NCBI GenBank assembly: GCA_964484335.1
Contig: CAZAGA010000002.1
Coordinates: 1-35,579, forward strand
Direction: 5' to 3'
Length of the DNA stretch: 35,579 nucleotides
From: an uncultured Anaerolineaceae bacterium
GTDB lineage: Bacteria; Chloroflexota; Anaerolineae; Anaerolineales; UBA4823
The notes below the pieces were generated by a model. The model ran no database searches. It saw only the letters and a list, made by a program, of their open reading frames with translations, and had not been told where the DNA came from. Positions 1 through 35,579 of this stretch are shown piece after piece (within the stretch, counting starts at the first letter, position 1; every line of letters begins with the position of its first letter). The translations under genes and the position numbers were made by a program.

Positions 1-2
1 AA

Positions 3-437
3 ACGCTGTCCTCGATCTCCGTAAAGTATGACGTTTCGGTAACGGAAATCGCGACAGCTAACGATCTTAAAGAGCCTTACCAGATTTTCGTCGGACAACG
101 TCTATGCATTCCAGGAACAGTCGCAGCGACAACCACAGCTACAGACGCTTCCAGCACTGCCAAGGGTCCGGATTTCACCGCCAAGAAGGGATCTGATCCT
201 TTCACGGTCGTGATCTCGACAGTTGGCTACCCAGCTAGAACACCGTACTACTTCCGGATCACGCGTGTTGACCAGCCAAGCGTCACTGCCAAGCTGGGAA
301 CAATGAAAACCAATAAAACCGGCGTCGCAACGCGCACTTTCCGAATCCCCAAGGCCTTCCGCGATGCCAGCCTGGTGACCATTTGTTTGAAAAACGCCTT
401 CACTGACGGCGTTCAATGTAAAACTTACCGACCCTAA
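3..437 (+). CDS. LysM domain-containing protein, C-terminal part (5' end lies outside the window)
   Basis: Frame 3 is open from the window edge to TAA at 435-437. Hand translation starts TLSSISVKYDVSVTEIATANDLKEPYQIFVGQRLCIPG, which fits the LysM consensus (DTL..IA..Y.vs...L...N.L.....i.vGQ.L.IP). The ORF track only shows the part from Met at 210. Confidence 0.75.
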   Translation, partial: TLSSISVKYDVSVTEIATANDLKEPYQIFVGQRLCIPGTVAATTTATDASSTAKGPDFTAKKGSDPFTVVISTVGYPARTPYYFRITRVDQPSVTAKLGTMKTNKTGVATRTFRIPKAFRDASLVTICLKNAFTDGVQCKTYRP

Positions 438-469
438 GGTTCTTCCTACCGGAATACAATAATACAGGT

Positions 470-496
470 GGGGGTGCGTTTTCTTAACGCACCCCC
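470..496 (+). terminator. Rho-independent terminator-like hairpin after the LysM gene
   Basis: Perfect 11-bp inverted repeat GGGGGTGCGTT (470-480) / AACGCACCCCC (486-496) with 5-nt loop TTCTT, followed by ATTTGTGTG. It sits 33 nt after the stop codon. Confidence 0.7.
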
Positions 497-526
497 ATTT
501 GTGTGCTTAGGCCGATAAAAAAATTT

Positions 527-1435
527 ATGGATCAACAAATTTCTCCTCTTTCATCCGCTCAATCCTCCATGGAAGGAAAAGTTGTTCTGATCACTGGAGC
601 AACCTCAGGAATCGGGTTGGCGACTGCGAAAGCCCTGGCCGCGCAGGGTGCACAGACGGTTATTGTCGGTCGTAATCCGCAACGCACCCTGGATGCGTTG
701 CAGCAAATCCGCCAGGCGACATCGAATCAGATGGTTGATACCTTGATCGCAGATCTGTCTGCCAGCCAGCAGGTCCGTGCGCTGGCAGACGCATTTTGTA
801 ACAAGTACAACCGCCTGGATGTCTTGATCAACAATGCCGGGGCGCATTTTTTTGACCGCCAGCTCAGCGAAGATGGGTATGAAATGACGTTTGCTCTGAA
901 CCAACTCAGCTATTTTTTGTTATCCAATTTATTATTAGAAAGATTGATAGAGACCGCTAAACAGGTTGGCGAGGCCAGGATTGTTAATGTCGCTTCAGAG
1001 GCACACCGAGGGACCCGGCTGGATTTGGATGATCCCATGTACGGCCGGCGCAAGTACGCACTGGGCGGATTCGGCGCATATGCACAATCCAAGCTAGCAA
1101 ATATTTTATTCAGCTTTGAATTCGCTCGGCGGTTAAATGGAAACGGGGTAACGGTGAACGCCCTGCATCCGGGTTTGGTGGCAACGAATATTGGAAGCGG
1201 GCACCCACTAGCAAAGATGGCTTTTCGAATGATGAGTTGGTTTGCGCTCACTGCTGAAGAAGGCGCCGAAACCTCGATTTACCTAGCCAGCTCCCCTGCA
1301 ATGCGGGGCATTAGCGGTCAATATTTCATAAAGTGCAAACCAGTCGCGGCTGACCGGGCAGCCTACGACCTGAAAACCGCAGCCAGGTTGTGGGAGATCT
1401 GCACACGGCTAACCCTTCTGGAAGAAAAAAGGTAA
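527..1435 (+). CDS. Short-chain dehydrogenase/reductase (SDR) family oxidoreductase
   Basis: TGATSGIGLATAKAL (TGxxxGxG cofactor motif), NNAG, and catalytic YAQSKLAN (YxxxK). The track start GTG 503 abuts the upstream terminator, so ATG 527 or ATG 569 (MEGKVVLITG) is more plausible. The exact start is uncertain. Confidence 0.85.
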   Translation: MDQQISPLSSAQSSMEGKVVLITGATSGIGLATAKALAAQGAQTVIVGRNPQRTLDALQQIRQATSNQMVDTLIADLSASQQVRALADAFCNKYNRLDVLINNAGAHFFDRQLSEDGYEMTFALNQLSYFLLSNLLLERLIETAKQVGEARIVNVASEAHRGTRLDLDDPMYGRRKYALGGFGAYAQSKLANILFSFEFARRLNGNGVTVNALHPGLVATNIGSGHPLAKMAFRMMSWFALTAEEGAETSIYLASSPAMRGISGQYFIKCKPVAADRAAYDLKTAARLWEICTRLTLLEEKR

Positions 1436-1442
1436 GCCAGCC

Positions 1443-1471
1443 TTGACAAAATAGAACTTATATTCTATATT
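1443..1471 (+). promoter_or_regulatory. Sigma70-type promoter candidate
   Basis: TTGACA (1443-1448), 17-nt spacer, TATATT (1466-1471), about 60 nt upstream of ATG 1530. Confidence 0.55.
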
Positions 1472-1529
1472 ATAGCCATTGCACCCTTTTCCGGTCAATT
1501 CCGATTCGACTTTCCTGATGGAGGGTACC

Positions 1530-2369
1530 ATGGCAAACAATTCCTATCCTTACCCAGTTTCAAGCGGTTCGTATAAGCGGATTCGCGCCTCTCGTGGGCT
1601 GGCTTTTGGCGCCATCCTGATTGGCGCTCTAATTGCTTTCGAGATCTTCAATTACAGCACCACTGAATATGCCCTGGCCGATTTGCTTGGCAACTTGACC
1701 TTTCTAGGCATCCCCTGGGCTACGATCCTGTCTCTGGCTTTCTGCGGGATTGACTTCGCGGGTATCGCTCGGTTACATACGCCTGAAGATGGCTCTGGCC
1801 AGCCGAATGAAACCTGGTACCTGTTCGGCGCATGGATCCTGGCGGCAACCATGAACGCCACGCTGACCTGGTGGGGCGTTTCCCTGGCGCTAATCAATCA
1901 TACCAGCCTGGGGAACAGCTTGATCGACCGGGCGACCATGCTCAAAGTCGTTCCAGTCTTTGTCTCTGTCCTGGTCTGGTTGATCCGGGTCCTCATCATT
2001 GGAACCTATTCGACCGGTGGGGCAAGATTATTCTCCCAACGGGATTACCGGAAATCGAATCGAGCTCCGTCATTACGGGAAATCGCCGAAAGCGGTGCAG
2101 TACGTTCACTTGGTAACCGCGCCAGTTCTGCTCGTCCAGCTCAAATTCAGAGCCGCACCTTTCATACGGCAGCGCCTAAAACTATTCCTACCCCAAACCA
2201 GAATGCCAATCGCTACGACCCAAATTACAGCCGGCCTGAACCCGAATACGTGCCAGCCGTTAGTGCGGCTGCACAAAGCCAGGCCAATCGCCGGTTCAAT
2301 GTCCCCGAGGCTGGACAAGGACCGGTCAGACCACCTGATCCGGGTTCGCCCCGTCCACGCAACTTTTAG
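1530..2369 (+). CDS. Hypothetical polytopic membrane protein with Pro/Arg/Asn-rich C-terminal tail
   Basis: ORF 1479..2369. ATG 1530 (MANNSYPYP) is preceded by GGAGGG at 1520-1525. Several hydrophobic segments are present (GAILIGALIAFEIF, ILSLAFCGIDFAGI, LFGAWILAATMNATL, VVPVFVSVLVWLIRVLIIG). I recognise no family. Confidence 0.6.
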   Translation: MANNSYPYPVSSGSYKRIRASRGLAFGAILIGALIAFEIFNYSTTEYALADLLGNLTFLGIPWATILSLAFCGIDFAGIARLHTPEDGSGQPNETWYLFGAWILAATMNATLTWWGVSLALINHTSLGNSLIDRATMLKVVPVFVSVLVWLIRVLIIGTYSTGGARLFSQRDYRKSNRAPSLREIAESGAVRSLGNRASSARPAQIQSRTFHTAAPKTIPTPNQNANRYDPNYSRPEPEYVPAVSAAAQSQANRRFNVPEAGQGPVRPPDPGSPRPRNF

Positions 2370-2395
2370 AACCGACAAACCCAGATGACCAGATT

Positions 2396-2440
2396 ATTGA
2401 GTTCTGGGGAAGCGACCCAATCGATCCCCCAGAACTCAAT
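2396..2440 (+). terminator. Terminator-like hairpin
   Basis: Perfect 14-bp stem ATTGAGTTCTGGGG (2396-2409) / CCCCAGAACTCAAT (2427-2440), 17-nt loop, followed by CCTTTTAATC. Confidence 0.6.
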
Positions 2441-2455
2441 CCTTTTAATCTATCA

Positions 2456-2483
2456 TTGACAACTCACATATTTCAAGTATGAT
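2456..2483 (+). promoter_or_regulatory. Sigma70-type promoter candidate for rarD (very short leader)
   Basis: TTGACA (2456-2461), 16-nt spacer, TATGAT (2478-2483). The ATG is at 2493, so the transcript would be leaderless or nearly so. Confidence 0.5.
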
Positions 2484-2492
2484 CAGTCAGCT

Positions 2493-3380
2493 ATGGATCG
2501 ACGAGGACTCATTTATGGGTTGATAGCCTATGGCTTATGGGGCATTCTTCCATTGTACTGGAAGGTTATCCGGCATGTCTCAGCGCAGGAAATCCTGGTT
2601 CACCGGATCATCTGGTCATTTTTCTTTCTATCTTTGCTGCTCAGCCTGCGCCGGCAATGGGGTTGGTTGCGCGGGGTGGTTAAGCAGCGCAACACCCTGC
2701 GAATCCTAATTGCTGCAGCTCTGTTATTGTCGGTCAACTGGTTTATTTATATCTGGGCGGTAAACGCTGGATTTGTGGTCGAAACTAGTTTGGGATATTT
2801 TATTAATCCCCTGGTCAATGTACTGTTAGGTACATTCTACCTGCGAGAAAAGCTGCGACCCGGACAATGGGCAGCGGTCAGCCTGGCCGCCGCTGGTGTA
2901 CTCTATTTGACAATCAGTTATGGTTCCCCGCCCTGGATCGCTCTCAGCCTGGCCTTTTCCTTCGGTATTTATGGATTGCTAAAGAAAAAGGTTAATTTGG
3001 GAGCAGCAGAGAGCCTAACTACGGAGATGAGCGTGCTGCTCTTACCGGCGATTGGTTACCTGGTTTACCTGGAGTTAACCCAGAAAGCTGTATTCAGGAG
3101 CAGCGAAGCAGTCACGGTGCTCTTCATGATTGGCACTGGCGTAGTCACGGCAACACCACTGGTGTTTTTTGCGGCGGCTGCTCGGCGGGTGCCACTCTCC
3201 ATGCTGGGCTTGTTGCAGTATATAGCCCCAACCATGCAATTCCTGATCGGGATCACAGCCTTTCGGGAACCTTTCTCGCTCCAAAAGTTGGTGGGATTTG
3301 CAATCATCTGGGTGGCCCTGGCAGTTTACAGTCTTGAAGGCGCCTGGCAACGCCGGGCACAAACCGCCGCTCTGGGCTGA
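2493..3380 (+). CDS. rarD: EamA/RarD-family (DMT superfamily) transporter
   Basis: 295 aa with about 10 hydrophobic helices. The N-terminus GLIYGLIAYGLWGILPLYWK is typical of RarD proteins, and the size fits the two-EamA-repeat organisation. Confidence 0.75.
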   Translation: MDRRGLIYGLIAYGLWGILPLYWKVIRHVSAQEILVHRIIWSFFFLSLLLSLRRQWGWLRGVVKQRNTLRILIAAALLLSVNWFIYIWAVNAGFVVETSLGYFINPLVNVLLGTFYLREKLRPGQWAAVSLAAAGVLYLTISYGSPPWIALSLAFSFGIYGLLKKKVNLGAAESLTTEMSVLLLPAIGYLVYLELTQKAVFRSSEAVTVLFMIGTGVVTATPLVFFAAAARRVPLSMLGLLQYIAPTMQFLIGITAFREPFSLQKLVGFAIIWVALAVYSLEGAWQRRAQTAALG

Positions 3381-3392
3381 TCCAGAGCGGCG
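3365..3392. terminator. Hairpin between convergent genes (possible terminator, no clear U-tract)
   Basis: 11-bp stem CGCCGCTCTGG (3365-3375) / CCAGAGCGGCG (3382-3392), 6-nt loop. It overlaps the rarD stop codon (3378-3380). Confidence 0.35.
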
Positions 3393-3428
3393 ATTGTGAT
3401 TCAACGCCCACTTCGTTCTCGAGAGAGC

Positions 3429-5093
3429 TTAATTGTCGAGGATGCGCGGTAAATCCTTGGCTTGCTCAATCCATTCCTCGATCATTGCCTGGGACGGCAA
3501 GACCTCCAGGATGGTATTCGCCTGGTTTGTTTCGAGTAGTTTTTGAGATAACTGTTCAGCTTTCCGGCCAGCAAGGTCTCGAATTGAAGTGACGCCTGCC
3601 AGCTCAAAAAGTTCTGCAGCCTGGGGGCTGAGTCCGCGAATGCGCAAAAGGTCAGCCTGGCGTGTCCAGCGGGAAATCAACTTTCCAGGGAGACCGGTTT
3701 TCTCGGCCAACCCCTGACGTCCCTTGGCACTGGCACAACGCTGGAGAAAAGCATGCAGGGTATCGATTCCCTGAGCGGCCAGAACCTGGCTGTATTCGGA
3801 ACCGATGCCCTGGATTTCTGAAACAGCGCGGTTAAATTGGGCTGCCCTCGGGGTCTCGTCAGCCTCATTTTCACGTTCAGGGATCCACTCCTCGGCCTGA
3901 ACAGGCAAGACGGGTGGTATAGCCAAATCGGAACTTTCCGCCTCGTCCAGTTCTTCTTCAATTGCCTGTTCGGCAGCCTGCAGGTCGGGCGTTTCAACTG
4001 GTTCGACGGGTTCGATTTCCGACGCTTCCTGGGCAACTGCCTCGATTTCGGCTGGCGCATCCATCGCTGCGGCGATCGGCTCCGGAGCTTCTTCCAGCGC
4101 CCATTCAATCCCAGAAGGAATTTCGGAAGGAGCTTCGTCCAGGGAGACAGCTTGAGCAATTTCTTCTTCTTCAGGAAGCTCGAGCACAGGAGCAGGCTCG
4201 GCAGGGGTTTCCGGTTGGAGGTCGGCAACCTCAAGCTCCTCAGACGGGGGTTCGGGCGCCTCTACCACAGGCATCTCCAGGACAGGTTCCGGGATCGAAA
4301 TCTCCTCAGCAGGCTCGCTGGCTGGGGCGTTTTCGACCCATTCCTCAACGACCGGGGCGGTCAGGGCTAGGGTCGATGGCGCGTTTTCAAGCGGGCCGAT
4401 CGCCTGATCAGGTTCCGGGATTTCCGACCTCACCGCAACAGGCGCAGCCACTTCAATTTCCGGTGACTCCGGCAGAGGCGCAGCCGCTTCGATTTCCGGT
4501 GACTCCGGCAGAGGTGCAGCCGGTTCCATTTCTTCAATCACTGGCTCGATCCGTTGGGCTTCCGCGACAGGCTCAGGGGCAAGCGGCGCTTCGATTGCCG
4601 GTTGTCTTCCGCCGCTGAAGAGGCGAATCACCAGCACCACCAGCAGCACAACCGCCAGCAGCGCCAGGAAAAGCCCGGCGGCAACATAGCCAAATAAAGG
4701 CGGTTTGAGCAGCCTGCCAACCAGGTCATTAGCCGCGGGTTGCTCCTGCGAACCTGATTGCTCCGGTGCAGGCGAGCCAGAAGCTACTGCTTCCGCGAAA
4801 GCTTTGATCTCGGCAGCACGCTCACCTTGGGCGCCAGCCTGCAAGGTCGATAAGGCTTCGGGAGCATATTTCCCTAAAGCAGAAAAGCGCTGCTGCGCCA
4901 CTTCGGGATTGGGATTTCGGGCGTAAGAGTCGGCTGACATATTCAGCCATTCCAAACGCCAATTCGCCTGCAGACCTTCAGGGCTTGCATCCGTCCACTG
5001 GACAGGCCAAACCACCCACCCAACCAACAGGCCAAACGCCAGGCCAACCAAAAGGGCCAGCACAACTAAAAACCAGATACCACAACTTTTCAT
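3429..5093 (-). CDS. Membrane-anchored, Pro/Glu/Ala-rich acidic repeat protein with C-terminal DUF4332 (helix-hairpin-helix) domain
   Basis: 554 aa. N-terminal TM helix (IWFLVVLALLVGLAFGLLVGWVVW) and a second TM helix (LFGYVAAGLFLALLAVVLLVVLVI). A low-complexity acidic region of about 250 aa carries PESPEIE repeats. The C-terminus IQGIGSEYSQVLAAQGIDTL...LLRIRGLSPQAAELFELAGVTSIRDLA matches the DUF4332 tandem HhH pattern. AAGGAG lies just upstream of ATG 5093. Confidence 0.7.
   Translation of the reverse strand: MKSCGIWFLVVLALLVGLAFGLLVGWVVWPVQWTDASPEGLQANWRLEWLNMSADSYARNPNPEVAQQRFSALGKYAPEALSTLQAGAQGERAAEIKAFAEAVASGSPAPEQSGSQEQPAANDLVGRLLKPPLFGYVAAGLFLALLAVVLLVVLVIRLFSGGRQPAIEAPLAPEPVAEAQRIEPVIEEMEPAAPLPESPEIEAAAPLPESPEIEVAAPVAVRSEIPEPDQAIGPLENAPSTLALTAPVVEEWVENAPASEPAEEISIPEPVLEMPVVEAPEPPSEELEVADLQPETPAEPAPVLELPEEEEIAQAVSLDEAPSEIPSGIEWALEEAPEPIAAAMDAPAEIEAVAQEASEIEPVEPVETPDLQAAEQAIEEELDEAESSDLAIPPVLPVQAEEWIPERENEADETPRAAQFNRAVSEIQGIGSEYSQVLAAQGIDTLHAFLQRCASAKGRQGLAEKTGLPGKLISRWTRQADLLRIRGLSPQAAELFELAGVTSIRDLAGRKAEQLSQKLLETNQANTILEVLPSQAMIEEWIEQAKDLPRILDN
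4452..4523. repeat. 2 x 36-bp in-frame tandem direct repeat inside the acidic-repeat CDS
   Basis: TTCAATTTCCGGTGACTCCGGCAGAGGCGCAGCCGC (4452-4487) versus TTCGATTTCCGGTGACTCCGGCAGAGGTGCAGCCGG (4488-4523), 3 mismatches. It encodes the duplicated AAPLPESPEIE peptide on the minus strand. Confidence 0.9.
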
Positions 5094-5310
5094 ACCTGCT
5101 CCTTTCGTTGATCAACCAGCCTCGCAAGCCAGGAGATGAACTGTTCTCACCCAGGATTAACCTTTATTATAACATCCACAGAAATCAATTCTTGCAACGA
5201 AGGCCCGAATTTCTCGTATATTTGGATTGATGATACAATTTTGAGGTTGAGGCATCCTCGGACGAACAGGCACTCGATCTCGAAAAAGCCAATTCTAAAT
5301 GGAGGTTGTA

Positions 5311-5469
5311 ATGAGTTGCTTGCGAGTATTGCTATGCGTAATTTTCCCGCCCCTGGCGGTGGTAGATAAGGGGTGTGGTTCGATTGTCATCACCACAATC
5401 TTAACCTTGGTGGGCTGGGTGCCAGGTGTGATTGCTGCCCTGGTGATCAACACTCGTTCACCCTACTAA
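5311..5469 (+). CDS. Pmp3/YqaE (UPF0057) family small hydrophobic membrane protein, 52 aa, absent from the supplied ORF track
   Basis: Hand translation: MSCLRVLLCVIFPPLAVVDKGCGSIVITTILTLVGWVPGVIAALVINTRSPY*. GGAGG at 5301-5305 lies 5 nt before ATG 5311, and TAA is at 5467-5469. The family pattern is (I/F)xPPLAV..K.GCG.....N.LLTLLG(Y/W)(I/V)PG(I/V)IHA(L/I). Confidence 0.85.
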   Translation: MSCLRVLLCVIFPPLAVVDKGCGSIVITTILTLVGWVPGVIAALVINTRSPY

Positions 5470-5472
5470 TCC

Positions 5473-6702
5473 ATGCCGGTAGAGCAATCTTCTCCCACCT
5501 TACTAGAGAAAGCTCAGAGTCTGGCAGATCAGATGGTCGCCTGGCGGCGGCAGATTCATCGCCACCCAGAACTTGGGTTCAAGGAATATCAAACCGCCGC
5601 CACTGTCCAGCAAGCCCTTACCAGACTTGGCATAGAAAGCAGCGCTGGGATTGCGAAAACAGGCGTCGTCGGCCAAATCTTCGGTGGGCTGGGCCCAACT
5701 GTGGCGCTGCGCGCAGATATGGATGCCCTACCAATCCAGGAGGCGAATGGAACAGAGTACGACAGCCTGATTCCTGGGGTGATGCATGCCTGTGGTCACG
5801 ATGCACATACGGCCATGCTACTCGGTGCAGCCGCAATCCTGAAAGAGCTAGCGGAGCAAGAGCGCTTACCTGGAAGCGTACGGTTGATTTTTCAGCCAAG
5901 TGAAGAGGCTCAAGATGATGAAGGCAAGTCGGGTGGGATGCGGATGGTTGAAGAAGGGGCGCTACACGAAGTCGCTGCAGTGTTCGGCTTGCATGTCAAT
6001 CCTGATAAACCAGTCGGCACTGCTAGCACCCGCCCTGGACCGCTGCTGGCTGCAGCAGACACCTTCAAAATCAGCTTGCATGGGCCTGGCGGTCACGCTG
6101 CCTCCCCGCATGAAACGATTGATACGATTGCTTTAGCCGGGTTGATGATCCAGGCGATCCACCAGTTGGTTAGCCGCCGGTTGAATCCGCTAGAATCCGG
6201 CGTGGTCACTATCGGAACGATCCATGGCGGAACGGTCGATAACATTATCCCGGACCGTGTGGTTCTGACGGGAACGCTGCGGTCCTTTACTCAAGCCAGT
6301 CGCCAGATCTTGTTTACAGAGCTAGAAAAGGCCGCCCGAATTGTCGAACCGCTTGGTGCGAAGGTTGAAATCAGTATTTTGCCTGGCTACCCACCCACGA
6401 TAAATGATGAGATTGCAACAGCCAGGATGAGGTCGGCAGCCCAAGCCATCCTGGGGCAGGCTAACGTATCCCTGGCGGAACCCGAGATGGGTGCGGAAGA
6501 TTTTTCATTTCTGGCCCAAGCGTCTCCAGGCTGTTTTTTGCTGCTGGGGACCCAGGATCCCAACTGGGCTGAGCCAGCCTGCCAATTGCACCAGCCAAAC
6601 ACCCAGATCTCTGAAGCAGCCCTTCCCTATGGCGCTGCCATCCTGGTGGCTACCGCCCTGGAATGGATGAATACTCAGTCTAGAGTGGACCGGAATGGCT
6701 GA
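5473..6702 (+). CDS. M20D-family amidohydrolase (aminoacylase / hippurate hydrolase-like)
   Basis: 409 aa. [19 protein letters not shown], metal-ligand motif MHACGHDAH and GAEDFSF are typical of the amidohydrolase/peptidase M20D family. Confidence 0.85.
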
Positions 6703-7252
6703 TCTGGAAGATTCAACCCGGCCAATCAGCGGCTGGCGCCGGAAGGTGCAGCGATTCGTTTCCCATCAAGCAGCCACCCGGCTGCTTTCGAAATTTGTCG
6801 CCCGGATCGACCGTCCGATCCTCAAACTGACCAAAGGACATTTTTCACCTTCTGGTTTCCTGGCTGGCTGGCCAGTTGTGAATCTCCAAACCACCGGCGC
6901 TAAAAGCGGCCAGCCACGGATCACGCCCTTAATTGGCATACCCGATGGCGAGAAATTTATCCTAATTGCCTCAAATTACGGTCAAACCAGGAATCCGGCC
7001 TGGTATTACAACCTGGTAGCCAACCCGGTCGCCTGGCTTACCTTTAGAGGTCAGAGCCGGCAGTACCAAGCGACCGAAGCTACGGGAGTGGAACGTGAGC
7101 GCTACTGGGGCATGGCTGTCTCCGCTCACTCCGGCTACCAAGATTACCAATCCCGGGCGGGTCGAAAGATCCCGATTATGGTGCTTTCTCCGATCGAAGA
7201 AATAGGCATCGGAAAAACTTACCTTCCGCCTGCTGGGCAGCCAAAGGTATAA
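6695..7252 (+). CDS. Nitroreductase-family deazaflavin (F420H2)-dependent oxidoreductase (DUF385/DDN-like)
   Basis: 185 aa. [16 protein letters not shown]...[20 protein letters not shown]...ERERYW is the characteristic DUF385 pattern. The ATG overlaps the upstream stop by 8 nt (ATGGCTGA). Confidence 0.8.
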
Positions 7253-7269
7253 TTCATTCCCGTGCGGAT

Positions 7270-8706
7270 ATGAAACGCTTGAGTTGGGTTGAGATCATCA
7301 ACCTGAATTGGTTTTGGCTTGGCCTGAACGTCCGAAACAATGCGGTTCAGGCCATTTTCCTGCCCTACTTGGTTAACGAGTTTGCGGCCGAGAGCTCGCG
7401 CAATTCTGCGCTGGGCTTTGCCCGGGCTGCCGGGCTGATCGTGGCGATGTTAGCACAGCCTGCTTTTGGCGCGTTAAGCGACCGAAGTACTGCGCGGTAT
7501 GGCAGACGACGACCATTCATACTCCTTGGGGTTCTGCTGGACCTGGTGTTTCTGGGGCTGCTGGCGGTTTCCAAGAACTATCCGATGCTAATCATCTCGA
7601 TTTTATTGATCCAGCTTTCTTCGAACATCTCCCATGGACCTTACCAGGCCATCATTCCCGATATGGTGGCTGTAGAGCAACGTGGCCTGGCCTCCGCAGT
7701 GAAATCAGTATTCGAGCTGCTTCCAATTGTATTCTTAGGATTTACGATTGCTGCGTTGGTTGGCCAGGGAAAATTTAGCCTGGCCGTGATCAGTACCGGC
7801 GGAGCGCTGATCTTTTTTATGCTTTTAACTGTTCTACTGATCAAGGAACCGCGTAACCCCCACCCAGTTTTCGAGCCGATCGCACCGATTTTATTCCGGG
7901 TCCTGGGATTGTTAATTGGAATCGGCGCGGGAGGAGCTCTTGGACTTCTGGCGGGGGGCATCCTGGGCGGCCTGGCAGCCGGGCTAGCCTGGTTGGGCGG
8001 CTGGAAAGACTTTGCCTGGCCAATTTGGATCGGGGCAGGCGGGGTAATCGCGATGCAGGTTGCCGTGGTTAGCGGGGTCAGTGTTGGCATTCGCGCAACG
8101 CTTGGGAAGGAGCATGGCCAGCCTGATTTTATGTGGTGGGTAGTCAACCGTTTATCGTTTCTGGCAGCTCTGACTTCCATCCAGAGTTTTGCACCGTACT
8201 TCTTGGCCTCCGCTTTTGGAGTAGATATCGAAGCAGCGATCGCGATCTATGGTAAATTAATCACAGTCGTGGGCGCGTTCATCCTGATCAGCGCATTTCC
8301 CAGCGGCTGGTTGTCCGACCGGATTGGGCCGAAGCGCCTGGTCGCTTTTTCAGCAGCCCTCGGGGCTGGAGCGACCGGGCTGTTATTAACCACGGTTTGG
8401 ACGCCTACCCTGCCAGTCATCTACCTTGCTGGCGCTGGGCTTGGGGTTGCCGGTGGCTTGTTTGTGGTTGCCAACTGGTCACTGGGCACCGGGCTAGCGC
8501 CAGCTGCCCAGGCTGGACGATACCTTGGAATTGCTAACCTGGCTGGCGCCGGCTCGGGAATTATTGGCGCGGGCCTGGGTGGTATTATCGCTGACACACT
8601 CAACCGCTATTCGGCTGGCTCAGGTTATTTTGTAATCTTTTGCGGGTTTGGCTGCTTGTTTTTACTCAGCATTGCCAGTCTAAGGGGTCTTGATGGCAGG
8701 AGGTAG
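7270..8706 (+). CDS. MFS transporter
   Basis: 478 aa, about 12 hydrophobic helices. The loop 2-3 motif GALSDRSTARYGRRRPF matches the MFS signature G-x-L-x-D-R-x-G-R-(K/R). Confidence 0.8.
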   Translation: MKRLSWVEIINLNWFWLGLNVRNNAVQAIFLPYLVNEFAAESSRNSALGFARAAGLIVAMLAQPAFGALSDRSTARYGRRRPFILLGVLLDLVFLGLLAVSKNYPMLIISILLIQLSSNISHGPYQAIIPDMVAVEQRGLASAVKSVFELLPIVFLGFTIAALVGQGKFSLAVISTGGALIFFMLLTVLLIKEPRNPHPVFEPIAPILFRVLGLLIGIGAGGALGLLAGGILGGLAAGLAWLGGWKDFAWPIWIGAGGVIAMQVAVVSGVSVGIRATLGKEHGQPDFMWWVVNRLSFLAALTSIQSFAPYFLASAFGVDIEAAIAIYGKLITVVGAFILISAFPSGWLSDRIGPKRLVAFSAALGAGATGLLLTTVWTPTLPVIYLAGAGLGVAGGLFVVANWSLGTGLAPAAQAGRYLGIANLAGAGSGIIGAGLGGIIADTLNRYSAGSGYFVIFCGFGCLFLLSIASLRGLDGRR

Positions 8707-8707
8707 A

Positions 8708-10213
8708 ATGGAAAAATCCATTATCATCATCGGCGCAGGGATTGCTGGCCTGGCTGCCGGCTGCTATGGTCAAATGAACGGCTACAAGACCCAGATTTTT
8801 GAGTTGCACAATCTGCCAGGTGGCTTATGCACCGCCTGGGACCGCCAAGGATACATCTTTGACGGTTGCATACATTACCTATACGGATCGGCCCCTGGCA
8901 AGCCTTTTTATAGCTTGTGGGATGAGCTAGGCGCGCTCCAGGACAGCCAGATCATAAATCATCAAGAATTCATGCAGGTAATTGATCCGGCTGGCCAACG
9001 GTTATCTGCCTATGCAGACCCTGACTATTGGGAAGCCCACTTGCTTGAAAAATCGCCCCGCGATCGCAACTTAATCCTGGCAATTACCGCCGCTCTGCGA
9101 GATTATATGAACTTCGATATGGCGTTGATCCTTGATCAGCCCCGAGAGTTGATGAGCCTGGTGGACTGGATAAGGCTGGGGATGAAAATGATGCCGGTTG
9201 TACCCGCAACAGCCCGGTTTGGGATCCTGGATGCACAAGGCCTGGCCCAGAAATTCAAAGATCCTTTCCTTCGGAGGGCTTTCCCACACTTATTTGCCTG
9301 GCCGGAGATTCCGATGATTGCAGCCCTGGCGGGATTGGCGTATATGCATCAAGGGAATGCCGGCTTTCCAGCTGGCGGTTCCCTGGAATTTGCGCGCAGG
9401 ATCGAAAAACGCTACCTGGAATTAGGAGGCGAGATTCACTACAAATCACAAGTGCAAAAGATCCTGGTAAAGAATCATCGCGCCGCCGGGGTCCGGTTAT
9501 ATAGCGATGAAGAATTATATGCTGACTATGTTATCTCGACAGCCGATACGCGCGAAACGGTGTTTTCTCTGCTCGGAGATGAATACTGCACCCCAGGTTT
9601 TAGAAAAACTTTCCAGCCTGGAAGATTACCGGTACTATCCCAGGTATTGGTTTCGTATGGCATCCAGCGCGACCTTTCGCAGGAACCCCATTGGGCAACG
9701 TACTTACTTGACCGACCAATCTTAATTGCCGGCCGCGAGCACCATGAGATCGGGGTGAAGAATTATTGTTTCGACCCAAGCCTGGCGCCGGCGGGCCATT
9801 CTGTGATTGAAGTCATGCTGCGAACCGATTATGAATATTGGCAACAGATTTACGGACGGAAAATCTATGACACTGAACAAAACCAGGTCAGCGAACAGGT
9901 TTTAGATTTTCTAGAGACCATTTACCCTGGCATAAAGCAAGCGGTTGAGGTCCGTGATGTAGCGACGCCGCTCAGCTATGAAAGATATACCGGAAACTGG
10001 CTGGGTTCAACCTGCGGTTGGTTGCTGACCAAAAAGACACTTCCATTGATGGTCATGGGGATGAAAAAGAGCTTACCGGGAGTGGGCAACTTCTACCTGG
10101 CGGGACAGTGGGTAGAACCGGGCGGCAGCCTGCCCAGCGCAGCCTATTCCGGTCGAAACGCAATCCGCTTGATCCAACACAGCCTGGGCCAACCTTTCCG
10201 GAATAAACCTTAA
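8708..10213 (+). CDS. FAD-dependent oxidoreductase of the phytoene desaturase (CrtI/CrtD-like) / amine oxidase superfamily
   Basis: N-terminal Rossmann dinucleotide motif IIIIGAGIAGLAAG. About 500 aa, with C-terminal FYLAGQWVEPGGSLPSAAYSG typical of this family. ATG 8708 lies 1 nt after the MFS stop and is preferred over the track start at 8690. Confidence 0.7.
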   Translation: MEKSIIIIGAGIAGLAAGCYGQMNGYKTQIFELHNLPGGLCTAWDRQGYIFDGCIHYLYGSAPGKPFYSLWDELGALQDSQIINHQEFMQVIDPAGQRLSAYADPDYWEAHLLEKSPRDRNLILAITAALRDYMNFDMALILDQPRELMSLVDWIRLGMKMMPVVPATARFGILDAQGLAQKFKDPFLRRAFPHLFAWPEIPMIAALAGLAYMHQGNAGFPAGGSLEFARRIEKRYLELGGEIHYKSQVQKILVKNHRAAGVRLYSDEELYADYVISTADTRETVFSLLGDEYCTPGFRKTFQPGRLPVLSQVLVSYGIQRDLSQEPHWATYLLDRPILIAGREHHEIGVKNYCFDPSLAPAGHSVIEVMLRTDYEYWQQIYGRKIYDTEQNQVSEQVLDFLETIYPGIKQAVEVRDVATPLSYERYTGNWLGSTCGWLLTKKTLPLMVMGMKKSLPGVGNFYLAGQWVEPGGSLPSAAYSGRNAIRLIQHSLGQPFRNKP

Positions 10214-10219
10214 GAAGCA

Positions 10220-10702
10220 ATGGCTGACCTGAGCGATCGATCGACGCCCGCAACTCGTGCCCTGGATGAGTTGGGAATCCCTTACCAGTTTTTCCGCCAC
10301 CCTCGGCCGGTGACATCCCTGGAGCAGGCTGCTCAGGAACGCGGCCAGCGTCCAGAGCAAATCGTGCGCAGCATCCTGTTCCGGCTTTCTGATCAACAAT
10401 ATATTATGGTGCTGGTGGCTGGGCCTAACCAGCTTGCCTGGCCGCGCCTGCGCCAGTACCTGGGAGCCTCGCGGATGAGCATGGCCAGCCCTGAACAAGT
10501 CCTTGAAACGACAGGCTACCCAACCGGAGCAGTTTCACCTTTCGGCCTTCCCAAACCGATCCGGGTTTTACTCGATGAGAGCGTGTTGGCCGAAAGCGAG
10601 CTTTCCATCGGCAGCGGGGTGCGTAATACGACCCTCTTGATCCGGCGCGACGATCTGCTGCGCGCCCTGGGAAAGGTGGAAACTGGCCGGTTTGTCGAGT
10701 AA
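10220..10702 (+). CDS. YbaK/EbsC-family aminoacyl-tRNA deacylase-like protein
   Basis: 160 aa. KSILF-like IVRSILFRL, GYPTGAVSPFGL and a single-domain size fit the YbaK/ProRS-associated editing domain. Confidence 0.7.
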   Translation: MADLSDRSTPATRALDELGIPYQFFRHPRPVTSLEQAAQERGQRPEQIVRSILFRLSDQQYIMVLVAGPNQLAWPRLRQYLGASRMSMASPEQVLETTGYPTGAVSPFGLPKPIRVLLDESVLAESELSIGSGVRNTTLLIRRDDLLRALGKVETGRFVE

Positions 10703-10724
10703 AATACCTCTCAAAGGAGCGAAT

Positions 10725-11948
10725 ATGCAATTTAATCAGATTTTGGAAGATTACTTGATTGAAGGCTTGCCCCGTTACCTGGCTATCCTAGAGAAGATGG
10801 TGTCGATCAACAGCTTCACCGCCAATAGCCAGGGCATCAACCATCTCGGGGTGGTAACAGCTGAGCTTTTTTCTGGATTGGATTTTCGCGCTGAATTTGT
10901 CCAGTCCCAAAACCCAGCATTCGGGAAACACTTATTTCTCAGTCGGCCAGGTAACCAGCGGGCACAAGTTGCGCTGATCTCGCACCTGGACACCGTCTTT
11001 CCCTTGGAGGAAGAGATCGCCAATAATTTCACCTGGCGGGTGGAGGGCGAGCGCGCTTACGGACCCGGAACGGTGGACATTAAAGGCGGTACGCTAATGA
11101 TCTTTATGGTTCTGGAAAGCCTGAAGCATTGCTACCCGGATTTATATCATTCAATTTCCTGGCTGGTGGCAATTGACGCCAGCGAAGAAGTACTCTCAAG
11201 AGACTTTGGAAAGGAACTGCTGCGTCGTTTAGGACCAGAAACGCTGGCCTGCCTGGTTTTTGAAGGGGGAACACCGCTGGAGACAAAGTACCCCTTGGTA
11301 ACTGCCCGAAAGGGACGGGCTAAATATATCGTAACGGTCGAGGGCCGCTCTGCGCATGCTGGCAACCACCATGATAAGGGAGCTAATGCAATCATCCAAA
11401 TGGCGCACACCGTTCAGCAAATCGCCGCGCTGACAAACTACGACCAGCAGTTGACGTTCAATGTAGGCACTGTCCATGGTGGAAGCGTAGTGAACCGGGT
11501 GCCCCATTACGCACAAGCCGAGGTAGAAATGCGTACGTTCTCACCACAAGTATTCAGCCAGGGTGCGGAAAATATTCTGGCACTCAATGGAAAATCCCAT
11601 GTGTCCAGCCAGGATGGTTTTCCATGTAAAGTTGAGATCCACCAGGTCGAAAGCACCAGCCCATGGCCGCGAAATCCCGGCACAGACCGGTTATTTGAGT
11701 TATACAAAGAAGTCGGCGCCAGCCTGGGCATGTCCATCATCCCAGAAGAACGAGGCGGCCTGAGCGACGGTAATCATCTCTGGAAGCACTACCCGACCCT
11801 GGATGGTTTAGGGCCAGTGGGCAATAATGCACATTGTTCTGAACGTTCGCCCGATGGAAGTAAAGACCAGGAATATGTTCTGCTCTCGTCTTTCATCCCC
11901 AAAACGATCCTGAATGTGGGAGCTATCCGACGGTTGGTAAATTTATAA
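10725..11948 (+). CDS. M20-family metallopeptidase (carboxypeptidase G2 / glutamate carboxypeptidase-like)
   Basis: LISHLDTVFP, YGPGTVDIKGG and RSAHAGNHH are typical M20 motifs. AAAGGAG (10713-10719) precedes ATG 10725, which is preferred over the track start at 10692. Confidence 0.8.
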   Translation: MQFNQILEDYLIEGLPRYLAILEKMVSINSFTANSQGINHLGVVTAELFSGLDFRAEFVQSQNPAFGKHLFLSRPGNQRAQVALISHLDTVFPLEEEIANNFTWRVEGERAYGPGTVDIKGGTLMIFMVLESLKHCYPDLYHSISWLVAIDASEEVLSRDFGKELLRRLGPETLACLVFEGGTPLETKYPLVTARKGRAKYIVTVEGRSAHAGNHHDKGANAIIQMAHTVQQIAALTNYDQQLTFNVGTVHGGSVVNRVPHYAQAEVEMRTFSPQVFSQGAENILALNGKSHVSSQDGFPCKVEIHQVESTSPWPRNPGTDRLFELYKEVGASLGMSIIPEERGGLSDGNHLWKHYPTLDGLGPVGNNAHCSERSPDGSKDQEYVLLSSFIPKTILNVGAIRRLVNL

Positions 11949-11954
11949 CAACGC

Positions 11955-12821
11955 CTAATCTTGAAGAGGGAAATAGCACAAACCTGTCGTCCCCGGCCCG
12001 GAATGAACACCGAGCGCTGGAGACAGCTCGCAAACGTATGATTCCACTACGGTTATCCGCTCCTCAATCATCGCTTTCAGCTTAAGGACATCCGCCTGAG
12101 CAGCAGCATGCATATAGGCAGCTTTTATCTTGCCCTTGTAACCGACGGCTTTTTCCACCAGGCGAGTGATCGCCTGGTGGGCTTCACCCTGGCTGTGGGC
12201 GCGGCCTAAGGCGACGATCTCCCCATTTTCCATACCGATTAAAGGTTTGATCCGCAGCAGTGAGCCAAGCAGGTGCTTGGCACGGCCAATCCGGCCACCG
12301 AGATAGAGATATCGCAGGGTGTCGGCAGTTTGGACCATCCGGGTCACCGGGATCAGAGATTGGACCTTATCAACCACCTGGTTGACCGACTTTCCTGACA
12401 GGGCTTCTCGGGCTGCTTCGATCACCATCCAGCCATGGCACATGGATACATTGAGCGTATCAATCACCTCAATCCGCAGCTGGGGCAAACTCTCGGTAAT
12501 CATCTCCCGAGCATCGATCGCTGATTGATAAGCGCCACTGCCCTTGGAGGTCATGTGGATACTGACGATATCTTCTACACCCTGTGCTGCCAGGGATTCA
12601 TACAACGCATAATAATCCCCAGGGCCAGGGCAGGCAGTCTTGGGCAGCTCACGTGCCGTCAAGATCCACTGGTAAAATGCCTGCGGTTGGATTGTGACCA
12701 AATCACGAAGTACCTCTTGACCCCGGTGGATGTAGTAAGGTACCCAGTGGATATTTAGTTCTTTGAGTAAGCGCTCTGGGATACTGGCTACGCTGTCGGT
12801 GACAATCGCGATGGCGCTCAA
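11955..12821 (-). CDS. DegV-family fatty-acid-binding protein
   Basis: 288 aa. N-terminal IAIVTDSVASIP plus the overall length are typical of DegV. It converges on the M20 gene with only 6 nt between stop codons. Confidence 0.8.
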   Translation of the reverse strand: MSAIAIVTDSVASIPERLLKELNIHWVPYYIHRGQEVLRDLVTIQPQAFYQWILTARELPKTACPGPGDYYALYESLAAQGVEDIVSIHMTSKGSGAYQSAIDAREMITESLPQLRIEVIDTLNVSMCHGWMVIEAAREALSGKSVNQVVDKVQSLIPVTRMVQTADTLRYLYLGGRIGRAKHLLGSLLRIKPLIGMENGEIVALGRAHSQGEAHQAITRLVEKAVGYKGKIKAAYMHAAAQADVLKLKAMIEERITVVESYVCELSPALGVHSGPGTTGLCYFPLQD

Positions 12822-12943
12822 TTCTATCTCTCCTCTTGCCTAAATTAATCGCTTTATGCTATTCTATAAAGAATATCGCTTCACCTGACCATAGATTACT
12901 CTTCCAGCTTTCCTCATTATATTCAAATTTTCGGAGGATGTCG

Positions 12944-14092
12944 ATGCAAAATCTGGATCCGTACACCGCTCTACAAATGCTGGACAGCATGCTCAACCCG
13001 TGGAGACTGGCGGTTGACGACCCTCGTAAAGCCCAGGAAACCGTTTTGCACAACCTACTTCTCGACTATGCGAAAACCACTTACGGAAAAGAGCATAGCG
13101 CAGGCAATATTGACCGCCTGGAAGACTACCGGCGCGCTTTTCCGATTGCAACCTATACAGATTACCGGTCACTGATTGAGCGCGATATGAGCGGGGCAGC
13201 TTCCGCCTTGTTGTGGGAAGAGCCGATAGGCTGGGCAATCACACGTGGCACCACCCAAGGTGAATCCAAGTACATTCCAATGACCCCAACCGATATGCGT
13301 TTACGGATTAACGCCGGGCGAGCGATGATGAACTACGTCGCCAGTACAAAACGCCTGGACCTATTTAGCGGAGTGAATCTTAACCTGAACTTTCCAGCAG
13401 TGGTAGGTAGGATCAAGGTTGGCGAGCGTGAAATTGAATACGGTTATAGCTCAGGCATCTATACGAAATACGTCTCGGCCTTTACACCCATTCGCTCTGT
13501 TCCAACCCAAGACGAAATTGACGCCCTGGGTGGCGGGAAATCCGTAAAAGATTGGGAAAAGCGCTTCGAGCTGGCTTACGAAAAATGCAAAGACTTGAAT
13601 GTCAGCCTGGTGGGAGGGGTTGCCCCGACCGCATTACGCTTCGGTCGTTATCTGCATCATGCCCACCAGCTATATCCAAAGGACATCTGGAAGACTCAAA
13701 TATTAACCCTGGGTAGCGTGCCGGGAATTAACACCCGTTACCAACCCAGCCTGCAGGCTCTGTATGGGGCAGTCGAAATCCGAGAAATTTATGGGGCGAC
13801 GGAGGGTATGTTTGGGCAGCAACGCGATGAAAAGCACGCCTGGACGCCAAATTACGATCTATTTTTCTTTGAGGTAGCTACCCGCAGCGGAATTAAGCTG
13901 TTGCACGAGATGAAACCTGGCGAAATGGGTGGGCTGATTGTCAGCACCCCGGTCCTGCCGCGTTACCGGATTGGCGATTTGATTCGAGCCTTCGAGCCGC
14001 CCTATTTTCGGTGCATTGGGCGCGAAAAATGGAGCACCCCACTGCGCTATGCCTGGGATGAACTGACAACTTTTAACCTGGGCCAACTATAG
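12944..14092 (+). CDS. GH3-family (ANL-superfamily acyl-adenylate/amido synthetase) protein lacking the C-terminal domain
   Basis: Family landmarks appear in order: WAITRGTTQGESKYIPMT, LVGGVAPTAL, YGATEGMFGQQRD, LPRYRIGDLIRAFEPPYFRCIGRE. The ORF stops about 25 codons after the hinge motif. GGAGG (12933-12937) favours ATG 12944 over ATG 12938 or the TTG at 12836. Confidence 0.8.
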   Translation: MQNLDPYTALQMLDSMLNPWRLAVDDPRKAQETVLHNLLLDYAKTTYGKEHSAGNIDRLEDYRRAFPIATYTDYRSLIERDMSGAASALLWEEPIGWAITRGTTQGESKYIPMTPTDMRLRINAGRAMMNYVASTKRLDLFSGVNLNLNFPAVVGRIKVGEREIEYGYSSGIYTKYVSAFTPIRSVPTQDEIDALGGGKSVKDWEKRFELAYEKCKDLNVSLVGGVAPTALRFGRYLHHAHQLYPKDIWKTQILTLGSVPGINTRYQPSLQALYGAVEIREIYGATEGMFGQQRDEKHAWTPNYDLFFFEVATRSGIKLLHEMKPGEMGGLIVSTPVLPRYRIGDLIRAFEPPYFRCIGREKWSTPLRYAWDELTTFNLGQL

Positions 14093-14102
14093 ATAAGTTG
14101 GG

Positions 14103-14138
14103 AGAGCTGTGCACCGGTTGTCACTGGTGCACAGCTCT
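14103..14138. terminator. Strong hairpin between convergent genes (probable bidirectional terminator, non-canonical U-tract)
   Basis: Perfect 13-bp stem AGAGCTGTGCACC (14103-14115) / GGTGCACAGCTCT (14126-14138), 10-nt loop. It is flanked by ATTAAAAAAG on the plus strand. Confidence 0.6.
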
Positions 14139-14151
14139 ATTAAAAAAGACA

Positions 14152-14613
14152 TCAAGCGCTGCGCTTGCCGAAGCCACGCGTCAGGATCGAGATTCCCAGG
14201 ATGATCAAGGCGACAGCCCAAATGACGCCCCAGTTGATCAGGTCCCCTAAACCAATTCCAAGCAGGATCACCGCCAGGATAATCGTGCCTGTGATGGGTT
14301 TCCGGTAGGCGGGCACCAGCACTCGGATTAGAACCAGGAGCAATAAGATCACTCCTGCGCCAATCAGCACCAAAGGCCAGGCCTGGATAATTTTTTCAAA
14401 GCCACCCATCATGGGTAAATCATCGGCCCGTTGGAGCAGAAAATCAAGCATCCCAAGATTGCTGGCCAGGAAAACCAAACCTGCCCAGATGAAGATCGCG
14501 GCCCAACCTAAGCGGGCCAACGGATCATCCTGCCACTTTTCTTCCCAGGTCTTCTCTTCAGTTTTCTCGTCGTGTTTTTCGCGCTCTTTTTCGTCAAATT
14601 TCTCGTCAGCCAT
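14152..14613 (-). CDS. Hypothetical membrane protein with highly charged Lys/Glu/Asp-rich N-terminus
   Basis: 153 aa: MADEKFDEKEREKHDEKTEEKTWEEKW followed by four hydrophobic segments. GGGAGGG lies upstream of the ATG. I recognise no family. Confidence 0.6.
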   Translation of the reverse strand: MADEKFDEKEREKHDEKTEEKTWEEKWQDDPLARLGWAAIFIWAGLVFLASNLGMLDFLLQRADDLPMMGGFEKIIQAWPLVLIGAGVILLLLVLIRVLVPAYRKPITGTIILAVILLGIGLGDLINWGVIWAVALIILGISILTRGFGKRSA

Positions 14614-14698
14614 CCTGCCCTCCCGGTTGAAAATTTATTACGGTCAGCGTCTTACCCCTGAGGCGCAGATGATTAATGCATAATTAATATACCACAAG

Positions 14699-17101
14699 TC
14701 AGTCCAGGATTCCAGCCACCAGGCGAGATCCATCGGCGCGTGCAAAATAATTCCGGTAGGAGCGGGTCTCCTCCAACAGGAGAGTCAAGCTAGCTTCAGC
14801 GCCTCCAGCAGAGGAAAGTGGCCGGGGGCTCTTCTGTTCGGTCAGATTCTCACCCTCCAGGTTAGGACTTCCCGGTCGTTTAAATACAATCTGACCAGGT
14901 AGTGGCTCTCTCCAGAGAAGATAACCTGCCTCCATCATCCATTGCAAGCCTTTGCGGACTGTTAATTCACGTTGGGCCAGGCCAACGGCCAGGCGACCCA
15001 GGAGGGTCTGGCCACCTTCTTGTCGAAGGCAATACTTAACCATCCCAGCCAGCCGGTTCAGGAAATAGTTTAAGTCATCAGTTCGCGGCATGATCGAAAA
15101 CAAAAAAATCGTTGATGGCCTGGTTCGCTGAATGACCTCTTCGAGAACCTCTGGTCCCGGAGGTGGAGTCCAGACCGCCAGAGGCACGCCCACAATCAGC
15201 CCGGCTCTCCCGGAGGCAGCAACACCTTTTGAAGCCAACAACTCCAATGCCTCGCCTTCTGCCCACACCTGCACATCACCACGGCTCATCAATTCCAGCA
15301 AGGCGGGCAGAGGGTGTTCAAACTGGCGCAAATCCTCAATCGCAGGGCGATAGACAGGTTCTGCCAGGGGGAGGACCTGCTGCGAAGGACGAAAATCCAA
15401 CCACTCCAATTGAAGCGACCGCTGGCCGCGGAAAGTCACCCCGCGCAGGCTGAAAGCGAGGTCAAAACGTCCTTCTGGGAGAGGCCAGCCAGCTCCTTGC
15501 CACCAGATCAATTTTTGGGGAATCCCAGCCGCGTCTTCAACAAGTACCGAAAGGTGCTCGCCGCCTCGCCCAACTGGAGCTGCGCTGGCAAGTTGTAAGT
15601 CTCGGCAGGCCAGTACCAAGGGTGGATTACCGGCGCCAAACGGCGCCAATCTTTCGATATCAGCTGCCAGGTCAAGGCTCAGCTCGGACATGTCAAGATA
15701 CGCATCGATCGATAGAGTCGGCTCCGGCAAAGCCGGGGCCTGGTCCAAAGTTCGCCATAAACCACGCCGGAAATCGTTGATTCTTTCAGGCAGCAGAGAA
15801 AATCCAGCCGCCATGGCATGCCCGCCATGATCTTCGAGAAGAGCCGAGTGGGTCTTTAGCAGGTTGGCCAGGTGAAGGCCCTGCACTGAGCGAGCCGAGC
15901 CACGCGCTAAACTCCCTGGAGGACTGGAGATCAAGAATACCGGCTTATGGGTGTATTCCACCAGGCGGCTGGCGACAATACCTAAAATACCGCCCGGCCA
16001 TTCCGGATGGGCAAGCACCACGGCCGGCCCAGCCGCAAGTTCCGGATTGCGCTCAAGCTGGGAAAGCGCACCCTGGAAAACCTGGCTGGTTAGCAGTTTT
16101 CGCGATTCGTTCATCCCCTCAATTTGCGCTGCCAACAGGCGCGCTTTCCCCAAGTCAGTTGTAGTTAGCAGTTCCACCGCAGGGTTGGCGTCTCCGAGTC
16201 GTCCGAGCGCATTTAAGCGTGGTGCAAGCTCAAAGCCGATATGCTCCTCATTCACCAGCCCCGATTCCAGCTCGGCCAACTCCAAGATGGCCAGCAGGCC
16301 AGCACGGCGGGTCTGGCGCAGGGCAACCAGTCCACGCTGGAGCAAGTAGCGAGTATCGAGCTGCTGTGGTGCGACATCGGCGACTATTCCAAGGGCAACC
16401 AGGTCCAAAAATTGGTGCGATTCCAATTGGCGACTGAGACGCTCATACAACGCCTGGACGAGCTTATAGGCTACACCTACACCGGGTAAGCCAAAAAGGC
16501 GATGCCCATCTGGCAGCAAGCGAGGATTCAGGATCACGAAAGGCGTTGGGAGTTCATCGGGAAGTTCATGGTGGTCGGTGACGATCGTTTCCACCCCACG
16601 CTCCCGGGCATATTCGATAGCCTGGTGGGCGGAGACGCCGCAATCACAGGTTAACAGCAGGCTCACCGACCCCCATCCGGGCTGTCCGCCCAGCGCTGCA
16701 CCGGTCTTCCCTTCCAAAACTTGAGCCAGGAAGGGAATCTTGATGCCATGCGATTCAAGTTCCCGGACTGGAATATGATAAACCACCCGCGCACCGAGAT
16801 CCTGCAGGGCTGAGACCAGCAACGAAGTCGCCGTCTGGCCATCGACATCAAAATCTCCCCACACACAGATCGTTTCAGCAGATTGAATCGCTTTCACCAA
16901 CCGGTCAACTGCCCGGTCCATGCCAGGAAATTCATAGGGTGAAGCGGGTTGATACTGATCGGGATCCAGGAAAGCGCTGGCGCTGGTGCTGTCCTTGAAG
17001 CCACGCCGGATCAACATTTCGGCCAGCATCCGACGTCCGCCTACCAATTGCTCGATCGCCTCAGGAATACTGACTGGTTCAGGTTCGATCCAGGTGGTCA
17101 T
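14699..17101 (-). CDS. recJ: Single-stranded-DNA-specific 5'-3' exonuclease RecJ (long form, 800 aa)
   Basis: DHH-family motifs VWGDFDVDGQT, LLTCDCG and IVTDHH, plus the DHHA1 motif GGHAMAAG. ATG 17101 lies 2 nt after the stop of the upstream nuclease gene. Confidence 0.9.
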   Translation of the reverse strand: MTTWIEPEPVSIPEAIEQLVGGRRMLAEMLIRRGFKDSTSASAFLDPDQYQPASPYEFPGMDRAVDRLVKAIQSAETICVWGDFDVDGQTATSLLVSALQDLGARVVYHIPVRELESHGIKIPFLAQVLEGKTGAALGGQPGWGSVSLLLTCDCGVSAHQAIEYARERGVETIVTDHHELPDELPTPFVILNPRLLPDGHRLFGLPGVGVAYKLVQALYERLSRQLESHQFLDLVALGIVADVAPQQLDTRYLLQRGLVALRQTRRAGLLAILELAELESGLVNEEHIGFELAPRLNALGRLGDANPAVELLTTTDLGKARLLAAQIEGMNESRKLLTSQVFQGALSQLERNPELAAGPAVVLAHPEWPGGILGIVASRLVEYTHKPVFLISSPPGSLARGSARSVQGLHLANLLKTHSALLEDHGGHAMAAGFSLLPERINDFRRGLWRTLDQAPALPEPTLSIDAYLDMSELSLDLAADIERLAPFGAGNPPLVLACRDLQLASAAPVGRGGEHLSVLVEDAAGIPQKLIWWQGAGWPLPEGRFDLAFSLRGVTFRGQRSLQLEWLDFRPSQQVLPLAEPVYRPAIEDLRQFEHPLPALLELMSRGDVQVWAEGEALELLASKGVAASGRAGLIVGVPLAVWTPPPGPEVLEEVIQRTRPSTIFLFSIMPRTDDLNYFLNRLAGMVKYCLRQEGGQTLLGRLAVGLAQRELTVRKGLQWMMEAGYLLWREPLPGQIVFKRPGSPNLEGENLTEQKSPRPLSSAGGAEASLTLLLEETRSYRNYFARADGSRLVAGILD

Positions 17102-17103
17102 CT

Positions 17104-17973
17104 CTAAAACACGATTTCCCCAACCTGATCAAAATCGAAACCGATCTCTCCAGGTGTCTCGTTCTCTTCCCAGTTTTCGACGGACCCTAAATCGCCGGCA
17201 GCCGTGCCTCGGTCACAGTAGGAGCGATAAACACAGAATCGGCAGCGCTCGGTCTGCTCAGTTGGCTTGAAGTCAGCTTGCTCCAGTTTGGCGATCTCTT
17301 CGATCAGCCCAGACAGATAGCGTTCATCCGCCTGGAATTGTTCAGTGCTGTATGGGAATACTTCGGGCTGGGCCGGGTAATCCGCGAACCAGTAAATCAT
17401 TTTTAATTGATCTGGGGTGATCGAGAGCGAGTCATTCCAACCAGAGCCGGATCGCGCCACCAGGTAGGGATAGACGCGAGTCTGCAGCCGGGCAGCCAAC
17501 CAGGGTCGCGACAGACGTTTGCGGGCAGTTTTCCAATCGTAAATCAGAACTTCTCCAACGGAACGCGCCAGGATCAGGTCGCACTTTGCTAATAAGCGGG
17601 CGCCAGCCAGAGGCTGAGAGAGGGTTATCTCGGGAAATAGCCGGCTTGGCGCTTCTCGCAGAATCTCCAGCGTTCCCGATTGGCGTGCGCTCTGAAATTG
17701 ATTCCACCAGCGTTGGAGATCAGGCTCATGGACATGGCTGGACAAAAGATCATCCGGAATTCCCAGCAGCGAGCGGTGAACCATCTGATGAAAGCGAGCG
17801 CCTTGCTGCATCCAAAGCTCATTTTCTAAAACGGGTTCGCTCTGGATTGCTGGCCAGGCTAGTTTCTGGACATGGCGCAGGTAATAGCGGCGCGGGCAAT
17901 CGACATAATCCTGTAAACTCGCCGCAGAATGTATCAGGACCGGTTTCTTGGTCAGGCCAGCCGGTTCGTTCAC
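17104..17973 (-). CDS. Stand-alone PD-(D/E)XK nuclease with four-Cys (Fe-S) signature, Cas4/AddB-nuclease-like
   Basis: 289 aa. N-terminal Cys in DCPRRYYLRH, nuclease core CDLIL...VLIYDWKT (D...DxK), QTRVYPYLV (QxxxY) and C-terminal CRFCVYRSYC (CxxCx5C). The GTG start overlaps the helicase stop (GTGA, 17970-17973). Confidence 0.8.
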   Translation of the reverse strand: MNEPAGLTKKPVLIHSAASLQDYVDCPRRYYLRHVQKLAWPAIQSEPVLENELWMQQGARFHQMVHRSLLGIPDDLLSSHVHEPDLQRWWNQFQSARQSGTLEILREAPSRLFPEITLSQPLAGARLLAKCDLILARSVGEVLIYDWKTARKRLSRPWLAARLQTRVYPYLVARSGSGWNDSLSITPDQLKMIYWFADYPAQPEVFPYSTEQFQADERYLSGLIEEIAKLEQADFKPTEQTERCRFCVYRSYCDRGTAAGDLGSVENWEENETPGEIGFDFDQVGEIVF

Positions 17974-20237
17974 GTTTCCCTTTCCTTTAGCAACTTTTGC
18001 CAGTAATTTTCCAAAGCGATAAATGCCTGGGCGGGCTGCATATTGCCTTGCTTGCCACTATTCCAGGTCAAGACCAATTCTTTCTTTGCGCGGGTAAGAC
18101 CGACATACAATAAGCGCAGGCGTTCGCGTACATAATTCAAGCGCGCGTCAAGAGTAGCAGCACCTTCCTCATACCACTCATAGGCATCCTGGCTCAAAGC
18201 AGCCTTCAACTGGGCTAATGTTTCTTCCGCCAAGTTTAACTGGTTTCGCAAAAACCATTTTTCAGGCAGATATCGATCACCCGGCAGACCAGCCGGAAAA
18301 TCATAATTATTGACCGACATCAAGTACACCCGATCCCATTCGAGTCCTTTGGCTTTATGAAGTGTGCCCAGGACCACCTTCCCACGATAGTGATCTGGAT
18401 CGAACGCCCGGTCATACTGACTGAAGTTCAGCATCCGGCGTTCGTTGCGCACCATCTCGCCCAATTCTTTCGCCAGGTCGGGTAAGCGCAGGGAAGGATC
18501 GATCTGGCAAGTTTGCTGCAGCAAGCCAGCCAGTTTATAGGTGATTGCTAATTCGGTCGGATCGGTCAATAGCTCCTGGGCGAGGATTAAGACCAGTTGG
18601 TCAATTGGCAGGATCACAGCGGCTTGCCAGCGGCGGACCGCCTGGCGGAAAGACTCCAGATCGTCCAAAACCACTGGAGCGAGACCGGCAGCAGCCTGTT
18701 CCGCCAACCAATCCAATTCCAACCCAGGGTACAGGTAATCTTCCACCCGTTTGAGTTTATGAATTAACTCCGCCCGCGCTTCGTATTCTTTGCGCGCCTC
18801 ATCATTCACCTGTTCAGCTTTATGCCAGACCCGGTAGGCCTGGGCTAGCTTGTTTGCCGACCCCGGATCTGCCAGGGCGCTTAAAATTGCGGTTAACTGC
18901 CCAACAGAGAGGCGTGTAGCGCTCGAACTACGCAGTAGGCTGTCCTCAAAGTCGATCCTGCGAGCGCGCAGCTCGTCTGCCAGGGCGCTGCCGCGATGAT
19001 TGGTCGGCGACAGGACAGCGACTGTGGTTTGGGTGTGCTCAGGCAAGTAGCGCGCCAAGGAGTCAGCGATGAGTTGGATCTCTTTCTCGGGCGTCAGTCG
19101 CCTGGAGTACAGAAAGACCTGATCCGGCTGGTCGGGTGGATTGGCCTGGGGATCGCCCGGCAAAGTCGGCTTGATCAGGGGCGGCGAACGGAGGGCATCG
19201 CGTACTTCTGTCACCAGGTGGTCTTCTTGGGTCCAACGCACCAGTTCATTAGCCAGGTTGATAATGCTCAGGGTTGAGCGACCTGACTCGGGCAGGGACT
19301 GCGAATTAACCCCCGGGCTGTGGATGAAATCAATCAGGAACTGCGGGTTTGCAGTGGTAAAGGTCTCGTAAATCGCCTGGTTGGGATCGCCAACCCGGAC
19401 CCAATTCCCTTGTGAGCCAGCCAGGCGGCGCAAGATCTCTTCCTGCAACCGGCTGCTATCCTGGGCCTCATCTTCAAGGATGTAAGGCCAGCGATCCTGC
19501 AAACGGGCGAGCAGATCCGGGTTGGTTTCCAAAGCCAGGAGAGCCAGGCGCATCAGGTCATCGAAATCTACCGCTCCACGATAATTCAAAGCGCGCTGAT
19601 ACTCGATGTACATCTCCAGGCCCATCTCTGCCAGGGGCAACGCGACAGGCAGCCGGTCCAGGCGTTGGCGAAGCTGCTCAGGGGTCTGGCCAAGATCTTT
19701 CGAATAACGGATGAAACCTACGGCACACTCGCGCACCACTTCGGGGATCTTTTCCCGATAAAGGGAAGGCAGACTGTTTTCATCCAGGCTTTCTTTGAGG
19801 TAGGAATCCAGGCCCGCAGGATGGCTTTTCAACCAGCTCCGAACCACCTCATCCAAGATGGCATTGGTTTCTCGCTCGTCAGCAATGGAGAAATTCTCGG
19901 CCAGCCCAACCAACGAAGGGCGCTCACGAACGATGTCATGCGACAAGCCGTGCAGAGTTCGAACGCGATAACCCAGGTTAGGCAACAATTCATACGACTC
20001 AACGAATTGACCGACCCGCTGGTAGAAATTATCAACCGCCGAATTGACCAGCGTGACCACCAAAACTTCCTGATCTTCTCGCAAGACCCCGCTTCGCAAG
20101 ATTTCGGCTGCCAGAAGGGAAAGCGTCCAGGTTTTCCCGCTTCCTGGCACGGCGGCAATCCCCATCCTTCCGCCTTGGTAGCGCAAGATCCGTTTTTGGG
20201 ACGGTCGTAGCTGAACTTCAGGCCTTTTTGACTTCAT
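17970..20237 (-). CDS. UvrD/Rep-type SF1 DNA helicase without a nuclease domain (AddA-like motor)
   Basis: 755 aa with a complete SF1 motif set: I AVPGSGKT, II ILEDEAQD, III VGDPNQAIY, V LHKAKGLEWD, VI YVGLTRAKKEL. The protein ends about 45 aa after motif VI. The ATG overlaps the upstream stop (ATGA, 20234-20237). Confidence 0.85.
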   Translation of the reverse strand: MKSKRPEVQLRPSQKRILRYQGGRMGIAAVPGSGKTWTLSLLAAEILRSGVLREDQEVLVVTLVNSAVDNFYQRVGQFVESYELLPNLGYRVRTLHGLSHDIVRERPSLVGLAENFSIADERETNAILDEVVRSWLKSHPAGLDSYLKESLDENSLPSLYREKIPEVVRECAVGFIRYSKDLGQTPEQLRQRLDRLPVALPLAEMGLEMYIEYQRALNYRGAVDFDDLMRLALLALETNPDLLARLQDRWPYILEDEAQDSSRLQEEILRRLAGSQGNWVRVGDPNQAIYETFTTANPQFLIDFIHSPGVNSQSLPESGRSTLSIINLANELVRWTQEDHLVTEVRDALRSPPLIKPTLPGDPQANPPDQPDQVFLYSRRLTPEKEIQLIADSLARYLPEHTQTTVAVLSPTNHRGSALADELRARRIDFEDSLLRSSSATRLSVGQLTAILSALADPGSANKLAQAYRVWHKAEQVNDEARKEYEARAELIHKLKRVEDYLYPGLELDWLAEQAAAGLAPVVLDDLESFRQAVRRWQAAVILPIDQLVLILAQELLTDPTELAITYKLAGLLQQTCQIDPSLRLPDLAKELGEMVRNERRMLNFSQYDRAFDPDHYRGKVVLGTLHKAKGLEWDRVYLMSVNNYDFPAGLPGDRYLPEKWFLRNQLNLAEETLAQLKAALSQDAYEWYEEGAATLDARLNYVRERLRLLYVGLTRAKKELVLTWNSGKQGNMQPAQAFIALENYWQKLLKERET

Positions 20238-22375
20238 CCTGAACCTGCCGCTAATAATAAGCGTTGCAGGGCCTGCAGGAGCGGCCCACTCGATTCATAA
20301 CCCTGTTCGCCGACCTTGCTCAAGCCCAGGTAGATGCGTTCCCGGCAGCGATGCAGCAAGCCAAGCGCCAGAGTGCTCAATACTTCCTGGCCAACCTCGA
20401 GCTCATCGTACTCAGTCCAGGGACGGCCGCGTGACCAGCGCCGGCTTAAGACATAAGGATGGGTCAAGGGTTGGTTCAATCGTTCTGACCAGCCTGAGCT
20501 GCCCGCATCCAACCAGAATTGGACACTGACCGGGTGGTTGGTCATCAGAAAGGTGAATGCCGGGGCAATCAGAACGGCATCATCCGGTTGCTCGGTCCAA
20601 CTGCGTACATACTGGGCTGCAATGACACCCTGGGCAACCATCTGCAGGTACTCCCGGCCAAGCGGGATGCCTTCCTCGGCCAGGGTATCCCCGGCTACCC
20701 AACGAAATTTCTGGACCGACTCGATCAGGTTGGCAGTTACTTCAGCTGCCACAAGATCGTTGTGAAAGCCGTATCCAGGCTGAGACAGGATCTCGCCGAA
20801 CATGCGGCTGAGGAAATGATCAAACTCCCCCGGCGGCTCGCGCCGGGTGGCCAACCACTGGCGCAGTGCTTCATATCGTTCACCCACCCGGTAAGTGATC
20901 CGATTTTGGATTTCGCTTTTAATCTGGTCAAAAGATGTCAGGACAGGCAACCCATTGCGAGAGCGAAAAACAATCTCTGCCAGAAGCTGCGCCCGCACCA
21001 GGTCTAAACTTTCGATCGCCTGCATCAGCGCATAAGCCACGTCAGTCTTATTGATGGAGATTTGCCACTCCGGATAGGCCAAACCCGAAAGGGTCAGCAA
21101 GCAACGCGTGGCCGGTTCTTCGCGTAAGGCGCGCGAGGGGCGGTGTGAACGGACCGGCACCCCCCTAGCCTCCAGGCGTTTTAGCAACGAAAATCGCAAT
21201 GAATCGGAAAGATAAGGCGCCAAAACTACGATTTCCGATGGCCGGTAACCCTCTTGATGCACCAAACCGGCAACCTGGTCTGTTACCCAGTCTAACATTT
21301 CGGGGTAATAGACATGTTGCTGGTAGGCTAAAGCCTGTCGGAGTTTAGGCTTAACCAACAACCGGGGGCTTTTTCCGCCTGGCTCCACTCGGGGATCTTT
21401 TTTCTGGAGTACCGCCTCCAGACCTGCTGCTAAGGCCTGGACTGGCTCGCTCATCACCAAGCCGGAATCGAAAACCAACCGTTCCTGGCATTGTCGAGCA
21501 ATTTCCATTGTGGTTTGCGGATCAGCGCCTAGAAAGCGACGAAAACCACCCCGCCAATCGTAAATTAATAAGGCAGACTCAAATTTTGGTAGCCATTCCG
21601 ATAAGATGTCCAGGGTGAAGGGGGTGTCTTCCTCGAGGTTATCGAAAATCAGATGCCGGTAGGATTGTGCCAGGTAGGAACGGCAGAGCTCAACCGGCCA
21701 TAGTTGGGATCGAAAAAGCTCAACCTGCAAGGAATAATCAAGCAGGTTATGATCCAGGCAAAAGCGGCGAAAAAGATTGGCGCATTCCTGGACATCATCA
21801 TACACGCTGAGTTGTCCAGGTTCACCCATCCAGGCCTCTTTTAAGCGCGGGCCAATCTCGTCGACCGGGAAACCAACCAGGGCAGCCTTGTTCAGGTTGT
21901 CCAGGACCTGGCTAAATAAGCGGTTGCGATCAATTTTGACGGAGTCGAAAAATCCTTCCTTAAGCAAAGGCTCGACCAGGTGAGCCATATAATACTGGGC
22001 AGTTTCAAGATTAAGAAAGATTGGCGGGAGGTCCGGTTGCCTGAATCCGGCGCCAGCGGAGACAATTGGCCAGAACAAATCGATCATCCGCTGCGCCAAG
22101 CCGCCCAGGGTAAGGCTAGATACGACACCACCCCCCACTACCCCAGGGTCTTCCAAAGCCTGAAGATAAGGCGCGGCCAGGGTCCGTTGGGGAGTCAGGA
22201 GCAAAATCGAGCTAGCAGGGACGCCCTGCGCCATTAAGTGCAGCAGGCGGTGAACTCCAGCAGTCGTCTTCCCAGCCCCAGCTGGCCCTTCAAGGAAGAT
22301 CTTCGACTGCAATGGTTGGCGGACCAGGCTAGATTGCACTGGCTTCAAATGATGAAAGGCTAATTCTGCGAACAT
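20234..22375 (-). CDS. UvrD-like protein with intact Walker A but degenerate helicase motifs (AddB-like inactive motor, no nuclease domain)
   Basis: 713 aa. It has Walker A EGPAGAGKTT and Ia-like LLLTPQRTLA. The motif II position reads LIFDNLEEDTP, the motif III position IYDWRGGFRRFLGADP, and the motif VI position IYLGLSKVGEQG (no Arg). Confidence 0.6.
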   Translation of the reverse strand: MFAELAFHHLKPVQSSLVRQPLQSKIFLEGPAGAGKTTAGVHRLLHLMAQGVPASSILLLTPQRTLAAPYLQALEDPGVVGGGVVSSLTLGGLAQRMIDLFWPIVSAGAGFRQPDLPPIFLNLETAQYYMAHLVEPLLKEGFFDSVKIDRNRLFSQVLDNLNKAALVGFPVDEIGPRLKEAWMGEPGQLSVYDDVQECANLFRRFCLDHNLLDYSLQVELFRSQLWPVELCRSYLAQSYRHLIFDNLEEDTPFTLDILSEWLPKFESALLIYDWRGGFRRFLGADPQTTMEIARQCQERLVFDSGLVMSEPVQALAAGLEAVLQKKDPRVEPGGKSPRLLVKPKLRQALAYQQHVYYPEMLDWVTDQVAGLVHQEGYRPSEIVVLAPYLSDSLRFSLLKRLEARGVPVRSHRPSRALREEPATRCLLTLSGLAYPEWQISINKTDVAYALMQAIESLDLVRAQLLAEIVFRSRNGLPVLTSFDQIKSEIQNRITYRVGERYEALRQWLATRREPPGEFDHFLSRMFGEILSQPGYGFHNDLVAAEVTANLIESVQKFRWVAGDTLAEEGIPLGREYLQMVAQGVIAAQYVRSWTEQPDDAVLIAPAFTFLMTNHPVSVQFWLDAGSSGWSERLNQPLTHPYVLSRRWSRGRPWTEYDELEVGQEVLSTLALGLLHRCRERIYLGLSKVGEQGYESSGPLLQALQRLLLAAGSG

Positions 22376-22394
22376 TTGTTTTTATAATAATCGA

Positions 22395-22748
22395 TTATCC
22401 GAGCGCTTGCAAGAACCAAAGGATAAACATGCCTGCCAGGATGGTCAGGAGGGTATTCCGCGTCCGCCAGGCGACCAGGATTGCAGCCAAGCCAGCCAGC
22501 AGACGAAGGTTTGCAAAAGTTAGATCCAAAACCCCCTGGTTGATCAGCAACTCGGGAAAGATAATCGCAGTCAATACTGCAGGGGGAACAAACCGAAGGG
22601 CGCGCCCCAACCAGGACGGGATCTCCCAATGCGCAAAGACCAGGATGAAGGACAAGCGAATGCCATAGGTGATCAAGCCGGCGACCAGGAAAGTCAACCA
22701 GAGTTGAACCGGCGAAGCCAGGGCAGGATCAAACAGGCCGATCGTCAT
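22395..22748 (-). CDS. azlD: AzlD-family branched-chain amino acid transport protein
   Basis: 117 aa, 4 hydrophobic helices. It lies directly downstream of and overlaps an AzlC gene (ATGA at 22745-22748), the canonical AzlCD arrangement. Confidence 0.75.
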   Translation of the reverse strand: MTIGLFDPALASPVQLWLTFLVAGLITYGIRLSFILVFAHWEIPSWLGRALRFVPPAVLTAIIFPELLINQGVLDLTFANLRLLAGLAAILVAWRTRNTLLTILAGMFILWFLQALG

Positions 22749-23473
22749 CGAGAATCCCGTTCAGCGAGAGATCGCCGGCTACTTTGGAGGGTTTCCAGAC
22801 CTATACCCACCAGAATGCCAACCAGCGCGGCACTGACCAGGCCAAGCTTATAGGGCCAACGGTAGGCCAGGATAGACATCATCCCAGCGCTTAGCGCAGC
22901 CCCAATTACCGCAGGATCTTTCAAGCCGGGTGTGACCAGGGCGATGAAGGTCAAGGCCAATGTAAAATCCAGCGACCAACTGGCGGGCACCACCGCACCA
23001 AGCAGGATACCAGCCGCCGTGCTTAGTTGCCAGGAACTCCAAAGCGCCAGCCCGGCGCCCAGAAAAAACCAATGCTGCTGATCCACCCCAGACGGCTCAT
23101 TGCGTTGATAATGGAGAATGGTGACTGCGTAGGCTTCATCGGTCAACAGATAAGCCAGGATTGCTTTCCATAACCAGCTTAAGTGGCGAGTATAGGGAGC
23201 GACCGAAGCGCTGTACAAGGCATGGCGCAGATTCACTACTGCTACAGTCAGTAAAATGACCAACGATGGCGCAGCCTGGTGAACCAACTGGGTGGTGAGG
23301 ATTTGCGAAGAACCAGCAAAAATGATGGCTGATCCCGCCTGGGAAGCCCCAGGCGGGATCCCCGCGCCTAATGCCAGCACGCCATAGATCATGCCGAACG
23401 GAATCACACCAACCAGGATCGGCAGTTCAGCCTGGATACCAGCCAGGAACTGGGAACGGGCGGTTGACTCCAA
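22745..23473 (-). CDS. azlC: AzlC-family amino acid exporter subunit
   Basis: 242 aa. FLAGIQAELPILVGVIPFGMIYGVLA and FAGSSQ are typical of AzlC/YgaZ. The only available start is TTG 23473, 1 nt after the MttB-family stop. Confidence 0.75.
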   Translation of the reverse strand: MESTARSQFLAGIQAELPILVGVIPFGMIYGVLALGAGIPPGASQAGSAIIFAGSSQILTTQLVHQAAPSLVILLTVAVVNLRHALYSASVAPYTRHLSWLWKAILAYLLTDEAYAVTILHYQRNEPSGVDQQHWFFLGAGLALWSSWQLSTAAGILLGAVVPASWSLDFTLALTFIALVTPGLKDPAVIGAALSAGMMSILAYRWPYKLGLVSAALVGILVGIGLETLQSSRRSLAERDSR

Positions 23474-23474
23474 C

Positions 23475-24935
23475 TCAGTCGGTTCCGACGGTTTCTACCA
23501 TTTGAATAATCCGGCCCAGCTCCTGATCCTGATTGCCATCAATACCTTGGGGATGGTATTCCTTCAAGATCTGCTGCGCCTTGGCGCGCGCCCAATCGCG
23601 TGCACCGTCACATTTCTCTTCCCAGACATTGTACGGGCGACGATCAATCAAGGTGGGGGTCCAGCGCTGGCGCATGTATTGGCGAGTATGGCGCTGAGAC
23701 AGGTAGCTGCCGGTTTGCCCAACCGCCTTAATTACGTCTAGAGCCAAGTCCTGCGGAGTAACCTCGATTCCCTTGAACATCGACTCCAGCATGCTCCAGA
23801 TCTCACAATCCATCAGGAGCTGCTCATAGGATAGGATGCGAGAGCCATGCAATAAGCCGGCGCCTAAGAGCATATCGGACATGGTCAGGACTGCCATGTA
23901 AGAGGAGAAGCTGCTATCCACCCCGGCTTGCCAATCGGGTTCTTTAGCGCCGGTGGCATAGGCGCCCATCGAAAGCGGGACGTGATAGAAATCAGCCAGG
24001 AGATTGGAGGCCGCCCCAAACAGGTAATCTTCAGGACCACCCCCGGTATACGCCCCAGTGCGTAAATCCGTCATCGTCTGGGCAGCCGCGTAATAGACGG
24101 GGCAACCGGGGGCATGCATCTGCATCAACGCCAGGGCGGAGATCACTTCAGCATTGCCAACGACCAGTGTTCCAGCCAGGGTAATCGGCGCATTCGAACC
24201 AGCCGAGGCCATGGTCATATAACCGACAGGTAGGCCAGCTTCTGCGGCTACCAAGCCGGCCTCCAGGCTACCGCCATCATGGCCTAAGGGGCTGTAGGTG
24301 CACTGCATGATTGACAGGATCGGCCGCTTGCGTAAAGCTTCTCGACCGCCAACCAGGCCAGCTGCCATTTCCACCGCAGCATGCATCTCGCGTTCCGTCA
24401 CGATCGACTCAGTCTGGAGGTGTTTCTTGCTGACCCGCCAGACCGCCTGGAGCTCGTGTAAACTCCGGCTCTGGGGTGGACAATCTTGAGCGGAAATTGG
24501 CACCCAATGGAAAGCAATCGCTTCCAGGAAATCGGCCACGCGCGAGACATCCGTTAAATCTTGCTTGGTCGTCCGCCTGCGCTCGGCTGTGAAAGCATCC
24601 AGGATTTCCACACCGCAGCCATCGGTTCCCAAAAAGCTGTGATTGCCATCCATCGGCAGGTCTAGTTCCGCATCGAGGGCGGCCAGGTCATACACCGGGG
24701 GAGCTTTTGCCAGGTATTCTTCGACGACCTGGCCTGGTATCCGGGCGACCTGGGCCTGGCGATCTACAACTGCCCCATGAGCTTCCAGGATGTCCAGCGC
24801 TTTATTGGACGGAAAACGCACACCAACACTCTCAATCACTTCCAAGGTTGCGGTGTGGATCTGCTCGACTTCAGCCGGGGTAAGAATGTTCAGGCTTAGT
24901 TTAGGGTTTCTGATCCCTCTGATCTTTTGAGTCAT
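23475..24935 (-). CDS. MttB-superfamily (trimethylamine methyltransferase-like) methyltransferase, uninterrupted (non-pyrrolysine) paralogue 2
   Basis: 486 aa. N-terminal ILTPAEVEQIHTATLEVIESVGVRF. C-terminal LSYEQLLMDCEIW and SYLSQRHTRQYMRQ parallel LSYEKLVIDAEII and DYLALPHTRKWFRKE in the other paralogue. There is no in-frame stop. Confidence 0.8.
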   Translation of the reverse strand: MTQKIRGIRNPKLSLNILTPAEVEQIHTATLEVIESVGVRFPSNKALDILEAHGAVVDRQAQVARIPGQVVEEYLAKAPPVYDLAALDAELDLPMDGNHSFLGTDGCGVEILDAFTAERRRTTKQDLTDVSRVADFLEAIAFHWVPISAQDCPPQSRSLHELQAVWRVSKKHLQTESIVTEREMHAAVEMAAGLVGGREALRKRPILSIMQCTYSPLGHDGGSLEAGLVAAEAGLPVGYMTMASAGSNAPITLAGTLVVGNAEVISALALMQMHAPGCPVYYAAAQTMTDLRTGAYTGGGPEDYLFGAASNLLADFYHVPLSMGAYATGAKEPDWQAGVDSSFSSYMAVLTMSDMLLGAGLLHGSRILSYEQLLMDCEIWSMLESMFKGIEVTPQDLALDVIKAVGQTGSYLSQRHTRQYMRQRWTPTLIDRRPYNVWEEKCDGARDWARAKAQQILKEYHPQGIDGNQDQELGRIIQMVETVGTD

Positions 24936-24969
24936 TGCGATTTACCCTTTGGACAGAAATGTCCTGACA

Positions 24970-25632
24970 TCAATTCTTAACACCAGCCAAGCGCTTGGCC
25001 AGAGTCACTGCGCCCATTGCGTCTTCGGCATAACCATCGGCGCCGATTTCTTCCGCCCAACTGCGAGTTACTGGCGCACCGCCAACCATCACCTTAACTT
25101 GATCGCGCAACCCGGCGTTGACCAATTGTTTGATCACCTCGCGCTGCATGGTCATGGTAGTGGTCAGCAAAGCTGATAAACCAAGCAGATTGGCGTTGGT
25201 TTCTTTGATTTTGTCGATGAAGGTTGCAATGGGCACATCGACACCCAGGTCATGAACCTTGAAGCCATTGGCCGAGAGCATGGTCGCGACCAGCGATTTT
25301 CCAATTTCATGGATATCGCCTTTCACGGTCCCGATGACAACCACGCCCGGGGTTTCGATGGCCTGCTGGCGGGCTCTCAACTCGGGCTCAAGCAGCTCCA
25401 TGGCCCGCTTCATGCCATCCGCAGCAATAATCAGATCTGGCAGGAAGTAGTCGCCCTTGGCGAAGAAATCGCCGACGATGTTCATGCCAGGCATCAGTCC
25501 TTCGCGAATAATCACCAGCGGTTCCAGGCCTGCTTCTAAGGCCTGTTTGGCCAGGGCTTCGGTCGCGTCCGGGTCACCATCCACCAGGCTTTGAGAAATT
25601 TGCTCCAGTAGTTCTTTAGCATCGCCACTCAT
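24970..25632 (-). CDS. Cobalamin-binding corrinoid protein (MtbC/MttC/MtgC-like)
   Basis: 220 aa. N-terminal helical cap (SLVDGDPDATEALAKQALEAGLEP) and a B12-binding Rossmann domain with GDIHEIG (DxHxxG), LSALLTTT (SxL) and VMVGGAP (GG). AAGGAG lies upstream. Confidence 0.85.
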   Translation of the reverse strand: MSGDAKELLEQISQSLVDGDPDATEALAKQALEAGLEPLVIIREGLMPGMNIVGDFFAKGDYFLPDLIIAADGMKRAMELLEPELRARQQAIETPGVVVIGTVKGDIHEIGKSLVATMLSANGFKVHDLGVDVPIATFIDKIKETNANLLGLSALLTTTMTMQREVIKQLVNAGLRDQVKVMVGGAPVTRSWAEEIGADGYAEDAMGAVTLAKRLAGVKN

Positions 25633-25672
25633 TGCACAGTTCTCCTTCTTTGAAATAGTTTAGGGAATCCAA

Positions 25673-27136
25673 TCAAGCGACAAATTCCGGCAGTTGGTCC
25701 ATCCCAAACCGCCTGGCTGCCGAGAGGGTAATCTTTTTCAATTCCGAACGCAACTCGGGAGAGAGTGAATTCGGCTGGTAGCCTGCCAGGAGCTTTTCCA
25801 CCCGTTCAGCGGCGCGATCCGTGACCGATTTCGACCCTTTTTGCTGCCAGGCGTCATAGGAGCCGCGGTCGATCACCTCTGATGGCAGGTAAAGCTCCTT
25901 GCGGAACCATTTGCGGGTGTGCGGCAGGGCCAGGTAATCGCTGCGGTGGCCCATCGATTGCATCACATCCAGGGCAATCGGATGCTCGCGAATCTCGATC
26001 CCTGTAGCCATACGCTTGCTCAACCCAATAATCTCGGCGTCAATCACCAATTTTTCGTAGCTGAGGCAGGTTTCAAAATCCAGCATCCCGGCGCCGGAGA
26101 TCATATTCGCTCCAATTAAGGCAGCGGTCATTGCACCGCCCATCGACTCCAAGCCGCACTGGCTATCCACCAGTTTCGCGTCGCTCATTCCCATATAGAC
26201 ATGGGTTGGTAAGTCGAGTGCCTTGCCAACCTGGACATATCCAGCGTCGATCAACCAGGTCTCGGCCGCGCCCATAGGCGTCGTCCCTTCCCGCATATCA
26301 AAGGCCGCCGGGGATCCCCCCCAAACGATCGGGGCGCCAGCCTGGGCAAGCTGGTGGATGACGACCCCGCTCAGGCATTCGGCGGTATGCTGGACTACCG
26401 CCGCGGAGAGCGTCACCGGGGAGGTTGCGCCAGAGAGCGGCATCGAAACCAGCTCAGCTGGGATGCCGGTTCGGGCACAGTCGATTAAATTCTGACAGGT
26501 CAGGTCGCTCCATAACAGCGGCGGCGAGGGGCAGACATCGAAAACCGCCAACGGCTGGGCGGCTAAGGCTTCAGAGCTGCCGCGCACCGCCATGAGCAAC
26601 TCACGCATGGTCCACCAGGTATCCTTGCGGAATGCGCCGGTCACAATCGGCTTGCGCATGAAATTCAGGGCCAGAAATAGCCGGTACAGGTCGCCGATCT
26701 CCTCGGCTACATCGCTACATACCATTGAAGTACTCTGGGCATCAATTTGGGGCAGGATTTCAACCAGCTTCACCCAACGAATATAGTCCTCCGTCAGAGG
26801 AGGCCGTTGCAGGCCAGTATTGACATCCAGGATCGAGATCCCGGCCGATCCCGGGTCGAATGCGATCGCATCGCCGCCATAGTGCACAACTGGTTGGTTG
26901 TCGAGGTCATAAAGATCAAAAGCGGCCGGGGCGGTCATCAGCGCCTGGCGGACCAGGTCTTCCGGAATGCAAGCGACCTGGCGATCGAAATCGACCTGTG
27001 CACCGGCCTGAGCCAGCAGATCAAGCGCCTCCTGGTTATGAACGCGCACACCCGGGTTCACCAATAGTTCGATCCCTTCCTGGATAATCTGCTTTACCGT
27101 GCTTTCATCAAATACTCTTAAGGTTGGGCGAAACAT
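25673..27136 (-). CDS. MttB-superfamily methyltransferase, uninterrupted (non-pyrrolysine) paralogue 1
   Basis: About 487 aa from ATG 27136 (MFRPTLRVFDESTVKQIIQEGIELL), preceded by AGGAGA. The track start at 27166 would overlap the upstream gene. Shared MttB landmarks are listed under paralogue 2. Confidence 0.8.
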   Translation of the reverse strand: MFRPTLRVFDESTVKQIIQEGIELLVNPGVRVHNQEALDLLAQAGAQVDFDRQVACIPEDLVRQALMTAPAAFDLYDLDNQPVVHYGGDAIAFDPGSAGISILDVNTGLQRPPLTEDYIRWVKLVEILPQIDAQSTSMVCSDVAEEIGDLYRLFLALNFMRKPIVTGAFRKDTWWTMRELLMAVRGSSEALAAQPLAVFDVCPSPPLLWSDLTCQNLIDCARTGIPAELVSMPLSGATSPVTLSAAVVQHTAECLSGVVIHQLAQAGAPIVWGGSPAAFDMREGTTPMGAAETWLIDAGYVQVGKALDLPTHVYMGMSDAKLVDSQCGLESMGGAMTAALIGANMISGAGMLDFETCLSYEKLVIDAEIIGLSKRMATGIEIREHPIALDVMQSMGHRSDYLALPHTRKWFRKELYLPSEVIDRGSYDAWQQKGSKSVTDRAAERVEKLLAGYQPNSLSPELRSELKKITLSAARRFGMDQLPEFVA

Positions 27137-27146
27137 GTCTTCTCCT

Positions 27147-29846
27147 TTAGACTGGGTTTTGACCAAATCGCTGAAGCGAATCTTCGGTCTGGCGAAAATG
27201 ATATTCGATTTCTAATTCGCTAAAGATTTCCAGAGCTGCATTCAGATGCTCCCGGCCCTGTTGGAGCTCGCCGTGCTCCGCCAGAGCTGAACCGTATTCC
27301 CTCCTGCACCTGGCATACAGATAAAGATAATGCTTATCAGCCAGTAAATCAATAGCTCGCTTAAATTGGACCTGAGCGGCTTGCCAATCCCCAGCCTGGT
27401 TAAGAACAACCGCTCTGGCTAAGACAGTATAGGCTAACTCATACTGGTAATTCCTGTTCACAGCATACTGACAGGCTTTTTCAACAGCATCGATTGCCTG
27501 AGCGTGCAACTCAAGTCCAGAGAAGGCCAGCGCCAGGTCAGCATACTGGTAGCCAATGTTCCATTCTGCTTTGATCCTTTCCGCCAGCTCAATCGAGACC
27601 TGAAGGTGCTTGACTGCTTTCTGATACTCTTTTTTCATCAAGCAGATCGTGCCAAGACTCTGTTCTGCGAAGGCCTGGTCATCCAGGTTGCCATTCCGGC
27701 GAGCCAGTTCGATCGCTTTATGGGTGGTCTGTAAACCGCGATCGAAATCGCCAATCCGGATTAAATCGTCCACCATGTTCAAATAAAAAGTAGTACAGCG
27801 AGGGTTATGCTTTGCTTCCGCCAAGTCGATTGCTTTTGCGAACATAGGCAAGGAGTGGTTGAAGAAACCCCGGTTGCCGTAAGAAATTCCCATATTGTTG
27901 TAGATATCGAGAATCAGCTTGGTTAAGTCTTCGTGCTGCTGTTCGGTTTCTGCCACCTGACCAAGGATTTGGGCCCGAGTGAGGAGGTATGAAAGGTTCG
28001 GGATGACGGTCTCACAATCACCCTGCCGCTCACAAATATAGGCCAACAACTGCTCGGCATGAATTTCTCGATAGGATTTCTCGAAACTATTCGGCGCACC
28101 GGATAGGACATCCAAAGCCTGGTGATAGTATTTCGAAATCTGGTCAATTTCCAAGCCTTCTTCATCCGCAGTGTCGCCTAGTTTGATATTAATCTTTGAT
28201 AGAAAAAGCGGATCCAGATTTAGCTCCTCCGCCAAATCGAGGACAACATAATAAGGATCAAAGGCTTTTTTATATTCGCCCTGCTCAAAATAGGCATCAC
28301 CCAGGATCTCGTGGAAAACGATCTCGCGTTCTTTGAGGCCACGCTGCCCCAGGCGAGTAGCGACCTGTTCTTGGGCCAATACTTCCAATCCTGCAATACA
28401 CCAACGCCCTGCCTCTGCCCAATTGGCCTGGCTGAGCTCATGGCGGGCAGCTTTTAACGCGTTATCCATCGCATCCTGGTAGCGGCAGGCTTCGCGCGAG
28501 TGCTTGGCAATCAAGCCAGCTTTGGCTGGAATCGCCTGGTAAATATCTTTGAAGAATTCGGCCAGGCGAGCGTGCAGTAAACGGCGATAGCCCTTACTCA
28601 ATTGCTGATTGTAAATAAATTCCTGGAAGAAGGGGTGATGAAATTTATAATAATCCATCCAGTACCCGGTGGAAAGCTCAACAGGCCCTAATTCATCAAT
28701 AAACCGATAGCTCTTTTCGAGCTGGTTCAGGATGAGGTAAATTTGTTCGATATCTTTGCCACTAATACTGGCCAGGGTCTGAGCGGAAAATTCCTGACCA
28801 TCCACGGATGCATAGAGCAACATTTTCTGGAGCTCCTCGGGAAGGATGTGCAGGCGGGCTTCGACAACTTCCGAGATCGAGTGAAGGAATTGGAGCTCAA
28901 GCTGGTCATCTTTCCCAGAAAGATCCCAGGCCAATAGACCGCTGGCCGATATTTTCGGCAGAATTTTGCCATCATTCTCCCAGAGATTGAAGAGCTCACT
29001 GATAAAGAGCGGCTGCCCGCCAGTAAAGCCCTGAATTTTCTCAATCAAAGCGTCCGATAATTGAAGCCCAGGAAAACGCTCCTGGACATATTCCCTGACT
29101 TGAATGCCTTGCTCGAGGGTGATCTGCTGGCCAAACTGGTAACGTTCAATACCGGAGACTATTTCCTGGAAAACCTCAGCTTTGGCGTTGGTGACCTCCG
29201 CCGAGACTGTCCGGTAGGTCGTCAGGATCAGGATCGGCGCATCTTCAAGATTTCGGAGAAGGTGATAGATCAATCGGGCGGAAGAAATATCCGCCCAGTG
29301 GAGGTCATCGATAAAGATGACTACCACCCTTTTCGCTGCGATTTTTCGCAGAAGGTTAGAGAATTGCTCAAAGACGCTTGTCTGGGAAAAAATGTTGGGC
29401 CCGAGCATCTGGCCACCCGCTTCAATCGTTTTTACGGTTGCATCGGCGATCCCCAAGGTGACGATATCCAACCAGGCAGGCGCAACTTGTTTTATGAAGC
29501 CCAGCCAATTAGAAGAGATGATCCGAAGCTTTAGGCTTTGCTCGCCAAGCGATTTAGTAACCTGAGCGAAAGGATATAACCCATTCAGTTCTTCTTCAAG
29601 CGAACAAACCGCCCGGCCGATAATCGGCTTTTCCCGTTCCTTAATTTCCGGATTGGTTTCCTTATCCAGAATATCCACCAGAAACCTTTCCACCAGGTAG
29701 GTTTTGCCGGTGCCAAAATCTCCGTTAACCAGGGCAATGCGCGGCTTCTTATGCCGGATGACTTCCTGGTATAGACTCCGGAGCTGACTTAATTCTCGAT
29801 CCCTACCGATTAAGACGCCTTTCGAGCGGATGTTTTCCTGGAACAT
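27147..29846 (-). CDS. STAND-type P-loop ATPase (AAA_16-like) fused to a long TPR array, with no recognisable effector or DNA-binding domain
   Basis: 899 aa. LIGRDRELSQLRSLY...IALVNGDFGTGKTYLVERF (Walker A) and VVVIFIDDLHWAD (Walker B) fit the AAA_16 pattern. The C-terminal 450 aa or so are TPR-like repeats (AYFEQGEYKKAF, ICLMKKEYQKAVKHLQ and others). The TAA stop lies 10 nt before the MttB start. Confidence 0.7.
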   Translation of the reverse strand: MFQENIRSKGVLIGRDRELSQLRSLYQEVIRHKKPRIALVNGDFGTGKTYLVERFLVDILDKETNPEIKEREKPIIGRAVCSLEEELNGLYPFAQVTKSLGEQSLKLRIISSNWLGFIKQVAPAWLDIVTLGIADATVKTIEAGGQMLGPNIFSQTSVFEQFSNLLRKIAAKRVVVIFIDDLHWADISSARLIYHLLRNLEDAPILILTTYRTVSAEVTNAKAEVFQEIVSGIERYQFGQQITLEQGIQVREYVQERFPGLQLSDALIEKIQGFTGGQPLFISELFNLWENDGKILPKISASGLLAWDLSGKDDQLELQFLHSISEVVEARLHILPEELQKMLLYASVDGQEFSAQTLASISGKDIEQIYLILNQLEKSYRFIDELGPVELSTGYWMDYYKFHHPFFQEFIYNQQLSKGYRRLLHARLAEFFKDIYQAIPAKAGLIAKHSREACRYQDAMDNALKAARHELSQANWAEAGRWCIAGLEVLAQEQVATRLGQRGLKEREIVFHEILGDAYFEQGEYKKAFDPYYVVLDLAEELNLDPLFLSKINIKLGDTADEEGLEIDQISKYYHQALDVLSGAPNSFEKSYREIHAEQLLAYICERQGDCETVIPNLSYLLTRAQILGQVAETEQQHEDLTKLILDIYNNMGISYGNRGFFNHSLPMFAKAIDLAEAKHNPRCTTFYLNMVDDLIRIGDFDRGLQTTHKAIELARRNGNLDDQAFAEQSLGTICLMKKEYQKAVKHLQVSIELAERIKAEWNIGYQYADLALAFSGLELHAQAIDAVEKACQYAVNRNYQYELAYTVLARAVVLNQAGDWQAAQVQFKRAIDLLADKHYLYLYARCRREYGSALAEHGELQQGREHLNAALEIFSELEIEYHFRQTEDSLQRFGQNPV

Positions 29847-29876
29847 AAGCAGCTACTCCAAAATTGAGGTTAGTTG

Positions 29877-31088
29877 TTAATAGTCAAATTCAAGCGCCGG
29901 ACGATCTTCACGCGCTGCAGGGCCCGGCCCAACCCGGATATTCATTCGAGAGCCCGAAACCCGTCCAACCAGGTGGGCTTTGACATGATGATTAGAATAA
30001 GCGTAATCACTGCCGGCACGGCTGGAAACTAACCTATAAAAACCTTCCAGATGGTTCAGATCAATGGCCTTCGAGCTAAGCAAGCGATTGGTGCGAGCGA
30101 GCCTGGCTTCCAACAATCCGCGTGAAACAAGAGTTTTTTCTTCGTAATTTTCGGCCAGGCTGGATACCGGATCGCTGACCAGGTTAACCTGGAAAGCAAA
30201 ATCGCCTGGCTGTTGGCCAAGTTCCAAGCAGAGGTATTCAGTGGCCAGGAACTCGATCTTTCGGGCTTGCACCATTTTATCATCCCGCGAAACGGCAGAA
30301 ATGGCATATCCGTCCAAAAATGGCCCTAGCTGACCAACCACGTCTTCCAGGCTAGCCCGCTGTCCGAGTACCAGGGTTACCCAGCAGGCAATGTTGGCCA
30401 GGAGCGCTTTTTCGAGGTTCGCTTCGCGCATGTAAAGGAAATCAACCGCCTGAATGTAGCCATCCGTTCGCCAGCTAAAAGCAGAACCGGGGAGTAAATC
30501 TGGATAGATAAAAGAAACAAGCTCAGCACCAAGGGGCGACCAAGGCGAACGAAAGCGCATCATTCGCAGCTCATCGAAGCGCGAGCCATCCAGGTCGGAG
30601 TCTTCCTCAGTATGCCAGAGGACGACTGAGCCATCCTCCTGGCGATACATCCCCGTCTGGCAGCCCAGGGCGTCATTCTGCAATGCCATTCCAACAAGCA
30701 ACGAGAGCTTTCCAATTGGCAGACTGGTTGAGTTGGCAATCGCGGATTGCGCCAGGACAGCCTTGAGATCTGTCCCGGCGACCCACTGTTCAAGACAGGA
30801 CTGGTATGCCAGTAGCGCCTGGCAGATCAGTGGATCCAGGTAGGCGGCAGCGGTTTTCTCCACCAACGCGTCCACAATTGCTTGGGCAATGCAGATCCGC
30901 TCGAGAAAACCTTCTGGGCCCCAGCTCTCTAATTTTTGGAGTAGGATTTTTTCCACCGGCAGCTTCACCGCCTGGCCTAGGGCATAGTGAGCCGGCTCAA
31001 GTTCAAGGGTTCGGAAATCCAGAAACTTGACCGTTGAAAACCTGTTTCGAGCGCTAGCTATTTCGTCAAGCGGAGAGAAATAGGTCAT
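29877..31088 (-). CDS. Hypothetical protein; possible Ntn-hydrolase of the peptidase C45 / acyl-CoA:6-APA acyltransferase-like family (weak call)
   Basis: The 403-aa ORF is solid, and it is the first gene of the minus-strand array. The fold suggestion rests only on the spacing of NDALGCQTG (candidate nucleophile Cys after a pro-region of about 140 aa), GSVVLWHTEEDSD, IYPDLLPGSAFSWRTDGY and ASLEDVVGQL, read by eye. Confidence 0.4.
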   Translation of the reverse strand: MTYFSPLDEIASARNRFSTVKFLDFRTLELEPAHYALGQAVKLPVEKILLQKLESWGPEGFLERICIAQAIVDALVEKTAAAYLDPLICQALLAYQSCLEQWVAGTDLKAVLAQSAIANSTSLPIGKLSLLVGMALQNDALGCQTGMYRQEDGSVVLWHTEEDSDLDGSRFDELRMMRFRSPWSPLGAELVSFIYPDLLPGSAFSWRTDGYIQAVDFLYMREANLEKALLANIACWVTLVLGQRASLEDVVGQLGPFLDGYAISAVSRDDKMVQARKIEFLATEYLCLELGQQPGDFAFQVNLVSDPVSSLAENYEEKTLVSRGLLEARLARTNRLLSSKAIDLNHLEGFYRLVSSRAGSDYAYSNHHVKAHLVGRVSGSRMNIRVGPGPAAREDRPALEFDY

Positions 31089-31132
31089 CCTGCATCCTGG
31101 AATGTCAATAGCGGGAGATATGGAACATAAAT

Positions 31133-31160
31133 AGTATAATCCAGATTAATAATCAGGCAA
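31133..31160 (-). promoter_or_regulatory. Sigma70-type promoter candidate for the 11-gene minus-strand array
   Basis: On the minus strand: TTGCCT (31160-31155), 16-nt spacer, TATACT (31138-31133), about 45 nt upstream of ATG 31088. Confidence 0.5.
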
Positions 31161-31190
31161 ATCCGAAGTCTGACCTTTTTATTCGGGTAT

Positions 31191-31206
31191 TGGCAACAAA
31201 TTTGCA
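31191..31206 (+). promoter_or_regulatory. Sigma54 (-24/-12)-like element
   Basis: TGGCAAC-AAAT-TTGCA matches the consensus TGGCACG-N4-TTGCW with correct GG-N10-GC spacing. It is intergenic, 44 nt upstream of ATG 31250. Confidence 0.3.
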
Positions 31207-31249
31207 ACGAGGTGCACAGTCGTGTGTTATCGGTTTGAAAAGGAATGGC

Positions 31250-32062
31250 ATGCCTAGACTACTCGACGAAACAGGTCAAATGATTCTCACCCACCGGGGG
31301 CGCTCCTTCAGCCGGCGGGATTTGTGGTGGCTGCTATCCTGCTTGGTGTTGATTTGTGCCGGGCTGGGCCTGGGTTTCTGGCAAATCGCACTTTTACGCC
31401 CCCGCTACGGGCTGCTGGCCAGCTACTACCGAGTCGAGGTATGGTTCCTGATGGCCTACTTTTTTCTTTTGATCCTGTTAGCCAGTTTTATCTACCGGAT
31501 TAGTACCGGGCGAAGATTTTTCTCCATCTATGAAAATGGCCTACGCTGGCGGATCAAAGGATTTCGAGTTCACCAAGCCAGTTTTGATCAAATTACTGGC
31601 ATTGCCGCAGCAGAGACAGAGCATAGATTTCTGGGAAAAGCGATCCAAAATGATTACCAATCAGTAATCTATTTGAAAGATGGCCGGGTGGTCGAACTGG
31701 ATAGCCGGTTAGAGAATCTGCCAGAGCTGGTCAGAGCGATAAAAAACCAGTTTTATCCCAAAATCTACCCAACTTTGTTGCAAGAATTCAAAGCCGGTCG
31801 CCAGCTTCAATTTGGCCCCCTGGCAGTACAAAATGGCTCCCTGCAAGTGGCCAAAGGGGTTCCTGCCAGTGTGTTCCTGGCAGAACCACCCAAGCCCAAA
31901 GGGATGAGAAGCCTGCCGTTCTCAGAAATAGTCGACCTGGCAGTCCATTCTGGATACCTGGTGGTTAAATCGGGCCATTCTAAGACGAAACGGATTCCGG
32001 TTTCCCAGATTCCAAATTTTGAGATCCTGCTCAAACTCGTTGAGCAAGGGGTAAACGCATGA
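31250..32062 (+). CDS. Hypothetical membrane protein (two TM helices plus soluble C-terminal region)
   Basis: ATG 31250 (MPRLLDETGQ) is preferred to the TTG at 31190, which lies inside the sigma54-like element. TM segments are LWWLLSCLVLICAGLGLGFWQIALL and VWFLMAYFFLLILLASFIY. The stop overlaps the next start (ATGA, 32059-32062). Confidence 0.6.
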   Translation: MPRLLDETGQMILTHRGRSFSRRDLWWLLSCLVLICAGLGLGFWQIALLRPRYGLLASYYRVEVWFLMAYFFLLILLASFIYRISTGRRFFSIYENGLRWRIKGFRVHQASFDQITGIAAAETEHRFLGKAIQNDYQSVIYLKDGRVVELDSRLENLPELVRAIKNQFYPKIYPTLLQEFKAGRQLQFGPLAVQNGSLQVAKGVPASVFLAEPPKPKGMRSLPFSEIVDLAVHSGYLVVKSGHSKTKRIPVSQIPNFEILLKLVEQGVNA

Positions 32063-34542
32063 AATCACGCCGCATCCTGATCTTCTTCCTGGTATGGACC
32101 TTGTTTTTCGCGAGCGCCTGCGATTCAACCGTGTTCCAGAGGCTCTCTGAGACTTCCAAACCCCCTGAGACCTATTCAGAAGCGGCAAAGGAGCAGCAAG
32201 CACTGGGCGCCGTACAACCTTCCAGCTCTGCGCCGGTACTGCCAGTCACTGAAGTCGATTTCAGAGTTCAGATTCCCGAAAACACACCTACCACAGATTC
32301 AATTTACTTAACCTTACTGGATGAAGTTACCGGCCTGTATTTGAACGCGCGCAGCTACCCGTTAACGCTTGATACGGATTCGGGCATCTTTTCAACCCGG
32401 CTCCAGCTTCCAGTTGGCTCATTGGTGAAGTATCGCTACGAACGCCAGGGTGACCAACTCCGGGTCGCCGAACATATTTCGGATGGCAGCCCGGTGCGCT
32501 ACCGAATGCTGGCCATTTTTGGGCCTGTCAGCACGGAGGATGTAGTCGGTCGCTGGACAGACACAGAATACCTGGCCGCCAGCGGTCGCATCGCCGGTCG
32601 GGCTACGGACGCAGCTACAGGACAAGGCATCCCGAACCTGCTGGTCAGCGCCGGCGGGGCACAGGCCTTTACTACTTCGGATGGCTCGTTCTTGATTGAA
32701 GGTCTTCCACCTGGGATCCATAACCTGGTCGGATATGCACTGGATGGCTCTTACCACATTTTCCAACAAGGCGCCGAAGTTGCAGCCGACTCTACCACCC
32801 CCGCGCCAATCAGCCTGTTACCTGCCTCCCTGGTCAAGCTGACTTTTGAAGTCAGTGTTCCCGCCAACACGCCACCGGTGATCGTTCCCATTCGGATGGC
32901 CGGCAACCTGTCCCAACTTGGAAATACTTTTGGCACGCTGACCGGCGGCGTCAGCGTCTTGGCTTCCCGGATGCCAGTCCTAACCCCGTTGGCCGATGGT
33001 CGTTACCAGCTCACACTCCAACTACCAGCTGGCGCTTATATCCAATATAAGTACACCATCGGAGACGGTTACTGGAATGCAGAGCACGGCGCTGATGGCG
33101 CTTTTCTCTTACGCCAACTGATCGTACCGGAAGAGGACACAACTATCCAGGACGTGGTGGCAACCTGGGAAACTAACCCTGGCGAGACCTTGACTTTCGA
33201 TGTCACCGCGCCGGCGAACACCCCGGACGGCGATTTTGTGTCTATCCAATTGAATCCATTATTTGGCTGGACAGAGCCGATCCCAATGTGGTCCCTGGGT
33301 GGAAATCGCTGGGCCTACGTCTTGTACAGCCCGCTGAACTTGCCCGGCAACCTGAGCTATCGTTATTGCCGGAACAACCAGTGCGGACAGGCTGACGATG
33401 TTGCCACGCCTGGCTTATATGGCCAGGGCAAGACGATCAACCTGGACCAGCTCCCCCAGCAGTTCAAGGAGAATATCACGGGTTGGGTGGGATTAGACCA
33501 GGCCGTTGATCCGGCATTGGTAGCAACCCCGGTTGTGTTAACCCGTAGCGCGGCTCTGGCTACTGGCGTTGAGTTCTCGGCCGCTTTTCATCCCTCCTGG
33601 CAGCCATTGCTTCCCAAGGCCATTGAGAGAATTCGGACGCTTGGTGCCAACTGGCTGGTGATCCAACCGACCTGGCAGGCCATGCGCGCCAATCCGCCGG
33701 TGTACGAAGTAACCGCCGGGCGAGATCCAAACTGGTCGGAGTTGGTAAGTACGATCGAGACAGCCCACGAGCAAGGTTTGAAAGTAGCGTTGCGACCTTC
33801 GATCGCATTTCCGGGTCCGGCTCCAACCTGTGAAATCGCCCCCTGCCCGACCCCCGCAGACCTGTGGTGGCAAGCGGCAACCCGTGACTATAGTTGGTGG
33901 TTTGTCTGGTTTGAGCATTACAAGAGCTTCCTTTTGCACCATGCTGACATGGCATCCCAGGCTGGCGTAGATACTTTAATCTTGGGCGGCAAATGGCTTA
34001 ACCCAGCCTTGCCCAACGGGGTCCTGTTCGATGGGAGTCCTTCGGGGGTCTTATTGGAATCGGAAGACCTCTGGCGTAAGTTAATCAGCGAGGTACGCCA
34101 GCGCTACACCGGTCAAGTGGCTTGGGGGATGTCCTATCGTGAAGGGCAAATCTTGCCACCCTTCCTGGATGCGGTAGACCAGGTTTACCTGGATTGGCTG
34201 ATCCCAGCTGCCAGCCCAGACGAAGCTTTGCCAACCATCGAAGATCTCACCTTCTCACTCGGCCAGGTGTTGGATGGGCGGATTCTGGAAATTCAGACTG
34301 CAATTGGAAAGCCTTTGACCCTGGTTACCCAGATCCCTTCCGAGCACGGCCTGGATTGGCAGGCGCTGGCAACTAACGCGCTGCTTGAGGCAATCAACCA
34401 ACGAGATTGGATTGCCGGGGTGGTAACAGGGAATTATTACCCGGCAGCCCAAATCCAGGATGCGTCGAGCTCAGTCCACGGAAAACCGGCCGAAGCCGTA
34501 TGGCAAGCCTGGTACCTGGCCTGGCAGACCAACCAACCCTAG
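32059..34542 (+). CDS. Large lipoprotein with three CBM-like beta-sandwich modules, a CarboxypepD_reg-like module and a C-terminal glycoside-hydrolase-like region (function uncertain)
   Basis: 827 aa. Signal peptide plus lipobox MKSRRILIFFLVWTLFFASAC. Thrice-repeated pattern FxVxxPxNTP...Y(K/R)Y. GRATDAATGQGIPNLLVSAGG...TTSDGSFLIEGLPPGIHNL is CarboxypepD_reg-like. The C-terminal GANWLVIQPTW...AHEQGLKVALRP...GVDTLILGG resembles TIM-barrel glycosidases. Confidence 0.5.
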   Translation: MKSRRILIFFLVWTLFFASACDSTVFQRLSETSKPPETYSEAAKEQQALGAVQPSSSAPVLPVTEVDFRVQIPENTPTTDSIYLTLLDEVTGLYLNARSYPLTLDTDSGIFSTRLQLPVGSLVKYRYERQGDQLRVAEHISDGSPVRYRMLAIFGPVSTEDVVGRWTDTEYLAASGRIAGRATDAATGQGIPNLLVSAGGAQAFTTSDGSFLIEGLPPGIHNLVGYALDGSYHIFQQGAEVAADSTTPAPISLLPASLVKLTFEVSVPANTPPVIVPIRMAGNLSQLGNTFGTLTGGVSVLASRMPVLTPLADGRYQLTLQLPAGAYIQYKYTIGDGYWNAEHGADGAFLLRQLIVPEEDTTIQDVVATWETNPGETLTFDVTAPANTPDGDFVSIQLNPLFGWTEPIPMWSLGGNRWAYVLYSPLNLPGNLSYRYCRNNQCGQADDVATPGLYGQGKTINLDQLPQQFKENITGWVGLDQAVDPALVATPVVLTRSAALATGVEFSAAFHPSWQPLLPKAIERIRTLGANWLVIQPTWQAMRANPPVYEVTAGRDPNWSELVSTIETAHEQGLKVALRPSIAFPGPAPTCEIAPCPTPADLWWQAATRDYSWWFVWFEHYKSFLLHHADMASQAGVDTLILGGKWLNPALPNGVLFDGSPSGVLLESEDLWRKLISEVRQRYTGQVAWGMSYREGQILPPFLDAVDQVYLDWLIPAASPDEALPTIEDLTFSLGQVLDGRILEIQTAIGKPLTLVTQIPSEHGLDWQALATNALLEAINQRDWIAGVVTGNYYPAAQIQDASSSVHGKPAEAVWQAWYLAWQTNQP

Positions 34543-34546
34543 AAGA

Positions 34547-35308
34547 TTGGGAGCCCTGGAGTTATCATTGCCTGGGCCAATCAGTACAGTCATATTGATT
34601 TCGGCAGAAATCGAATGGCGGGCGGTGCGAGATTTTTATCCCACCGCCCGATTAACTGATTGTCCTTTTGGGAAATGGTTCTATGCCAACCAGGTGGAGA
34701 ATCAGATTTTCCCCTGTGCGCAAAAAAACTCGGGCAAATTAGTCTTTTTCCAGGGTGGTTGGGGGAAAATATCGGCTGCCGCATCCACCCAATATGTCAT
34801 CGATCGTTGGCAACCTCGGCTGCTGGTTAACCTGGGCACCTGTGGAGGTTTTGCCAGCCTGGTTGAACGCGGCGAGACTCTCCTGGTCGAAAAGACCCTG
34901 GTTTATGATTTGATCGAGCAAATGGGTGATGCGCAAAGCGCCCTTGATCATTACACGACCCTGATTGACTTGAGCTGGCTGGTTGAGCCGCCACCAATCC
35001 CGATCCGGCGAAGCCTGTTGGTTTCGGGTGATCGCGATTTAGTTACTTCGGAGATAGATTTCCTCCATGAGCAATTTGGCGCGATTGCCGGCGACTGGGA
35101 ATCGGGTGCAATTGCCTGGACAGCCAAGCGAAATCACACGCCGATCATCATTCTGCGCACAGTCACCGACCTGGTCAGTAGCCAGGGCGGCGAAGCTTAT
35201 GGGAGCCTGGAATTCTTCACCCAGGCTGCCGGAGAAGCGATGAACCGGTTACTCAAAAGCCTTCCAGACTGGCTAAGATTATTTAATGCGAGGCAGAACG
35301 AGGTTTAA
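34547..35308 (+). CDS. PNP_UDP_1-family nucleosidase (MTA/SAH nucleosidase-like)
   Basis: VILISAEIEWRA (beta1 plus catalytic-Glu region), NLGTCGG and GDWESGAIAWTAKRNHTPIIILRTVTDLV parallel the MTAN motifs. The start is uncertain: TTG 34547 or TTG 34568. The track start at 34460 would overlap the upstream gene by 83 nt. Confidence 0.65.
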   Translation: MGALELSLPGPISTVILISAEIEWRAVRDFYPTARLTDCPFGKWFYANQVENQIFPCAQKNSGKLVFFQGGWGKISAAASTQYVIDRWQPRLLVNLGTCGGFASLVERGETLLVEKTLVYDLIEQMGDAQSALDHYTTLIDLSWLVEPPPIPIRRSLLVSGDRDLVTSEIDFLHEQFGAIAGDWESGAIAWTAKRNHTPIIILRTVTDLVSSQGGEAYGSLEFFTQAAGEAMNRLLKSLPDWLRLFNARQNEV

Positions 35309-35579
35309 ACCCAGTTCGCTTTCATCCAGTCGATCGTATCCTTTAAATTTACTGAATTTGCAAAATCGATCATGTCGGGAACTCGTCTGACATCATCAAG
35401 CGGGATGGAGACTCCGGGCGGGAATTTCGGCGCCAGGCGGTGGTAGTGGTTGCCCAGGATTTGTCTGCATTGAAAATCGGCGATCCCGTTCACCCCGTCC
35501 ATCATCAGGCTGATCAACGGCTTGACCCATTGAGCATAGCCCCAGTCCAGGTTCTGACCTTTGATATAGGTCATTGAGG
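35305..35579 (-). CDS. C-terminal fragment of a possible patatin-like phospholipase (frame open to the window edge)
   Basis: LDWGYAQWVKPLISLMMDGVNGIADFQCRQILGNHYHRLAPKFPPGVSIPLDD resembles the C-terminal G..L.W..PLIDI..DG..D.VDYQ...LLG..Y.R......MDD region of bacterial patatins. The frame is open upstream of Met 35574, so the catalytic part, if any, lies outside the window. Confidence 0.4.
   Translation of the reverse strand, partial: SMTYIKGQNLDWGYAQWVKPLISLMMDGVNGIADFQCRQILGNHYHRLAPKFPPGVSIPLDDVRRVPDMIDFANSVNLKDTIDWMKANWV

What the first reader, a model, noticed from the sequence alone, without database searches (positions are those of the whole stretch)
14699..22375. Translationally coupled four-gene split AddAB-like module hard-wired to RecJ (best candidate for an undescribed system)
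Seen: four minus-strand genes are joined by ATGA (20234-20237), GTGA (17970-17973) and a 2-nt gap (17102-17103). P1 (713 aa) keeps the Walker A GPAGAGKT but has degenerate SF1 motifs II, III and VI. P2 (755 aa) has a complete UvrD-type motif set and ends right after motif VI, with no nuclease domain. P3 (289 aa) is a stand-alone PD-(D/E)XK nuclease with the C...CxxCx5C four-Cys signature. P4 is RecJ. Known: AddAB pairs an active UvrD-like motor (AddA, fused RecB nuclease) with a Walker-A-only dead motor (AddB, fused Fe-S RecB-type nuclease), with addB encoded before addA. AdnAB has two motor-nuclease fusions. RecJ normally works with a separately encoded helicase in RecFOR-type resection. Inference: this locus reads as dead motor, live motor, a single detached Fe-S nuclease and a dedicated 5'-3' exonuclease. 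That architecture matches none of RecBCD, AddAB or AdnAB as I know them, and it would merge AddAB-type and RecJ-type end resection. Alternatives are a helicase-nuclease anti-phage module, or a P2-P3 fusion split by a sequencing frameshift at the GTGA junction.
Basis: partly seen in the sequence, partly recalled or inferred. Interest (0 to 1): 0.75.

Follow-up and report, generated by a model that had tools for sequence, protein, structure and literature searches.

The report
Three-part AddAB-like helicase-nuclease beside RecJ
A group of filamentous bacteria (class Anaerolineae), which a published survey found to lack all three known machines for trimming broken DNA ends, carries a conserved gene cluster that looks like one of those machines split into three proteins with only one cutting domain, usually encoded next to the RecJ exonuclease.

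Summary
Four minus-strand ORFs sit at the stated coordinates with ATGA, GTGA and 2-nt junctions. P1 (713 aa) has a UvrD-like fold. It keeps Walker A and the Mg-binding Asp, but the catalytic Glu is Asn and the motif III Gln and motif IV Arg are lost. P2 (755 aa) is a complete UvrD-type motor with no nuclease. P3 (289 aa) is a stand-alone Cas4/AdnA-type PD-(D/E)XK nuclease with four conserved Cys. P4 is RecJ.

The P2/P3 split is not a frameshift: they are separate in all 59 loci where both ORFs could be delimited. At least 565 GTDB species genomes carry a P1 relative. All of the best 80, and every named relative, are Chloroflexota, mostly Anaerolineae. P1-P2-P3 order is kept in about 95% of assessable loci. 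RecJ follows in 45 of 54, so it is common but not fixed.

Neighbouring genes are housekeeping, not defence. A published census scores Anaerolinea thermophila, an oral Anaerolineaceae strain and Caldilinea aerophila as lacking AddAB, AdnAB and RecBCD.

Most likely this is a lineage-specific, three-subunit, single-nuclease analogue of AddAB/AdnAB that resects DNA ends together with RecJ. Complex formation and activity are untested. I found no prior description.

The parts
20234..22375 (-). P1, 713 aa: an inactivated UvrD-like SF1 helicase-fold protein, the counterpart of the AddB/AdnA motor-like domain
   Evidence: ORF. AF2 model pLDDT 86.4, pTM 0.84. Foldseek: UvrD 8.5e-20, AddB 3u44_B 7.6e-18, AdnB 9np6_B TMq 0.69. 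hhalign against the P2 family E 2.7e-5 over 541 columns. No NCBIfam hit at E<=0.1.
22265..22288 (-). P1 Walker A / motif I, GPAGAGKT (residues 30-37), conserved across the family
   Evidence: G30, G33, G35 and K36 are invariant in 57 orthologues. G35 is invariant and G30 and K36 are >=90% in the 36-sequence set at 27-51% identity. Coordinates.
21623..21646 (-). P1 degenerate motif II, F-D245-N246-L-E248-E249-D250-T. The Walker-B Asp is kept and the catalytic Glu is replaced by Asn.
   Evidence: HMM alignment to UvrD and hhalign to P2's L-E-D-E-A-Q-D. N246, E248 and E249 are invariant or >=90%. Distant members read DDLEE, DNFEE and ENAEE, never DE.
20435..20521 (-). P1 family-specific, highly conserved C-terminal block QFWLD..GW.ER..QPLTHPYVLSR.W, function unknown. 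It may be a DNA-binding or subunit-docking surface.
   Evidence: Q619, W621, W629 and W653 are invariant even in the diverse alignment. Coordinates.
17970..20237 (-). P2, 755 aa: a complete UvrD/Rep/PcrA-type SF1A motor with no nuclease domain
   Evidence: PF00580 6.7e-42 and PF13361 2.6e-21. Best PDB sequence hits are Rep, UvrD and PcrA, with AddA at 7.5e-9. Motifs I (30-36), II DEAQD (254-261), III GDPNQAIY (283-296), IV GRS (318-322), V (625-635) and VI (711-721) are all present. Far below the equivalog cutoffs for rep, pcrA, uvrD, recB and addA.
17104..17973 (-). P3, 289 aa: a stand-alone RecB/Cas4-type PD-(D/E)XK nuclease with a 4-Cys Fe-S 'iron staple', the counterpart of the AddB/AdnA nuclease domain
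   Evidence: PF12705 1.7e-25. AF2 pLDDT 82.4. Foldseek: ACE1 2.4e-8, AdnA nuclease domain 3.6e-8 with TMq 0.57, Exo5, Cas4, AddB 6e-5. At least 1225 homologues; the 120 listed are all 274-304 aa.
17215..17244 (-). P3 C244-x2-C247-x5-C253. Together with C26 (17896-17898) these are the four predicted Fe-S ligands.
   Evidence: C26, C247 and C253 are invariant and C244 is >=90% in 43 sequences. Coordinates.
17470..17586 (-). P3 catalytic motifs: D132, D146-W-K148 and Q164-x3-Y168 (RecB-family motif)
   Evidence: All invariant in alignment A3. Coordinates.
17107..17136 (-). P3 C-terminal acidic/aromatic tail DFDQVGEIVF-COOH, following a disordered acidic linker. A probable docking peptide.
   Evidence: Family consensus is DFDQIAEIEF, with D280, F281 and Q283 >=90% and E286 invariant. 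Residues 266-289 have pLDDT <50. The tail is conserved whether or not RecJ is adjacent.
14699..17101 (-). P4, RecJ: an 800-aa 5'-3' ssDNA exonuclease (DHH, DHHA1 and OB domains plus a C-terminal extension of about 230 aa)
   Evidence: TIGR00644 at 462 bits against a 396.9 cutoff. PF01368, PF02272 and PF17768. PDB RecJ hits 8y30, 5f54 and 2zxo. Follows P3 in 45 of 54 assessable loci.
20234..20237 (-). ATGA overlap of the P1 stop and P2 start
   Evidence: Across species, the P1/P2 junction overlaps or is <=30 nt in 47 of 71 loci.
17970..17973 (-). GTGA overlap of the P2 stop and P3 start
   Evidence: The P2/P3 junction overlaps or is <=30 nt in 42 of 59 loci and is never fused.
17102..17103 (-). 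2-nt spacer between the P3 stop (TAG) and the RecJ ATG
   Evidence: The P3/RecJ junction overlaps or is <=30 nt in 26 of 45 loci.

Best explanation
P1, P2 and P3 are the three subunits of a helicase-nuclease specific to Anaerolineae. It is built on the AddAB/AdnAB plan but divided differently.

- P2 is the single ATP-driven 3'-5' motor on the 3'-ended strand. It corresponds to AddA/AdnB without the nuclease.
- P1 is a nucleotide-binding but hydrolysis-impaired helicase-like subunit. It would trail the motor as a conduit or scanner for the 3' strand, like the N-terminal part of AddB or AdnA.
- P3 is the Fe-S nuclease domain that AddB and AdnA carry as a C-terminal fusion. It would sit at the fork, bind the DNA end and cut the displaced 5' strand. 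It is probably held in place by its conserved C-terminal tail.

No nuclease is available for the 3' strand, so the product would always be a 3' single-stranded tail. RecJ is co-transcribed in most lineages and would digest the 5' strand processively.

Shown here: domain identities, motif states, fold similarity, conservation, synteny, and the absence of canonical systems in cultured relatives according to the literature. Inferred: complex formation, strand assignments, P1's ATPase deficiency, and a role in recombinational repair.
For: (1) P1 has a four-subdomain UvrD-like fold. It matches AddB (E 7.6e-18) and covers AdnB best (TMq 0.67-0.69). It retains only motif I and the motif II Asp, while the catalytic Glu, motif III Gln and motif IV Arg are lost. 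The AddB structure paper describes the same pattern: only motif I and the Mg-coordinating Asp D208 are retained (PMC3321194).

(2) P3 carries the conserved 4-Cys set and an intact RecB nuclease motif set. Its best match among helicase-nuclease structures is the AdnA nuclease domain. In AdnAB that is the Fe-S-bearing domain that takes the 5' strand at the Y-junction (PMC13000450). In AddAB the AddB nuclease domain with its Fe-S loop contacts the duplex end, and the cluster is essential for DNA binding.

(3) P2 has every ATPase motif and no nuclease.

(4) The order P1, P2, P3 on one strand is kept in 71 of 74 and 60 of 64 assessable loci from distinct GTDB species. Most junctions overlap or are <=30 nt. 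The order persists at 27-36% P1 identity while the flanking genes differ.

(5) RecJ is adjacent in 45 of 54 loci, including a member at 31% P1 identity.

(6) Neighbouring genes are housekeeping, base composition is unremarkable, and PADLOC gives only generic UvrD and Cas4 hits.

(7) Anaerolinea thermophila UNI-1, Anaerolineaceae oral taxon 439 and Caldilinea aerophila are scored AddAB=0, AdnAB=0, RecBCD=0 and RecJ=1. The first two are also RecQ=0 (Bernheim et al. 2019, Table S1). A MAG assigned to A. thermophila carries the trio (L023).
Against: - There is no direct evidence that the three proteins bind one another. No multimer prediction or coevolution test could be run.
- P1 has no sequence-level match to any AddB, AdnA or RecC model. 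By Foldseek E-value, plain UvrD ranks first, so 'AddB-like' rests on motif pattern and context.
- By sequence, P2 is closer to Rep, PcrA and UvrD than to AddA or RecB.
- The invariant E248-E249 in P1 could supply an alternative catalytic base, so P1 may not be ATPase-dead.
- The cluster is broken in about 10% of loci: P1 alone in L063, L070, L077 and L086, and no P3 nearby in L038, L049, L051 and L076.
- Other Chloroflexi (Chloroflexus, Dehalococcoides) also lack AddAB and RecBCD, and no P1 relative from those groups appeared among the hits inspected. Absence of canonical systems therefore does not by itself call for a replacement.
- The absence data cover 3 cultured genomes, not the source genome of this window.
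Confidence: 0.6

Rival explanations
1. The trio acts as a RecQ substitute. P1-P2 is mainly the helicase partner of RecJ in RecFOR-type gap repair or fork processing, not a dedicated machine for double-strand ends. P3 would trim flaps or 5' ends as an accessory.
For: RecJ is adjacent in 83% of assessable loci. A. thermophila and Anaerolineaceae oral taxon 439 are scored RecQS=0 with RecJ=1 and RecOR=1. By sequence P2 is nearest to Rep, PcrA and UvrD. In Caldilineaceae P1 is uncoupled from P2 and P3, and Caldilinea aerophila is scored RecQS=1.
Against: A RecQ-like role needs neither a conserved dead-motor subunit nor an Fe-S 'iron staple' nuclease. Among known helicase-nuclease complexes, that pair is characteristic of AddB and AdnA, which engage DNA ends. 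The trio also persists without an adjacent RecJ. This rival overlaps the main hypothesis and differs only in the substrate.
Confidence: 0.17
2. The genes are co-located but function independently. P2 would be a housekeeping UvrD/PcrA paralogue, P3 a solo Cas4-like nuclease and P1 a degenerate paralogue of P2. They would be kept together by operon inertia and form no complex.
For: P1 and P2 are distant paralogues. Unrelated passenger genes are tolerated between the members in about 25% of loci. The cluster is broken in about 10% of loci. Tight spacing is common throughout this window.
Against: Order and strand are kept down to 27-36% P1 identity while the flanks turn over completely. P1 is strongly conserved, with 64% mean column identity and an invariant Walker A, despite lost catalytic residues. 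That pattern fits a constrained non-enzymatic partner. P3 has a conserved terminal docking-type peptide after a disordered linker.
Confidence: 0.12
3. The trio is an anti-phage helicase-nuclease defence module of the Gabija, Hachiman or UvrD-Cas4 kind.
For: P2 matches many GajB (UvrD-type) PADLOC models, best 2.5e-41. P3 matches Cas4 and Cas4-like nuclease models. UvrD-Cas4 fusions are linked to defence contexts (PMC5704561).
Against: The PADLOC hits are generic superfamily matches. No GajA, HamA or other partner is present. Flanking genes are metabolic or housekeeping here and in relatives, including ribosomal proteins, RF-1 and RecG. The family is broadly and apparently vertically distributed in one class, with at least 565 species, rather than sporadic. 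It is linked to RecJ, a core repair gene. Base composition shows no island signal.
Confidence: 0.06
4. P2 and P3 are a single helicase-nuclease gene that a sequencing frameshift split at the GTGA junction.
For: None beyond the 4-nt overlap.
Against: P3 homologues are stand-alone: at least 1225 were found, and the 120 listed are all 274-304 aa. P2 and P3 are separate ORFs in all 59 loci where both could be delimited. P2 reaches at most 802 aa and P3 at most 333 aa. The loci come from many independent assemblies, and in 14 of them the gap between P2 and P3 exceeds 150 nt.
Confidence: 0.01

Closest known systems
AddAB (RexAB) helicase-nuclease, e.g. Bacillus subtilis (PDB 3U44, 4CEJ)
   Same: One live SF1A UvrD-like motor is paired with one inactivated helicase-like subunit that keeps Walker A and the Mg-binding Asp. 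A RecB-type nuclease has a 4-Cys Fe-S cluster. P1's fold matches AddB at E 7.6e-18. The motif pattern is as described for AddB.
   Different: There are three polypeptides instead of two. The motor subunit (P2) has no nuclease, so the complex has one nuclease rather than two. The Fe-S nuclease is a free 289-aa protein. P1 matches no AddB sequence model, and P2 scores 76 bits against a 708-bit cutoff for addA. The trio is usually linked to recJ. Any response to Chi is unknown.
AdnAB motor-nuclease of Actinobacteria (PDB 6PPR, 9NP6)
   Same: A lead motor (AdnB) pumps the 3' strand through a trailing motor-like subunit (AdnA), whose Fe-S nuclease domain takes the 5' strand at the fork. P1 gives its best TM-scores on AdnB (0.67-0.69). 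P3's best helicase-nuclease match is the AdnA nuclease domain (TMq 0.57).
   Different: Both AdnAB subunits are motor-nuclease fusions, and AdnA keeps an apparently intact phosphohydrolase motif set. Here neither motor-type protein carries a nuclease, and P1's motif set is degenerate. AdnAB was found only in Actinobacteria.
RecBCD
   Same: The logic of a live SF1A motor (RecB) working with an inactivated helicase-fold subunit (RecC).
   Different: The cluster has no RecD-type SF1B motor. RecB carries its own nuclease without an Fe-S cluster. RecC has a dead nuclease fold fused to it. P2 scores 87 bits against a 696-bit cutoff for recB.
Unfused UvrD plus Cas4-like (pfam12705) operon noted in 'mostly Clostridiales' (Hudaiberdiev et al. 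2017, PMC5704561)
   Same: A UvrD-family helicase gene lies next to a stand-alone PF12705 nuclease gene in a non-defence context, and a DNA-repair role was predicted.
   Different: That note describes two genes and mentions no dead-motor partner or RecJ. It concerns a different phylum. Homology to P2 and P3 was not tested here.
RecQ-RecJ resection in the RecFOR pathway
   Same: A helicase feeds 5'-ended single strands to RecJ. Here RecJ is in the same gene cluster.
   Different: The helicase here is SF1 rather than SF2 RecQ. It comes with a dead paralogue and an Fe-S nuclease. In model organisms recJ is not encoded with its helicase (own knowledge).

Membership tests
AddAB | AddA: an SF1A UvrD-like motor with a full ATPase motif set | tested here: met
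   P2 has motifs I-VI and PF00580 plus PF13361.
AddAB | AddA carries a C-terminal RecB-family nuclease domain on the same polypeptide | tested here: not met
   P2 ends 34 residues after motif VI and has no PDDEXK hit. This holds in all orthologues, where P2 reaches at most 802 aa.
AddAB | AddB: a helicase-like N-terminal region with helicase motifs lost apart from Walker A and the Mg-binding Asp | tested here: met
   P1's fold matches AddB at 7.6e-18. P1 keeps motif I and D245, while the catalytic Glu, motif III Gln and motif IV Arg are lost. AddB is described this way.
AddAB | AddB carries a C-terminal Fe-S RecB-type nuclease on the same polypeptide | tested here: not met
   The UvrD-like fold covers all of P1 (713 aa) and there is no nuclease domain. 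No P1 relative among the 150 best cluster representatives carries a recognisable nuclease domain. The domain exists as the separate protein P3.
AddAB | Sequence membership in the NCBIfam addA and addB equivalog models | tested here: not met
   P2 scores 76 bits against addA_Gpos (cutoff 707.65). P1 hits no family at E<=0.1.
AddAB | A stable heterodimer whose nuclease activity is regulated by Chi | not testable with these tools
   This needs biochemistry or a multimer prediction. Neither was available.
AdnAB | Two subunits, each a motor or motor-like domain fused to a RecB-type nuclease | tested here: not met
   Neither P1 nor P2 carries a nuclease. There is a single free nuclease, P3.
RecBCD | RecB motor-nuclease plus RecC plus an SF1B RecD motor | tested here: not met
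   P2 scores 87 bits against the recB cutoff of 696. No RecD- or RecC-like gene lies in the cluster or its immediate flanks. The rest of the source genome was not available.
RecJ (TIGR00644) | DHH, DHHA1 and OB-fold domains, with a score above the equivalog cutoff | tested here: met
   P4 scores 462 bits against 396.9. It has PF01368, PF02272 and PF17768, and the DHH and GGH motifs are present.
CRISPR-associated Cas4 | A score above the Cas4 model cutoff and association with cas1/cas2 | tested here: not met
   TIGR00372 scores 40 bits against a cutoff of 65, and PF01930 scores 16.9 against 22.7. The neighbours are P2 and RecJ, not cas genes.
Gabija (GajA/GajB) | A UvrD-like GajB partnered with the GajA nuclease (OLD/TOPRIM ATPase-nuclease; own knowledge) | tested here: not met
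   P2 gives generic GajB-model hits, but none of the four proteins matches GajA. The flanking genes are AzlD and a LiaF-TM-like protein.

The most novel reading that the evidence does not exclude
This would be a fourth architectural class of bacterial end-resection machine, after RecBCD, AddAB and AdnAB. It would be a single-motor, single-nuclease assembly of three subunits in which the Fe-S nuclease is a detachable subunit held by a C-terminal peptide. RecJ would be recruited as a physical fourth subunit. Together they would make 3' tails constitutively without Chi control, and they would be the main presynaptic pathway of a whole bacterial class that lacks every known one.
Probability: 0.3. 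Interest if true: 0.75.

Novelty: new variant of a known kind. Interest (0 to 1): 0.6.

Why it matters
About 12% of complete bacterial genomes have none of RecBCD, AddAB or AdnAB (PMC6452273). How those bacteria process double-strand breaks is largely unknown, apart from the RecJ and RecFOR route studied in Deinococcus.

This cluster is a concrete, testable candidate for one large, environmentally abundant and poorly cultured lineage, the Anaerolineae.

It is also a natural dissection of the AddAB/AdnAB design. The Fe-S nuclease is already a separate protein and the 3'-strand nuclease is missing. That makes it useful for three questions:
- What does the dead motor do?
- What does the iron-staple domain do?
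- Is Chi-type regulation needed when the 3' strand is never cut?

The genetic link to RecJ suggests that helicase-nuclease resection and RecJ-dependent resection can be combined in a single pathway.

Tried and rejected
- Cromie 2009 on RecBCD/AddAB phylogeny is not held in the library. Bernheim 2019 Table S1 was used instead.
- The diverse P1 alignment A2 was too divergent to seed the genome scan. The closer alignment A1 was used. That spent the only genome-contig scan, so canonical addAB or recBCD could not be searched for in the same genomes.
- The promoter and terminator scan found nothing above shuffled expectation: 10 promoter-like sites against 10.3 expected. It says nothing about operon boundaries.
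- The nearest PDB sequence hit to P3, ACE1 (an Argonaute-associated Cas4 enzyme, 9IAB/9IAC), scores only E about 1e-3. This shows shared superfamily, not shared system.
- The longer 'P1 fusion' proteins are not nuclease fusions. P0372 (1419 aa) has no significant domain in its extra region. P0418 (949 aa) carries a methyltransferase that also occurs as a separate 204-aa protein, so it may be a merged gene call.
- RecJ's C-terminal extension of about 230 aa was considered as a module-specific adaptor. RecJ chains of 666-757 aa are already in the PDB, and the extension is only moderately conserved, so it is not distinctive on present evidence.
- Genes inserted between cluster members were checked as a possible fifth component. 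They are heterogeneous, and the largest recurring family occurs in 4 loci. By eye they resemble a CAT-like acetyltransferase, a GNAT, peptidases and membrane proteins. No domain search was run on them.
- A Por_Secre_tail gene next to the distant locus L084 suggested a non-Chloroflexota host. All named relatives of its P1 are Chloroflexi or Anaerolineae.
- Literature searches for AddAB, RecJ, Chloroflexi, Anaerolinea and helicase-nuclease plus Cas4-like found no description of this cluster.


Full report
**1. Observation.**
The window carries four consecutive minus-strand ORFs at the stated coordinates: P1 20234-22375 (713 aa), P2 17970-20237 (755 aa), P3 17104-17973 (289 aa, GTG start) and P4 14699-17101 (800 aa). 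The junctions are an ATGA overlap, a GTGA overlap and a 2-nt spacer.

Pfam and NCBIfam give the following:
- P1: only a sub-threshold UvrD N-terminal match over the Walker A region.
- P2: full UvrD-helicase plus UvrD_C.
- P3: PDDEXK_1 at 1.7e-25, with a Cas4-like C-terminus.
- P4: RecJ, with TIGR00644 at 462 bits against a cutoff of 396.9.

The tight spacing is not peculiar to these four genes. The same strand carries a nearly gap-free run of genes up to about 31088, and AzlD ends 19 nt before P1. A promoter and terminator scan was no better than shuffled sequence. The case for linkage therefore rests on comparative data.

**2. The source organism and the protein families.**
P1 and P3 homologues come from Anaerolineales, Anaerolineae and Chloroflexota MAGs.
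- P1 defines its own family. An exhaustive search of 1.84 billion cluster representatives found 386 clusters at E<=1e-30, and full-length members are about 700 aa.
- P3 has at least 1225 homologues, and the 120 listed are all 274-304 aa.
All of the best 80 are Chloroflexota, mostly Anaerolineae.
- Members with only 27-34% identity are still labelled Anaerolineaceae, Caldilineaceae or Chloroflexi.

**3. Synteny.**
The four window proteins were compared by tblastn with the 80 distinct loci.
- P2 follows P1 in 71 of 74 assessable loci.
- P3 follows P2 in 60 of 64.
- RecJ follows P3 in 45 of 54.
- Strand and order are always the same.

With ORFs delimited, junctions overlap or are <=30 nt in 47 of 71 (P1/P2), 42 of 59 (P2/P3) and 26 of 45 (P3/RecJ). 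P2 is never fused to P3: P2 reaches at most 802 aa and P3 at most 333 aa. This removes the frameshift alternative.

About a quarter of loci have an extra gene inserted between members. These inserts are heterogeneous passengers, not a fifth component.

Distant members behave as follows:
- L083 (34% P1 identity) and L085 (27%) keep the trio with overlapping or nearly abutting junctions and have no RecJ.
- L084 (31%) keeps all four genes abutting.
- A Caldilineaceae locus, L086, has P1 alone.

Nine of the 80 loci, including a MAG assigned to Anaerolinea thermophila, have the trio but no RecJ within more than 6 kb downstream. The conserved unit is therefore the trio, and RecJ is a frequent but optional neighbour.

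**4. P1.**
The AF2 model is confident (pLDDT 86.4, pTM 0.84). It is a four-subdomain UvrD-like fold. Foldseek returns UvrD at 8.5e-20, AddB at 7.6e-18, and the best coverage on AdnB at TMq 0.67-0.69.

Profile comparison with the P2 family aligns 541 columns at E 2.7e-5, which allows a motif-by-motif reading:
- Motif I (GPAGAGKT) is intact and highly conserved. G35 is invariant and G30 and K36 are >=90% even in the most diverse alignment.
- Motif II reads D245-N246-L-E248-E249-D250 where P2 has D-E-A-Q-D.
- The motif III Gln is Gly or Ala.
- The motif IV Arg is absent.
- Motif V is degenerate.
- Motif VI is uncertain, because R676 and R678 are conserved.

These readings rest. Distant members read DDLEE, DNFEE or ENAEE and never DE.

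The AddB structure paper reports the same pattern: only motif I and the Mg-coordinating Asp are kept (PMC3321194). That paper links ATP binding at this site to stabilisation of the Chi complex rather than to unwinding.

P1 has no sequence match to AddB models. It also has its own invariant C-terminal block, QFWLD..GW.ER..QPLTHPYVLSR.W.

**5. P2.**
All ATPase motifs are present. The protein ends 34 residues after motif VI. By sequence it is nearest to Rep, PcrA and UvrD, and further from AddA and RecB. It is far below every equivalog cutoff, so it is a distinct UvrD-family lineage rather than the housekeeping UvrD or PcrA.

**6. P3.**
Across 43 family members, C26, C247 and C253 are invariant and C244 is >=90%. 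The catalytic residues D132, D146-x-K148 and Q164-x3-Y168 are also invariant.

The model (pLDDT 82.4) matches ACE1 (Cas4 family), the AdnA nuclease domain (3.6e-8, TMq 0.57), Exo5, Cas4 and, more weakly, AddB.

In AdnAB the Fe-S cluster lies in the AdnA nuclease domain, which takes the displaced 5' strand at the Y-junction (PMC13000450). In AddAB it lies in AddB and is needed for DNA binding. P1 plus P3 therefore read as a split AddB or AdnA, and P2 as an AddA or AdnB motor without its nuclease.

P3 ends in a disordered acidic linker followed by a conserved terminal peptide, consensus DFDQIAEIEF-COOH. The peptide is present whether or not RecJ is adjacent. This is what a tether for a detached domain would look like. 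Its partner is unknown.

**7. Repair or defence?**
- The flanks here are MttB and corrinoid methyltransferase genes, AzlCD, DegV and an M20 peptidase.
- In relatives the flanks include ribosomal proteins, RF-1, GlmS, RecG and RlmN.
- Base composition is flat across the window.
- PADLOC gives only generic UvrD (GajB-model) and Cas4 hits, with no partner proteins.
- The distribution looks vertical within one class.

All of this argues against a defence island.

**8. Are canonical systems absent?**
Bernheim et al. 2019 profiled 5563 complete genomes. In their Table S1:
- Anaerolinea thermophila UNI-1, Anaerolineaceae oral taxon 439 and Caldilinea aerophila all score AddAB 0, AdnAB 0 and RecBCD 0, with RecJ 1.
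- The first two also score RecQ 0.

Those authors state that 88% of genomes have one of the three systems. Anaerolineae therefore fall in the unexplained 12%. Chloroflexus and Dehalococcoides also score 0/0/0, and no P1 relative from those groups appeared among the hits inspected. Absence alone is therefore suggestive, not decisive.

**9. Mechanism proposed.**
- P2 translocates 3'-5' on the 3'-ended strand.
- P1 trails it as a nucleotide-binding, hydrolysis-impaired conduit or scanner.
- P3 sits at the fork, binds the end and cuts the 5' strand.
- RecJ, where co-encoded, degrades the 5' strand processively.
- With no 3'-strand nuclease, a 3' tail is produced without any need for Chi attenuation.

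Shown: parts, motifs, folds, conservation, synteny and context. Inferred: assembly, strand assignment, P1 inactivity and physiological role.

**10. Prior knowledge and novelty.**
The closest earlier remark is a sentence in Hudaiberdiev et al. 2017. It notes that unfused UvrD and pfam12705 Cas4-like genes form a predicted operon in 'mostly Clostridiales', perhaps for repair. That remark mentions no dead motor, no RecJ and not this lineage. Searches of the held literature found nothing on this cluster.

The cluster fails the fusion criteria of AddAB and AdnAB and has no RecC- or RecD-like gene, but it follows the same working logic. I rate it a new variant of a known kind, with interest 0.6.

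**11. Limits.**
- No interaction evidence.
- No whole-genome census.
- The absence data come from 3 cultured genomes.
- P1's E248-E249 pair could preserve some catalysis.
- About 10% of loci have a broken cluster.

Noticed in passing
window 17107-17136 (P3 residues 280-289); alignment A3: P3 ends in a conserved acidic/aromatic terminal peptide (consensus DFDQIAEIEF-COOH) after a disordered acidic linker. In style it resembles the SSB C-terminal tail that recruits RecJ and other repair proteins (own knowledge). It is conserved whether or not recJ is adjacent.
   Followed up: partly
window 20435-20521 (P1 residues 619-647): P1 has a family-specific block, QFWLD..GW.ER..QPLTHPYVLSR.W. Its Trp and Gln residues are invariant even at 27-50% overall identity, and it has no counterpart in UvrD motifs. 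It may be a DNA-scanning or subunit-contact surface.
   Followed up: no
window 23475-27166, minus strand: Two MttB-family methyltransferase genes (486 and 497 aa) flank a B12-binding corrinoid protein gene. This looks like a methylamine or quaternary-amine methyltransferase cluster immediately upstream, followed by AzlC/AzlD.
   Followed up: no
window 27147-29846, minus strand: An 899-aa STAND-type AAA_16 ATPase with TPR repeats lies in the same co-directional gene run. Its function is unknown, and it is not conserved next to the cluster in relatives.
   Followed up: no
L002/L010 about 15200-17530; also L004, L020, L047, L069: In several assemblies the RecJ match, and sometimes the P2 or P3 match, is split over more than one reading frame. 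In L002 only a 327-aa RecJ_OB fragment is called. This could be assembly frameshift error or real pseudogenisation, and the two were not told apart.
   Followed up: partly
L086 10001-12837 (Caldilineaceae): Here P1 is uncoupled from P2 and P3 and is followed, with a 4-nt overlap, by a TPMT-like SAM methyltransferase. A 949-aa protein containing both (P0418) is also on record. Caldilinea aerophila is the one Anaerolineae-related genome scored RecQ-positive in Bernheim's table.
   Followed up: partly
L013, L068, L074, L080, between P1 and P2: A gene of about 210 aa recurs in the P1-P2 gap in four species. Its HHALVDG motif suggests a chloramphenicol-acetyltransferase-like protein. It appears to be a passenger gene tolerated inside the cluster.
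   Followed up: partly
window 19350-19391 (P2 motif III): P2's motif III reads GDPNQAIYETFTTA where RecB and AddA have ...Y.FRGA (own knowledge). The aromatic 'pawl' positions are kept, but the ssDNA-contacting Arg is Thr throughout the family. This may alter how the motor grips the tracking strand.
   Followed up: no
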